This document shows, one piece after another, positions 1-41,215 of a stretch of DNA of 41,215 nt. Within the stretch, counting starts at the first letter, position 1. Each line of letters begins with the position of its first letter. The translations under genes were made by a program, and so were the position numbers. This stretch comes from Candidatus Gottesmanbacteria bacterium CG_4_10_14_0_8_um_filter_37_24 (GTDB lineage: Bacteria > Patescibacteriota > Microgenomatia > 2-02-FULL-39-11), in assembly GCA_002785215.1 (NCBI GenBank), contig PFMK01000045.1, positions 1 through 41,215 on the forward strand, in the 5' to 3' direction. Under the pieces are notes generated by a model, which did not search any database, was not told where the DNA came from, and was given only the letters and a program-made list of their open reading frames with translations.

Positions 1-92
1 AGGCATAGCTTTACCTCCTAGTAAGACTATGCCTCATTTATATTTAGCTTGTCAAATCAATCACTATGTTGTTAAGGTGCGTAAGTACTGAT

Positions 93-533
93 TTATATAT
101 GAAGTTTTAATAACACTTCACCCGGATTAAGGATTTCGAGACCGACAATTTTGGCGATGACACCGACGATTGCCCAGGCGCCGACCACGATAACAAGTCC
201 CAGTATGGAATAAAGGAGTTTATTTGTTGCTCCCTCCAGCTTTGATTTGTCACCTGCCGCACTGATCCAGGCATAGCCTGCCAGGATAAACTGGATCATG
301 AACCAGAGTCCCGCAATTATTGTCATGAATCCTAAAACTCCGCTTAAGGTGGTGTTAAGCCGATTTGCGACAGCGACATCAGTCGTACCATTTTCACAGA
401 ATAGTTGTGAAAATATTGGAAATCCTTCACCGCAACCGAATCCTTTTTCTGACTCACCATCAGCCCAGACAGAAGTTGTAGTAGAAATTAACAGGATAAG
501 TATAAATATTACATTTAGCAACTTTTTCCTCAT
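93..533 (-). CDS. small membrane/secreted protein, VirB2/TrbC-like (T4SS-pilin-like), paralog 1
   Basis: ORF 93..560. I prefer the internal start MRKKLLNV (ATG at 533..531), which gives a basic n-region plus a hydrophobic signal. The C-terminal half is TM helix - AAGDKSK loop - TM helix, as in the two upstream ORFs. Its start forms an ATGA start/stop overlap with the upstream ORF. Confidence 0.5.
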   Translation of the reverse strand: MRKKLLNVIFILILLISTTTSVWADGESEKGFGCGEGFPIFSQLFCENGTTDVAVANRLNTTLSGVLGFMTIIAGLWFMIQFILAGYAWISAAGDKSKLEGATNKLLYSILGLVIVVGAWAIVGVIAKIVGLEILNPGEVLLKLHI

Positions 534-892
534 AATGTTGGTTGAAGCAGATAATTCCATTTTCCAAAAAGCAAAATGCCGATGACGGCAGCCAAGAGGA
601 AAGATACGACCATTATAAAAAGCCCTACCAGAGTCTGCCAGATTTTATTCCAGGCTTTGGAAATATTTTTCGGATCCCCTCCGCCACCCATAAAATCAAA
701 TCCGGCCAGGATAAAATTTATCAGCGAGAAAAGTCCGCCCGCCACAAACACAAGCTTAAGGAGCGAATTGGCGAAAGCTACTACCCCGGTCAGTTTTCCC
801 GTTGCGTCTATGGCGGGAGTGATAAAGGGTGCAGGTGAGATACATCCGATCCCATCAATACAAGCAGCAAGTAATGTTCCAGATAATATCAT
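530..892 (-). CDS. small membrane protein, VirB2/TrbC-like, paralog 2
   Basis: 120-aa ORF. C-terminal layout is TM helix (GGLFSLINFILAGF) - GGGGDPKN loop - TM helix (LVGLFIMVVSFLLAAVIGILLF). The three paralogs are co-directional and separated by no more than 4 nt. Confidence 0.5.
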   Translation of the reverse strand: MILSGTLLAACIDGIGCISPAPFITPAIDATGKLTGVVAFANSLLKLVFVAGGLFSLINFILAGFDFMGGGGDPKNISKAWNKIWQTLVGLFIMVVSFLLAAVIGILLFGKWNYLLQPTL

Positions 893-895
893 ATT

Positions 896-1207
896 TTAAC
901 TCCCGAACAGTCCTCCCAGAGATCCTTTGGTAATAAAATTTATTATTTGTAAAATCCAATACGCCCCGAATATGATGATAAGACCTATTACCGCATATGT
1001 CAAAAAGCTTTTTGCCTTTTCCTTTGTCTGCGGATCATCATTTCCGGCACCGGCAATCATGCCAAATCCGGCGATTACTACCAGTATAAAGAAGATGATT
1101 CCGGCGATAAGTATCGCCTTGGGAACGATAAATGATATCAGTTGCGCCAGGTTGTCGAAGTTATCTGACCATTTCCAGACATCTTTTATGGAAACACCAA
1201 GGATCAT
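896..1207 (-). CDS. small membrane protein, VirB2/TrbC-like, paralog 3
   Basis: 103-aa ORF with TM helix (IAGIIFFILVVIAGFGMI) - AGAGNDDPQTKEK loop - TM helix (AVIGLIIIFGAYWILQII). It is first in the three-gene minus-strand cluster. Confidence 0.5.
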   Translation of the reverse strand: MILGVSIKDVWKWSDNFDNLAQLISFIVPKAILIAGIIFFILVVIAGFGMIAGAGNDDPQTKEKAKSFLTYAVIGLIIIFGAYWILQIINFITKGSLGGLFGS

Positions 1208-1236
1208 GCTTTAAGTCTAGGCAATTTCCTGCTGTT

Positions 1237-1265
1237 TTGTCAAATGGGACTTATTTATATATAAT
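1237..1265 (+). promoter_or_regulatory. candidate sigma70-type promoter (TTGTCA-17 nt-TATAAT)
   Basis: Hexamers read directly at 1237..1242 and 1260..1265 with a 17-nt spacer, about 85 nt upstream of the sigma-factor ATG. The AT-rich background makes chance matches likely. Confidence 0.3.
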
Positions 1266-1350
1266 ATAAAGGTTTCAGAGATTAGTATTTGCGGTTTGAT
1301 CCGTTATTTGGGATATAAATGATTCACCGGTAAATCCCGACAGAATTAAT

Positions 1351-1905
1351 ATGCGCGAAGACAGACAGGACGAGAAAAAAATCATAAAAGGGATATTAGG
1401 TAAAGACGATATCTGCTTAAGGCAGTTTTACCGTAAATACTATCCTTCTTTGATGACTTATATCAATAATAAAATAGATAATCAAAACGATGTTGAGGAA
1501 ATTCTGCAGGATACACTACTGGCTACAATTGAAGCTTTGAGAGATTTTGCCCATAAATGTTCACTTTTTACCTTTATCTGCAGTATAGCCAATCACAAAG
1601 TGATAGATCATTATCGCAAGAAAAAAATAAAAAGCATATTATTTTCAAAAATTCCAGAGATAGAACCGCTTCTGTCGACTCTTTTGAACCCTGATAGCAT
1701 TCTGGATGACGAACTTCTCAAACAAAAAATCAAAGAAACTTTCGATAAATTGGCACCAAAACATAGGACGATATTGAAATTAAAATACATCTATGGTTAT
1801 ACAGTTGCAGAAATTGCCGGTGAGCTGTCAACGACTTTCAAAAGTGTAGAAAGCCAGCTTTTCAGAGCCAGAAAGGCTTTTACCATAATTTATTTATATG
1901 AGTAA
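1351..1905 (+). CDS. RNA polymerase sigma factor, ECF (sigma-70 group 4) family
   Basis: 184 aa. Region 2-like segment: EEILQDTLLATIEALRDF...HKVIDHYRKKK. Region 4 HTH: HRTILKLKYIYGYTVAEIAGELSTTFKSVESQLFRARKAF. Confidence 0.8.
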   Translation: MREDRQDEKKIIKGILGKDDICLRQFYRKYYPSLMTYINNKIDNQNDVEEILQDTLLATIEALRDFAHKCSLFTFICSIANHKVIDHYRKKKIKSILFSKIPEIEPLLSTLLNPDSILDDELLKQKIKETFDKLAPKHRTILKLKYIYGYTVAEIAGELSTTFKSVESQLFRARKAFTIIYLYE

Positions 1906-2131
1906 AGGAGAAGTTTATAAACTTTTGGTATCGAAAATGAATGAGGTAGCAGTGGTTCCACCTCAGGAAATTGGTTTTTTCACTCCCATATATAAGAAAA
2001 TCGTACCTCAGTTAAAATTTTACCCTTGGAAAGTAACCTTAATTATTTCCTCCCTCATTGCTTTTTTGTTATATATGATTTTTGGTGCCACGTTGGTGAA
2101 GTTGGCTTCACTTCTCCAATACGGATTTTGA
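1898..2131 (+). CDS. small single-TM protein, putative anti-sigma factor
   Basis: 77 aa. It overlaps the sigma gene by 8 nt and has one C-terminal TM helix (LIISSLIAFLLYMIFGATLV). The assignment rests on position only. Confidence 0.35.
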   Translation: MSKGEVYKLLVSKMNEVAVVPPQEIGFFTPIYKKIVPQLKFYPWKVTLIISSLIAFLLYMIFGATLVKLASLLQYGF

Positions 2132-2173
2132 CATCAAAAATATCTTTTATACACTCAAAATACTAATTTTCAT

Positions 2174-2815
2174 ATGAGAGATTTCATGATATTCCATAGT
2201 CTTAGGTTGTGGCGGCTTCTGATGTCTTTTGTAAAAAATACCTATGGTTGCATAAATAAACCTTATATTACCTGTCGGAAATTAGCAGACGATAAGGCTG
2301 ATATCCGGCAGACGGTCTTTATATTTCTTCTGGTGTTGGGTTATTTTATTCTTGCCAGTCTGCTTAGAACCGGCATAAGGAATCCTTACCTTCTGACGCT
2401 TAAATTCAGCAGTTTGTTTTGGACGGCAGTTATAGGATTTGCATTTATGGTTGTTGTTCTTTATGTTTTGGGCAAAATCGTAGGGAGCAAAAGCTCTTAT
2501 AAATCCCTTGTTATCCTTTGGGCATATTCTTTGCTGCCTACGCTTACCTGGTTTGCCGTTACCTCCATCTTCTATATTATTTTCCCCCCGCCCCGAACCG
2601 CCAGTTTTTTAGGGAAGCTATATACATTAATATATATAGCTTTTTCTATCTCGATTTTGACCTGGAAACTGATTCTGTATTATCTTACTTTACGGTTTGG
2701 TTTGAAACTGGATTTGATAAAGATTACGGCCGTATCCCTGATAGTTTTGCCGCTTATAATTTTCTATGCTGTAATTACATATAAAATAGGTATTTTCCGG
2801 ATACCTTTTATCTGA
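2174..2815 (+). CDS. polytopic membrane protein (unknown function; possibly Yip1-like)
   Basis: 213-aa ORF with about 5 hydrophobic helices. The start is uncertain because there are several N-terminal Met codons. Confidence 0.5.
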   Translation: MRDFMIFHSLRLWRLLMSFVKNTYGCINKPYITCRKLADDKADIRQTVFIFLLVLGYFILASLLRTGIRNPYLLTLKFSSLFWTAVIGFAFMVVVLYVLGKIVGSKSSYKSLVILWAYSLLPTLTWFAVTSIFYIIFPPPRTASFLGKLYTLIYIAFSISILTWKLILYYLTLRFGLKLDLIKITAVSLIVLPLIIFYAVITYKIGIFRIPFI

Positions 2816-2826
2816 AAGGAGAGAAA

Positions 2827-3978
2827 ATGAGCTTAAGAAATATAAAAAATATTACAGACAGGCGCAATTTCATAAAAAAAGAAAAAAGGATTGTTTTTAA
2901 AGCAATTACTTGCTATCCGAAAGAGATGGAACAGGCACAAACCAAAAATTGTGAGAATATGATAGGTGCAATTCAGGTGCCCGTAGGAGTGGCCGGTCCT
3001 TTATTGATAAAAGGAAACAGTGCAAAAGGAAAATATTTTATTCCTCTGTCAACTACGGAAGGAGCCTTGGTTGCTTCTGTAAACCGTGGGTGCAAGGCAA
3101 TTACCAACTCCGGTGGCGTTGTGGTGAAAAATGAGTATGTAGGTATGACGAGAGGGAGTGTCTTTGCAGTTTCAGATCTGTCACAAGGTTTCGAATTCAA
3201 AAAGTGGTTAGAAAGTTACCCGGCAGATTTTTCCGAAATTTGTCAGACTACTTCACGTCATCTGAAAATATTGAAAATAGACAGTAAGGTCGTGGGGAGA
3301 AATGTTTTTGTCAGATTTTACTTTGATACCCTGGACGCGATGGGCATGAATATGGTTACACTGGCCGTGCAAAAAATTATTGGTTTTATTGAAAAACATA
3401 CTGATACCAAATGCATCTCCATAGCCGGGAATTATGACGTGGATAAGAAGCCTTCCTGGCAGAATTTTATTTTAGGAAGAGGCAGGCAAGTATGGGCTGA
3501 AGCCGTAATTTCTGATAAGGAGATGAAAGATACATTAAAAACCACTCCTGATAAAATCCACAAGGTGTGTCTTAATAAATGCATGCTGGGATCGATACTT
3601 AGCGGTTCCATGGGTTTTAATGCCCATTTTGCCAATATCATAGCCGCCGTTTTTCTTGCCTGTGGACAGGATATGGCGCATGTAGTTGAAGGAAGTTTAG
3701 GTATTACCTCGACTGAAATTATTGATAAGAAGCTATATATATCTATTTACCTTCCTGATTTACCGGTTGGTACTGTGGGTGGAGGGACTTATTTGCCTTC
3801 CCAAAAAGAGATGCTTCAGCTTCTGGGAATATTCGGAGGAAAGGGTGGGGAAAATGCAACCGCTTTTGCTGAGATTATTGGTGCATGCGTACTGGCAGGT
3901 GAGTTATCGCTTCTTTCCTCACTGGCGGAAGGAAGTCTTGCAAGGGCTCATATGAGTTTAGCTAGAGGAGGCAGTTGA
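2827..3978 (+). CDS. hmgA: HMG-CoA reductase, class I (short, catalytic domain only)
   Basis: 383 aa with motifs TTEGALVAS, DAMGMNMV and GTVGGGT. AGGAG lies upstream of the ATG. Confidence 0.85.
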   Translation: MSLRNIKNITDRRNFIKKEKRIVFKAITCYPKEMEQAQTKNCENMIGAIQVPVGVAGPLLIKGNSAKGKYFIPLSTTEGALVASVNRGCKAITNSGGVVVKNEYVGMTRGSVFAVSDLSQGFEFKKWLESYPADFSEICQTTSRHLKILKIDSKVVGRNVFVRFYFDTLDAMGMNMVTLAVQKIIGFIEKHTDTKCISIAGNYDVDKKPSWQNFILGRGRQVWAEAVISDKEMKDTLKTTPDKIHKVCLNKCMLGSILSGSMGFNAHFANIIAAVFLACGQDMAHVVEGSLGITSTEIIDKKLYISIYLPDLPVGTVGGGTYLPSQKEMLQLLGIFGGKGGENATAFAEIIGACVLAGELSLLSSLAEGSLARAHMSLARGGS

Positions 3979-3985
3979 AAAGCTT

Positions 3986-5026
3986 ATGCAGGCAGGCATT
4001 TTAGGTTATGGAATATATATTCCCAAATATCGGATAAATATTTCCGATATTGCTCTTGCATGGAATAAAAACTCCCAAGATTTAGCCAGCTCGTTGAGAA
4101 TAAAAGAAAAATCAGTTGCTTCTGCCGATGAGGATACAGTCACCCTGGCTTATGAGGCGTCTTCACTTGCTTTGAAACATGCGGGAATGAAACCTTCTTT
4201 GATAGAATCATGTTTGATTGGTTCGGAAAGCCATCCTTATGCCGTAAATCCTACTTCAACTATTGTGGCGGAATTTTTAGATGTTGGCAGGAATTATGTT
4301 GCTGTTGATTTAGAATTTGCTTGTAAGGCAGCCACAACAGGTCTTATTTTGACTCTTGGACTAATAGAATCAGGAAGAATTAAAAATGGTTTGGTGGTTG
4401 GAGCTGACGTGGCACAGGCAAAACCTCATGATATTTTAGAGTATACAGCTGCTTCAGCTTCCGCAGCATATATATTGGGAAGTGATGAAAAAGAAGTAAT
4501 CGCCAAGATATTGGCAACATCCTCGTTTACTTCCGATACACCGGATTTTTGGCGGCGGGACGGGGTTAAATTTCCTACTCATGGAGGCAGATTTACCGGT
4601 GAACCATCATACTTTACCCATGTGGAGGGTGCCGCCAGAATGCTATTTCAAAAAACAAAATTATCTCCTGATGATTTCGATTACTGTGTTTTTCACATGC
4701 CTAATGGTAAGTTCCCTCGTGAGGTAGCCAAAAGGCTTGGTTTTACAGATAAGCAGCAGCAGCATTCTTTGGTGGTTGACCACATAGGGAATCCTTATTC
4801 CGCGTCGTCTTTAATCGGTCTTGCCGCTACTCTTGATACAGCCAGACCCGGAGAGCGGATTTTTATGGTTTCTTATGGATCCGGAGCAGGTTCAGACGGA
4901 TTTGTCATACAAGTTGAAAAAGCGATTCTTAAAAAAAGAGATAGGCAGACATTTTTCAAAGATTATCTAAAAAATACTAAATATATAACCTATACCGACT
5001 ATTTGAAATCTGGAGGGAAAATTTAA
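3986..5026 (+). CDS. HMG-CoA synthase, archaeal-type (about 350 aa)
   Basis: 346 aa with a thiolase-like condensing-enzyme fold (EFACKAAT active-site Cys context, FHMPNGKF, SYGSGAGSD). It directly precedes the thiolase and DUF35 genes, as in the archaeal three-protein complex. Confidence 0.8.
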   Translation: MQAGILGYGIYIPKYRINISDIALAWNKNSQDLASSLRIKEKSVASADEDTVTLAYEASSLALKHAGMKPSLIESCLIGSESHPYAVNPTSTIVAEFLDVGRNYVAVDLEFACKAATTGLILTLGLIESGRIKNGLVVGADVAQAKPHDILEYTAASASAAYILGSDEKEVIAKILATSSFTSDTPDFWRRDGVKFPTHGGRFTGEPSYFTHVEGAARMLFQKTKLSPDDFDYCVFHMPNGKFPREVAKRLGFTDKQQQHSLVVDHIGNPYSASSLIGLAATLDTARPGERIFMVSYGSGAGSDGFVIQVEKAILKKRDRQTFFKDYLKNTKYITYTDYLKSGGKI

Positions 5027-5029
5027 CCT

Positions 5030-6187
5030 ATGCAAATTACAGTTCTGGCAGGATTAAATAGTAAATTTGGGGAACTCTGGGATATTTCGCCCCGGGATCT
5101 TGTGAAAGAAGTTTTTCATGGTACGCTTAAAAATTCCAATATGAATAAAAATGACATAGACGTGGTCTTTGTAGGTAATATGCTGGCAGGTACCCTTGGA
5201 GGTCAAAATCACCTGGGCGCATTTTTTGCTGAAGAGCTAGGATTAGAGAGACCGGCAATCAGAGTAGAAGGTGCATGTTGTTCCGGTGGACTGGCAGTCC
5301 ACTCAGCAGTTTTAGGGATATCTTCCGGTATATATCAAACCGCTTTAGTAATCGGAGTAGAAAAAATGACGGATCATAAACCGGAAAAAGTAGCAGAAGC
5401 TCTTATGGGGGCAGGGTCGGACTTAGAAAGGGATGCAGGGGCCAGTTTTCCGGCACTATATGCTTTAATTGCCAGAGCACACATGGAAAAATATGGGACT
5501 TCAGAGGAAGAGATGGCTGCCGTAGCTGTTAAGAACCATTATCATGCTTCATTAAATTCTCATGCTCAGTTTAGAAATCCTATTTCCATCGAAAAAGTAT
5601 TAAAAAGCCCAATGATAGCTTCTCCTTTAAAGCTTCTTGACTGTTCACCAATTTCCGACGGAGCGTCTGCACTGATATTGAGTTCAAAAAGTAAAGCCTT
5701 AAGTCTTAAAAAAGATGATCCCGGTGTAAATATTGTTTCTTCAGTTGTTGCCACTGATACATTAGGCCTTTCAGAAAGAAAAGATCTTACCACTTTAAAC
5801 GCAGTTGTAACTGCTTCATGTAAAGCATACAAGATGGCAAATATTGATCCCGGGGATATAGATGTGGCGGAAGTGCATGATTGTTTTACCATAGCGGAGA
5901 TAATTGCCATGGAAGATTTAGGATTTTTTCCAAGAGGTCAAGCCGGAAAAGCAATTCTTGAAGGTAAAACCAGACTGGGTGGTCGGCCCGTTGTCAACAC
6001 TTCAGGCGGACTTAAGGCAGCCGGACATCCTGTGGGGGCTACAGGTGTGAAGCAAATAGTAGAGATATATCAGCAACTTATGGGAGTATCCGGAAAAAAA
6101 CAAGTAAAAAATGCAAAAATTGGTTTAACTCACAATGTTGGCGGTAGCGGTGCCACAGCAGTTATTCACATTTTAAAACGCGGATAA
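5030..6187 (+). CDS. acetyl-CoA acetyltransferase (thiolase), archaeal-type
   Basis: 385 aa with VEGACCSGG (nucleophilic Cys), EVHDCF and NVGGSGAT motifs. A GGAGGG SD lies upstream. Confidence 0.8.
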   Translation: MQITVLAGLNSKFGELWDISPRDLVKEVFHGTLKNSNMNKNDIDVVFVGNMLAGTLGGQNHLGAFFAEELGLERPAIRVEGACCSGGLAVHSAVLGISSGIYQTALVIGVEKMTDHKPEKVAEALMGAGSDLERDAGASFPALYALIARAHMEKYGTSEEEMAAVAVKNHYHASLNSHAQFRNPISIEKVLKSPMIASPLKLLDCSPISDGASALILSSKSKALSLKKDDPGVNIVSSVVATDTLGLSERKDLTTLNAVVTASCKAYKMANIDPGDIDVAEVHDCFTIAEIIAMEDLGFFPRGQAGKAILEGKTRLGGRPVVNTSGGLKAAGHPVGATGVKQIVEIYQQLMGVSGKKQVKNAKIGLTHNVGGSGATAVIHILKRG

Positions 6188-6195
6188 TATATTCT

Positions 6196-6498
6196 ATGAC
6201 TATATCACCTGTCAAAATCTGGCGGAATCAAAAGAAAGTACGCGCGTTTTTAGGTAAAACCGGTCGAATCATTACCTGGACAAAAGTGCATGTTCCGCCT
6301 TGCAGTTTCACTTCTCAAGCGCCTTATGTGATCATAGTAGTAGAGATTGATAAAAACCTTAGATTTACCGCGCAATTAGTTGACTGGGAAGAGACAAACC
6401 TGAAAACCGGACAAACAGTTAAAGCAATATTAAGAAAAACCAGGGATCCTGGTCTGGAAGGTGTTATTCCTTACGGAATTAAATTTAAGCCGATATAA
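6196..6498 (+). CDS. DUF35-type OB-fold protein (scaffold of the thiolase/HMGCS complex), no zinc ribbon
   Basis: 100 aa with a beta-rich OB-like sequence (GRIITWTKVHV...YVIIVVEIDKNLRFTAQLVD...GQTVKAIL). Position matches the archaeal trio. No CxxC pairs are present. Confidence 0.6.
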   Translation: MTISPVKIWRNQKKVRAFLGKTGRIITWTKVHVPPCSFTSQAPYVIIVVEIDKNLRFTAQLVDWEETNLKTGQTVKAILRKTRDPGLEGVIPYGIKFKPI

Positions 6499-6502
6499 TA
6501 GC

Positions 6503-7450
6503 ATGAAAGTTACAGTTTCCGCCCCAGGTAAAATTCACCTTCTCGGAGAACATGTAGTAGTATACGGTTACCCGGCGCTTCTTTCCTCCATAGATAAACG
6601 GTTATATGTTACTGTTGAAACTTCCTTGAAAGGTAGGTTAGGACATATCAGCATCATTTCACCGGAAGACAACAAATTAGTTCATTCTGCAGTTGAAATT
6701 TACAAAAAAAAATATCCTGCAGTTGATTTTCCTTCCCTCAAGATAAATATTTCTTCTCAAATTCCCGTCGGAGCAGGACTAGGATCTTCAGCAGCATTAT
6801 CTGCAGCAATTATCGGCGCCCTGATGAAAGCAGTAAATAACATTTGGAACCCCGTGCGGATAAACGAATTATCTTACGAGGTGGAAAAATTGGCACACGG
6901 TAATCCGTCAGGAGCAGATAATACAACCGTTGTTTTCGGGGAGTTGGTTTGGTATCGTAGAGAATTTGATTTTTTGAAATCTATTTGGACTCTACCTGTC
7001 TTATCGTATAAAATTCCCAAATTTGCAATTTTGAATTCCGGCCGTCCGGCAGAATCCACAAAAGAGATGGTGAACTTGGTGAAAGGAAATTATACGAAAA
7101 AAAGAAGACTTTTTGAGAATATTTTTTCCGATCAGGAAAAACAGGTAAAAAAAATATTATTGGGTATGAAAGAAGGAAATATTAACTTCCTAAAACAGGC
7201 AATAGAAAAAGGGGAACGCAATCTGGAAAAAATAGGAGTAGTAGGGGAAAGAGCAATTAAGATCATTAAATATATACATAAATTGGGGGGCGTGGCAAAA
7301 ATATGTGGTGCCGGCGGGGTGAAGGAAGGAAGTGGAATCATCCTTTGTTACCATGAAAATTTGTCAAAACTTAAGTTGGTAGAAGATGTATATAACGTGC
7401 ACTTGTCAAATATCAGTCTAGCTTCAGAAGGAATAAGAATCGAACATTAG
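6503..7450 (+). CDS. mvk: mevalonate kinase (GHMP kinase)
   Basis: I prefer the start MKVTVSAPGKIHLLGEHVVVYG (ATG 6503) over the longer ORF start at 6461. GHMP motif PVGAGLGSSAALSAA and C-terminal KICGAGG are present. Confidence 0.8.
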   Translation: MKVTVSAPGKIHLLGEHVVVYGYPALLSSIDKRLYVTVETSLKGRLGHISIISPEDNKLVHSAVEIYKKKYPAVDFPSLKINISSQIPVGAGLGSSAALSAAIIGALMKAVNNIWNPVRINELSYEVEKLAHGNPSGADNTTVVFGELVWYRREFDFLKSIWTLPVLSYKIPKFAILNSGRPAESTKEMVNLVKGNYTKKRRLFENIFSDQEKQVKKILLGMKEGNINFLKQAIEKGERNLEKIGVVGERAIKIIKYIHKLGGVAKICGAGGVKEGSGIILCYHENLSKLKLVEDVYNVHLSNISLASEGIRIEH

Positions 7451-7465
7451 AAAAATAAATATCGT

Positions 7466-8203
7466 ATGGAAATCTACTTGATAATATTCAGTTTCATTTT
7501 TTCCGTTGTTTGTTTGTTTTTTATAAAAAAGTTCATTTTTTTTGAAATGACAGCCTTATTATCCATGTTTCTCCATGGTTTATATATTTTCGGTAATAAA
7601 ATAATATTGGTTTTTATTATTACTTACATTGTCAGTACTATTTTCGAGTTGTTAAGTTTAAAGACGTCTTTTAATATTTTCGGGGTAAGATACAAGTATA
7701 ATTTAAACAACAAAATATTTTCCTCAAAGATCAATTTAATGGGGGTATATCCGCTTGAAGTGACATTTGCATGGGTAATTTTTAAATATCTTTCACTATT
7801 CTTAGCAATCACTATCGGAGATTATTTAAGTCTTTCAAAAATTACAGAAATAATATTACTGTCTCTTATTATGGTGTCCATAGATCTGATAATAGATCCG
7901 GTATCCGTAAAAAGAAAAATGTGGAGTTGGCAGACAGGTTCCAGGTATTTCGGAATTCCGCTAAAGAATTTTTTCGGCTGGTTTCTGGTTAGTATTATCG
8001 TGTCATTTATTTCAATTGCTTTGTTAGATTTGAAAATATTGAATAATAACTTGTTAGTGAATACTCTCCCGATTTTTTCCTGTTTGCTTCTGTTTATGAA
8101 TGTGAAACTAATGTATTCACTGAATAAACATTTAGCACTAATAGGATGCGTTCCATTCGTATTGTGGATAATATTAAGCGCTTTAGCAATTTATCATAAC
8201 TGA
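7466..8203 (+). CDS. multi-TM membrane protein embedded in the mevalonate operon (possibly carotenoid-biosynthesis-protein/DUF422-like)
   Basis: 245 aa with about 7 hydrophobic helices. It starts 15 nt after mvk, and only 1 nt separates it from the next GHMP kinase. The DLIIDPVSVKRKMWSW segment recalls the DUF422 family from memory only. Confidence 0.45.
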   Translation: MEIYLIIFSFIFSVVCLFFIKKFIFFEMTALLSMFLHGLYIFGNKIILVFIITYIVSTIFELLSLKTSFNIFGVRYKYNLNNKIFSSKINLMGVYPLEVTFAWVIFKYLSLFLAITIGDYLSLSKITEIILLSLIMVSIDLIIDPVSVKRKMWSWQTGSRYFGIPLKNFFGWFLVSIIVSFISIALLDLKILNNNLLVNTLPIFSCLLLFMNVKLMYSLNKHLALIGCVPFVLWIILSALAIYHN

Positions 8204-8204
8204 T

Positions 8205-9098
8205 ATGTCTGTAAAAATTTCTGTTCCGGGAAAATTGATGATACTTGGTGAACATGCAGTGGTTTACGGTTATTCCTGTATTGTTTCGTCTGTTAATAAA
8301 TATCTATGTGTAGAAGCGGAAAAAATAGATTCAGGAAAAGATATATTTATTACACCTGAGGTTAAAGATAATCGTTTTGTAAAACATGCAGTAGGTTTTT
8401 TTAAGAATAAATTTAATATTGGTGATAAGGTAAAATTATCTACTAAAAGCAATCTGGGGAATTTCGGGTTGGGTTCCTCAGCGGCAGTAACAGTAGGGAC
8501 AATAAAGACTCTTTCGTCATTGTTTGGGATAGAAATATCTGAGCATCAATTGTTTGATATTTGTTTAAAAATTGTATTGAACGTGCAAAAAAAAGCATCA
8601 GGTTTTGATATTGCCTCGAGTATTCATAGGCACACGATATATTTTAGCGGTAAGACAAAAGAGGCAGATATAATATTTAAAGAAAATATTCCTATGGTGG
8701 TAGGGTTTTCAGGAGAAAAAGCATCAACCAACCAACTAGTTGAGAACGTTACACTTTTTAAAAGAGAATGTTCAAGTAAAGTAAACAAAATATTTATAGA
8801 TATCGGCCAAATAGTGGAAGCCGGAAAATGTGTCATCCAAAACAATGATTGGGAAGAGCTGGGTAGACTGATGAACAATAATCATAGCTTAATAAAACTA
8901 TTGGGCGTGAGTACCCAAAATTTGGACGTGATGGTTAACGCAGCTTGCAAGGCCGGGGCTTATGGAGCTAAACTGTCAGGAGCAGGCGGGGGGGATTGTA
9001 TGATTGCCTGTGTTCCGATTGAGAAGAAAGACAGGGTAGAAAAGGCTATCGAAAAGGTTGGGGGTCAAATCTTGAAGCTTAAAGTAGGCAGTAGATAA
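8205..9098 (+). CDS. GHMP kinase, phosphomevalonate-kinase-like
   Basis: 297 aa with VPGKLMILGEHAVVYG, GLGSSAAVTVG and KLSGAGGGDCMIA. The last motif resembles PMK more than MVK. It sits between mvk and the decarboxylase. Confidence 0.55.
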   Translation: MSVKISVPGKLMILGEHAVVYGYSCIVSSVNKYLCVEAEKIDSGKDIFITPEVKDNRFVKHAVGFFKNKFNIGDKVKLSTKSNLGNFGLGSSAAVTVGTIKTLSSLFGIEISEHQLFDICLKIVLNVQKKASGFDIASSIHRHTIYFSGKTKEADIIFKENIPMVVGFSGEKASTNQLVENVTLFKRECSSKVNKIFIDIGQIVEAGKCVIQNNDWEELGRLMNNNHSLIKLLGVSTQNLDVMVNAACKAGAYGAKLSGAGGGDCMIACVPIEKKDRVEKAIEKVGGQILKLKVGSR

Positions 9099-9133
9099 AC
9101 AAAAGAGGATAATGAAAGTATTATGTAATATAT

Positions 9134-10114
9134 ATGATTAAATCAACATCTATAGCACCGTCAAATATTGCCTTTATCAAATATTGGGGTAAAAAGGATT
9201 CTTCATTGAAACTTCCATTAAACGGCAGTGTGTCGATGAATTTATCAGGAATGACTACAACCACTACCGTGGAATTTAAAAAAGATTTTACGGAAGATGA
9301 GATATTGATTGAAAATGATGACAGAAAGAAGACAAAAGATAGAGTCAGTGGTCATTTAGATAAAATAAGGCAAATTACTGAAGTGGACATGAAGGCAAAA
9401 GTAGTTTCGCGAAATAATTTTCCTTCTTCTACAGGACTGTCATCATCGTCTTCAGCTTTTGCTGCTTTGACACTTGCAGCGGTAAACGCATTGAATCTTC
9501 ATCTGTCGGAAAAAGATCTGTCAATCCTCGCAAGGCAGGGTTCAGGTTCAGCATGCAGATCCATACCTGATGGTTTTGTTGAATGGTTGGAGGGAGAAGA
9601 CAGTAATTCTTCCTACTCTTATTCACTCCATCCCCCTGAGTATTTTGACATAGCAGATGTGGTTATTGTGGTAAGTGACAAGAAAAAAGACATAAGTTCT
9701 ACAGAAGGACAAATTTTAGCTGATACAAGTCCATTTATGGCAACTAGACTCGCGAATATTAAAGATAAAATAATAAAGATCAAACAAATTATCAATAAAA
9801 AGGATTTTTCATCATTTGGGCAGCTTATCGAATCGGAAGCGTTAGAAATGCATGCAATCATGTTGACGTCAAATCCTCCCCTTATATACTGGCAGCCGGG
9901 AACAATAAACATAATCAAACTCGTGAAGAAAATGAGGACTGAGGGTTTGGAAGTTTATTTTTCGTTAAATACAGGTCAGGATGTTCACATTATTTGTAAA
10001 AGAAAGGACGTTAATAAACTAGAGGGTTATTTTAGAAAAATAGAAGAAGTAAAAAGAATTATAGTAAATTATCCAAGCGTTGGTGCAAGATTATCAGACA
10101 ATCACTTATTTTAA
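9134..10114 (+). CDS. mvaD: diphosphomevalonate decarboxylase
   Basis: 326 aa with APSNIAFIKYWGKKD, GLSSSSSAFAAL and QGSGSACRS motifs. Confidence 0.8.
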   Translation: MIKSTSIAPSNIAFIKYWGKKDSSLKLPLNGSVSMNLSGMTTTTTVEFKKDFTEDEILIENDDRKKTKDRVSGHLDKIRQITEVDMKAKVVSRNNFPSSTGLSSSSSAFAALTLAAVNALNLHLSEKDLSILARQGSGSACRSIPDGFVEWLEGEDSNSSYSYSLHPPEYFDIADVVIVVSDKKKDISSTEGQILADTSPFMATRLANIKDKIIKIKQIINKKDFSSFGQLIESEALEMHAIMLTSNPPLIYWQPGTINIIKLVKKMRTEGLEVYFSLNTGQDVHIICKRKDVNKLEGYFRKIEEVKRIIVNYPSVGARLSDNHLF

Positions 10115-10118
10115 TCTT

Positions 10119-10826
10119 ATGAAACAAGATTTATTTTTACCTAAACACGTAGCCATAATCATGGATGGAAACAGAAGATGGGCAAGAAAAAACAGACTTC
10201 CTTCTTTTGAGGGGCACCGCAGGGGAGAAGAAAAAATTGAACCAATTATTGATATGGCAATTGAAATGGGAATCCCTTTTCTCACTTTCTGGGCTTTTTC
10301 CACAGAAAATTGGAAAAGATCAAAAGAAGAAGTAAGCTTCCTTTTGAATCTATATAGAAATGTATTAGATAAAAAGATTGATAAGTATCATAAGAAGAAT
10401 GTCAGGATAAACGTAATCGGAAACATATCGATGTTTCCTGGTGATATCCAGGAGAAAACTCAAAAGTGGATGGAGAAAACAAAAAATAATAAGATAATTA
10501 CAGTAAATATTGCCTTAAGTTACGGAGGAAGGGATGAAATAATACGGGGGGTTAATAATATGCTTCAGAGATTAACCACCCAAAAAGAAAAAATTGGAAA
10601 AATTACTGCAGACGCACTTAAGAATTATTTGGATACTAAAGGTCAACCAGATCCGGATCTTTTAATAAGAACAGGCGGAGAAAAAAGACTTTCAGGTTTT
10701 CTTCTTTGGCAGCTTGAATACGCGGAGTTATATTTTACAGATGTAAATTGGCCGGATTTTTATCCTTCTGAATTTAAGAAAGCTATTGAAGAGTATCAAC
10801 TTCGACAAAGAAGATTTGGTAAATAA
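10119..10826 (+). CDS. uppS: di-trans,poly-cis-undecaprenyl-diphosphate synthase
   Basis: I prefer the start MKQDLFLPKHVAIIMDGNRRWA (ATG 10119), 4 nt after the decarboxylase stop. Motifs: FAFSTENWKR-like (WAFSTENWKRS), IRTGGEKRLSGFLLWQ..YAELYF. Confidence 0.85.
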   Translation: MKQDLFLPKHVAIIMDGNRRWARKNRLPSFEGHRRGEEKIEPIIDMAIEMGIPFLTFWAFSTENWKRSKEEVSFLLNLYRNVLDKKIDKYHKKNVRINVIGNISMFPGDIQEKTQKWMEKTKNNKIITVNIALSYGGRDEIIRGVNNMLQRLTTQKEKIGKITADALKNYLDTKGQPDPDLLIRTGGEKRLSGFLLWQLEYAELYFTDVNWPDFYPSEFKKAIEEYQLRQRRFGK

Positions 10827-10966
10827 AAGTTTGAATTTGACAAGTGAGCTTGATATGTTGAAACAACTTAAATGTGTTTCAGTATAAATCCTTATGGACG
10901 GATTTAGCCTCATTTTTCTTCCCAAAAAGTTGCAAAATGCAGTAAAAAGGGTATAGAATTGTTTTG

Positions 10967-11806
10967 ATGGATAGGAAAAGACTGACAATCACGCTAAATA
11001 AAACCCTTCTTAAAAAAGTGGATGACGTGATAGATGGTACGAAGATTAGGAACAAATCTCATGCGATAGAATACCTGATTACCCAAAGTATATCCCCCCA
11101 AGTGACCCAGGCAGTAGTACTTGCCGGAGGTAAGGGTCTAAATATGCGGCCTTACACTTTTGAAATGCCAAAAGCTCTTTTTCCTGTAGGTGGTAAACCA
11201 ATACTGGAATATATAGTGGAAATGTTGAGAAGATATGAAATAAGAAATATCATCTTTTCAATTGGGCATTTAGGAGATAAAATCAGGGATCATTTCGGAG
11301 ACGGAGAAAAATTCGGTGTAGACATAACTTACGTTTCAGAAGAAAAAGAGGCGGGTACGGGAGGAGCTTTAGTTTTGGCAAAAAAACATATAAAAAATGA
11401 AACTTTTCTGGTGATACACGGAGATATCCTGATAAATTTAAATATTTCTGATTTCATTACTTTTCATAAAGAACAGGGCTTACCAGCTACAATCGCCCTG
11501 ACCTCGGTAGTGGATCCTTCCAGTTTCGGTGAAGTAGCTCTTCACGGAACAAGAATAACCAGATTTATTGAAAAACCAAAAAAAGGCAAACAACTTTCTC
11601 AACTGATAAATTGCGGATTATATGCTTTAGAAAAAAATATTTTAAGTTTTCTGCCGGCTGACGGATATTCTCTTCTGGAAGATATTTTCCCGAAGCTGGC
11701 CAGTATGAAACAACTGGCGGGTTTTAACTTTGAAGGCCAGTGGATAGACATAGGTACGCCTGCGTCATACGAAAAGGCCATTAAGGAATGGAAAGTAAAA
11801 AAGTAA
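10967..11806 (+). CDS. ribbon-helix-helix domain fused to a sugar-1-phosphate nucleotidyltransferase
   Basis: The N-terminal ~45 aa (RLTITLNKTLLKKVDDVIDGTKIRNKSHAIEYLI) look CopG/RHH-like. They are followed by LAGGKGLNMRPYTFEMPKALFPVGGKP (NTP-transferase G-loop). An ATG at 10967 sits just inside the TTG of the ORF track. Confidence 0.7.
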   Translation: MDRKRLTITLNKTLLKKVDDVIDGTKIRNKSHAIEYLITQSISPQVTQAVVLAGGKGLNMRPYTFEMPKALFPVGGKPILEYIVEMLRRYEIRNIIFSIGHLGDKIRDHFGDGEKFGVDITYVSEEKEAGTGGALVLAKKHIKNETFLVIHGDILINLNISDFITFHKEQGLPATIALTSVVDPSSFGEVALHGTRITRFIEKPKKGKQLSQLINCGLYALEKNILSFLPADGYSLLEDIFPKLASMKQLAGFNFEGQWIDIGTPASYEKAIKEWKVKK

Positions 11807-11936
11807 AGACTCCCCGCGTCAGACACCAGGCTGATTTAAGCTTCTCAGTTGACTTACTGTATTTTTCTTCTTTCCTCGTCCTGAGTTTGTCGAAGGACTC
11901 GTTTCAATAGGATGAAAGTGATAAAATAAGCCAAGA

Positions 11937-14684
11937 ATGATAGATAAAAAAAAGTTAAAAGAAAATATCAAAAGACTTATTGAGAAATACGAACTTTCTA
12001 AAAAATCTTTTTCAATAAGTAAATACAGCGAAGAAGAAACTAAAAAAGATTTTATATTACCTCTTTTTGCCTCTCTTGGTTGGGATGTGACTAATAAGAA
12101 TGAGGTTACAGCCGAAGAAAGCCAGTCATCCGGTCGAGTTGATTATGGTTTTTATTTAGAGGGAAGGATTAAGTTTTATCTTGAGGCTAAGTCGTTAAAA
12201 ACTGACTTACATCGAGAAGAATATGCTAATCAGGCAATCCGCTATTCCTGGAACAAAGGGGTGACTTGGGCAGTTTTAACTGATTTTGAGAGTATTAAAG
12301 TTTTTAATGTTCAGGATATATCGAAAAAATTGGGAGATAAGCTTTTTTTTGAAATTCCTTATTCACAGTATTTTGAAAGGTTAGATCAATTATGGTTACT
12401 GTCCAAAGATGCGTTTAAAGACAACCTCCTTGATATAGAGGCTGAAAAATACGGGAAAAAATTACAAAAAATATCCGTTGGCACTCTTTTATATAAAGAC
12501 TTGAATACATGTAGAGATATATTGACTCACGATTTATCCGCGTGGAATGATAATGTGTCAAAAGATTTACTTGATGAAGGCGTACAAAAAATTTTAGACA
12601 GACTAATTTTTATAAGGGTTGCTGAAGACAGAGAAGTTGAACCACCAACACTAATACCTTTAATCCGCGAATGGGAATCCAGAAAAGACAGAAATAAAAT
12701 TCCTCTTTATAAGTCAATGGTAGCCAAGTTTAGAGAGTTGAACGAAATATATAATTCTAACCTATTTTCCGAACATCCATTTGAAGAATGGGAAGATCAT
12801 AGCGATGCTACAAAAAGGGTTGTTGATATTCTTTATGGCAAAAAGGGATATTACGAATATGATTTTAAAGTTATTCCCGCTGATGTTTTGGGAAGCGTGT
12901 ATGAGAATTATTTAGGATACCGCCTTTCAAAATCAAGAAAGGGTATGACACTTGATATAGATGCTAGAAAAAGAAAAGAACAGGGTATTTATTATACTCC
13001 CGATTTTATTGTTGACTATATTGTTAAAAACTCATTAAAACCGGTTCTAGATAAATGTAAAAACATCAATGATCTTAAGAAAATCAAGGTTCTAGATCCT
13101 GCCTGTGGTTCCGGTTCATTTCTTATTAAGGCTCTCGAGGTAATTTATGATAAATATAGAGAATTTGGTAATCCTGGTGGTGTTTATACGAAACTAACAA
13201 TATTACTTGATAATATTTTCGGTGTTGACTTGGATTCGCAAGCTGTAGAAATCGCCAGACTTAACCTTCTTATAAATACTTTAGACAATAGGATGAGATT
13301 ACCACCGCTGGATAAAAATATTAAAAATGGTAACTCATTAATTTCTGGTTCAGATGAAGAATCGAAAAAATATTTCGGAAAAAACTATAGAGATAAAAAA
13401 CCATTTAACTGGCAGGAAGAATTTCCTGATGTATTTAAACAAGGAGGTTTTGGTGCAATTGTTGGTAATCCACCATATATTCAGTTATCGATGGATGCAA
13501 AACAAGACAATGATTTAAAAAAATATCTATTGGATAAATATCAATCATCAATGGGACGACTCAATACCTTTGGTTTTTTTATTAGGCTTGGAATAGATCT
13601 ACTGAAAGAGAATGGAATTCTTGGCTTTATTATTCCTAATACACTTCTAACACAGGACTATTATAGGCAATTACGGGAGACGATCTTGAATTACTGCATT
13701 ATAAGTAATATTGTTACTTTTCAAGATTTACCATTCAAGGATGCTGTAGTAGAAAACATTATTATTATCGTCCAAAAAACTAAATCCGAAAGAGAAAGAA
13801 ACAATAACAAAGTGATAATAAGTTATGTCAATGAGAAGTACGAGATATTAAGTAGAAAGAAGATAAATCAGAGAATATTTTATGAATCCAAGCAAAAAAC
13901 TTTTAATATTCGTGCAGGACAGAAGAACATGATTTTAAAACAAAAAATTGAGGAGGCAGCAGAACCTCTAGGAAATTTTCTTACAATTAATCAAGCAATT
14001 GCACTTAAACACGATCGGTCCAAGTATCTTTTTGATAAAAAATTAAATGCTAATTATAAACCGGTTTTAGACGGGCGAGATATTACTCGTTACTTTTTAT
14101 GTTGGTCTGGTAAATATTTGAATTATGATATCGATGCTATTCACAGCTGCAAGAGACAAGATATATTTTTATCGAGAGAGAAACTTTTTTTCAGAAGAGT
14201 CGGTGATAGATTGATTGCTACCTATGATGGGAAACAGTTTTATGCCTTAAACACTCTAGTGGTGATGAATCTGAAAGAAGGGATTGAATACAATCTGAAA
14301 TACTGTCTTGCTCTGTTTAATTCATCATTGCTAAATTATTACTTTTTAAATTTCTTAAAATCCACAAAAAAGGTGTTTTCTGAGATTCAAGCAAGACAAG
14401 TTGCTCAACTTCCCATTAAAATTATTAATTTTTCTAAGCCAGCAGATAAAGCAATACATGATCGTATTGTAGATCTTGCTCAATCTATGCTTAATTTAAA
14501 TAAGCAACTCGCAAATTTATCTGTTAATTCTAATGAATGGCTTGAGATTCAAACTGAAATCGGAAGAATAGATAAAAGATTAAATGCTGAAATTTATAAA
14601 CTCTACAGCCTCACGTCGGAGGAAATTGCGATTGTGGAGGGGGAAAGGAAAAGCAAAGCTTTTCTGCAAGTAAGTAAACTATGA
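11937..14684 (+). CDS. Type IIG restriction-modification enzyme (PD-(D/E)xK nuclease + gamma-class N6-adenine DNA methyltransferase + TaqI-like TRD in one chain)
   Basis: 915 aa. Nuclease motif GRVD69YGF...YLE83AK85. QGIYYTP motif. AdoMet motif I VLDPACGSGSFL (387-396). Catalytic NPPY (511-514). Eco57I-like segment LNTFGFFIRLGIDLLKENGILGFIIPNTLL. C-terminal LALFNSSLLNYYF is TRD-like. Confidence 0.8.
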   Translation: MIDKKKLKENIKRLIEKYELSKKSFSISKYSEEETKKDFILPLFASLGWDVTNKNEVTAEESQSSGRVDYGFYLEGRIKFYLEAKSLKTDLHREEYANQAIRYSWNKGVTWAVLTDFESIKVFNVQDISKKLGDKLFFEIPYSQYFERLDQLWLLSKDAFKDNLLDIEAEKYGKKLQKISVGTLLYKDLNTCRDILTHDLSAWNDNVSKDLLDEGVQKILDRLIFIRVAEDREVEPPTLIPLIREWESRKDRNKIPLYKSMVAKFRELNEIYNSNLFSEHPFEEWEDHSDATKRVVDILYGKKGYYEYDFKVIPADVLGSVYENYLGYRLSKSRKGMTLDIDARKRKEQGIYYTPDFIVDYIVKNSLKPVLDKCKNINDLKKIKVLDPACGSGSFLIKALEVIYDKYREFGNPGGVYTKLTILLDNIFGVDLDSQAVEIARLNLLINTLDNRMRLPPLDKNIKNGNSLISGSDEESKKYFGKNYRDKKPFNWQEEFPDVFKQGGFGAIVGNPPYIQLSMDAKQDNDLKKYLLDKYQSSMGRLNTFGFFIRLGIDLLKENGILGFIIPNTLLTQDYYRQLRETILNYCIISNIVTFQDLPFKDAVVENIIIIVQKTKSERERNNNKVIISYVNEKYEILSRKKINQRIFYESKQKTFNIRAGQKNMILKQKIEEAAEPLGNFLTINQAIALKHDRSKYLFDKKLNANYKPVLDGRDITRYFLCWSGKYLNYDIDAIHSCKRQDIFLSREKLFFRRVGDRLIATYDGKQFYALNTLVVMNLKEGIEYNLKYCLALFNSSLLNYYFLNFLKSTKKVFSEIQARQVAQLPIKIINFSKPADKAIHDRIVDLAQSMLNLNKQLANLSVNSNEWLEIQTEIGRIDKRLNAEIYKLYSLTSEEIAIVEGERKSKAFLQVSKL

Positions 14685-15610
14685 CTGAAAAAGAAATGGA
14701 GACAGAGATCAGGATGTCGCTGACTACCTTGACAAGAGGTATTCCTGAAGAGATAAGAAGCACGAAAAAGAGAATTGAAGCTTTGTGGAATAAAGAAACA
14801 AAGGTATTTAAAAAGTGTGCTCCTATCGCACTTGAATTCCTTCCCAAATTTGATCAGATTAAGAAAGATGAAAATAAGGCAGCTTTTGCGTCAGGACTTA
14901 GTTTATTCTTTTTGGTTTTGGGAGACGAATATTTCGACACACTGAAAAATTTTTCTTTAAAAGTCATTCAGCATCCTAACGGATCCGTCCGTGAGGCGAT
15001 CCGTAAAAGTGCGGATTGGTTATTTATATCTCTTTCTGCTCGCGCAGAGCCTTTTCTGTACCCAAAAACCAGGAGTTTAACTGAGAAACAAAAAGTTGTA
15101 CAAGCAGAAGCACAGAAGCAATACCTAAATCTTGCAAAAGAAATAGAATTGCTTATTGAATTATATGATAAGGGGGATACTAGAGTACAATACATTGACG
15201 AAATGAAACCATCGGTAAATAAAAGTTTGCAGCTTTTTTGGAGTAGATTAACGGAAAGTCCTGTATACCGCAGAATTTTAAAGCAGATGCGGTTCCAGCC
15301 ATATGAAATAGCCAAACAGAGAGCGGAAGTTGAAAAGGAGCTTGTAGTAATACTTGAAAAATCAAAGAGCGATTATACTTTGCAGGATATTCAGGAATGT
15401 ATTTTCCACGAAGATGGCAAGGAGGCTTTAACTGATATTATCTCTATGTTTGATACCGGCCAAAAGATGCCGAGTCTGGATAAAATTCTTGAAACTGTAA
15501 ATGATGCCTGGAATCTTTTCCCTCACAAAATCCTTGGTGGTTTATCGCCAGCAGAGAAATTTCTCGAATATAAAAAGACGCAGCAAAAGAATAAGAATAT
15601 GGTAAATTAA
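14681..15610 (+). CDS. hypothetical protein (alpha-helical, one HEAT-like segment), translationally coupled to the R-M gene
   Basis: 309 aa. Its ATG overlaps the R-M TGA (ATGA at 14681..14684). It contains HPNGSVREAIRKS (HEAT-like) and a C-terminal WNLFPHKILGGLSPAEKF motif. I recognise no family. Confidence 0.5.
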   Translation: MTEKEMETEIRMSLTTLTRGIPEEIRSTKKRIEALWNKETKVFKKCAPIALEFLPKFDQIKKDENKAAFASGLSLFFLVLGDEYFDTLKNFSLKVIQHPNGSVREAIRKSADWLFISLSARAEPFLYPKTRSLTEKQKVVQAEAQKQYLNLAKEIELLIELYDKGDTRVQYIDEMKPSVNKSLQLFWSRLTESPVYRRILKQMRFQPYEIAKQRAEVEKELVVILEKSKSDYTLQDIQECIFHEDGKEALTDIISMFDTGQKMPSLDKILETVNDAWNLFPHKILGGLSPAEKFLEYKKTQQKNKNMVN

Positions 15611-15763
15611 CATACAATTAACAACCCTTTAAAACCCCGGGAGTTGCCAAGCTTATTCTGATAATTTGATTCAAAATTCGAGAATTCAAAACGACAGATG
15701 ACTTTACTAATAGTAAGAACTCATCTAAAATAATATCTTAACTTTATAAAATTATTTTATGTT

Positions 15764-16747
15764 ATGAAAAAAACATTCACCTCTCATCCGGAATATCAAT
15801 ATTTGAATCTGGCAAAAGACATAATGAAGAATGGAACATGGAAAATAAGTCATTCGACAGGAGTAAAGTTGAAAAGTGTCTTCGGTAGACAAATTAGATT
15901 CGATCTATCAAAGGGTTTTCCGCTTCTTACGACAAAGAAAGTTTTTTCCAGAGGTATTATTCATGAGTTGATTTGGTTTCTATCAGGTTCATCAAATATC
16001 AAATATTTAGTTGATAACAATGTGCATATATGGGATGAGTGGGCATATAAAAAATATGAATGGGCTGTAAATTCCGGTAAGGTCAAAAAGATGACATATG
16101 AAGATTTTATTGAAAGAATTCAAAAAGATCCGAAGTTTTTGGAAAAATGGGGGGAGTTGGGGCCTGTATATGGAGTGCAGTGGAGAAAATGGCCCGCCTA
16201 CGCTGAAGCTTCAGCGGACAAGCCCGCTAGAATTAAAACGGTGGATCAGTTGGGGTGGGCAATTGAAAAAATTAAAAAATATCCTCAAAAAAAGCATTAT
16301 GTAATATCAGCATGGAATGCAGGTTGCATTTACGAGATGTCAGGATCTCATGACGCCTCTATGGTAATTGCTCCATGTCATACGATGTTTCATATAAATA
16401 TTACAGGAGACAAATTGTCGCTTCTTTTATACCAACGCAGTGCAGATTTTTTCCTGGGAGTACCTTTTAACATCGCCAGTTATTCACTTTTGACTTTGAT
16501 GCTTGCACAAGTTACAGGATACAAGCCCGGAGACTTCGTGCATACATTCGGGGATGTACATATCTATGAAAATCATTTTGACCAGATGAGGGAACAGATC
16601 AAAAGAATCCCTAAACCTTTCCCCAAAATGAAGCTTAATCCAAAGGCCAAAAAAATTGACGATTTCAAATTTGAGGATTTTACACTCTTAGGATATGATC
16701 CCCATCCGCCTATAAAAGGCGAGATTACGGTGGTTGGAGGTTTCTAG
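15764..16747 (+). CDS. thyA: thymidylate synthase (ThyA) with a long internal insertion
   Basis: 327 aa with GVQWRKW, APCHTMFHINI (catalytic Cys), YQRSADFFLGVPFNIASY and FGDVHIYENH. The extra ~50 aa before GVQWR resemble the long-form (L. casei-type) enzymes. Confidence 0.9.
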   Translation: MKKTFTSHPEYQYLNLAKDIMKNGTWKISHSTGVKLKSVFGRQIRFDLSKGFPLLTTKKVFSRGIIHELIWFLSGSSNIKYLVDNNVHIWDEWAYKKYEWAVNSGKVKKMTYEDFIERIQKDPKFLEKWGELGPVYGVQWRKWPAYAEASADKPARIKTVDQLGWAIEKIKKYPQKKHYVISAWNAGCIYEMSGSHDASMVIAPCHTMFHINITGDKLSLLLYQRSADFFLGVPFNIASYSLLTLMLAQVTGYKPGDFVHTFGDVHIYENHFDQMREQIKRIPKPFPKMKLNPKAKKIDDFKFEDFTLLGYDPHPPIKGEITVVGGF

Positions 16748-17236
16748 ATGCAAAGAACCAAGATAAGTATTATTGCAGCCATAGCCGAAAATAGAGCCAT
16801 TGGTAAGAATAATAAACTACTTTGGCACATTCCCCAAGATATGAAGCATTTCAGGAAAATAACCTCAGGTCATCCTGTAGTTATGGGTAGGAAAACTTAT
16901 GAGTCTTTAGGCAGACCCCTTCCTGATAGAACTAATATCGTGGTTACCAGAGATAAACTTTTCCGGGCAAAAGGGTGTATTATCTGTTATTCTTTAGATA
17001 TTGCAATAAGAACGGCTGGTGCAAAGGACAGTCAGGAGATTTTTATAATAGGCGGCGGAAAAATATACGAACAGGCTATTACACTTGCCGACAAATTATA
17101 CCTGACTGTTGTAAAAGGGAATTATGAAGCTGATACTTATTTTCCGGATTACTCTGATTTTAAGAAAGTTGTTTCCAGGAAAGATAGGGAAGATAGTAAA
17201 TATAAATTTACTTTTTTAGAGCTCGAACGGCCGTAA
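16748..17236 (+). CDS. folA: dihydrofolate reductase
   Basis: 162 aa with ISIIAAIAENRAIGKNNKLLWHIPQDMKHFRKIT..VVMGRKTYESLG and IGGGKIYEQ. The ATG directly abuts the thyA TAG. Confidence 0.9.
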   Translation: MQRTKISIIAAIAENRAIGKNNKLLWHIPQDMKHFRKITSGHPVVMGRKTYESLGRPLPDRTNIVVTRDKLFRAKGCIICYSLDIAIRTAGAKDSQEIFIIGGGKIYEQAITLADKLYLTVVKGNYEADTYFPDYSDFKKVVSRKDREDSKYKFTFLELERP

Positions 17237-17272
17237 GAGATAAGTTATTTTTATCCATTCAACGCAGGATTA

Positions 17273-18691
17273 TTATTCTTGAGGATTGTTGACAACACCC
17301 ATAAAGAGGATTTCCTTGCTTTCACGATCTGTTATGGCAAAAAAGAAAGGCTTGTTTACTTCCATATAAAAAGTATCTTTTTCATTCGGCAAAGAGGTGG
17401 TAAATACCATCTCCACGCTGGTAACAGCTGTGGCCTCAGTACCTTTTTCATCCAGATTTATGTATGTTTTATGTTTTACCTTGCTGATTTTTATATCATT
17501 TTCACTTCTCATTTTGCTGAAGTCAGCATTGTCACTGAAAGCTACACCCATGCCTAAAGAAGACAAGGTATCTTTTAGTTCTTTGTCGTATTCGATTTTA
17601 AATTTTGGCAGGATAAGAGTACCCTCTTTTTCTTTAAAATTATTTACCCAGTTGTTCCAGTTATCAAGGCTAAGTTTATTTTCCAGTTGGGATATATTGT
17701 CTTTAGGTAGAAACACATACATGCCTAGATTTTTCTCTTTACCATATGGTAAATATATTCCTTGAAAATCGTCATTTTCCAAATAAAAATAATCTTTTCT
17801 CTCCTGCGTCATCGAAGGATGATTAATCTTTGTCAGATCAGGGAGAGTAAATGATTTTTCTTTCGTCAGCTTCGTGTCAAACTCATAAGTCCAAATTCCT
17901 TTGAAATAGATGGCATTTATGAGATACATGACAACATCTTTATCTATGGGTGAAGATACGATACTTGGTATTTTACTTCTGGTATTTGTGCTTACCCAGG
18001 AATTTATGATATTTGCCGCGTTTGGAGAAGAAAAATCAATTGCTTGTACTTGGGCTTCATAATACTTTTTATTTGTTTCTAAGAATTGAGGATTAAATGT
18101 AATTTCTTCTCTCATCCATATCGAGTTGGCAATTGACACTTCTATATCCGGATTGAGAGATGTCAAATGTTTGATTAATTCACTTCCGGACGTGTTTATT
18201 TTTTCGAGATCCATTTTTGAGAAATGTAGGGTTTGAGTCATGGCATCTTTGGTTTTGTTGTCTGCGCCGTTATATACCATAGACAGAGCTAAAGCGATAC
18301 TGGATGGAGAGATAAAGATATTTTGCGTATCATCTTTTGTATTTATGAGTTTATGAAATATGTCGAAGCCAAATTCATTATGTGCGAGGGAAAGTTCTAA
18401 AGGCGGATTATATATCACACTTGGTTCGATGTGTAATGTCGGAGTTGGTTGCATTCCTGTAGGATTGGCCAGATCGATAGATTCCTTTTTAAAGACCTGA
18501 TAATATTTTGAAGTAAAAATACCAATACCTATAATAATGATGAACATTAACAGGAAATATTTATGATGAAGAAATAGACTGTTTTTTTGACTGTCTACTT
18601 TTGCTGAAGGTTGACTTTGCTTAAATGAAAAAGTATTCAGGTCTTCAGCCTGTTCTTCTGGCCGGTTCTTAGGGTTTGTATCTTTCGTCAC
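17273..18691 (-). CDS. serpin-family protease inhibitor with an N-terminal membrane anchor
   Basis: 472 aa. TM helix YFLLMFIIIIGIGIFT near aa 45-60. Serpin motifs NIFISPSSIALALSMVYNGA, hinge EKGTEATAV, and C-terminal VNKPFFFAI...FMGVVNNP. Confidence 0.8.
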   Translation of the reverse strand: MTKDTNPKNRPEEQAEDLNTFSFKQSQPSAKVDSQKNSLFLHHKYFLLMFIIIIGIGIFTSKYYQVFKKESIDLANPTGMQPTPTLHIEPSVIYNPPLELSLAHNEFGFDIFHKLINTKDDTQNIFISPSSIALALSMVYNGADNKTKDAMTQTLHFSKMDLEKINTSGSELIKHLTSLNPDIEVSIANSIWMREEITFNPQFLETNKKYYEAQVQAIDFSSPNAANIINSWVSTNTRSKIPSIVSSPIDKDVVMYLINAIYFKGIWTYEFDTKLTKEKSFTLPDLTKINHPSMTQERKDYFYLENDDFQGIYLPYGKEKNLGMYVFLPKDNISQLENKLSLDNWNNWVNNFKEKEGTLILPKFKIEYDKELKDTLSSLGMGVAFSDNADFSKMRSENDIKISKVKHKTYINLDEKGTEATAVTSVEMVFTTSLPNEKDTFYMEVNKPFFFAITDRESKEILFMGVVNNPQE

Positions 18692-18749
18692 AAATTTATT
18701 ATAACAGATATTTTATAGTGATGTTATTAATCGCCTAATGATCTGGTTT

Positions 18750-19226
18750 TCATGCTTTAAAATAATATAGAATTAAAAATACCGCTATATTCAACATAAA
18801 GGCATAGCCACTGCTTATTGTTGAGATGTATACCTGAGATTGTAATTTACCTATGGTTTGGGACAATTTAATTTGATTTTTGACTGCTTTCTGGTAGCCG
18901 ATCTCTGCCAATTTAGTACTGATAAGTCCAATAATAATATTTGTTAGCCTGAAGACAAACGGATTCACAGATGTCAGTCCAAATACCCTGGATAAAGAAT
19001 TTATAGCTTCACCTTGGGCAAGACTTACCAGAGATAAAGCAAAATAAATCAATTTATGTGATATTGTAGAGAGATTTTGAGAATTGGATATAGTTACATA
19101 ACCTTCTTTCTGAATCTGAGGAGTCGCAGACTTTAGATAAGCCTTATACTCATCCGGAATATCATCATAAGAGGAGTATTCTTTACCGTTTATTATGTAC
19201 TTTTGTACTGTTATAGCGTTGTTCAT
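18750..19226 (-). CDS. hypothetical membrane protein
   Basis: 158-aa ORF with several hydrophobic segments, 7 nt downstream of the flavodoxin-like gene on the same strand. Confidence 0.45.
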   Translation of the reverse strand: MNNAITVQKYIINGKEYSSYDDIPDEYKAYLKSATPQIQKEGYVTISNSQNLSTISHKLIYFALSLVSLAQGEAINSLSRVFGLTSVNPFVFRLTNIIIGLISTKLAEIGYQKAVKNQIKLSQTIGKLQSQVYISTISSGYAFMLNIAVFLILYYFKA

Positions 19227-19233
19227 AAAGAAT

Positions 19234-19716
19234 TTATCCGATCAGAAGAGCCTTCATAACCATTTTTATATTTTCCGCAAAATTCTCTGCTTTTCTTATG
19301 TCCTCTTTATTCGGTCGCCCTTTGTTAAGTCCCCCAATATGTTTCAAGGGTCCCACAGTATCATAACCTCTGCAGCAAAAAGTACCGATGATATCATATC
19401 CCTTATTCTCCAGCTTTTGGACAAGGGGAGCATTGAAATCGTTCAGATATTTTATCTGCCAGGAACCGCTGGAGGTAAAAATAAAAGCTTTTTTATTTTT
19501 TACTTTAGGTAGCTTGTCTATCAATTGGAACAGACTTTCATGGTGAATGGAGAAATATATCCCTGATCCGAATCCTAAAAGGTCATATTTTTTAAGAGAG
19601 GGAATATCCACTTTATCAGGTTTAGATATTTTTGCTTTTAATACTTTGCCGATTGCTCGGGCAATTTTTTCTGTGTTTTTATGATGGATAGAATTATAAA
19701 TGATAAGCGTTTTCAC
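19234..19716 (-). CDS. flavodoxin-like fold protein
   Basis: 160 aa. N-terminal MKTLIIYNSIHHKNTEKIARAI has the flavodoxin phosphate-loop layout, followed by alternating beta/alpha segments. Confidence 0.6.
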   Translation of the reverse strand: MKTLIIYNSIHHKNTEKIARAIGKVLKAKISKPDKVDIPSLKKYDLLGFGSGIYFSIHHESLFQLIDKLPKVKNKKAFIFTSSGSWQIKYLNDFNAPLVQKLENKGYDIIGTFCCRGYDTVGPLKHIGGLNKGRPNKEDIRKAENFAENIKMVMKALLIG

Positions 19717-19971
19717 CTTATTTAATTGAAAACATCAATGAAAATGTTATAATGTGTAAGCTGTATTGTTGTTAGATATATGATATTTTATAGATATATA
19801 ATGTAGTAGGCAATACTGATTTTATTGATAAGGAGTAAGTTTCAGAAATAATACAAAATATTTTCCCTTCACAAAATATGTGAGTAGATGATATGATGTT
19901 TTTAATACATACTTAATATGTAAATATGTCTAATTATATTGAAGAGTAACAATCGAAAGAACTCTCTTTTT

Positions 19972-20979
19972 ATGAATAATTTAGTTCAAGCAAATAAAAT
20001 CATATCAAAGATAGCTAAAGAGAATCCGTGTATTACTCCCATTACCGTCAGGGATTATGCTTTGTTTAATAAATTTTTCCACAAAGAACCTTATACCTAT
20101 GGTAATTCATGGACATATGTAATTCAAGGTATGTATGGGATAGGGGAAAATAATCTCGGGTATAAGTACTTTGATGGGGGAAATTTATCCGCTGTATGTG
20201 TTTTTCCAAAAATTGAAAAACCCGATCTGAATGTTTTTTACTGGATACGACCAATGGGTAAGTCCATTCTAGATGTAATTGATAAATTATCCAAAAATTA
20301 TCATAAGGAACACAAGCTTCCCATTTACGTTAAGAAAATATTCAAGGAACAGTATGAATATCTACGTAATAAAGGATTCAAAAATACTTCAAATTTTCCT
20401 TGGCATTCCAGTTGTCCTTCGGAAGACGATACTTATCCTGAACAGATACTTGATATTGCCCATACCATAGATATAGCAAAGAAATTAGGGAAAACCAGAC
20501 AATTAAACAGATCATATAGGTACTATGAACAACTGAAAAAAGATGAAACTTTAAAAGAAGGCTCAATATACGATCATAAGAAGGAAGCAAAAAAAGTATT
20601 GATTAGTTTCTTTCAAGAGGAAATAAAAAGCAGATCACTTAATATTTCAAATCCTTATGATTTCTATAATATAGTTTTGAATAAATTAAATAGTGAGTCC
20701 ACGATAGAGAAAATAATTAAAATAGATAGAACGTATGTTGCATTTCATTTATCAGAAATACAAAATAAAGAACTTGCTTCATTATATGCTCTAATATCAC
20801 TACGGAATCAATCGAATCATATTGTTGATTTTCTTATGTTTGATACGTTTTATTTACTTCTCAAGAGTGATATCAAGTTTATTAATTTAGGGGGATCTGA
20901 AATAGAGAGCTTGTACCAGTTTAAAATAAAATTCCGTCCGATAAAAGAGAATATTATGTATTGGTCCGTATTATATTAA
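19972..20979 (+). CDS. hypothetical protein (possibly DUF2156 / lysyl-PG-synthase C-terminal-domain-like)
   Basis: The ORF track starts at a TTG (19939); the first ATG is at 19972. The family guess comes from general resemblance only. Confidence 0.4.
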   Translation: MNNLVQANKIISKIAKENPCITPITVRDYALFNKFFHKEPYTYGNSWTYVIQGMYGIGENNLGYKYFDGGNLSAVCVFPKIEKPDLNVFYWIRPMGKSILDVIDKLSKNYHKEHKLPIYVKKIFKEQYEYLRNKGFKNTSNFPWHSSCPSEDDTYPEQILDIAHTIDIAKKLGKTRQLNRSYRYYEQLKKDETLKEGSIYDHKKEAKKVLISFFQEEIKSRSLNISNPYDFYNIVLNKLNSESTIEKIIKIDRTYVAFHLSEIQNKELASLYALISLRNQSNHIVDFLMFDTFYLLLKSDIKFINLGGSEIESLYQFKIKFRPIKENIMYWSVLY

Positions 20980-20983
20980 AAAT

Positions 20984-21751
20984 CTATTTGATAGTAGGAA
21001 GCAGACGCCACAACATTTCAAATAGCGCTTTCGCATTTTTATACATATCATCATTGACTATTAGAATACCTTTCAGTTCCTGTTTACCGGCAATCATTGC
21101 TATTTTTCCGTCAAAAATCATATAATCGAAAACACTTATATTCCAGTCAGAAGGAAAAAATTTATATGAATATCTTTTTGGGTCGACAGTCTTTACATAA
21201 TTTCTTGATATCAGCGAATCTTCAATAATTTCCCACATTTTTAAATGTTTCCTGCTTACCGCTTCAGGAAAAAGTTGAGGGTTTTCAGGAAAAACTTCAA
21301 AGATATTGCTTATATTCACATACGATCTCAATTCGGTTGATTTTAATACTTCCCTATAAATAGCTTTGACACCATTTTTGCCCTGAAAAAATTTGACGTC
21401 GAAATGCCTTTCTGGCTTGTTTATTAAAGGCATAGTCTTTTTCATCAAAGGAATGGTATTGATAAACTCCTCTTTTAATCTTTTAACATGATTATCTTTT
21501 TGTTCTATAAGATACTGGAGAGAATCGGGTGATTGTGCGGTAAGTTCTCTTGATCTACCCTGTTTTACATGAGTAATTAGTCCTTTGTCTATAAGGTTTT
21601 GGACGTTGAAATGTGTAGTGACCCGATTCATTTGAAGTGAATGAGCCAATTCAGTCATTGAAGATTGACCAAGCTCCGTTAGTCTAGTATAAATTTTTGC
21701 TTCAGCTGTTGATAAGCCGAGATTGATTAAAAAATCCAAGATCTTTTTCAT
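20984..21751 (-). CDS. TrmB-family transcriptional regulator
   Basis: 255 aa. N-terminal winged HTH: LGLSTAEAKIYTRLTELGQSSMTELAHSLQMNRVTTHFNVQNLIDKGLITHVKQGRSRE. Confidence 0.7.
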   Translation of the reverse strand: MKKILDFLINLGLSTAEAKIYTRLTELGQSSMTELAHSLQMNRVTTHFNVQNLIDKGLITHVKQGRSRELTAQSPDSLQYLIEQKDNHVKRLKEEFINTIPLMKKTMPLINKPERHFDVKFFQGKNGVKAIYREVLKSTELRSYVNISNIFEVFPENPQLFPEAVSRKHLKMWEIIEDSLISRNYVKTVDPKRYSYKFFPSDWNISVFDYMIFDGKIAMIAGKQELKGILIVNDDMYKNAKALFEMLWRLLPTIK

Positions 21752-22063
21752 AGTTTAATTGATACGAACTGTTAATTCTAAATTACACATGATATAATAT
21801 ATAATTACTGAAACAACAACAACAAATCGTAAATGTAAAAAATATGTAAACGTAAATTTAAGTATGCCTAATCATTAGATAGAATAATATGTTCTAAGGT
21901 ATTAATATATAATGCTCAATAAAAATTAAATTACCATTAACCGTTCATAATAATTTACACACGTTTATTCTTATATTTGCCTTTAGGACGAGGAATACCT
22001 TAAAAGACAAAGCATAATGTAAATATAACATAGAATATGTTATAAATCAATATATAACATAAT

Positions 22064-22092
22064 TTGACAAATGACTACTAGGGCCCTACAAT
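22064..22092 (+). promoter_or_regulatory. near-consensus promoter TTGACA-17 nt-TACAAT upstream of ORF 22109
   Basis: Hexamers at 22064..22069 and 22087..22092 with exactly 17-nt spacing. The predicted transcription start lies about 10 nt before the ATG. Confidence 0.4.
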
Positions 22093-22108
22093 ACTCTTTA
22101 TACTGAAT

Positions 22109-22516
22109 ATGTTCTTACCATTGAACAATAAATTTCTGATTCAAATTTTCGGGCTTCTGTCACAAAAGAAATATACAGAAGCAGAAAAAAATGTTTTAGA
22201 TATTCTGTCTGGAGTCGTGGAAAATAGATCCGAAAAAGGTAAGGAAAATTATCTTGTTTTTTTAGAAGTACTCTATAATGATTTCGATTTTTATTACCGA
22301 AAGTGGTTACAAAAGAAAGGTTTAAGCGACGGTCTTTTAGAGGATAATACGACCCATATTGAACATGATCAAAATTACTTCCTCCACCATTGTTCAAACC
22401 CCGGTAAGATGAACGATTTATTATGGGAGTTGGGTGTATGTTTGATGACCAAGAAAGATATCAAAAACAGGAAGAGAATTGTAAATACCATTGAGAAATA
22501 TAGGAAAATCTACTAA
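22109..22516 (+). CDS. hypothetical protein
   Basis: 135-aa ORF. I prefer it over the overlapping minus-strand 99-aa ORF because of the promoter-like element immediately upstream. Confidence 0.4.
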   Translation: MFLPLNNKFLIQIFGLLSQKKYTEAEKNVLDILSGVVENRSEKGKENYLVFLEVLYNDFDFYYRKWLQKKGLSDGLLEDNTTHIEHDQNYFLHHCSNPGKMNDLLWELGVCLMTKKDIKNRKRIVNTIEKYRKIY

Positions 22517-22658
22517 TAAATCACTTCCTCTTCAAATAATCCCCAGCTTATTTTAAAAGACAAATGTTCCAAAGAATATTAAGGGATTAATCAATAACAT
22601 ATTTTTCTGATCATTAATTATCATTGATTAACTTGAATATTTTCACTAGACTGAATTT

Positions 22659-24017
22659 ATGGTTGAAACATCACAAGTGTTAGGTGATAAATCTTTAGTG
22701 GTGATTTTTACATATGCACCAGCAGGACTTGGTCATCTACGCGTGACTGATGCTTTATATCACGGATTGCCCTCAAATGTTATTCCTGTTTTGTTGGGAT
22801 CAGATGACAAATCGATAAGTTTTATACATAGAATAACCAGCGTTCATCCGATGCTCCGTGGTCTCATGGAAATGACGCAAAAAGGAATATTGGAGGATGT
22901 ATTTACCTACCTTTACAGAAACTATTTAAAATCCATGTCTGAAAATATATACAATAAAATTATTTCCATCCTTGATCAAAGGATTGAACTCCCCAGAACA
23001 ATTCTCGTTGTGTCAACTCATTTCGGTCTTGCTCATCAGCTGGTTGAGGTGAAAGAAAAGCTTAAAAGAGAAAAAAATATCAACATCTATACCATAGTTC
23101 AGGTTACGGATGACAGTCCTCAGCATCTGTGGTACGTTTCCGGAGCAGATATAATATTTGTACCCAGTAAAGAGACGAAAATTGAATTAATGAAATATGG
23201 CGGGTCTTTAGGGGAGAATAAGACTCGTATTGAAGTGGTAGCCTATCCGTTAAGTCCTAAATTAGGACAATTATTATTAGATAAAGAATTTAATACCCGT
23301 CAAAAAACGCTCATGCCTTACAGTAAGTTGACAATCAATATTGCCGTACCAGTTTCAGGAGCCGCAGTGGGGACTGATTATTTGGAAAGATTAATTGATA
23401 TTCTAAGTAATCAGTCCTATAAGTATATTTTTCAAGTAGTATCAAAATCCAGATCATATACAAGACCTTTTTTAGAAAGAATCAAAGATAAAAATAATGT
23501 AAAATTGTCTGCTTGTGCCACGGACAGGGATACAGTAGATGAATACGAAAGAATATATTCAAATAATCTGATTTCTTTAGAGATTACAAAACCCAGTGAG
23601 TAGGCATTCAAAGCTTTGTTTTATCCAAGACAAAGAGGAGGCGTGATACTTCTTTTTTCAAGACCGGTAGGCAGGCAGGAATATGATAATTTGAACTTTC
23701 TAAGACGTCATAATTTAATTCCATCCTTACAAGAAACAGAATATATATGGAGACTTGCCAATAACTTTGCCGAAGGGAATAATATCGCTATTGACGCTCT
23801 TAATCTAAAAGCAAGAAATTGGAGAGCTTTAGAACTATCGGATGATCCCCAGGAATCTTCAAATATTATTTCGTTTCTACAGGATAAAGGGATATTAAAT
23901 TCTATGATAAATTTTTCACCGGAAGAGAAATTAAAACGTGACGTGCAAGATGAATTAAAGACTGATGGGGTAAAAATATTTTGGGAGAAAGTAGCCCAAT
24001 TTATTGTCAGTAAATAA
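22659..24017 (+). pseudogene. GT28 / MGDG-synthase-like glycosyltransferase interrupted by a single in-frame TAG (23601..23603)
   Basis: ORFs 22659..23603 and 23616..24017 are in the same frame. N-terminal part: FTYAPAGLGHLRVTDAL (GxGH motif). Junction reads ...ITKPSE*AFKALFYPRQRGG...PVGRQEYDNLNFL, so the stop falls inside the conserved TKPGG..SEAL...PGQE..N C-terminal GT-B motif. Confidence 0.6.
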
Positions 24018-24115
24018 CATATATATCTTTTCAGGATTAAAGTCTTTTCATGATAATAATCCACAATTTTGATTGTAGTATTGAAATAAAAAAATAGAAA
24101 CGTTAAGCTTTGGTT

Positions 24116-25054
24116 ATGGTTTTATTTGATATATTTTTATATTTAATTTCATTTGTGGCTGTTTGGATAGGCGCGGGATTGATAGTAGTCTCAGTTGAGG
24201 ATTTATCACATAAGCTGAATATTTCTTCATTTGCTACGTCTTTTTTCGTTTTAGGTATATTGACGTCAATTCCCGAAGCAATGGTCGGCGTGAATGCTTT
24301 GGTAGACAATGATCCGGCTATTTTTGTGGGTAATTTAATTGGGGCGTCGTTGGTGCTTTTTGTTTTAGTAATACCGATATTAGCCATATTAGGAAACGGC
24401 ATAATCCTGTCACATCAACTGAACAGTAAAAAATTACTGCTTTCGCTTCTGGTAATTATTGCCCCGGTTTTTTTAATTATCGATAATAAGGTCAGTTATT
24501 GGGAAGGTGTTTTCTTGATTCTCCTTTATTTTATTCTTTTCTACAGCATAGAGAAAAAGAAAGGCCTGTTGGAAAAAATCAGAGATAGGATAGTTGATGG
24601 GAAAACTCATATTTTAGTAGATTCTATAAAAATTCTGATTGGAGTACTGATTGTGTTTGTAGCCAGCAAGATAATCGTAGACAAAACCATTGTTTTTTCA
24701 GAAATTATAGACATGTCGCCTTATCTTATCAGTCTTTTAGTTTTATCTGTTGGTACAAATTTACCTGAATTATCACTTGCAATCCGTGCAGTTTCACTTG
24801 GCAAAAAAGAAATTGCTTTAGGAGACTATGTCGGATCAGCTGCCGCCGATACATTGATGTTTGGAATATTGACTATTTTTCATAAGGGGCCGATTCTGCT
24901 CTCTGATCATTTTGTGAGAACGTTAGCTTTTATGTTTATAGGGCTTGCTTCGTTTTACCTCTTCAGCCGCTCAAAGAATGATATTTCCAGAAAAGAAGGA
25001 TTGATACTACTTCTAATTTACATTTTATTTATATTTGTTGAAACAATTAATTGA
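24116..25054 (+). CDS. Ca2+/cation antiporter (CaCA, YrbG-like sodium/calcium exchanger family)
   Basis: About 10 TM helices and two alpha-repeat motifs (GILTSIPEAMVG and GTNLPELSLAI). The ATG at 24116 lies just inside the TTG of the ORF track. Confidence 0.75.
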   Translation: MVLFDIFLYLISFVAVWIGAGLIVVSVEDLSHKLNISSFATSFFVLGILTSIPEAMVGVNALVDNDPAIFVGNLIGASLVLFVLVIPILAILGNGIILSHQLNSKKLLLSLLVIIAPVFLIIDNKVSYWEGVFLILLYFILFYSIEKKKGLLEKIRDRIVDGKTHILVDSIKILIGVLIVFVASKIIVDKTIVFSEIIDMSPYLISLLVLSVGTNLPELSLAIRAVSLGKKEIALGDYVGSAAADTLMFGILTIFHKGPILLSDHFVRTLAFMFIGLASFYLFSRSKNDISRKEGLILLLIYILFIFVETIN

Positions 25055-25100
25055 CCATCAACAAAGAATAATTTCAGTTCTTTGACTATAATCTTCCGGA

Positions 25101-25553
25101 CTAAAGATAGCTTTTTATCCTATATCTTTTTGTAGATGTTTTACCATTATCGTATTTGGCCGTGAGGAGAAGAGTGGCACTGCGGATATTTTGATGATAA
25201 GTACATACACCGCTTGAACAGGTGCCAAAAAGAAGTTCCCTCTCTGAAGTAGGATTATTGTCCTTCCTGATAACACCGCCTGCTCCTTGTGACAGGCCAT
25301 TACTGGTATAGGTGAAAGAATAAGAAACTGAATCCAGATTATTAAAATTTGTAAATAAAAGCAAAATTCCTCTCTTGTTAGGTCTGTATTTTACTTTTGA
25401 AGGGATGGAAACTGAGGATCTAACAGTGTTTGTTTTTGTATTTTGAGAAGGCGTTTTCGGAATAAATTTTTTAGCCGCTAAGATTTTAACAGGGTGAATT
25501 AACCAAAGAGTAATAATAATAAGAATAAATAATAGATGAGTAAAATATTTCAC
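25101..25553 (-). CDS. secreted hypothetical protein
   Basis: 150 aa with an N-terminal signal-like helix (LLFILIIITLWLIHPVKILAA). Confidence 0.5.
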   Translation of the reverse strand: MKYFTHLLFILIIITLWLIHPVKILAAKKFIPKTPSQNTKTNTVRSSVSIPSKVKYRPNKRGILLLFTNFNNLDSVSYSFTYTSNGLSQGAGGVIRKDNNPTSERELLFGTCSSGVCTYHQNIRSATLLLTAKYDNGKTSTKRYRIKSYL

Positions 25554-25611
25554 ATTATCATTTTAGGATTAAATGTAGTAATAATCAAGCTATATTGATA
25601 TACTAGAGATC

Positions 25612-26241
25612 ATGGGGAAAAAAACAGTCGTGACTATTCTTGTCATTTTATTAATTGCTCTAGGATTAATATACTCTATTTACATTAGAGGTTATTTATT
25701 TCAGAAAGTTGTTTCGCCCATACCCGATATTCAACCAACAAGCGAGCAGGTAGAAGTGGAAATGAATACTTGGGTTGACCAGTCCGAATTTAAAGTCAAC
25801 TATCCAAAAAATTTAAAGATAAATCCTCACGACGAGGATAAGGAAAATTATGCACATTTGGAATTTACCTCAGAAGATCATCCGGGAAATATCATTATTT
25901 GGGTAAAAGACACACAATTTCTTGATTTGAATGATTGGATGATTAAGATGAAGATTGATAAAGCAATTGATAGTAATCTAGGCGGTATACCTTCAAAAAA
26001 AACCATTAGCAGTATGGGTTCTCAAAAGTTGACTAATACCGTTATCAGAAATGGGTATTTATATCAGATTGAAACAAACCTAAAAGACGCTCCGTACTGG
26101 CAAGATGTATATAATAAAATAGCTGCTTCGTTTGAGTTTGTTTCACCGGAAACACAGACATCTCAAAAAAACCCGCAATCAGACTCAAGTAGCGGCGGTA
26201 ATGAGGATTTCGTTGCTGATGAGGAGGAAACAATCGAGTAG
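25612..26241 (+). CDS. membrane-anchored hypothetical protein with an acidic tail
   Basis: 209 aa with an N-terminal TM helix (VVTILVILLIALGLIYSIYI) and C-terminal DFVADEEETIE. Confidence 0.5.
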   Translation: MGKKTVVTILVILLIALGLIYSIYIRGYLFQKVVSPIPDIQPTSEQVEVEMNTWVDQSEFKVNYPKNLKINPHDEDKENYAHLEFTSEDHPGNIIIWVKDTQFLDLNDWMIKMKIDKAIDSNLGGIPSKKTISSMGSQKLTNTVIRNGYLYQIETNLKDAPYWQDVYNKIAASFEFVSPETQTSQKNPQSDSSSGGNEDFVADEEETIE

Positions 26242-26255
26242 AAAAGAAGTAAATT

Positions 26256-27527
26256 ATGAAACGGTATTTTTTTATTTTAGGAAGAAATCCTGATCTGTCT
26301 GTTCTTGAATTAATCTCCGTCTTTGATAATCGCACAATTCCTTATAAAATCTGCTTAGTATCTCGTGAAGCCGGTATATTTGAATTAGGAGAGAAAAATC
26401 AAATATCTGAGCTAATTAAAATATTCGGAGGTACAGTAAAAATTGGGGAAATCATGGACGAAATTGGATTTTCAGATGATTATTCTGAATTCGAGAAAAT
26501 ATTATCTGCTTCCAACTTAATAAAAAAATATTTACCATCGATAGAAGGTAAAGCGCATTTTGGTATAAGTATTTATGACGTGGGGGGAGATAATCTATAT
26601 TTATCAAAAATTACTTCTCAACTGAAAACTCTTAACATTCAGATTAAGGATAACTTGAGAGAAAAAGGAATTCATGCAGGTTTTGTAAAAATAAAAAATA
26701 GATTTCTTTCCAGCGTGTCTGTCGAAAAAAATCAATTGATAAACAAAGGTATGGAGTTGGTGATACTAGTCAGCAAAGAAAAATTATTATTTGGCAAATC
26801 ACTTCGCGTCCAGGAATTTTCCGATTTTAGTTTAAGAGATGTTGGCAGGCCTTATCGAGATAAAAAATCAGGAATTATACCTCCGAAACTGGCAAGGATG
26901 ATGATAAACATTGCTCAAGTAGATAGAGGTGATATCCTTCTTGATCCATTCTGCGGAAGCGGAACTTTGTTGCAGGAAGCAGTAGTATTAGGATATAAGC
27001 ACATAATAGGATCGGATATCAGCGCGAAAGCCATAGCAGACACAAAGAACAATCTTAATTGGTTGTTTGGTCAATTCCAGGAATTGAAAAGAGAAATATA
27101 TGATATGAATCTTATTCAGGCAGATGTAAGTAATTTATATTCATCCATTAAGGAGGCAAGAATCGGGGCAATAATTACAGAGCCTTATCTGGGACCACCG
27201 CTTTCTCATAAACCTGGCATAAATGAAGTAAAAGAGACAATATCAAACCTAAGCCGATTGTATTTAAAGGCATTTACTCAATTTTCCAAAATATTAGATC
27301 CCGACGGACGCGTCGTGATTATATTCCCATGTTTTGAAATCTCCGGTAATTTATTTTTTTTAGATATATTACAGGATATTCGTAATTTGGGTTTTGAAAC
27401 TCATCATTATAAGATCGATAACAGTTGGAGTAGTTACCTGAAATTTACCAAACGAGGATCAATAATTTATAGTAGCGAGATTAAGTTTTTCCAACGGGAA
27501 ATTCTTTCTTTTGTTAAGATAAAATGA
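26256..27527 (+). CDS. SAM-dependent RNA methyltransferase (UPF0020 / Trm11-RlmL-like)
   Basis: 423 aa with motif I LLDPFCGSGTLLQEA and motif IV-like ITEPYLGPP. Confidence 0.6.
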   Translation: MKRYFFILGRNPDLSVLELISVFDNRTIPYKICLVSREAGIFELGEKNQISELIKIFGGTVKIGEIMDEIGFSDDYSEFEKILSASNLIKKYLPSIEGKAHFGISIYDVGGDNLYLSKITSQLKTLNIQIKDNLREKGIHAGFVKIKNRFLSSVSVEKNQLINKGMELVILVSKEKLLFGKSLRVQEFSDFSLRDVGRPYRDKKSGIIPPKLARMMINIAQVDRGDILLDPFCGSGTLLQEAVVLGYKHIIGSDISAKAIADTKNNLNWLFGQFQELKREIYDMNLIQADVSNLYSSIKEARIGAIITEPYLGPPLSHKPGINEVKETISNLSRLYLKAFTQFSKILDPDGRVVIIFPCFEISGNLFFLDILQDIRNLGFETHHYKIDNSWSSYLKFTKRGSIIYSSEIKFFQREILSFVKIK

Positions 27528-27554
27528 TATGCTTGACAATTATTATTCAATATT

Positions 27555-27677
27555 ATGAATAATCTAAGTACTTATATAAAATTAATTATTGTTTTATCGG
27601 TCAGTCTTGGTTTATTTTTGTTATATATAATTTATCAAGTCATATTTACGCCAAATGGGTTATTAGGTATTCATTAG
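27555..27677 (+). CDS. possible 40-aa single-TM micro-protein
   Basis: ATG...TAG reads MNNLSTYIKLIIVLSVSLGLFLLYIIYQVIFTPNGLLGIH in the otherwise empty 183-nt gap. It is below the ORF-track cutoff and has no other support. Confidence 0.2.
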   Translation: MNNLSTYIKLIIVLSVSLGLFLLYIIYQVIFTPNGLLGIH

Positions 27678-27710
27678 AAAAAAAGATTATCAAAAATATA
27701 TAAAACATTT

Positions 27711-28160
27711 ATGATAAAAGACGCAATTCAAAAAGCAGTTAATGAGAATTTGAAGAAGGGGAACGTTGTAGCAGTGAAGGTTTTAAGATTCGTCATGTCA
27801 GAGATAAAATATGCAGAAATTGCTAAAAAGAAAGAAATCACAGACGAGGAAGTAATTTCCTTATTAAGGAAAGAGACGAAAAAGAGAAAAGAAGCTGTAG
27901 ATTTGTTTAAGAAAGCCGGCAGAAATGATCTGGTGGATGATGAGTCAAAACAATTGGAGATTATCGGAAATTATTTGCCAGAGGAGATGTCCGACGGAGA
28001 ACTTGAAAGTATTATTGACGAGGTATTGTTAGTGAGTTCTAACAGGTCAAACATTGGAAGACTAATTGGAATGGTAATGTCAAAACTCAAAGGTAGAATA
28101 GAAGGGTCAAAAGTCGCTGACATAGTAAAAAAGAAAATATCCACGTCCCCATCTGTTTAA
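27711..28160 (+). CDS. GatB/YqeY domain protein
   Basis: 149 aa, N-terminal IKDAIQKAVNENLKKGN..VKVLRFVMSEIKYAEI. Typical YqeY length and layout. Confidence 0.7.
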   Translation: MIKDAIQKAVNENLKKGNVVAVKVLRFVMSEIKYAEIAKKKEITDEEVISLLRKETKKRKEAVDLFKKAGRNDLVDDESKQLEIIGNYLPEEMSDGELESIIDEVLLVSSNRSNIGRLIGMVMSKLKGRIEGSKVADIVKKKISTSPSV

Positions 28161-28221
28161 AAATTAATAATTTCCTATTTATCTTCTTTTTATACGATTT
28201 CGTACATTGTAGTAATTATGT

Positions 28222-28632
28222 TTATTTGACGAACAATCGTTTACAGATTAGGTATTGCAATGAAGTAATAATTATACCTAAGATTAAAGCAATCAAATAT
28301 GACGATATACCCAATCCTGTTAAAACCGCACCTTTAGATACAAACCAAATACTTAGAATATTGGTTATCAAGCCCGTAAGGATCCATGAGCTATTTTTTG
28401 ACGTATTTATATTAAGATATTTTGCCAGTCGTAACACCAAGTAGTATATAGTTGAGATAAGGAAACTATTTAATAATACAGCTGTCCAGTCGGTAAGGTT
28501 TGCATTGCCTAAAACTATAAACGAAGGTACGAGTAAATAAGCAATATAAAGTGTAATTAAATTTACTAAAAAAAATGATATCCAGAAATAAACATTGGTG
28601 ATGTTTTTATTTTTTCTCAAAGCCTTCTTCAC
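28222..28632 (-). CDS. four-TM membrane protein, unknown function
   Basis: 136-aa ORF with four hydrophobic helices. Confidence 0.5.
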   Translation of the reverse strand: MKKALRKNKNITNVYFWISFFLVNLITLYIAYLLVPSFIVLGNANLTDWTAVLLNSFLISTIYYLVLRLAKYLNINTSKNSSWILTGLITNILSIWFVSKGAVLTGLGISSYLIALILGIIITSLQYLICKRLFVK

Positions 28633-28722
28633 CTCCTCCTTATATTAATTTAATTTAAGGCATATCAATTATGAGTCTAAACGACTTTAGATTATTTTTC
28701 AATGTTTATAGATTTTTGAATA

Positions 28723-29436
28723 TTGCAGAAAATCATAGAGTATAGTATATTAAATAATCTTATGGTCAGGAAAAGCAAAATAACCAGTTCTGTTAAAGAA
28801 GCTAAATACAGAGAAAATTTAAAAGAAAATAACATTTCCTCAACGAAAGGTTTTCCACTTTCTTCATTTTTAACTGTCAAAAATATTATTTTAGTTCTTT
28901 TGCTTGTTGTTATAGTGTTATTATGGAAATTTAAAGGTAATTTTATAGCCGCAACAGTAAATGGACAGCCTATATCCAAATGGCAGTTAAACAGTGAGTT
29001 GGAAAAGAAATTCGGTGGTCAGGTCTTAGATGCAATTATTAATGAAAGACTTATTCTAGGCGCAACCAGACAGAAAGGTATTTTTGTAACCTCACCGGAA
29101 ATAGATAAAAAAATTGAGGAAATAGAAAAGCAATTAAACGGAAAAGTATCCCTAGACGATGCACTAAAATCTCAAGGCATGACTAAAGATGACTTTAGAA
29201 AACAATTAGAAATACAGATATCCATTAATAAGATGTTTGATAAAGACGCCAGCATTTCCAGCAAAGAAATAGATGATTATCTTGAGAGCAACAGCTCTTT
29301 ATCCAAAGACGCGACGGATCCGGCAGCTTTACGCAGTGAAGTAACTGATATACTTAAACAACAGAAAGTTTCAGATTTATTCAATGAATGGTTTGCCAAA
29401 ATCCGTAACGACGCTAAAATAACAAAGTTCCTTTAA
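28723..29436 (+). CDS. membrane-anchored SurA-N/PrsA-like chaperone domain protein
   Basis: TM helix IILVLLLVVIVLLW, then ATVNGQPISKWQLNSELEKKFGGQVLDAIINERLI (SurA N-terminal-type). The start may be the internal Met at 28762. Confidence 0.6.
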   Translation: MQKIIEYSILNNLMVRKSKITSSVKEAKYRENLKENNISSTKGFPLSSFLTVKNIILVLLLVVIVLLWKFKGNFIAATVNGQPISKWQLNSELEKKFGGQVLDAIINERLILGATRQKGIFVTSPEIDKKIEEIEKQLNGKVSLDDALKSQGMTKDDFRKQLEIQISINKMFDKDASISSKEIDDYLESNSSLSKDATDPAALRSEVTDILKQQKVSDLFNEWFAKIRNDAKITKFL

Positions 29437-29446
29437 ATTATCCCAT

Positions 29447-30133
29447 ATGACGATGACGGAACAGGTAAAGCCCCATCTTAAAGACTTCATAGTGTATATT
29501 ATTATTCTTTTTGGGGTAATTATTGGTACGGTATTATTATTTTCTCAAAAAACACAAGATAATCTTGTAAAAGATACGATGAAAAGAGATGTTACTGATT
29601 CTTCAAATATTCCAACCGGAAGTTATACGTCACCACCTAAAATGGAGATAGATATAAACAGGAAGTATACAGCCGATATTATTACCAGTTTAGGTGAAAT
29701 ACAAATTGAGTTATTCTCCAAAGAAACACCTGTGACCGTGAATAACTTTATTTTCCTCTCAAAACAAGGATTTTATGATAATACTATTTTCCACAGGATC
29801 ATCAAAGATTTCATGATCCAGGGTGGAGATCCAAAAGGAGACGGAACGGGAGGTCCGGGTTATCGCTTTGCTGATGAAAAAATCACCAGAGATTATAAAA
29901 GGGGAATAATAGCCATGGCAAACAGCGGACCTAATACAAACGGCAGTCAATTTTTTATAATGCATAAAGATACAGATCTGCCAAAAAATTATGTAATATT
30001 CGGACAAGTAGTAAAAGGTATAGAAGTTATTGATAAAATTGCGGAGACGCAGACAGTCGATAATGGTCTTGGAGAGCAGTCAAAGCCCACAAAAGAAATA
30101 AAAATTGAGAAGATTACAATCAAAGAAACATAA
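29447..30133 (+). CDS. peptidyl-prolyl cis-trans isomerase, cyclophilin type, N-terminally anchored
   Basis: 228 aa with FHRIIKDFMIQGGDP, MANSGPNTNGSQFFI and an N-terminal TM helix. Confidence 0.85.
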   Translation: MTMTEQVKPHLKDFIVYIIILFGVIIGTVLLFSQKTQDNLVKDTMKRDVTDSSNIPTGSYTSPPKMEIDINRKYTADIITSLGEIQIELFSKETPVTVNNFIFLSKQGFYDNTIFHRIIKDFMIQGGDPKGDGTGGPGYRFADEKITRDYKRGIIAMANSGPNTNGSQFFIMHKDTDLPKNYVIFGQVVKGIEVIDKIAETQTVDNGLGEQSKPTKEIKIEKITIKET

Positions 30134-30235
30134 AACATATTCTTCCTCTTATTTCGTATTTCTCCTATACTTATTACAATCACTTAATCATTAATGACCT
30201 TCTGCATGTTGTATCATTAAACTCATGGAATAGTT

Positions 30236-31978
30236 ATGAAAAATGTTCGGGAAGTCACAAAAATCCTGATTCAGGAAGAAACAATCGTAACTATACTGAC
30301 CTTACTGTTCATTCTTTTAAGTATATATCCGACGCTTAGATTTTACTATAATACTCCTCCGGATTCCGTATATTCATTTCTTCATAATAGCGTAAGCGAT
30401 TATCCGTATTACATAAGTTTTATCAGACAGGGCATATTAGGCAGATTTACGACGATCGACCAGTTTACCAGTGAAAATCAGTCCGCAGGTTTCATTCATA
30501 TTTTTTATCTCTTTTTAGGCAGGATTGGATCGTTGTTCGGCTTTTCACCTTTTAATATATATTTTCTGGCAAGAATACTATTGGGAATTCTTTTCCTATT
30601 AACAAGTTATTATTTTATTGCCCATTTCTTAGATTCGAAAATTAAAAGGTTGCTTGCTTATGTATTATTTATCTCATCAGCCAGCTTCCCCCAAATATCT
30701 TTTCAGGAAAAGGGAATAAACATTTCATCGTATTTGTCCTGGTGGACAGAAGTTGATCCTATAAGAAGAGTGACATTTATTCCCCATTTCCTTTTAGGGC
30801 ATACGGGTATGGTACTGATGCTGCTGTTGTTATTAAAATTAACAAAATCAGGTAGCCGGAAGTTGCTACTTTTATGTATCTTAACTGGAAACATTATTGG
30901 AATATCCCACCCACCAAGCTTAGGAATGGTTTATTTTATATTTGGATTTTATTTGTTGACAATTTTCTTTATTATTTTGCTCAAAAAAGGTGATCTACTA
31001 AAAGTACTTAAGGAAATATCCTTATCAATAAAATTTTATTTATTATTTGTAATCTTAACAGTTCCATCACTTTATTATATTTACTACACCACCGGAAATA
31101 TATTCCCATGGACTCTTATGAAGGCGCAAGAATCACTTTTCTATTATATTTCGTTGAAAGAATACATGTTGTCAATCGGTCCGATATTGCCAATGGGTCT
31201 TATTGGTTTTTTTTCTGTCAAAATAATAATAAAAGATAAAACAAAATTATCTAATTTCAATATCCTTATTCTTTGGATAATCATAGACCTGATAATGATT
31301 CCATTTTCAAAAATTATTGCGTTTTCCAACTTGCCTATCAAAATTCCTACCTTTGCCAATATCAGATTTTTATCCATGGTGATTCAATTGCCGCTGTCAA
31401 TTCTCGCTGTTTTATTTTTGTTAAATATAAAAAAAACATTCGGTAGTAAATTTGTCTGTTTTTCTTTGTTCACCTATTTTATTACTACTTTGTCGGTTTA
31501 TCCTGTAAATATATCCAGCCAAATCAATGATTTTATTTATGCCCGAAAGTTTGTATACCCTTCAAAAAAACTGATAAACGTTATAAAATCTTTTGATAGT
31601 GTCACCGATGAAAGCAAAGCTGTTTTAGCCAGACAGGATACGAGTTTAATTATTTCTTTGTTTGCCAGAAATAAAGTTTATTTTGGCCAATCGGTATATA
31701 CATATGATAATGAAAATAAAAGTAATCAGGCGGATAAATTTTTTCAGGGGAACATGACAAGTTGCGAGGGAGAGAAATTTATCCGAGAAGGAAGGATAGA
31801 TTATGTCTTAACAGAAAATAAACTCGACACTCAGAAAACGGATAATTATCCTTTTTTACGGAAAGTGGAAATGTCTAATAAAGATGAATCAGGGAATGGT
31901 GAAAATAATATATATCTCTACGAATATGATAGTGAGGCAGTTGAAGGACAATGTAAGGGGGATATAGTTCTTCCATAA
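30236..31978 (+). CDS. large polytopic membrane protein (GT-C / ArnT-PMT-like glycosyltransferase candidate)
   Basis: 580 aa with more than 10 TM helices followed by a ~150-aa soluble C-terminal domain. The family call is inference from architecture only. Confidence 0.4.
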   Translation: MKNVREVTKILIQEETIVTILTLLFILLSIYPTLRFYYNTPPDSVYSFLHNSVSDYPYYISFIRQGILGRFTTIDQFTSENQSAGFIHIFYLFLGRIGSLFGFSPFNIYFLARILLGILFLLTSYYFIAHFLDSKIKRLLAYVLFISSASFPQISFQEKGINISSYLSWWTEVDPIRRVTFIPHFLLGHTGMVLMLLLLLKLTKSGSRKLLLLCILTGNIIGISHPPSLGMVYFIFGFYLLTIFFIILLKKGDLLKVLKEISLSIKFYLLFVILTVPSLYYIYYTTGNIFPWTLMKAQESLFYYISLKEYMLSIGPILPMGLIGFFSVKIIIKDKTKLSNFNILILWIIIDLIMIPFSKIIAFSNLPIKIPTFANIRFLSMVIQLPLSILAVLFLLNIKKTFGSKFVCFSLFTYFITTLSVYPVNISSQINDFIYARKFVYPSKKLINVIKSFDSVTDESKAVLARQDTSLIISLFARNKVYFGQSVYTYDNENKSNQADKFFQGNMTSCEGEKFIREGRIDYVLTENKLDTQKTDNYPFLRKVEMSNKDESGNGENNIYLYEYDSEAVEGQCKGDIVLP

Positions 31979-32004
31979 TTCAGGTATTTTCAATAGAGCA
32001 TAGA

Positions 32005-33038
32005 ATCTACAAAAGTAGAAATGTACTATCTGTATTTGAGCCTAAAATCTTACTAGAAGATGGATCATCTACAAAAGTAGAAATGTACTATCTGTATTTG
32101 AGCCACCTATTTATGACTCCTAAAACTAATCTACAAAAGTAGAAATGTACTATCTGTATTTGAGCAGGAGAGAGGAGAAAAGACCAATTAAATCTACAAA
32201 AGTAGAAATGTACTATCTGTATTTGAGATCTGATGAAAAAAGAGAATTAGCAAATCTACAAAAGTAGAAATGTACTATCTGTATTTGAGCTTACTGTTAA
32301 TCCTCTGGCGGCAAATCTACAAAAGTAGAAATGTACTATCTGTATTTGAGTTTTTAGTGCTATTGAAAAGTAAAAGATCTACAAAAGTAGAAATGTACTA
32401 TCTGTATTTGAGTTCACCAAGAGTCGGTGGCTCAAACTATCTACAAAAGTAGAAATGTACTATCTGTATTTGAGTGAAACGCTTGGAATAATAGGTCGTA
32501 TATCTACAAAAGTAGAAATGTACTATCTGTATTTGAGCATTCACACAAAGTGTAGACACTATTATCTACAAAAGTAGAAATGTACTATCTGTATTTGAGA
32601 TACATCCTCATATTCAAAATCATCAATCTACAAAAGTAGAAATGTACTATCTGTATTTGAGGAAATTGTAGTATGCTTTATTTATGTATCTACAAAAGTA
32701 GAAATGTACTATCTGTATTTGAGTCATGCGGCATCTATCGGATATTATCATCTACAAAAGTAGAAATGTACTATCTGTATTTGAGGAAGATGATATACTG
32801 AATAATAATCATATCTACAAAAGTAGAAATGTACTATCTGTATTTGAGTTTACATCTTCCTTTAAAACATTTCTTCTATCTACAAAAGTAGAAATGTACT
32901 ATCTGTATTTGAGATCATGAAGCTGTTATTAAAAGGTTATCTACAAAAGTAGAAATGTACTATCTGTATTTGAGTTAAATGGATATGATGTGGCTCTTTA
33001 TAATCTACAAAAGTAGAAATGTACTATCTGTATTTGAG
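32005..33038 (-). CRISPR. CRISPR array: 17 identical 36-nt repeats and 16 spacers of 25-29 nt (type V-A repeat)
   Basis: Plus-strand repeat is ATCTACAAAAGTAGAAATGTACTATCTGTATTTGAG. Starts are at 32005, 32067, 32129, 32192, 32254, 32315, 32377, 32439, 32502, 32564, 32626, 32688, 32750, 32813, 32878, 32939 and 33003. In transcribed (minus) orientation it reads CTCAAATACAGATAGTACATTTCTACTTTTGTAGAT, with a 3' UCUAC-UUUU-GUAGA-U hairpin. Confidence 0.97.
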
Positions 33039-33198
33039 AGCCTGTTGCTTGTCACAGCAATCTAAAGATGCAACCCGCAGCAAAAGCTGAATCGGGGACT
33101 TTAGGCGTAAAATAGCAAGAAACAGGCTCATAAAGACTTAAGTTTTCTCAAATATTAACAGTTTCACTTCTGCTTTTATAATCATTCATGTCAAAGTG
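33039..33198 (-). promoter_or_regulatory. CRISPR leader (AT-rich promoter-like part plus GC-rich long hairpin)
   Basis: 160 nt between the cas2 stop and the first transcribed repeat. An extended -10-like TGTTAATAT lies on the minus strand at 33152..33160. An imperfect palindrome spans 33039..33129. Confidence 0.55.
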
Positions 33199-33480
33199 CT
33201 ACCCGAAGTATACCACATTTTCGATATCATGATGAGCGCTACCGTAGCGGATGGTTTTTCCTCTACATCCTTCACACACGGGAAAAATTACTATGCTGTC
33301 AGTTTTTGTAAATAATTTTTTATACTTTGCTTCTATCTCCGTGAGAATATTTCTAAGTACCCTTGGGCTATTATGTACGGAAAAGACTGAATATTGCATC
33401 CTGCGGCCGTATTTCTTCAGGAATTTGGCAAATTTACTTCTGGTTTTATTATTAGTGAAATCGTAAGAAACTATCAACAT
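33199..33480 (-). CDS. cas2: CRISPR-associated endoribonuclease Cas2
   Basis: 93 aa, MLIVSYDFTNNKTRSKFAKFLKKYGRRMQYSVFSV (the ferredoxin-like Cas2 N-terminus). Positioned 4 nt after cas1. Confidence 0.9.
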   Translation of the reverse strand: MLIVSYDFTNNKTRSKFAKFLKKYGRRMQYSVFSVHNSPRVLRNILTEIEAKYKKLFTKTDSIVIFPVCEGCRGKTIRYGSAHHDIENVVYFG

Positions 33481-33484
33481 ATAA

Positions 33485-34438
33485 TTATATTTGAAATTCA
33501 GGGAAAGGATATTTCTTTTTATTCATGATATACCGATAAAAGGCAAGTATATATAGATATATTTCTTCTTTGTTCTGGTCGATTGCCTCCAAGAAAACAG
33601 AGCTATATTTTTTACTGGTAACAAATCCCTTCTTAAATTCAAATCTTCCGTTTCGAAAAAGAAAATCTTTTTCTTTTATCTGTCCCAAATGATAGCTTTT
33701 CAGAAGCTGCCGATCGATAAGCGGCCTTAATGGTTCCATGATATCGCAAGCCAGAGATTTTCTTTGAAAGAAAAGCTGATGATAATACCCTTTATATGTA
33801 TCAAATCCGAATAACCGCAATAGTGAATCACATAAGTTAAAAAGATAAGTATATCCTATATCCAGGAGGAGATTAATGATATCTTCCCTTGTCTGAGGAG
33901 CTCGACGAAGCCAGTTTAGTTTTTGAAACATAGCTCCAAAATATGTTTTACTCACGATTCCCTCAACACCCAGCAACTGTTGTTTATCTTTTATTTTAGC
34001 GAGCATATTTAACGCATTGTCAAGTATCTGATGATCATATGGTTTCTTATATTTTTCCAGCAGTAATTGCTGGTTTCTGATTTTATTTTTTATGATAGCT
34101 GACGAAATGTATAAATCATCTTTCGTAGTATACTGCTTCTGCCTAAGAAGATAATTTCCCTCAGACTCAGCCATGACGGCCGCAAGGGTACGCAGATTAT
34201 GATTCAGGAAAAATACGGAGATACCATATGAAGTAAGTTTTTTCAGTAAAGCAGTTGTGATGCTCATCTCCCCGACAATAAATACTGCCAATACTGTATG
34301 GCAGGACATCTGATCTATGGCCTCTCCGTCACGTACGAAACGTATGTTGTCATTCGTCAACTGAAGAAGATTGTCTGATCTATATTCTGCCTGCACATAG
34401 AGAATATGTTTTTCCCTGAAATCAGGTAGTGTTAACAT
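33485..34438 (-). CDS. cas1: CRISPR-associated endonuclease Cas1
   Basis: 317 aa, typical Cas1 length. C-terminal alpha-domain segment DIMEPLRPLIDR. Lies between cas4 and cas2 and overlaps cas4 by 17 nt. Confidence 0.9.
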   Translation of the reverse strand: MLTLPDFREKHILYVQAEYRSDNLLQLTNDNIRFVRDGEAIDQMSCHTVLAVFIVGEMSITTALLKKLTSYGISVFFLNHNLRTLAAVMAESEGNYLLRQKQYTTKDDLYISSAIIKNKIRNQQLLLEKYKKPYDHQILDNALNMLAKIKDKQQLLGVEGIVSKTYFGAMFQKLNWLRRAPQTREDIINLLLDIGYTYLFNLCDSLLRLFGFDTYKGYYHQLFFQRKSLACDIMEPLRPLIDRQLLKSYHLGQIKEKDFLFRNGRFEFKKGFVTSKKYSSVFLEAIDQNKEEIYLYILAFYRYIMNKKKYPFPEFQI

Positions 34439-34988
34439 AGGTATTTGAATTACATAACTGGTGATAAATACAATTTGTGCATTTAGCCGGATTTGGATGC
34501 AATTTTACGGAGTCAATCATAAAATTGTGTATACTAGTGATAATATCCTCGAACTTTTTTTGCTGATTTTGGTCTGGTAATTCGACCTCGTAGCGTTTGT
34601 TATCCTTCAATGAGTGTAAAAACATTTTCCTAACCGGTAAATTTGCTTCAAAAAGACAATACATCTGTGCGTATAATTGATACCGGTGACCGTCAAATAT
34701 TGTCCTGATGTGGTATTTCCGCTCAATAAGAAATTCATTTTCCAGGTTATAGATATCAATTTTGCCTTTTATACCAAGCCGGCTGCTATAGACCGATAGT
34801 CCCTGGAGAATGCGGCTGGAAGTAGTATAAATAGCAGAATCGATAGTTTCGTGGGCGATTTTTCCTCTTGTTTGGGCTTTGTCATGATAGACAGTGGTGT
34901 CAAAGGAACTATAAATACTATGGTAATAGAGGGAAAGAGGGCAGAAAATGAAATCGTTTATCGCAGATATAGGTATGGCTGAGTCCAT
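34422..34988 (-). CDS. cas4: CRISPR-associated exonuclease Cas4 (RecB-like, Fe-S cluster)
   Basis: 188 aa. N-terminal FIFCPLSLYY Cys plus C-terminal CTNCIYHQLC gives the 4-Cys pattern. A D...E.K-type core is present (IDIYNLENEFLIERKY). Confidence 0.85.
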   Translation of the reverse strand: MDSAIPISAINDFIFCPLSLYYHSIYSSFDTTVYHDKAQTRGKIAHETIDSAIYTTSSRILQGLSVYSSRLGIKGKIDIYNLENEFLIERKYHIRTIFDGHRYQLYAQMYCLFEANLPVRKMFLHSLKDNKRYEVELPDQNQQKKFEDIITSIHNFMIDSVKLHPNPAKCTNCIYHQLCNSNTYVNTT

Positions 34989-35016
34989 GCCCTATAGTGT
35001 ATCATGCAAGAGCAAA

Positions 35017-38000
35017 TTATGCTTTTTTGGAGGAAACAAGGGCGAGGTATTTATCATATTCCTGTTGGGTGACGGTTAATCCTCCATACTCAATTTCTTC
35101 AAGCCTCTTCGCTTTATTAATTTTCTGTAAAATCAGGATTCCTTTTCTGGCAATATTATAAGCGCCGTTTGCATCTCCATTGAACTCAAATGGTTTTTTA
35201 CCCTTATATCTTTTAGTAAGAGTTATTAAATTGTTCTCAGAATGAAAATAGCAATGAGGGCAGGAAATAAAATCTCTGTATTTTTCATTATTCTCATTTT
35301 GATTTATTTCAATGGTTGTATTTCTTAATTGGAGAATTAAAGAAATTATATATATAAAAGGCTTATAAAAATTTTCATTTTCAAAATTTCTAGTTTTAAT
35401 TAACTGTGAAATATTTGAAAAATTTTGGAAATTTATTCCATTTTCATGAAATAATTTTTTCAAAGAATCATTAGGGTATTTAAGTTCTACTTTCCCACCA
35501 CGATTATTTTGATCTCTTATATACTTGAATCTTTCTACATTTGAATAAAAGGTAAAGTCATCTGGTAATTTAGTGTTACTATATAGTTTCACCTTCGAAT
35601 CATCCTCTTTCTCTTTTTCTGATTTGATAAAATCACTTCTTTTGTAGCGGAAACAGAATCTGTCTTTGTCTGGATCATAAACGATATTAAATTTATTGAT
35701 AAGATCGATATTTTTTTCAATTTTTTCTACAAAAGTGGAGATGTTTTTGCGAAAACCGCAAGCAGGGCAAATAGCAGAGGTATAACTTGCAGGTACATAG
35801 AATATGATTCCGCACTGTTTGCCGATATCCTGGAAATTAATTACTGGTGGGGTGAGCTGGTATGCCTGCAAAAAGTGGCCTGTTTCTTCCTCTTTTGCAT
35901 CTTTAAATACCATGTAATTTAATTTTTTTGCAAGAGCTAATTCGAGATTTTGGTATATCTGTTTTTCAATAGCGAAGCGGCCACGTTTAAAACCTATATT
36001 GAGATCCTCAAACACAACAATCGCTTCATATTTTCTTATTAATTTGCAGATTTGATGTACAACTTGGGAAATATACCCCTTTTTCATCTCTTTTATGGAG
36101 GATATTTCCTGCCAGGATTTTCTTTGCCAATCTCTCTCTTTTTGAATCTGATCCAGTTTTTTCTGATAATCTGTTGGTTCTCTGTCTTCCCGTTCCTGGA
36201 CTTCATTGAAAGAATCAGTTTCAAGGATATTACCTTGATGATCAATCACAGAATAATATGCTAAATTTTTTTCTCCTCTATCAATTCCAATGATCTTAAC
36301 TTTAGAGTTATTTCTTATTGTGTTACAGATTTTTGTATTTATTTTCCAATCATTTTCAGTAAAATTAATTGAAACAGGACAATGGAAATAGATTTTGTTT
36401 TGAGTAAAACGTTTCTTATGAAATATATTATTATTTTTCTTTATTATTTTTATTTGATTTTTAACTGTAATAATAGGATCTTTAGTCAAGTTTTTAGTTA
36501 GTTTCCGATAAAATAGTTCCGCTCCACCATTCAGTTTTAATATAGTTTTTTTAAAGTTTGTATTACTAAATAGTGCCTTCCAGTAAATTGAGTGTAAATT
36601 TCTTCTACCATTCTTATCTTTAAAGTTATAACCCTTAGGAGCGATATTCTCATCAAGTTCAAAGTCTTTGTTATATATCTGAAATAGATAAAGTCTTCCA
36701 CTTTCTATTAGTTCATATAGCTTGCTAAAATTTATATTCTCCCAGGTGACTTTATAGCATGACCGTGTAGCATCTTTGTAAAAATCGGAGATATTATCGT
36801 ATTCACTAGTCTCCTGCCATTTAAAACTAAAGCCTTTGTAAGATTCATGCTGACTTATGCCTAATTTAAAGTAGTCTATTATCTTTTTCAGAGATTCATG
36901 ATAGTTTTGACTGCTTTTATTTGAAGTCTTGAACAAGCCCTTATCGTAAATATTTAACACTGAGTCTATTGGTAAGTTATATTTTTTTACGGCTGGGGCG
37001 AAGTTTGATCCACTTGAGCGAATAAACAGTTTGGGAAAGTTCTTAAAATCTGGTTTTTGATAATTATAGACTAATCTTAGGCTTATATTATTATTTCTGA
37101 TATCTAAATAAAGTTGTTCTATTTCATCCTTAGTGAATTTTGTTCCGTTAATAATTCCTAGATAATATTTTTCATTCTTTTCAAATATTAAAGCACCATA
37201 ACTATCATAGTTTTTTGACCAGCCGCTTAGTAATGAACTGCACTCAAAATTCAACTTAATCTTTTCGGAGTTATATGGTTTTTTAGTCAAATAATTCCTA
37301 AAAACATTAAAATATTTCCAAGTATTGATATTTTCATAATATTCTTTGAACTTTTCATAGAAACCACCAATAGCGTCCTCATCCAGTGCCTCAGGATTCC
37401 AGACTCTTTCTTTTCCCTTTTCCAAAGAAAAATATTTCATCATCAGATAGATATCAAAAACAGATTGTGTATAATCAAGAAACTTTTCTTTTTGGATGCT
37501 TCCTTTTTTTCCAGACTTAAGCCTCCCTTTCTTATTGGGAAGGTATTTTTTATCTTCTGTTATCATTTTTTCTATTTCCTTTGTCTCATTTAGATAGATA
37601 TCTGTCGCTTTTTCAAACTCTTTTTCCCAGATTTTAAGAAATATTTGATAGAAGTCAGATCCCTCTTCTAGAATATCCCGATATTCTTTCCTAAATAGAT
37701 CATTAACCTCTACAATATTTTGAGTCTTTTGTAACGCAGCTTTTAAGGATGTTACTGAAATAAAATCTGGTATATTTTTTTTATCTTTTGGGATTAACAG
37801 GTTTCTTATCGTATTCCAATTGGAAAACCATTTATTTGAGATAGTATTAATAAACCGTTTTGCTACATAAATTTGGCTGATATTATATTCATCTGATTTT
37901 ACTTTTTGGCTAGAAATAAATTTCTTGAAAATCGACTTTGCCTTTGGAATGCATATTTTGTTTTCGTTAATAAATTTTTGCATAGTTGGAAAAACATCTT

Positions 38001-38985
38001 CATCCTGAAAAATTTCGATGAAACTATCCTGTTCGATTTCTTGTTTACTAGGTTGGCTTAAAATTTGTTTGAAAAGTCTTTTGAAAAAAGGAAGGTCTTT
38101 TTTGCTAACCTCAGGATTGTTTTGACGCAGTTGGTTAACATTCGAATTTATCAGTGCAATGGTATTATTGTAACCATCAATCTGTTTTTGACTGAAACAG
38201 TTGTTGAAATAGAATAAAACAAAAATTCTAAGTTCATTTTTCGCAAAAACTGATTTATGTTTTTTCGAATATTTTGACTCAAATATTTTCTTATTCTCCA
38301 GGAATATGCTTAAGTTATCATTGATGATTCTTGTAGGAATAGCGGTAGAAGTGCCATCGTCTTTATAAAAATTTATTCTTGTTTCATGAAATTTTTTAAA
38401 ATAACAGCCGAATTTATTAAATGGATCAAAAATGCTTTTTCCATTAATCTGGGCTTCTGGATATTTATATTTGAGAAAATCAAAAACTTCTACTTTGAAA
38501 AACAGTTCAATCCCTTTTGTTCCCTCTTTGATTTTTTTCAGTTTCTTTTCTAATTCTTTTTTTTGCTGTTTTTCATTTTTGTTTTTTAATGTTTGCTCAA
38601 TATTTTTTAAATATCGATTTTTCCACTGATCAGCTTCAGTGTTAAAGCTTTTTAAGAGAATAGTTCTGAGTCTTTTGGCAATTTTTTCCAGATCTATTCT
38701 ACTTGCTCTGGATGGATTTAGTTTATGAGAAAAGTATTTTTGTTCATAACCTTCTAGAAGATTTTCTGGTAAGTTTGTATGCGAAAAAGCATCTTTGATA
38801 AATTCTTTGTGGAGTCTGTCGAAATACTTTTTGACATCTTTATAGTTTTCAGCGATTTTTTCATCTTTTTCAAAAACATGGTTTTTCTCCAAGAGTTCTT
38901 TGGTTCGACCTACTGGGATAAGTTCAAAACGGAGTGTTTTTTGCAGTTCATAGAGGTGAGTAAAATCCTTAAAAATACCAGTCAT
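35017..38985 (-). CDS. cas12a: Cas12a (Cpf1), type V-A single effector nuclease
   Basis: 1322 aa. N-terminal LYELQKTLRFELIPVGRT. RuvC-I IIGIDRGEKNLAYYSV (D902), RuvC-II AIVVFEDLNIGFKRGR (E993), RuvC-III FNGDANGAYNIARKG (D1271), and Nuc-lid LILQLRN (R1221). There is no HNH domain. The matching repeat hairpin lies in the adjacent array. Confidence 0.95.
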   Translation of the reverse strand: MTGIFKDFTHLYELQKTLRFELIPVGRTKELLEKNHVFEKDEKIAENYKDVKKYFDRLHKEFIKDAFSHTNLPENLLEGYEQKYFSHKLNPSRASRIDLEKIAKRLRTILLKSFNTEADQWKNRYLKNIEQTLKNKNEKQQKKELEKKLKKIKEGTKGIELFFKVEVFDFLKYKYPEAQINGKSIFDPFNKFGCYFKKFHETRINFYKDDGTSTAIPTRIINDNLSIFLENKKIFESKYSKKHKSVFAKNELRIFVLFYFNNCFSQKQIDGYNNTIALINSNVNQLRQNNPEVSKKDLPFFKRLFKQILSQPSKQEIEQDSFIEIFQDEDVFPTMQKFINENKICIPKAKSIFKKFISSQKVKSDEYNISQIYVAKRFINTISNKWFSNWNTIRNLLIPKDKKNIPDFISVTSLKAALQKTQNIVEVNDLFRKEYRDILEEGSDFYQIFLKIWEKEFEKATDIYLNETKEIEKMITEDKKYLPNKKGRLKSGKKGSIQKEKFLDYTQSVFDIYLMMKYFSLEKGKERVWNPEALDEDAIGGFYEKFKEYYENINTWKYFNVFRNYLTKKPYNSEKIKLNFECSSLLSGWSKNYDSYGALIFEKNEKYYLGIINGTKFTKDEIEQLYLDIRNNNISLRLVYNYQKPDFKNFPKLFIRSSGSNFAPAVKKYNLPIDSVLNIYDKGLFKTSNKSSQNYHESLKKIIDYFKLGISQHESYKGFSFKWQETSEYDNISDFYKDATRSCYKVTWENINFSKLYELIESGRLYLFQIYNKDFELDENIAPKGYNFKDKNGRRNLHSIYWKALFSNTNFKKTILKLNGGAELFYRKLTKNLTKDPIITVKNQIKIIKKNNNIFHKKRFTQNKIYFHCPVSINFTENDWKINTKICNTIRNNSKVKIIGIDRGEKNLAYYSVIDHQGNILETDSFNEVQEREDREPTDYQKKLDQIQKERDWQRKSWQEISSIKEMKKGYISQVVHQICKLIRKYEAIVVFEDLNIGFKRGRFAIEKQIYQNLELALAKKLNYMVFKDAKEEETGHFLQAYQLTPPVINFQDIGKQCGIIFYVPASYTSAICPACGFRKNISTFVEKIEKNIDLINKFNIVYDPDKDRFCFRYKRSDFIKSEKEKEDDSKVKLYSNTKLPDDFTFYSNVERFKYIRDQNNRGGKVELKYPNDSLKKLFHENGINFQNFSNISQLIKTRNFENENFYKPFIYIISLILQLRNTTIEINQNENNEKYRDFISCPHCYFHSENNLITLTKRYKGKKPFEFNGDANGAYNIARKGILILQKINKAKRLEEIEYGGLTVTQQEYDKYLALVSSKKA

Positions 38986-39013
38986 AAGTCGATGAGCTTA
39001 TATTATTTCCCAG

Positions 39014-39022
39014 ATTATATCA
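39014..39022 (-). promoter_or_regulatory. candidate extended -10 element (TGATATAAT) for cas12a
   Basis: The reverse complement of 39014..39022 is TGATATAAT. It sits in the 54-nt valS-cas12a gap, about 29 nt upstream of the cas12a ATG. No good -35 lies at 17 nt. Confidence 0.3.
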
Positions 39023-39039
39023 TATACAGAATTGTTGAG

Positions 39040-41184
39040 TTATGCCTCAGGCCAGAGGGTTATTATAAGTGGCATCTTGTTCTCAGGATCTATTTGGGTT
39101 TTAATTTCCTCTGTTATAAACGGCATAAAGGGATGCAGAAGAGTAAGACTTTGTATGAATACATAAATAAGTACAGATAATGTTTCCTTATCATTATTGT
39201 GCAGTCTTTCCTTTGAAGATTCTATGTATTTATCCGCTAATTCATGCCAAATGAATTCATAAAGAAGGTCTGCGGCTCTTGAAAAATTGTACTTTTCAAA
39301 ATCAGATGTTACTGATTTGATCAATTCGTCTGTTTTGTCTAATATATTTTTATTGTCCGGATGCAGTTTACTTCTGCTGGATGACTGGCTAAAAGTAATG
39401 GATTCCGCGTTATTTTTTCCGATAAATTCAGAATTCATTTTTATAAATCTCGCCATATTCCACAGTTTGTTTGTAAAATTCCTCATCGCCCGTATTTTAT
39501 CTTCAGACATAGGCAAATCGTTGCCTAATGCACTTCCAAAAATAAGAGCCATTCTTAAAGCGTCTGCGCTGTAAGTATCTGCCATAATCAGGGGATTTAT
39601 TACGTTCCCTTTGGACTTGCTCATTTTTTGACCCTTCGAATCGCGGACAAGACCATGCAAAACCACTCTTCTGAATGGGACTTTGTTTGTAACGTACAAT
39701 CCCAGCATGATCATCCGGCACACCCACCAGGGTAATATGTCATAGCCTGTTTCCATGACGCTCGTGGGGTAGAAATACTCATAATTCTTCATACTGTTTA
39801 CCTGAAGAGTAGCGAAAGGCCATTGTCCAGAAGAAAACCATGTATCAAAAGTGTCAGGATCCTGTATAAGATTTTTACCTTTGCATTTAGGACACGAGGA
39901 AGGTGTGTTCCCTTCGGTGACGATCCAATCACTTTCTATTCCGCAGTCTATACACTGCCACGCAGGAATTCTTATTCCCCAGACGATCTGACGGCTGATG
40001 TTCCAATCATGGAAATTTGATAGCCATTGGATGGCAGTTTTTTCAAATCGTTTGGGTGTAAAAACGATACTCTTTTCCCTGATGGCTTTAATTGCCGGAT
40101 CAGTTAATGGTTTTACCCTGACATACCATTGAGGAAGAGGAAGGGGTTCAATTACGTTTCCGCATTTATAACATGTGCCTACGTTGTGGGTATATTTTTC
40201 ATTAATGTGATCGATTAATCCTTTCGCCTTAAGATCCTCTGCAACTTTTATTCTTGCTGCCATGACTTTCATGCCATGATAAGGACCTGTCAGATCAGTA
40301 AGTCTTCCGTTGTAGCCGATCACTTGTTTCATGGGTAATTTATGCCGGAGTCCCATTTCGAAATCTGTCACATCATGGGCCGGTGTAACTTTTACCACTC
40401 CTGTTCCGAATTTCGGGTCTACAGCTTCATCTGCAATAACAGATAATTTAAAATCTCCCAATAGTCCCTTAACTTCAAATTCTTTTCCAACATACTTTTT
40501 ATATCTTTTATCAGAAGGGTGTACTGCAACTGCGGTATCGCCGAATTTAGTCTCAGGCCTTGTGGTAGCCAGAATGAAGGGGCCGTATTTTAAATAATAC
40601 AAAGGATCTATTCTTTCCACGTATTTTACTTCCAAATCGGAAAATCCAGTTCCGCATTTCGTGCAGTAGTTTACCAGTCTTTTGCTTCTGTATAAAAGAC
40701 CGTCATTATGAAGTTTTTTGAAAGTTTTATAGACGATTTTTATAACCTTTTCATCCAGCGTAAAAACCTGTTTGGTCCAATCAAGGGAAAATCCCAGACG
40801 TCTTAGTTGGTTTTCCATGTTACCGCGGTTATTCTGGACAAAATCCCAGATCATTTTATAGAGTTCTTCCCGATTGTAATCAAAACGGCTTTTACCCTCT
40901 TTGGTAAGATGTTTTTCAAAAACATACTGTGTTTCAAAACCGGCATGATCTGTTCCAGGAAGCCAAAGAGTAGAGGAGCCAAGCATTCTGTGATAGCGGA
41001 TCATGATGTCTTCAATCACATACATGGCATGACCCAGATGCAGATCCGCATTAGCATTGGGAGGGGGGAGTATTATGGTAAACGGTTTTTTGGAAGGGTT
41101 AATTTTAGGAGTAAAATATCCTTTTTTTTCCCAAAAACTATACCATTTTTTCTCGACTTCTTGATGTTTGTATACTTTGTCCAT
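39040..41184 (-). CDS. valS: valine--tRNA ligase (short form without the C-terminal coiled coil)
   Basis: 714 aa with PPPNANADLHLGHA (HIGH), the editing-domain motifs TTRPETKFGDTAVAVHP and GTGVVKVTPAHD, WNISRQIVWGIRIPAW, and KMSKSKGN. Confidence 0.85.
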   Translation of the reverse strand: MDKVYKHQEVEKKWYSFWEKKGYFTPKINPSKKPFTIILPPPNANADLHLGHAMYVIEDIMIRYHRMLGSSTLWLPGTDHAGFETQYVFEKHLTKEGKSRFDYNREELYKMIWDFVQNNRGNMENQLRRLGFSLDWTKQVFTLDEKVIKIVYKTFKKLHNDGLLYRSKRLVNYCTKCGTGFSDLEVKYVERIDPLYYLKYGPFILATTRPETKFGDTAVAVHPSDKRYKKYVGKEFEVKGLLGDFKLSVIADEAVDPKFGTGVVKVTPAHDVTDFEMGLRHKLPMKQVIGYNGRLTDLTGPYHGMKVMAARIKVAEDLKAKGLIDHINEKYTHNVGTCYKCGNVIEPLPLPQWYVRVKPLTDPAIKAIREKSIVFTPKRFEKTAIQWLSNFHDWNISRQIVWGIRIPAWQCIDCGIESDWIVTEGNTPSSCPKCKGKNLIQDPDTFDTWFSSGQWPFATLQVNSMKNYEYFYPTSVMETGYDILPWWVCRMIMLGLYVTNKVPFRRVVLHGLVRDSKGQKMSKSKGNVINPLIMADTYSADALRMALIFGSALGNDLPMSEDKIRAMRNFTNKLWNMARFIKMNSEFIGKNNAESITFSQSSSRSKLHPDNKNILDKTDELIKSVTSDFEKYNFSRAADLLYEFIWHELADKYIESSKERLHNNDKETLSVLIYVFIQSLTLLHPFMPFITEEIKTQIDPENKMPLIITLWPEA

Positions 41185-41215
41185 AGAAATGGTCAGTTGA
41201 TAAGTTAGTTACTTC

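Follow-up and report, generated by a model that had tools for sequence, protein, structure and literature searches.

In the window of 41,215 nt that was analysed, the nine genes between positions 2827 and 10826 probably constitute a conserved mevalonate (MVA)/cis-prenyltransferase supra-operon of Microgenomates-type CPR bacteria, in which IPP would be made via an MDD-family enzyme and fed to UppS. This reading is favoured by gene content and order and by the presence of the same block in a relative (L007), in a locus from Gottesmanbacteria (L022) and in other Patescibacteria (L023 and L024), with protein identities of 43–73 %. The last enzyme of the pathway lacks, here and across the CPR group, an aspartate needed in every studied relative. 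The operon headline is not a new discovery: a hybrid CPR set of MVA genes, including its synteny with cis-IPPS, is known from a 2018 genome description (Hoshino & Gaucher 2018, Mol Biol Evol; PMC6107057), and this published set favours our reading, as does the MVA pathway of Peribacteria (PMC4736985). No analysis of the catalytic residues of the GHMP enzymes was found in the passages of PMC6107057 that were searched, so that the Asp-to-Asn triad described below is apparently unreported there, as are the missing canonical PMK, the DUF35 protein without a Zn ribbon and the upstream sigma and Yip1 genes.

The original prediction of nine co-directional, tightly spaced genes was borne out, coordinates included, by an ORF check: the nine plus-strand ORFs (Table 1) are separated, in order, by 7, 3, 8, 4, 15, 1, 35 and 4 nt, as computed with the ATG starts at 6503 (first kinase) and 10119 (UppS) that independent gene callers also picked. 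A bacterial host had been proposed as well, and the window does encode an ECF sigma-70 factor, a bacterial-type UppS, SurA-like/PPIase proteins and CPR-type pilins; named homologs come from Gottesman-, Roizman- and Levybacteria, and the organism belongs to the CPR/Patescibacteria (Microgenomates-like) bacteria of groundwater. In each of the five CPR loci examined, the ECF sigma gene directly precedes the MVA block; it is 60–64 % identical at the same position in L007 and L022–L024, and is preceded by a promoter-like site at 1237–1265 (11 of 12 matches). The small gene that follows, called in all related loci with 55–58 % identity, encodes a putative anti-sigma factor for which no Pfam family was found. 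The Yip1 gene, found at the same position in L007 and L022–L024 (47–54 % identity), ends 11 nt before the HMGR start and has a promoter-like site ahead of it at 2128–2155; the transcription unit probably begins with this gene. The nucleotidyltransferase gene lies directly 3' of UppS in all CPR loci and is 68–73 % identical in L007 and L022–L024. Here it is separated from UppS by 137 nt, counted to the first in-frame start (TTG at 10964, with an ATG at 10967), and a promoter-like site is present at 10930–10959; its product is likely a functional neighbour of the operon, for envelope glycan precursors.

Table 1. Features of the mevalonate locus and its flanks (positions in the window)
Feature	Position	Strand	Evidence or remark
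ECF-type sigma-70 factor	1351..1905	+	Pfam Sigma70_r2/r4_2
77-aa protein, hydrophobic C-terminal stretch	1898..2131	+	Overlaps stop of sigma gene
Yip1-domain multi-pass membrane protein	2174..2815	+	PF04893
Class I (NADPH-type) HMG-CoA reductase (HMGR), soluble catalytic domain only	2827..3978	+	PF00368, 399 bits
Archaeal-type HMG-CoA synthase (HMGCS), 346 aa	3986..5026	+	NF003274, TIGR00748
Archaeal-type acetoacetyl-CoA thiolase	5030..6187	+	NF004720, 488 bits (cut-off 420)
DUF35 OB-fold protein, 100 aa	6196..6498	+	PF01796, 46 bits
GHMP_A, CPR-specific mevalonate-kinase-family paralog	6503..7450	+	TIGR00549, 158.5 bits (cut-off 163)
PF04240 (CruF/'carotenoid biosynthesis protein' family) membrane protein, eight predicted helices	7466..8203	+	81 bits
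GHMP_B, ortholog of archaeal-type mevalonate kinase	8205..9098	+	TIGR00549, 188 bits (cut-off 163)
MDD-family GHMP enzyme, S103/N279/T280 vs A/D/A	9134..10114	+	TIGR01240, 276 bits (cut-off 171)
AAT codon, Asn279 at catalytic Asp position of MDD/PMD/MBD	9968..9970	+	Same protein sequence in L001 and L003
Undecaprenyl-diphosphate synthase (UppS, cis-prenyltransferase)	10119..10826	+	PF01255, 282 bits; TIGR00055, 278 bits (cut-off 110)
Sugar-1-phosphate nucleotidyltransferase	10967..11806	+	PF00483, 148 bits

The assignment of HMGR to class I, as first proposed, holds: the enzyme carries DAMGMNM at aa 170 and GTVGGGT at aa 315, among structures it matches archaeal 6HR7 best (362 bits) and human class I next, and it scores 431 bits with TIGR00533 (cut-off 441.8) against 58 bits with the class II model TIGR00532. 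Likewise, the synthase is of archaeal type (NF003274, 485 bits, cut-off 244; TIGR00748, 432 bits, cut-off 353) and not, as the original prediction had also argued, of MvaS type (TIGR01835, 126 bits, cut-off 360); residue alignment with 6ESQ chain I (367 bits) leaves its E81-C113-H237-N269 catalytic tetrad, a criterion for HMG-CoA synthase taken from PMC12960953, intact. The alignment of the thiolase with 6ESQ chain A (328 bits) shows the CxS (ACCSG), HDCF and GHP motifs. The thiolase/HMGCS/DUF35 trio is thus archaeal-like in that each member matches 6ESQ best and the catalytic motifs are kept, but the likeness does not extend to the whole of DUF35, which aligns solely to residues 48–128 of the 130-aa chain E (54 bits), that is, to the OB-fold half, and is without the N-terminal rubredoxin-like Zn ribbon; its orthologs in all five CPR loci examined have 99–102 aa, 0–1 Cys and no CxxC. 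The top matches of the upper-pathway proteins to 6ESQ and 6HR7 and their E-C-H-N, CxS, HDxF and GHx motifs favour the preferred reading.

That the trio has been repurposed as a PhlABC/MucABC-type acyltransferase, and is not an HMG-CoA-forming complex, is exceedingly improbable: such repurposing has a documented precedent in bacteria (PMC12960953), and PhlA and PhlC are among the weaker PDB matches of HMGCS and thiolase, but the scores with 6ESQ are about twice those with PhlA and PhlC, the E-C-H-N tetrad and HDxF motif lost in these acyltransferases are intact here, and the trio genes sit between HMGR and the mevalonate kinases. The pathway as a whole had been called archaeal-like, which is true of its upper half; the lower half, with GHMP-family kinases and an MDD-family enzyme, differs from the archaeal dehydratase/decarboxylase/IPK route. 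Because the whole block and the bacterial genes that flank it (ECF sigma, Yip1, UppS and nucleotidyltransferase) are syntenic across divergent CPR lineages that are 43–73 % identical, horizontal transfer from archaea, if it means recent transfer of the cluster into this bacterium, is very improbable. It would be in keeping with the archaeal proteins that are the best structural matches of the upper-pathway enzymes and with a GC content slightly raised over 2–7 kb (0.39–0.41, against mostly 0.29–0.37 in other parts of the window), but the proteins belong to large homolog families whose named members are CPR-specific, the lower half of the pathway is non-archaeal, and the CPR enzymes form their own clades in published trees (PMC6107057). 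Ancient transfer versus common ancestry is still debated in the literature.

The second kinase had been called PMK-like, a label that found no support: both kinases score as members of the mevalonate kinase (MK) family, and neither reaches any curated PMK model in profile searches; the MK model gives true PMKs no more than 51 bits, against 158 for GHMP_A and 188 for GHMP_B. GHMP_B has the MK active-site Lys, His, Ser and Asp, matches M. mazei MK 6MDE (129 bits; BLASTP 138 bits, 32.5 % identity) and is grouped by the tree with M. jannaschii MK; its passing of the MK cut-off and its grouping with archaeal MKs argue for the preferred reading. GHMP_A falls just below that cut-off (45–60 bits with PMK models) and forms a separate clade beside the MKs. 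MK structures come nearest to its AF2 model (pLDDT 92.7; TM 0.85–0.89), and GHMP_A has more than 2000 homologs, those named being all from Patescibacteria and called 'mevalonate kinase'. Its motif III (GAGGxKxGSG) contains an insertion specific to the family, Arg33 and Arg152 are additional invariant residues, and by elimination the protein is a candidate phosphomevalonate kinase.

The diphosphomevalonate decarboxylase of the original prediction does belong to the MDD family, but its catalytic Asp is replaced by Asn279. The protein sequence with Asn279 is identical in independent assemblies (L001 and L003), the residue is common to 119 of the 120 closest homologs, and when 150 diverse cluster representatives were compared, all those without Asp fell into a single coherent 'NTG' group, to which the window's clade belongs. 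The tight coupling of the triad, S103/N279/T280 in 127 sequences versus A/D/A in 131, indicates adaptive remodelling of the active site; no literature report of an S-N-T triad was found. In characterized homologs the conserved Asp is needed for the dephosphorylation/decarboxylation half-reaction, SsoDMD D281T/V giving only the 3-phospho intermediate and PtoMBD D309N being inactive (PMC9254496, PMC7414129), which by analogy would count against IPP formation here. The enzyme shares 45.5 % identity with A. thermophila PMD 6N0X and 35.3 % with S. epidermidis MDD, and its closest solved structure is that of a phosphomevalonate decarboxylase. It carries the diphosphate-binding signature Y17, K20, K26, S137, S139 and S189 (position 20 is Lys or Arg in 124 of 128 clade members) and retains 58 of 61 positions that are conserved in both groups, including the P-loop, Arg134/142, Lys185 and His240. 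P0239, a near relative whose triad is the canonical A-D-A, belongs to the same GHMP_A–GHMP_B–decarboxylase module, so the triad has switched while the operon context stayed as it was. Asn279 could be compensated by an Asp that lies four residues further on, but this Asp is missing in 14 of the 128 clade members, which would weigh against the preferred reading.

The kinase roles first assigned, with 6503–7450 as mevalonate kinase, 8205–9098 as phosphomevalonate kinase and the remaining explanation unchanged, are possible but rather doubtful. The Asp-motifs, compared with reference sequences validated by HMM cut-offs, speak for them and conflict with the tree: SGADN in GHMP_A ('HGNPSGADNTTV') resembles human MK ('HGNPSGVDNAVS'), and SGFDIA in GHMP_B ('SGFDIASS') resembles PMKs such as that of yeast ('SGFDVAAA'). 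The Gram-positive PMK model gives GHMP_B 98 and GHMP_A 45 bits, which is not diagnostic because bona fide archaeal MKs reach 66–97 bits on it; annotation pipelines name GHMP_A orthologs 'mevalonate kinase', but GHMP_B orthologs as well, and GHMP_B is nearer to characterized MKs by BLAST, HMM and tree. Another reading, which we consider unlikely, would be a fifth, uncharacterized mevalonate-pathway variant, in which the S-N-T enzyme has 3-kinase activity alone, as do Thermoplasma M3K and the SsoDMD D281T mutant, or acts on another substrate, and one MK paralog, most plausibly the divergent GHMP_A, does a non-PMK step, for example phosphorylating isopentenyl phosphate or, alternatively, promoting phosphate elimination and decarboxylation. 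The near-invariant Asn, the coherent 'NTG' group, the coupled triad, the kinase-only enzymes that result from Asp loss and the PMD as nearest solved homolog are all in line with such a variant, as are the absence of a canonical PMK, the public naming of both kinases as 'mevalonate kinase', the motif III insertion and extra arginines of GHMP_A, and the statement in PMC6107057 that the route operating in CPR is unclear. It is opposed by the single MDD-family gene in the operon, the absence of IPK from the window and from the 20-kb neighbourhoods of L022–L024, the canonical triad of P0239 in the same module, the retained Lys/Arg20 signature, and the fold and active-site Lys/His/Ser/Asp of GHMP_A, which are those of an ordinary small-molecule kinase.

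We therefore return to the supra-operon reading, in which thiolase, HMGCS and the short DUF35, homologous to the archaeal channelling complex, would with class I HMGR lead to mevalonate; GHMP_B would phosphorylate it, GHMP_A would add the second phosphate as PMK, and the MDD-family enzyme would convert mevalonate diphosphate to IPP despite Asn279/Thr280/Ser103. UppS, whose translation contains DGNRRWA and RTGGE.RLSGFLLWQ and whose proposed link to the pathway is upheld by its conservation with the MVA block in L007 and L022–L024, would elongate IPP with DMAPP/FPP to C55-PP, which carries peptidoglycan and surface-glycan units as their lipid carrier. DMAPP/FPP would come from an isomerase and a trans-prenyl synthase whose genes would lie in other parts of the genome; searches of the window found no IDI, IPK, trans-prenyl synthase or MEP genes, in agreement with the earlier remark that neither IPP isomerase nor IPK is visible. 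Judged from sequence, the retained diphosphate-binding signature, the 58 of 61 positions and the P0239 module favour this reading, and the lack of a PMK-model match for either kinase and the Asp-motifs that contradict the tree would count against it, as do the PMD as nearest solved decarboxylase and the absence of IDI and FPP synthase from the window. IPP for undecaprenyl-PP is most likely still the product of the operon.

The multi-TM protein predicted between the kinases is indeed present and belongs to PF04240. Its gene occupies this slot only in L007 and is absent from the operon in L022–L025, and none of 13 genomic loci with PF04240 homologs is MVA-linked; it is a lineage-specific later insertion and not a core pathway component, and its product (model pLDDT 92; PDB neighbour not found) may modify a polyprenyl product. 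The CruF carotenoid 1,2-hydratases of haloarchaea, Deinococcus and cyanobacteria are polytopic membrane proteins of the same Pfam family, and CruF homologs have previously been noted in Patescibacteria (PMC9948471). Unlike CruF, the window protein lies far under every CruF equivalog cut-off (TIGR03460, 65 bits against 155), has no carotenoid genes nearby and has homologs in other CPR genomes that are unlinked to MVA genes.

Among the closest known systems is the CPR cluster of Hoshino & Gaucher (PMC6107057), which comprises archaeal-type AACT and HMGS, HMGR-I, GHMP kinases and a DPMD homolog with a cis-isoprenyl diphosphate synthase, occurs mainly in Microgenomates and has the gene order of L022–L024; the window lineage adds the PF04240 gene between the two kinases. 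The operons of Gram-positive cocci (mvaK1-mvaD-mvaK2, mvaS and class II mvaA) are likewise bacterial and combine GHMP kinases with an MDD-family enzyme, whereas here HMGR is of class I, the synthase is archaeal-type, thiolase, DUF35 and UppS are in the cluster, and the second kinase is not a TIGR01220-type PMK. The Methanothermococcus thermolithotrophicus channelling complex (PDB 6ESQ/6ET9) is the best solved homolog of all three trio proteins and has the catalytic tetrad and thiolase motifs in common with them, but DUF35 here and in five CPR orthologs is about 100 aa long without a Zn ribbon, and the complex here is a predicted one. S. epidermidis 3QT5 and E. faecalis 5V2L MDD and A. thermophila PMD 6N0X are of the same fold family as the window enzyme, which retains their P-loop, Arg and Lys and whose Y-K-x-S-S-S signature matches MDD; their catalytic Asp (D283/D282/D280) is Asn279 here, the Ala beside it is Thr, the motif II Ala is Ser, and a position that is Met in most MDD-signature and His in PMD-signature sequences is Gln. 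Thermoplasma mevalonate 3-kinase and S. solfataricus DMD D281T/V are also MDD-family proteins without the catalytic Asp, but they are kinase-only and stand alongside a separate decarboxylase (MBD) and IPK, partners not visible here, and the similarity of the window enzyme to M3K is negligible (22 bits).

The chief value of this mevalonate (MVA) operon lies in the catalytic centre of its terminal enzyme, which has been remodelled across a CPR clade; the cluster itself is a conserved CPR supra-operon that has been described previously. Nine ORFs occupy one strand (see table), and profile searches gave their order as HMGR, a 346-aa archaeal-type HMGCS, an archaeal-type thiolase, a DUF35 OB-fold protein, a GHMP kinase (GHMP_A), a PF04240 protein, a second GHMP kinase (GHMP_B), an MDD-family protein and UppS. 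Two starts in the mechanical listing, GTG 6461 and TTG 10080, run into the preceding genes. Independent gene callers picked ATG 6503 in identical metagenome contigs and, at five of the six positions displayed, ATG 10119; these starts leave gaps of 7, 3, 8, 4, 15, 1, 35 and 4 nt. At family level the nine co-directional, tightly spaced genes of the original prediction are confirmed. The closing gene has the scores (TIGR00055, 278 bits against a cut-off of 110; PF01255, 282 bits) and motifs (DGNRRWA and RLSGFLLWQ) of the undecaprenyl-PP synthase it was predicted to encode. Also as predicted, neither an IPP isomerase nor an isopentenyl-phosphate kinase (IPK) was found in the 41 kb, and the same is true of a trans-prenyl synthase and of MEP genes. 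Because scans for terminators (10 versus 8.0 in shuffled controls, not significantly above) and promoters (48 versus 36.9, only mildly above) barely exceeded the controls, the operon boundaries rest on spacing and synteny.

The same order recurs in a relative's locus (L007), a Gottesmanbacteria genome (L022) and two other Patescibacteria genomes (L023 and L024), whose proteins are 43-73% identical to those of the window: pilins on the opposite strand, ECF sigma factor, 77-aa membrane protein and Yip1, then HMGR, HMGCS, thiolase, a DUF35 protein of about 100 aa, GHMP_A, GHMP_B and the MDD-family gene, and finally UppS and a sugar-1-phosphate nucleotidyltransferase. In L024 an extra trans-prenyl diphosphate synthase gene (PF00348; 12937-13968), not present in the window, lies between the decarboxylase and UppS genes. 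Family memberships, motifs and synteny are direct observations, and both the gene content and the gene order shared with named genomes of Gottesmanbacteria and Patescibacteria agree with the published definition of the CPR mevalonate/cis-IPPS cluster (Hoshino & Gaucher). The CPR set described there (PMC6107057) unites archaeal AACT and HMGS with HMGR-I, MVK, another GHMP kinase and a homolog of DPMD, in synteny with cis-IPPS; an MVA pathway in Peribacteria was noted by Anantharaman et al. 2016 (PMC4736985). Ancestry versus ancient transfer is still debated in the literature, where current placements often make CPR the sister group of Chloroflexota. The predicted archaeal-type pathway in a bacterium is therefore correct in substance but was already known as a headline. 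Archaeal character is confined to the upper pathway. The finding is real and illustrates well a CPR feature that is already in print; as stated it is neither surprising nor new.

Positions of the operon, selected genes and neighbouring features in the window
Feature	Position	Strand	Details
Three tandem small T4SS-pilin-like genes (PF18895)	93-1207	-	divergent from sigma gene
ECF sigma factor, overlapping 77-aa protein, Yip1-domain protein	1351-2815		directly upstream of MVA genes
MVA block, nine ORFs	2827-10826	+
GHMP_A kinase	6503-7450	+
GHMP_B kinase	8205-9098	+
MDD-family protein	9134-10114	+
Type IIG-like restriction-modification fusion	11937-14684	+	915 aa; HSDR_N, Eco57I/MmeI methylase, TaqI_C specificity domains
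Serpin, full length	17273-18691	-	472 aa; PF00079, 377 bits; CPR-encoded
Type V-A CRISPR-Cas locus, complete	array 32005-33058; genes 33199-33480, 33485-34438, 34422-34988, 35017-38985	- (all)

The MDD-family protein passes TIGR01240 (276 bits; cut-off 171), and its closest solved relative is 6N0X/6N0Z, at 45.5% identity, with S. epidermidis MDD at 35.3%. At the six phosphate-binding positions set out by Dellas et al. it carries Y17, K20, K26, S137, S139 and S189, the Y-K-K-S-S-S pattern of MDD. We judged identity as a phosphomevalonate decarboxylase (PMD) by the equivalog model together with loss of the diphosphate-binding Lys (to Asn or Leu, with His at the second site), and rejected it: NF040704 gave 192 bits against a cut-off of 475, and Lys20 and Gln193 are found where 6N0X has Asn and His. 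The entries 6N0X, 6N0Y and 6N0Z bear the deposited name 'diphosphomevalonate decarboxylase' and are in fact A. thermophila PMD; since the name does not fit the protein, its transfer would mislead annotation. By comparison of the deposited sequences, 6N0Z carries N20K and H194M relative to 6N0X.

The assignment as diphosphomevalonate decarboxylase is thus upheld by the family model and by the diphosphate-binding residues, but the catalytic Asp is replaced by Asn279 (codon AAT, 9968-9970). The equivalent residue is D280 in PMD, D283 in S. epidermidis, D282 in E. faecalis, D281 in S. solfataricus and D309 in MBD, and the local motif is SLNTGQD versus T[LM]DAGPN. Sequencing error and pseudogene formation were ruled out as causes, because the codon is AAT, the protein is identical in independent assemblies, four further CPR orthologs share the Asn, NTG is read in 119 of the 120 closest homologs and, among the best 150 of an exhaustive search across 1.84 billion cluster representatives, Asp is kept except in one coherent group (NTG). 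When 128 'NTG' sequences were compared with 137 canonical sequences, 58 of the 61 positions conserved in both sets were identical, the differing ones being A103S (in motif II), D279N and A280T. A-D-A is the triad of 131 sequences and S-N-T that of 127; none mixes the two. No mention of the S-N-T feature was found in the searchable literature, which is not proof that it is unpublished. Four proteins of the MDD/PMD superfamily (P0264, 646 aa; P0266, 630 aa; P0301, 608 aa; P0404, 619 aa) have the decarboxylase domain in their C-terminal half and probably arose by fusion to a further domain, perhaps that of a GHMP kinase; the canonical Asp is kept in all four.

Both kinases have the MK residues Lys9, His16, Ser135 and Asp138 (M. 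mazei numbering) in their active sites, and the NCBI pipeline names the orthologs of both 'mevalonate kinase'. GHMP_B passes the curated mevalonate-kinase model TIGR00549 (188 bits; cut-off 163), of which GHMP_A falls just short (158.5 bits). On the PMK equivalog models TIGR01220 and NF040957 (cut-offs 166 and 500) GHMP_A scored 45 and 60 bits and GHMP_B 98 and 59 bits, and for TIGR01219 (PMK) no match is listed for either. The scores were calibrated with reference sequences each passing its own family cut-off: true PMKs did not exceed 51 bits on the MK model, and the Gram-positive PMK model gave true archaeal MKs 66-97 bits. On the respective models GHMP_A reached 158 and 45 bits and GHMP_B 188 and 98 bits. 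By these calibrated scores both behave as MK-family proteins, and the label 'PMK-like' originally given to the second kinase is not supported, as neither passes a PMK model. Which of the two acts on mevalonate is a question on which HMM scores, tree, fold search and active-site motifs disagree. GHMP_B is 32.5% identical to M. mazei MK and groups with archaeal MKs in the tree; GHMP_A, which has an insertion in motif III, lies next to the MKs there as a CPR clade of its own on a long branch; from this we infer that GHMP_B is probably the MK and GHMP_A the second kinase. The reverse assignment, with GHMP_A as MK and GHMP_B as second kinase, is somewhat unlikely. It would agree with the residues that follow the Asp, which are human-MK-like in GHMP_A and PMK-like in GHMP_B, at odds with the tree. 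For the confident GHMP_A model the fold search placed MK structures closest (TM 0.85-0.89) and PMKs lower.

Every substrate assignment in the lower pathway is an inference, and the best-supported route would run as follows. Acetyl-CoA would be converted to HMG-CoA by thiolase and HMGCS, possibly with the DUF35 protein, and HMG-CoA to mevalonate by HMGR-I; GHMP_B would then form the 5-phosphate and GHMP_A the 5-diphosphate, from which the S-N-T enzyme would yield IPP, and UppS would use IPP to make C55-PP, with the isomerase and FPP synthase presumably encoded elsewhere. The Aeropyrum-type archaeal mevalonate pathway was rejected: phosphomevalonate dehydratase, anhydromevalonate-phosphate decarboxylase and IPK were found neither in the window nor in the L022-L024 neighbourhoods, which have an MDD-family gene instead. 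The main rival, a lower pathway that is a variant in its own right, we regard as unlikely. The catalytic Asp is reported to orient the 3'-OH, lies near a metal site and may stabilise the carbocation; SsoDMD D281T/V phosphorylates without decarboxylation, and MBD D309N is dead (PMC9254496, PMC7414129). An Asp at +4 (D283 in the window enzyme) could substitute for it, an explanation weakened by the 14 of 128 clade members that have no Asp there, with Asn at +4 too. On the other side stands P0239, a close relative with the full canonical triad, 66-70% identical to S-N-T sequences and located in the same GHMP_A-GHMP_B-decarboxylase module; the triad has therefore switched without a change of gene context, which argues that the pathway role was kept. 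Since the Ser103-Asn279-Thr280 clade (versus an otherwise invariant Ala-Asp-Ala) is paired with two MK paralogs and no canonical PMK, one could envisage a lower pathway biochemically unlike the four characterised variants. Its last enzyme would either decarboxylate with no need of the catalytic carboxylate or act only as a kinase, with a recruited MK paralog processing the product; such a pathway seems unlikely to us.

CPR mevalonate genes have been used in arguments about the pathway of the last bacterial or universal common ancestor, with the classical MK-PMK-MDD route assumed. The operon alone is one more case of a published pattern and would not by itself shift views of CPR or of mevalonate evolution. 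Its possible importance is in enzymology, in a decarboxylase that lacks the decarboxylation-defining residue of all characterised homologs and a 'PMK' that is a second MK paralog; if the route differs, evolutionary scenarios would need revisiting, and an Asp-free decarboxylase mechanism or a new kinase specificity, if true, would be of interest to enzymologists and pathway engineers. Which mevalonate route CPR bacteria run is directly testable with three small soluble proteins.

The 'multi-TM protein' of the original prediction is a member of PF04240, the CruF family, at Pfam level only (81 bits; cut-off 25), and its model (pLDDT 92) has eight long helices. It is not a CruF carotenoid hydratase by TIGR03460 (65 bits; cut-off 155), NF045693 (34; 400) or NF041333 (34; 300), no carotenoid genes were found in the window, and a fold search of the PDB gave no structural neighbour (best E = 2.3). 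CruF homologs were noted earlier in Patescibacteria and read as bacterioruberin genes (PMC9948471). Close homologs of the window protein are Patescibacteria proteins, and a genome contig search seeded with the PF04240 alignment found 13 Patescibacteria loci at 40-51% identity. Four MAGs (L012, L014, L018, L019) titled 'uncultured Gammaproteobacteria bacterium' carry Patescibacteria-type PF04240 proteins at 40-51% identity, and their taxonomic labels look doubtful. Only the window and L007 have the gene inside the MVA operon, where it was not found at the 13 genomic loci, at two metagenome loci or in the canonical CPR operons (L022-L025), which makes it a lineage-specific insertion; absence from L022-L025 and lack of MVA linkage at the 13 loci rule it out as a core MVA component. 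It has been retained through about 54% sequence divergence, and a role in polyprenyl-chain modification is plausible but unsupported.

There are thousands of homologs of the kinase and of the decarboxylase, and those with names are assigned to Gottesman-, Roizman-, Levy- and Kaiserbacteria, Microgenomates or the 'Patescibacteria group'; together with synteny, these names indicate that the host is a CPR bacterium of Microgenomates type. They were preferred to a placement in Peregrinibacteria, for which the Cas12a gene had spoken. Numerous metagenomes from aquifers and groundwater contain identical DNA; a look for transcript evidence met with no RNA runs. Further genes of the window are those for an ECF sigma-70 factor, T4SS-like pilins of CPR type, a cyclophilin and a SurA-like protein, besides thyA-folA, a serpin gene, one for a type IIG restriction-modification enzyme and a Cas12a-Cas4-Cas1 locus. 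The last comprises Cas12a (1322 aa; RuvC, REC1 and PI domains), Cas4, Cas1, a 93-aa ORF at the Cas2 position and an array of at least 17 repeats of 36 nt, whose reverse-complemented repeat ends in TCTACTTTTGTAGAT. The type IIG-like fusion directly follows the conserved block; some metagenome variants (L003, L005) have it as two separate ORFs. A second block of synteny (window 26256-30133, L024 16960-20160; 47-62% identity), with genes for an RMKL-like methyltransferase, YqeY, the SurA-like protein and the cyclophilin, suggests that the L024 genome is among the closer sequenced relatives. The divergent pilin/sigma arrangement recurs in L007 and L022-L024, and the 77-aa protein has a hydrophobic C-terminal stretch and is a possible anti-sigma factor. 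The sigma/77-aa/Yip1 trio is kept at 47-64% identity in five CPR loci (window, L007, L022, L023 and L024), and its conservation upstream hints at envelope-stress-type control of the operon. An ECF sigma factor and small membrane protein upstream and a nucleotidyltransferase downstream would fit an envelope-precursor supply unit.

In the upper pathway the reductase belongs, as predicted, to class I: it scored 431 bits on TIGR00533, just under the cut-off of 441.8, versus 58 bits on the class II model TIGR00532, it carries DAMGMNM and GTVGGGT at residues 170 and 315, and its PDB matches are archaeal 6HR7, the best, followed by human, the list consisting of 6HR7 and human and plant class I enzymes only. 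The synthase, predicted at about 350 aa to be archaeal rather than MvaS in type, indeed passes NF003274 (485 bits; cut-off 244) and TIGR00748 (432; 353) and fails the bacterial MvaS model TIGR01835 (126; 360), and its E81, C113, H237 and N269 align with E82, C114, H238 and N270 of 6ESQ, the M. thermolithotrophicus thiolase/HMGCS/DUF35 complex. The thiolase scored 488 bits on NF004720 (cut-off 420) and 455 bits on the M. thermolithotrophicus equivalog NF053570 (cut-off 600), and aligned to 6ESQ_A it has the motifs ACCSG (CxS), HDCF (HDxF) and GHP (GHx). A 2026 study (PMC12960953) reported that in bacterial derivatives of this complex turned acyltransferase both the E-C-H-N tetrad of HMGS and the HDxF motif of the thiolase are gone. 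As the tetrad, CxS, HDCF and GHP are all kept here, HMG-CoA formation is the expected activity of the predicted thiolase and HMGCS, and the intact motifs rule out a repurposed PhlABC-like acyltransferase. The 6ESQ complex is the best solved homolog of synthase, thiolase and DUF35 protein alike, and homology and adjacency make the three a putative channeling complex. The predicted archaeal trio stands in these respects but not in the four-Cys, rubredoxin-like Zn ribbon at the DUF35 N terminus, which is missing here (100 aa, one Cys) and likewise from four further CPR orthologs; upstream there is no room for it, as the thiolase ends 8 nt ahead. Compared with the archaeal scaffold (6ESQ_E), the CPR DUF35 protein (PF01796, 46 bits) corresponds to the OB-fold half only, through a 54-bit alignment to residues 48-128, and is built without a CxxC.

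Follow-up and report, generated by a model that had tools for sequence, protein, structure and literature searches.

The 41,215-nt stretch of DNA analysed here (the window) very probably carries a complete class 2 type V-A CRISPR-Cas system that lies on the chromosome of a Candidatus Gottesmanbacteria bacterium (Microgenomates, CPR) and is probably functional, and its effector is a Cas12a by every test applied. On the minus strand, cas12a (cpf1; 1322 aa, 35017..38985) is followed by cas4 (188 aa, 34422..34988), cas1 (317 aa, 33485..34438), cas2 (93 aa, 33199..33480), a 160-nt leader (33039..33198) and a CRISPR array of 17 repeats and 16 spacers (32005..33038) that would be transcribed from the cas2 side. 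The cas12a-cas4 junction is a 28-nt gap, the cas4-cas1 junction a 17-nt overlap and the cas1-cas2 junction a 4-nt gap. This layout had been described in an earlier note made from the sequence alone, and each number given there was reproduced. The nearest named relatives of the valyl-tRNA synthetase (ValRS) were Gottesmanbacteria proteins (62-67% identity), and the 90% identity cluster of the effector includes OIO15737.1 from Candidatus Gottesmanbacteria bacterium CG1_02_37_22. Truncation of valS through insertion of the locus was considered and rejected, as ValRS proteins of 685-805 aa are normal in this lineage. No tRNA gene was found in the window, and Rfam at its gathering threshold returned no matches.

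The 1322-aa protein, a single-RuvC effector, matched the NCBIfam Cas12a equivalog TIGR04330 with 752.7 bits (E 8e-226; cutoff 300) and the PADLOC Cas12a model with 1157 bits over its full length (residues 4-1314). Pfam identified RuvC_1, REC1 and Cpf1_PI-like domains and no HNH domain, and the sequence KTLRFELIPVG was read at residues 16-26; the lack of an HNH insert and this N-terminal signature had both been claimed in the earlier note. A phmmer search of the PDB gave 26 matches, to Cas12a only (E 1e-158 to 1e-111). An AF2 model of aa 540-1322 (pLDDT 81.8, pTM 0.78), used as a Foldseek query, returned Cas12a for all of the top 50 matches (E 1e-52 to 1e-41, TMq 0.6-0.7), and this half of the protein, comprising WED, PI, RuvC, bridge helix and Nuc with the Nuc arginine, has the Cas12a fold. 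The protein was compared with FnCas12a, LbCas12a and AsCas12a (PDB 5NG6, 5XUS and 5B43) and with the reconstructed ancestor ReChb (8QWD). Its domain order (WED-REC1-REC2-WED-PI-WED-RuvC-BH-RuvC-Nuc-RuvC) is that of these enzymes, with which it also shares the D/E/D RuvC triad, the Nuc arginine and the absence of HNH; identity to characterised Cas12a proteins is ~27-36% over the C-terminal 783 aa.

The split RuvC fold is intact, and the residues originally assigned to it were found at the expected positions, in columns that are 99-100% conserved. The RuvC-I aspartate D902 (IGIDRGE; 36280..36282) is Asp in 119 of 120 homologs, the RuvC-II glutamate E993 (VVFEDLN; 36007..36009) is Glu in all 120, and the RuvC-III aspartate D1271 (NGDANGAYNIARKG; 35173..35175) is Asp in all 120, while the Nuc-domain arginine R1221 (LQLRN; 35323..35325) is conserved in 119 of the 120; all four codons lie on the minus strand. 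A canonical bridge helix, GFKRGRFAIEKQIYQNLELALAKKLN, was read directly after E993, and the segment is presumably nearly identical to that of FnCas12a. The 'group 1' Cas12a of Roizmanbacteria carries a RuvC E-to-N substitution (PMC6509639), unlike the present effector, in which all RuvC residues are kept.

The Nuc region (35251..35769, minus strand) lies within a CxxC...CxxC zinc ribbon whose cysteines (C1073, C1076, C1242 and C1245) are intact, unlike those of Fn/Lb/AsCas12a. Cas12a2, the subject of papers from 2023, reportedly has the same repeat handle as Cas12a and a zinc ribbon, and the intact ribbon and compatible handle seen here could therefore be taken to indicate a Cas12a2-like effector, i.e., one that mediates RNA-triggered abortive infection and not DNA targeting. 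However, 44 out of 120 ordinary Cas12a homologs, including the effector's own clade, likewise have all four cysteines (in the remainder, these columns are mostly D, T, S and E/A), and no chain named Cas12a2 occurred among the 26 PDB matches or the top 50 Foldseek matches, all of which were named Cas12a, Cpf1, ReChb or 'nuclease' (6iv6, MbCas12a according to Foldseek). The full-length equivalog match far above its cutoff, the conserved Nuc arginine and the bridge-helix segment presumed to be near-identical to that of FnCas12a also argue against this identity. It is extremely improbable and was rejected, as there was no sequence or fold match to Cas12a2 and the bridge helix, in whose place Cas12a2 has a distinct insertion, and the Nuc domain are those of canonical Cas12a.

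The PI domain (aa 646-744, 36754..37050, minus strand) was delimited by Pfam PF22222. K652, which is taken to occupy the position of K607, the PAM-reading lysine of AsCas12a, lies in a column that is Lys in 70 homologs and Arg in 34. By the same mapping, the position presumed to correspond to K548 of AsCas12a is held by a tyrosine, Y593. Both positions bear indirectly on the expected T-rich PAM, the first being conserved and the second not. Thirteen residues of the effector vary within its natural population, and four of these fall in the PI domain, including K652R.

The adaptation module, cas4-cas1-cas2, is of the type V kind, and profile searches returned all four Cas families that had been proposed for the locus. 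Cas4 matched the type V model TIGR04328 (195.3 bits; cutoff 70) and Pfam Cas_Cas4; Cas2 matched Pfam CRISPR_Cas2 (63.8 bits) and TIGR01573 (55.9; cutoff 24.5). Cas1 matched Pfam Cas_Cas1 (178 bits) and was assigned through the generic TIGR00287 (142; cutoff 71.7), its score against the type V Cas1 model TIGR04329 being 289.8 bits, slightly below the cutoff of 300. The leader contains blocks that are conserved across related loci having the same Cas1 type: alignment with L084, L012, L008 and L009 revealed AAAACC..AGTCTTTATGAGCC.GTTT and, adjoining repeat 1, GTTGCATCTTTAG...TCTGACAA.AA..GGCT. A scan of the leader for sigma-70 promoters gave scores no better than those of shuffled sequences.

The array consists of 17 exact copies of the 36-nt repeat CTCAAATACAGATAGTACATTTCTACTTTTGTAGAT and 16 unique spacers of 25-29 nt. 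The repeat ends in UCUAC-UUUU-GUAGA-U, as the earlier note had read it (stem, loop and terminal U), and the Cas12a-type 3' handle, AUUUCUACU-loop-GUAGAU, is found in every one of the 17 repeats. For the motif TCTACNNNNGTAGAT, 17 occurrences were counted where chance would give 0.02. The handle in the form ATTTCTACT-N-GTAGAT is common to ~50 Cas12a loci, and in the form AUUUCUACU-N4-GUAGAU it is shared, like the cas4-cas1-cas2-array layout, with Fn/Lb/AsCas12a. The combination of this repeat with this protein had been proposed to mark a Cas12a/Cpf1 type V-A system, and profiles, structure and alignment all uphold that assignment. A minimum-free-energy fold of the full repeat gave an alternative hairpin that was not significant (-5.3 kcal/mol, z = -1.1) and is broken by the variant repeat of L012; it was discarded. 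The system had also been described as tracrRNA-less, and a scan of the 41-kb window found no match of at least 12 nt to the repeat or its complement outside the array (two isolated 11-nt matches were seen), in keeping with the absence of Rfam matches.

In the proposed mechanism, Cas4-Cas1-Cas2 would add spacers of ~26 nt at the leader-proximal repeat, and transcription of the array, on the minus strand, would start from the leader. Each crRNA is predicted to retain a 19-20-nt repeat-derived 5' handle (…CAUUUCUACUUUUGUAGAU) that would fold as a Cas12a pseudoknot/stem-loop, with no tracrRNA used. The Cas12a-crRNA complex would then locate a PAM-flanked protospacer, where its one RuvC site (D902/E993/D1271) would cut both DNA strands with the help of the Nuc domain (R1221). 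By analogy with the characterised enzymes, the PAM is expected to be 5' and T-rich, and the cut made in double-stranded DNA by the one RuvC site to be staggered and PAM-distal.

The same analogy suggests that the WED domain would process the pre-crRNA itself; with no conserved H/K/K triad of the canonical kind, this is the weakest step of the mechanism. The processing residues of LbCas12a are H759, K768 and K785. In FnCas12a, the WED RNase triad is formed by H843 (the acid), K852 and K869 (the base) (PMC11127173). The triad histidine is given the role of general acid (PMC11127173) and is called conserved in the literature (PMC6711708). Here, the WED-III loop that holds the RNase triad in characterised Cas12a (aa 829-860, 36406..36501, minus strand) is non-canonical and, unlike that of Fn/Lb/AsCas12a, lacks the H/K/K motif: in an alignment that is uncertain in this loop, I839/T840 fall in the H843 column and H856 in that of K869, and the K852 segment has no counterpart. 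Most metagenomic homologs likewise lack the motif. In the AF2 model, aa 833-854 of the loop form one of only two stretches with a pLDDT below 50. The repeat also differs from those of Fn/Lb/AsCas12a at base -19, which is C and not A; every one of the 41 loci encoding a Cas12a with an early-His loop has A there, and loci without that loop vary (A/G/C/U).

These observations raise the possibility of a type V-A system with non-canonical crRNA maturation, in which the effector either relies on WED residues other than the triad (H856/K857/K858 and the Lys-rich 842-850 segment being examples) and tolerates a looser context at the cleavage site, or leaves pre-crRNA uncut, to be trimmed by host RNases. 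The altered triad columns, the very low model confidence for aa 833-854, the C at -19 and the literature's view of the histidine as a conserved general acid all favour such a departure, as does the complete lack of His in the loop of the nearest clade (P0002-P0006). However, the remainder of the handle, from -18 to -1, is canonical, including the UCUAC/GUAGA stem; KRF/KRY and the subsequent FH.P strand are conserved; ORF and Pfam analysis revealed no further RNase gene within the locus; and alignments of the WED-III loop are unreliable. The short-loop form is, moreover, common among metagenomic Cas12a proteins, and since it is widespread in loci that keep arrays, short-loop Cas12a is presumably functional. 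Non-canonical maturation is a serious alternative, albeit the less likely one, to self-processing by the WED domain as in characterised orthologs.

The earlier note had judged that the locus looks active, given its intact catalytic residues, adaptation module and repeats, and comparison of natural variants adds to this. The L091 assembly has identical cas genes and leader with three new leader-proximal spacers, so spacers are acquired in situ. The diverged L084 lineage has the same repeat and wholly different spacers, and spacer turnover among natural variants is thus observed directly. The identical 16 spacers were found in seven other assemblies from different samples, so turnover is slow, and the L085 and L089 assemblies have two spacers and none, respectively.

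The sources of the spacers were sought in phage and plasmid collections. Compared by BLAST with 50,697 phage and 72,556 plasmid records, the entire array had chance matches only (E of at least 0.3), as did the L091 and L084 arrays compared with phages and plasmids (E of at least 0.2), and exact 20-22-nt scans of IMG/VR with eight spacers gave no matches. Within the 41-kb window, a search for self-targets with up to six mismatches found a single six-mismatch chance match. That no protospacer was found in these collections, that seven assemblies carry an unaltered array and that the short arrays of L085 and L089 could be deletions would be consistent with a decaying or silent remnant that has lost its immune function. 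Such decay is improbable, however: none of the four cas ORFs is disrupted and their junctions are tight, the catalytic residues are in place, the repeats are identical in 17 of 17 copies and L091 has gained spacers at the leader end. The short arrays stem from k141 short-read assemblies, in which repeat collapse is probably common.

The relatives of the effector are not those of the rest of the locus. Beyond its own 90% cluster, the effector is at most 64% identical to any other protein, with ~30-36% identity to the characterised enzymes, and the GTDB species-representative genomes contain no close relative (best match 48% identical). Its closest relatives form an unnamed metagenomic clade, P0002-P0008 (53-64% identity; e.g., JGI 3300003432, locus L082), that shares the zinc ribbon and the gene order cas4-cas1-cas2 and whose WED-III loop is likewise short or non-canonical. 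However, the loci of this clade differ in Cas1 (48-50% identity), Cas4 (46%) and repeat (...CAGATTTCTACT), in which they are less similar than loci with distant effectors, and their genomic neighbourhood is unlike that found here. In contrast, the repeat of L012, from Roizmanbacteria, matches the present one at 35 of its 36 positions, the leader is homologous and the Cas1 and Cas2 proteins have 62% and 68% identity, whereas its effector is merely 34% identical to this Cas12a. The adaptation module, leader and repeat thus group with other relatives than the effector does, and this mismatch provides a clean, small case of module exchange inside one subtype.

As a system, the locus is conceptually nothing new: type V-A is textbook knowledge, and the occurrence of Cas12a in CPR is already recorded (PMC6509639). 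The carriers named there, with reference to Zetsche 2015, are Roizmanbacteria, Parcubacteria and Dojkabacteria, which belong to the same superphylum as the present host. The effector protein has already been deposited publicly, labelled "hypothetical protein" or "Cpf1", and a literature search (on the handle sequence, and on Gottesmanbacteria with Cas12a or Cpf1) returned no paper on the ortholog. The value of the locus lies in an intact and apparently unstudied ortholog. It also offers a natural variant population, including a K/R polymorphism at K652, the presumed PAM-reading lysine.

The non-canonical RNase loop makes this Cas12a a convenient test case for crRNA maturation in the many Cas12a proteins that lack the histidine. 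More tentatively still than non-canonical maturation at this one locus, it may be proposed that the effector is one of a large set of uncharacterised Cas12a proteins, mostly from CPR and other uncultivated organisms, in which the H/K/K pocket has been remodelled or lost and base -19 of the repeat, with which the mature handle begins, has been freed from A. If this were true, maturation in these systems would proceed via another catalytic arrangement or cleavage register, or would depend on a host RNase, and the remodelled enzymes would evade AcrVA4 and other inhibitors that dock where canonical processing takes place.

The CRISPR locus on the minus strand of the window is headed by four consecutive ORFs, cas12a (1322 aa, 35017-38985), cas4 (188 aa, 34422-34988), cas1 (317 aa, 33485-34438) and cas2 (93 aa, 33199-33480), in that order; cas12a and cas4 are 28 nt apart, cas4 and cas1 overlap by 17 nt, and cas1 and cas2 are 4 nt apart. 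After cas2, on the same strand, come a 160-nt leader (33039-33198) and an array of 17 exact 36-nt repeats (32005-33038; CTCAAATACAGATAGTACATTTCTACTTTTGTAGAT), in which 17 copies of the handle motif TCTACNNNNGTAGAT were counted where chance would give 0.02. The 16 spacers (25-29 nt) are all unique, and no 12-mer is common to any pair. The ORF order, junctions, leader and repeats listed in an earlier note on this DNA were all reproduced in the sequence, and the type V-A CRISPR-Cas system that they make up is complete and apparently works.

The profile searches proposed in that note returned Cas12a, Cas4, Cas1 and Cas2 models above their cutoffs. Cas4 scored 195 bits against the type V Cas4 model TIGR04328 (cutoff 70) and Cas2 scored 55.9 bits against TIGR01573 (cutoff 24.5). 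Cas1 reached 289.8 bits against the type V Cas1 model TIGR04329 (cutoff 300) and 142 bits against the generic model TIGR00287 (cutoff 71.7), and therefore lies slightly under the type V threshold and well above the generic one. No promoter could be called in the leader (33039-33198). Blocks within it are strongly conserved and common to four other Cas12a loci (L084, L012, L008 and L009), with approximately 45 nt abutting the first repeat; they are a candidate leader-anchoring or integration signal.

The 1322-aa protein is Cas12a, and every independent test agreed on this. It matched the NCBIfam equivalog TIGR04330 (cas_Cpf1) with 752.7 bits (cutoff 300), the Pfam families RuvC_1, REC1 and Cpf1_PI-like, and PADLOC Cas12a models (best score 1157 bits, spanning residues 4-1314). 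A sequence search of the whole PDB returned solely Cas12a entries (ReChb, Fn, Lb2, Mb, Lb, Am and As; E 1e-158 to 1e-111). Residues 540-1322 were modelled with AlphaFold2 from 43 sequences (mean pLDDT 81.8, pTM 0.78), and the best 50 Foldseek matches of this model in the PDB were likewise all Cas12a (E 1e-52 to 1e-41, TMq 0.6-0.7). The catalytic columns hardly vary across 120 aligned homologs (D902 119/120, E993 120/120, D1271 120/120 and R1221 119/120). These residue numbers, and the KTLRFELIPVG signature (residues 16-26), had been given correctly from sequence alone, and the Cas12a reading itself was borne out by the profile, PDB, Foldseek and catalytic-column evidence. No HNH domain was detected in the effector by the Pfam search. 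The bridge-helix segment that follows E993, GFKRGRFAIEKQIYQNLELALAKKLN, is a close match to the FnCas12a sequence.

The effector also carries an intact CxxC...CxxC zinc ribbon (C1073, C1076, C1242 and C1245) that brackets the Nuc region (35251-35769, minus strand). Because this ribbon was found together with a compatible repeat, Cas12a2 was considered as an alternative identity. It was rejected: no Cas12a2 chain appeared in either the sequence or the Foldseek search of the PDB, the bridge helix and Nuc arginine are canonical, and the same cysteine set is intact in 44 of the 120 ordinary Cas12a homologs, the rest having mostly D, T, S and E/A in those columns.

The claim that this Cas12a system is tracrRNA-less also held. 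An anti-repeat scan of the 41-kb window found no match of at least 12 nt to the repeat or its complement outside the array, only two isolated 11-nt matches, and neither Rfam (at the gathering threshold) nor ARAGORN gave a match in the window. In FnCas12a, pre-crRNA is processed by the WED-domain residues H843 (acid), K852 and K869 (base) (PMC11127173), and H759 of LbCas12a, the equivalent of Fn H843, has been termed a conserved histidine (PMC6711708). The counterpart of this RNase-site loop in the window's effector is the WED-III loop (36406-36501, minus strand), within aa 824-870 (LFYRKLTKNLTKDPIITVKNQIKIIKKNNNIFHKKRFTQNKIYFHCP). In alignments, Fn H843 falls on I839/T840 and K869 on H856, with the K852 segment missing; aa 833-854, inside the loop, form one of just two stretches of the AlphaFold2 model with pLDDT <50. 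Most of the 120 closest homologs lack the canonical HPA...NKN...KDKRF motif, and in the nearest effector clade, the metagenomic P0002-P0006, the loop is without any histidine. Judged from these homologs, the non-canonical RNase loop is not confined to the window's effector.

The state of this loop covaries with base -19 of the repeat, counted back from its end, with which the mature handle begins in Fn. Among array-bearing loci drawn from the window and L001-L080, this base is A in all 41 with an early-His loop in the effector, and it is not A in five of the six loci lacking the early His, where it varies between A, G, C and U and is C in the window (Fisher p = 4e-6, phylogeny ignored). Six further loci checked by hand agreed with the pattern: two without a loop histidine had C and G, one with a canonical loop had A, and three with only a late histidine had A, A and U. 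As no other RNase is encoded in the locus and the rest of the handle is canonical, self-processing of pre-crRNA by the effector would be the likeliest route, with a catalytic arrangement that may differ from that of Fn.

The relatives of the effector are not those of the adaptation module. By identity to the window's proteins, L009 (Patescibacteria; Cas12a 35%, Cas1 72%, Cas2 77%), L012 (Roizmanbacteria; 34%, 62% and 68%) and L008 (Pacebacteria; 35%, 62% and 72%) are near in Cas1 and Cas2 and far in effector. All three have conserved leader blocks in common with the window, and their repeats are identical at 32/36 positions, identical at 35/36 positions and more diverged in the 5' half, respectively. 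In contrast, the loci with the nearest Cas12a (61%) have a Cas1 of 48-50% identity and a different repeat; L082, from clade P0002-P0006, is nearest by effector (61%) yet farther by Cas1 (48%), Cas2 (59%) and repeat (...CAGATTTCTACT). This reversal of rank goes beyond what unequal evolutionary rates alone would give, and suggests that effector and adaptation/array modules have been exchanged within subtype V-A.

The window's Cas12a protein was found on >24 contigs from many samples, and seven assemblies, including GCA_002796225.1 (PCWS01000138.1), match the window in all 16 spacers and in their order. Two short-read assemblies hold two spacers or none (spacers 15-16 are all that L085 retains, and just one repeat is present in L089), which may reflect repeat or assembly collapse or real deletions. 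In L091 (ENA ERZ27293379), the cas genes and leader are identical to those of the window and three leader-end spacers differ; one repeat of its array (10448-10646) has a final G instead of T. The more distant L084 (Cas1 74%, Cas2 70% identical) has the 36-nt repeat of the window unchanged, while its four spacers are unrelated. The new leader-end spacers of L091 and the different spacers on an identical repeat in L084 indicate that spacer acquisition occurs in these populations and that the repeat is strongly constrained. The earlier inference that the locus looks active is supported by the L091 spacers and the intact catalytic residues. No protospacers were found in phage, plasmid or IMG/VR collections (the last by an exact scan with eight spacers), and the rest of the 41-kb window held no spacer match aside from one 6-mismatch chance match.

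Between the window and L081, 23 SNPs were found over 8.8 kb, among them 14 in valS, of which four change an amino acid, and eight in cas12a, of which seven do (Fisher p = 0.024). There were none in cas4, cas1, cas2, the leader or the shared part of the array. Among 14 full-length Cas12a population variants, four of the 13 variable residues fall in the 99-aa PI domain (36754-37050, minus strand; binomial p = 0.013), K652R among them. K652 (37030-37032) is presumably the equivalent of the PAM-reading K607 of AsCas12a, and of 120 homologs 70 have Lys and 34 have Arg in its column; the second AsCas12a PAM contact, K548, is taken to correspond to Y593, a column with Tyr in 20/120. Because the numbers are small, these variations are only suggestive of selection on PAM recognition.

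Upstream of cas12a, 54 nt (38986-39039) separate its start codon from the stop codon of valS, so that cas12a may be co-transcribed with valS or be expressed from a promoter within the 3' end of valS. The encoded ValRS (39040-41184, minus strand) shares 62-67% identity with Candidatus Gottesmanbacteria proteins among the matches listed; a ValRS of 685-805 aa without the C-terminal coiled coil is the normal form in this group. A 580-aa hydrophobic ORF (30236-31978, plus strand) runs towards the array from the opposite side and stops 26 nt short of its last repeat. The ORF matched nothing in Pfam, NCBIfam or PADLOC and, by eye from its translation, looks like a multi-pass membrane protein; it occupies the same position in all sister assemblies and so counts as a neighbouring chromosomal gene that does not belong to the system. 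For P0005, the effector homolog nearest to the window's Cas12a, the genomic neighbourhood is different.

The rest of the window, with its T4SS-type pilins, mevalonate-pathway operon and type IIG restriction-modification enzyme, fits a CPR genome. The last of these, a second defence gene (11937-14684, plus strand; 915 aa, Eco57I/MmeI-like, PADLOC 376 bits), is overlapped at its end by a 309-aa ORF without a family match (14681-15610, plus strand), and a DNA methyltransferase-like ORF (423 aa) lies separately at 26256-27527. The mevalonate cluster (2827-10826, plus strand) encodes HMG-CoA reductase, an HMG-CoA synthase-like protein, thiolase, two GHMP kinases, diphosphomevalonate decarboxylase, a carotenoid-biosynthesis-family protein and undecaprenyl-diphosphate synthase; for a small CPR-type genome, this seems a noteworthy commitment to biosynthesis. 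Two small pilin ORFs (PF18895; 93-560 and 896-1207, minus strand) adjoin an ECF sigma factor gene (1351-1905). A 472-aa serpin (17273-18691, minus strand; 377 bits to Pfam Serpin), extended at its N terminus by approximately 100 aa, is a protein that we did not expect in a CPR bacterium.

NCBI, JGI, ENA and UniRef already contain the exact Cas12a sequence. OIO15737.1, which falls in the same 90% cluster, is named 'hypothetical protein AUJ73_00115 [Candidatus Gottesmanbacteria bacterium CG1_02_37_22]' (Patescibacteria group, Microgenomates group) and labelled 'Type V CRISPR-associated protein Cpf1' in UniRef. Beyond this cluster, identity to the nearest effector is 64% in a set of 5.8 billion proteins and reaches no more than 48% in GTDB representative genomes. 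Cas12a in CPR bacteria has been documented previously (PMC6509639); a literature search found no paper joining Gottesmanbacteria with Cas12a or Cpf1, nor one with the handle sequence. The locus adds one type V-A system, deposited and apparently unstudied, to a host group in which such systems are on record. Its secondary features, namely the RNase loop with a non-A base -19, the mismatch between effector and adaptation genes and the PI-domain polymorphism, are those that merit specialist attention.

Follow-up and report, generated by a model that had tools for sequence, protein, structure and literature searches.

A Gottesmanbacteria Cas12a with a Nuc domain framed by the probable cysteine knuckles of an ancestral zinc ribbon

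The 41,215-nucleotide stretch of Candidatus Gottesmanbacteria DNA analyzed here (the window) encodes a 1322-aa Cas12a protein followed, in order, by cas4, cas1, cas2 and a CRISPR array of 17 repeats (Table 1). The protein matches the equivalog model TIGR04330 (cas_Cpf1) over its full length at 752.7 bits (cut-off 300). Pfam detects RuvC_1 (6.6e-84), and also REC1 (PF18501, 1.2e-23) and Cpf1_PI-like (PF22222, 1e-22), which correspond to Cas12a-type REC and PAM-interacting domains. There is a single RuvC active site, the triad D902/E993/D1271, split by a Nuc domain that bears the conserved Arg R1221; the Arg of the LQMRN motif in this column is presumably R1218 of FnCas12a. The column of D1238 is also Asp in SuCas12a2, within the motif DDILVC. 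The 36-nt repeat, 17 copies of which lie alongside cas4, cas1 and cas2, ends on the coding strand in ...TCTACTTTTGTAGAT, and we take its 3′ end to be a Cas12a-type hairpin handle, comparable to those of the Fn, Lb and As repeats. Given the TIGR04330 score, the RuvC_1, REC1 and PI matches, the invariant triad with R1221 and D1238, and the cas4-cas1-cas2-array context, the protein is a bona fide type V-A effector Cas12a and a full member of the family.

Table 1. Features of the cas12a locus, with positions in the window.
Feature	Position	Strand	Remarks
CRISPR array, 17 x 36-nt repeat	32005..33038	-	repeat read on minus strand ends ...CATTTCTACTTTTGTAGAT
cas2	33199..33480	-	PF09827, 1.7e-17
cas1	33485..34438	-	PF01867, 2.2e-52
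cas4	34422..34988	-	PF01930, 2.3e-13
cas12a, 1322 aa	35017..38985	-	TIGR04330; Pfam RuvC_1, REC1, Cpf1_PI-like; best solved matches are Cas12a chains
RuvC-III Asp1271 (NGDANGAYNIA)	35173..35175	-	invariant in alignment A1
Zinc knuckle 2 (putative), C1242-P-H-C1245	35251..35262	-	about 26 aa ahead of RuvC-III
Nuc (TNB) domain insert, residues 1077-1241	35263..35757	-	between the two knuckles; 165 aa
D1238, four residues ahead of knuckle 2	35272..35274	-	Asp in 136/136 A1 rows; aligns with FnCas12a D1227
R1221, Nuc-domain Arg	35323..35325	-	Arg in 135/136 rows of A1; aligns with R of Fn LQMRN
Zinc knuckle 1 (putative), C1073-P-A-C1076	35758..35769	-	immediately 3′ of RuvC-II strand beta5; PF07282 match
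RuvC-II Glu993 (VFEDLN)	36007..36009	-	invariant in alignment A1
RuvC-I Asp902 (IGIDRGE)	36280..36282	-	invariant in alignment A1

The minus-strand translation of 35017-38985 contains YTSAIC1073PAC1076GFRKN and RDFISC1242PHC1245YFHS, as reported in a preliminary description of this DNA. The interval 35251-35769 singled out there is exactly the span of the outer cysteines, from the codon of C1245 (35251-35253) to that of C1073 (35767-35769) on the minus strand. A misread strand is ruled out, as the plus-strand translation of the same interval is full of stops. The two CxxC pairs were also said to lie about 165 aa apart and to bracket the Nuc region, and a 165-aa Nuc domain does lie between the knuckles. 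Across alignment A1, this insert measures 133-183 aa in rows with cysteine at all four positions (CCCC), compared with 138-175 aa in Cas12a with the non-Cys state. An AF2 model of residues 860-1322 (pLDDT 90.2, pTM 0.91) has pLDDT values of 95 and 97 at the blocks of knuckles 1 and 2, and superposes on the RuvC-Nuc part of Cas12a structures with TM 0.70-0.79 (Foldseek).

The two CxxC motifs might be functionless products of chance. The 1322-aa protein has 14 cysteines (1.06%), and for its composition 0.15 CxxC motifs are expected, with P ~0.01 for two or more; this value applies to one protein and is not negligible over a whole scan. Conservation, which we regard as far stronger evidence than the motif statistic that the cysteines are a real feature, points the other way. 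Each of the four columns is Cys in every one (100%) of 76 aligned relatives, whose pairwise identities go down to 35%, and the other five cysteines of residues 860-1322 are Cys in just 1-63% of the same rows. A known zinc ribbon has its cysteines at the same aligned positions, as detailed below. A chance origin is effectively ruled out by the conservation, and the four-Cys trait of this Cas12a is confirmed as real.

The preliminary description placed the cysteines at the zinc-ribbon position of TnpB and Cas12 proteins, where CxxC pairs lie between RuvC-II and RuvC-III. This placement holds: C1073/C1076 come directly after beta5, and C1242/C1245 lie ahead of the RuvC-III helix. PF07282, the TnpB/Cas12f zinc ribbon, matches residues 1062-1085 at knuckle 1 with an E value of 5e-5 (two stretches counted). 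Its score is below the Pfam gathering threshold (23.8 vs. 26.3 bits; 17.5 bits in a genome-wide search) because the 165-aa insert splits the profile. When knuckle 2 of this protein was scanned alone no PF07282 match was reported; knuckle 2 of the relatives P0039 and P0022 is weakly matched at profile positions 30-60 (E 0.02-0.05).

All rows of Cas12a and Cas12a2-like proteins were aligned to a single Cas12a profile, since plain MAFFT misaligned the first knuckle. The match between this profile, A1, and SuCas12a2 falls into three pieces, and profile columns 214, 217, 369 and 372 correspond to C1170, C1173, C1188 and C1191 of SuCas12a2 (ORF P0258, the last 145 aa of which are identical to PDB 8D49/8D4A/8D4B). 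The Nuc insert occupies columns 218-361, which are missing from SuCas12a2. The same four columns are CCCC in 38 of 63 Cas12a2-4-like rows. SuCas12a2 mutants with C-to-S changes of the zinc-finger cysteines lose collateral activity (PMC9811890). The Cas12a2 module has been called a zinc ribbon (PMC9849127), as have the Cas12a2 and Cas12a3 modules together (PMC9849127; bioRxiv 10.64898/2026.01.16.699850), and the TNB domain of TnpB, with the same topology, holds a zinc ion by C331/C334/C351/C354 (PMC10097598). In view of the TNB-ribbon position, the PF07282 match and the alignment with the four SuCas12a2 zinc-finger cysteines, the site is best read as zinc-binding and ancestral. That much of the earlier proposal stands; its wording of an "intermediate" protein and of a peculiarity of this one ortholog is not supported.

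The likeness to SuCas12a2 (Sulfuricurvum sp. PC08-66) and to the zinc ribbons of Cas12a3 and Cas12a4, which have four cysteines in the same columns, extends for SuCas12a2 to the flanks: (Y/F)TSxxCPxC, D-x-I-x-x-C-x-x-C-x-F-x-S and then NGD-x-NGAY. However, 14 residues separate the two knuckles of SuCas12a2, giving a compact ribbon, whereas in this protein the spacing is 165 residues and accommodates a complete Nuc domain. In published comparisons, Cas12a has the Nuc domain and the zinc ribbon of Cas12a2, Cas12a3 and Cas12a4 stands "in place of" it (PMC9811890, PMC9849127). Cas12a2 also differs from Cas12a in having an insertion domain that replaces the bridge helix, and the reported identity between the two is 10-20% (PMC9849127). 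No NCBIfam model matched SuCas12a2, in contrast to the strong TIGR04330 score of the protein described here. That score and the 165-aa Nuc domain rule out membership in Cas12a2, Cas12a3 or Cas12a4. The TNB of TnpB and Cas12f (PF07282; ISDra2 TnpB) occupies the same slot between RuvC beta5 and helix alpha4 and has the CxxC...CxxC pattern (PMC10097598), but it is contiguous, at ~33 aa, and the ribbon in this protein is split by a large insert.

Canonical Cas12a/Cpf1 proteins (FnCas12a, LbCas12a, AsCas12a, MbCas12a, AmCas12a and ReChb; structures include PDB 5NFV, 5XUS, 5B43, 6IV6, 8KGF and 8QWD) belong to the same family by NCBI equivalog and Pfam. They share with this protein the domain order (REC1, PI, RuvC I-II, Nuc, RuvC III), the catalytic triad, the Nuc Arg and Asp, the cas4-cas1-cas2 neighbors and, it appears, the kind of repeat. 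The difference is at the four positions, which in the Fn, Am and ReChb alignments are C/D, T, S and A or another residue rather than CCCC. FnCas12a reads FTSKICPVTGF / DYLISPVAD, AmCas12a YTSKIDPLTGF / DYISSPI and ReChb NTSKIDPTTGF / DYIISPVA; among non-Cys relatives in general (A1) the residues are D/C, T/S, S and E/A/K. The preliminary description had assigned non-Cys residues to the well-studied Cas12a proteins. FnCas12a indeed lacks the full site, as do AmCas12a and ReChb, but it retains the first Cys.

The CCCC state was found in 75 of the 120 nearest 90%-identity clusters, in 37 of the 150 nearest 50%-identity clusters (25%), in 10 of the best 80 GTDB species-genome loci and in 2 of 12 scorable Cas12a from a 400-genome sample of the host's own phylum. 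The trait had been presented as a property of "this ortholog," but the first three counts show that a large, deep Cas12a clade has it. Nor do most Cas12a orthologs carry the same cysteines, a situation for which the preliminary description had allowed: CCCC is a minority state among the 50%-identity clusters and the GTDB loci. Members of the CCCC clade have only generic "Cas12a/Cpf1" MAG annotations, with no characterized ortholog among their names. None is among the solved structures matched, and none was found in the literature searched. Within the literature searched in full text, no bona fide Cas12a is described as having an intact zinc ribbon, although earlier Cas12 alignments may show one.

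We consider it probable that this is a bona fide Cas12a with a Nuc domain framed by retained ancestral zinc-ribbon knuckles, the four cysteines most likely binding one structural zinc. The Nuc (target-nucleic-acid-binding) domain would still be enclosed by the CxxC knuckles of the ribbon seen in TnpB, most Cas12 subtypes and Cas12a2, Cas12a3 and Cas12a4. Held by Cys 1073, 1076, 1242 and 1245, a single zinc ion would link the strands that enter and leave the 165-aa insert where it meets the RuvC core, beside the functionally important R1221 and D1238. In the well-studied Cas12a proteins the site appears to have been replaced by conserved polar residues (D/C, T/S, S, E/A/K). Most simply, the Cys state may have been kept by one large Cas12a clade, mostly associated with the candidate phyla radiation, and lost elsewhere. 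The analysis establishes the position and conservation of the cysteines, their column homology to the zinc-finger cysteines of a solved relative, and Cas12a membership; metal binding, a stabilizing role and the direction of change are inferences.

The phylogeny bears on the direction of change. The outgroup is in the CCCC state, and the cysteines are probably a retained ancestral character. In a FastTree phylogeny the CCCC rows form a basal grade. A quick IQ-TREE C20 search instead placed the outgroup inside the non-Cys rows, a root that would require several independent Cys losses, and nested the CCCC clade, which there comprises 27 rows along with 4 non-Cys ones (SH-aLRT 99). Just 200 shared columns were available for rooting, and the outgroup branch is very long, at 2.4 changes per site. 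Because the root position differs between FastTree and IQ-TREE C20, we make no claim that the CCCC clade branched earliest, and the term "evolutionarily intermediate," taken as early-branching, is not borne out. The nested topology is what would be expected had the Cas12a ancestor lacked the cysteines and this clade re-evolved all four in the same positions. However, support for the nodes responsible for this nesting is weak, and a constrained tree with the 32 sampled non-Cys "crown" rows as one clade is better than the free quick tree by 13.6 lnL units (p-AU 0.71). Regain would also call for four coordinated changes exactly in the columns of the Cas12a2-4 and TnpB-type ribbons, and the flanking motifs YTSxxCPxCG and D-x-I-x-C-x-x-C-x-F-x-S are common to them as well; we judge it very unlikely. 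A tentative extension of the retention reading is that the CCCC lineages are the surviving Cas12a stem, that Nuc was inserted into a compact, Cas12a2/TnpB-like ribbon loop, and that the laboratory Cas12a proteins all trace back to one subsequent loss of the metal site; we hold this to be possible but doubtful.

The cysteines might serve something other than zinc, such as a rubredoxin-like Fe(Cys)4 center or a redox-sensitive disulfide pair that tunes the nuclease in an anaerobic host. CPxCG is the rubredoxin knuckle too, and zinc and iron sites are indistinguishable from sequence. The host has a small genome (1.28 Mb), and candidate phyla radiation bacteria are commonly anaerobes. Nevertheless, the homologous four-Cys site of TnpB binds zinc, published work calls the Cas12a2 and Cas12a3 modules zinc ribbons (citations above), and the locus gives no hint of redox partners; such a role seems quite improbable. 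Compatible with retained knuckles, but in our view unlikely, is a functionally distinct Cas12a lineage, differing in trans-cleavage, substrate or temperature, in which the ribbon is not a neutral relic. The ribbon-bearing sister clades Cas12a2, Cas12a3 and Cas12a4 do differ greatly in activity (PMC9811890, PMC12851939), and the solved structures and literature searched yielded no member of the CCCC clade. Against this, the protein passes the Cas12a equivalog model along its whole length and retains the RuvC triad, R1221, D1238, the PI domain and a normally sized Nuc; the repeat appears to carry a Cas12a-type handle, and there is no sign of RNA targeting.

The finding is of modest evolutionary interest, since dozens of other uncharacterized Cas12a lineages share the trait; it is common in uncultivated lineages and gives no hint of a new immunity mechanism. 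Cas12a proteins like this one combine Nuc with the ribbon knuckles, in contrast to Cas12a2, Cas12a3 and Cas12a4, where the ribbon takes the place of Nuc. As the knuckles bracket it, Nuc seems to have been inserted into the ribbon rather than to have replaced it, an arrangement that helps to reconstruct the origin of type V-A systems. The clade also represents a pool of uncharacterized Cas12a with a putatively metal-clamped Nuc-RuvC junction, which may affect stability or trans-cleavage. If the CCCC lineages are indeed the type V-A stem, they would provide a definite sequence of steps for the divergence of the RNA-triggered Cas12a2-4 and the DNA-cutting Cas12a.

Translation of the minus strand confirms the two CxxC pairs that the preliminary description placed in this 1322-aa Cas12a (the query, by which residues are numbered). 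The protein reads YTSAIC1073PAC1076GFRKN at knuckle 1 and RDFISC1242PHC1245YFHS at knuckle 2. The knuckles span 35251 (last base of codon 1245) to 35769 (first base of codon 1073), an interval full of stops when read on the plus strand. With 14 Cys in the protein, the chance probability of two CxxC motifs is ~0.01. The query passes TIGR04330, the NCBI Cas12a/Cpf1 equivalog (752.7 bits, cut-off 300), matches the Pfam models RuvC_1 (6.6e-84), REC1 and Cpf1 PI domain, and its top matches of solved structure are without exception Cas12a chains (ReChb, Fn, Lb2, Mb, Lb, Am and As). The Cas12e/CasX equivalog model gave a weak sub-threshold match to residues 109-1087 (57 bits, E 8e-16), which stops just past knuckle 1.

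Across 136 aligned RuvC-Nuc sequences from the query and its Cas12a relatives, D902, E993 and D1271 are invariant (136/136), as is D1238, four residues ahead of knuckle 2; R1221 is Arg in 135 rows. Alignment to the solved chains equates R1221 with the arginine of Fn LQMRN and D1238 with FnCas12a D1227. The array repeat ends, on the coding strand, in ...CATTTCTACTTTTGTAGAT, which we take to be a Cas12a-type handle. Based on the TIGR04330 and Pfam matches, the adjacent cas4-cas1-cas2 genes, the array and the conserved catalytic residues, this is a complete, apparently active type V-A locus. The cas12a start lies 54 nt downstream of the end of the synthetase gene, which has the same orientation, and no mobile-element genes were found among five neighbouring ORFs scanned with Pfam. 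A PF07282 search of the host genome (1.28 Mb, 82% complete) detected no TnpB or second Cas12 gene, the sole match being knuckle 1 of the query.

Features of the Cas12a locus, and the SuCas12a2 gene used for comparison
Feature	Position	Strand	Details
cas12a	35017-38985	minus	1322 aa; contains 35251-35769
cas4, cas1, cas2		minus	downstream of cas12a; Pfam
CRISPR array			after cas4-cas1-cas2; 17 copies of a 36-nt repeat
Class I aminoacyl-tRNA synthetase	39040-41184	minus	714 aa; tRNA-synt_1 + Anticodon_1
SuCas12a2 gene	L094:1300-5004 (G025 contig C15)		Cas12a profile match

All four cysteines (CCCC) occur in 76 of the 136 rows, at pairwise identities down to 35%, and no row has two or three of them. 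The query's other five Cys in the RuvC-Nuc part are Cys in only 1-63% of these 76 rows. Among the 60 non-Cys rows, column 1 is D in 49 and C in 11, column 2 is T or S, column 3 is S in all 60 and column 4 is E, A or K. In looser survey alignments a few rows have two Cys, the second in or adjacent to one of the four columns. The stretch between the knuckles is of similar length in CCCC (133-183 aa) and non-Cys rows (138-175 aa), so the Nuc domain is complete in both classes. With this alignment as input, AlphaFold2 modelled residues 860-1322 at a mean pLDDT of 90.2 (both knuckle blocks ≥95) and a pTM of 0.91; the model superposes on Cas12a RuvC-Nuc structures with TM 0.70-0.79.

The TnpB/Cas12f zinc ribbon model PF07282 matches residues 1062-1085 of the query (E 5e-5; 23.8 bits with two stretches counted, just below the gathering score of 26.3) and, through profile positions 30-60, the knuckle-2 region of two clade members (E 0.02-0.05). 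We also searched 300 genomes of the family holding a Sulfurimonas Cas12a locus with a Cas12a profile derived from the 136-sequence alignment. One Sulfurimonadaceae species genome encodes a 1234-aa ORF whose match to the profile is broken into three segments. We identify it as SuCas12a2 because its C-terminal 145 residues agree with PDB 8D49/8D4A/8D4B at every position and its database counterpart is the Sulfuricurvum sp. PC08-66 protein. Seven other genomes of this 301-genome family sample have an ordinary non-Cys Cas12a (D-T/A-S-A). When Cas12a and Cas12a2-4-like rows were all aligned to this single profile, columns 214/217/369/372, the query's four cysteines, corresponded to SuCas12a2 C1170/C1173/C1188/C1191. 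The knuckle-flanking motifs are also shared, whereas Cas12a2 lacks a counterpart of columns 218-361, the Nuc domain of Cas12a. The full set is present in 38 of 63 Cas12a2-4-like rows, most of the others being only partly aligned there. A Cas12a2-like protein, P0326 (1717 aa), has both the zinc ribbon and precomputed SMC/AAA ATPase Pfam matches (PF02463, PF13304), and may be a fusion.

In SuCas12a2, C-to-S mutants of precisely these cysteines lose collateral cleavage (PMC9811890), and the four-Cys module has been termed a zinc ribbon (PMC9849127). The TNB domain of TnpB sits in the equivalent slot, and its C331/C334/C351/C354 coordinate a zinc ion (PMC10097598). The zinc-ribbon reading offered in the preliminary description is well supported at the sequence level, by PF07282 on knuckle 1 and, more strongly, by the column match to SuCas12a2.

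In a tree computed with the knuckle columns removed, the CCCC rows fall into essentially one deep clade, and only two changes are needed. Five non-Cys Cas12a (P0133, P0231, P0152, P0207 and P0191) nest within this clade, whose other members are all CCCC; each has probably lost the ribbon secondarily and independently, unless long branches have misplaced them. We rooted trees with Cas12a2-4-like outgroups over 200 shared columns. FastTree recovered the CCCC rows as a basal grade below a non-Cys crown (support 99), whereas in an IQ-TREE C20 quick search the outgroup joined among non-Cys rows, so that the position of the Cas12a root differs between the two methods. Constraining 32 sampled crown rows to group together gave a log-likelihood 13.6 units above the free IQ-TREE tree (p-AU 0.71), and one main loss of the ribbon is fully compatible with the data. 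Regain within Cas12a would be the less parsimonious history, and retention the more parsimonious, because the outgroup and TnpB have the same ribbon. FnCas12a chains and seven relatives (P0064, P0065, P0068, P0096, P0108, P0109 and P0116) form one clade with the first Cys only (C-T-S-x), possibly a remnant of the ribbon. Five other Cas12a loci (L012, L023, L028, L049 and L032) have the motif ...ILSCV..., with a Cys one residue past column 3, to which some add the first Cys; their hosts are DPANN-type archaeal MAGs (ainarchaeum, Woesearchaeota, Pacearchaeota) and a Methanosarcinales MAG.

The cysteines had been presented as a peculiarity of this ortholog, and it had been considered that most Cas12a might carry them. 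Neither describes their distribution. CCCC was found in 75 of the 120 nearest 90%-identity clusters, in 37 of the best 150 of 752 50%-identity representatives scoring below 1e-30, and in 7 of the best 80 among at least 486 Cas12a loci from GTDB data with one genome per species (3 more are truncated genes in which the first pair is present), all three samples being biased to the query's relatives. These ten GTDB loci are mostly from Patescibacteria-type MAGs (Moranbacteria, Saccharibacteria, Wildermuthbacteria, Doudnabacteria and Peribacteria). An even sample of 400 genomes from the phylum of the window contained 13 others with Cas12a (2 CCCC, 10 non-Cys and 1 cut off). None of five solved Cas12a sequences aligned residue by residue has CCCC. 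The state is a minority one, yet widespread and old.

In the literature searched, the scope of which excluded the foundational Cas12a papers, we found no description of a zinc ribbon in a bona fide Cas12a. The trait is a property of a clade rather than of the query gene alone, and does not amount to a novel type of system. The ribbon is a useful evolutionary marker, and the query a reasonable target for bench work.
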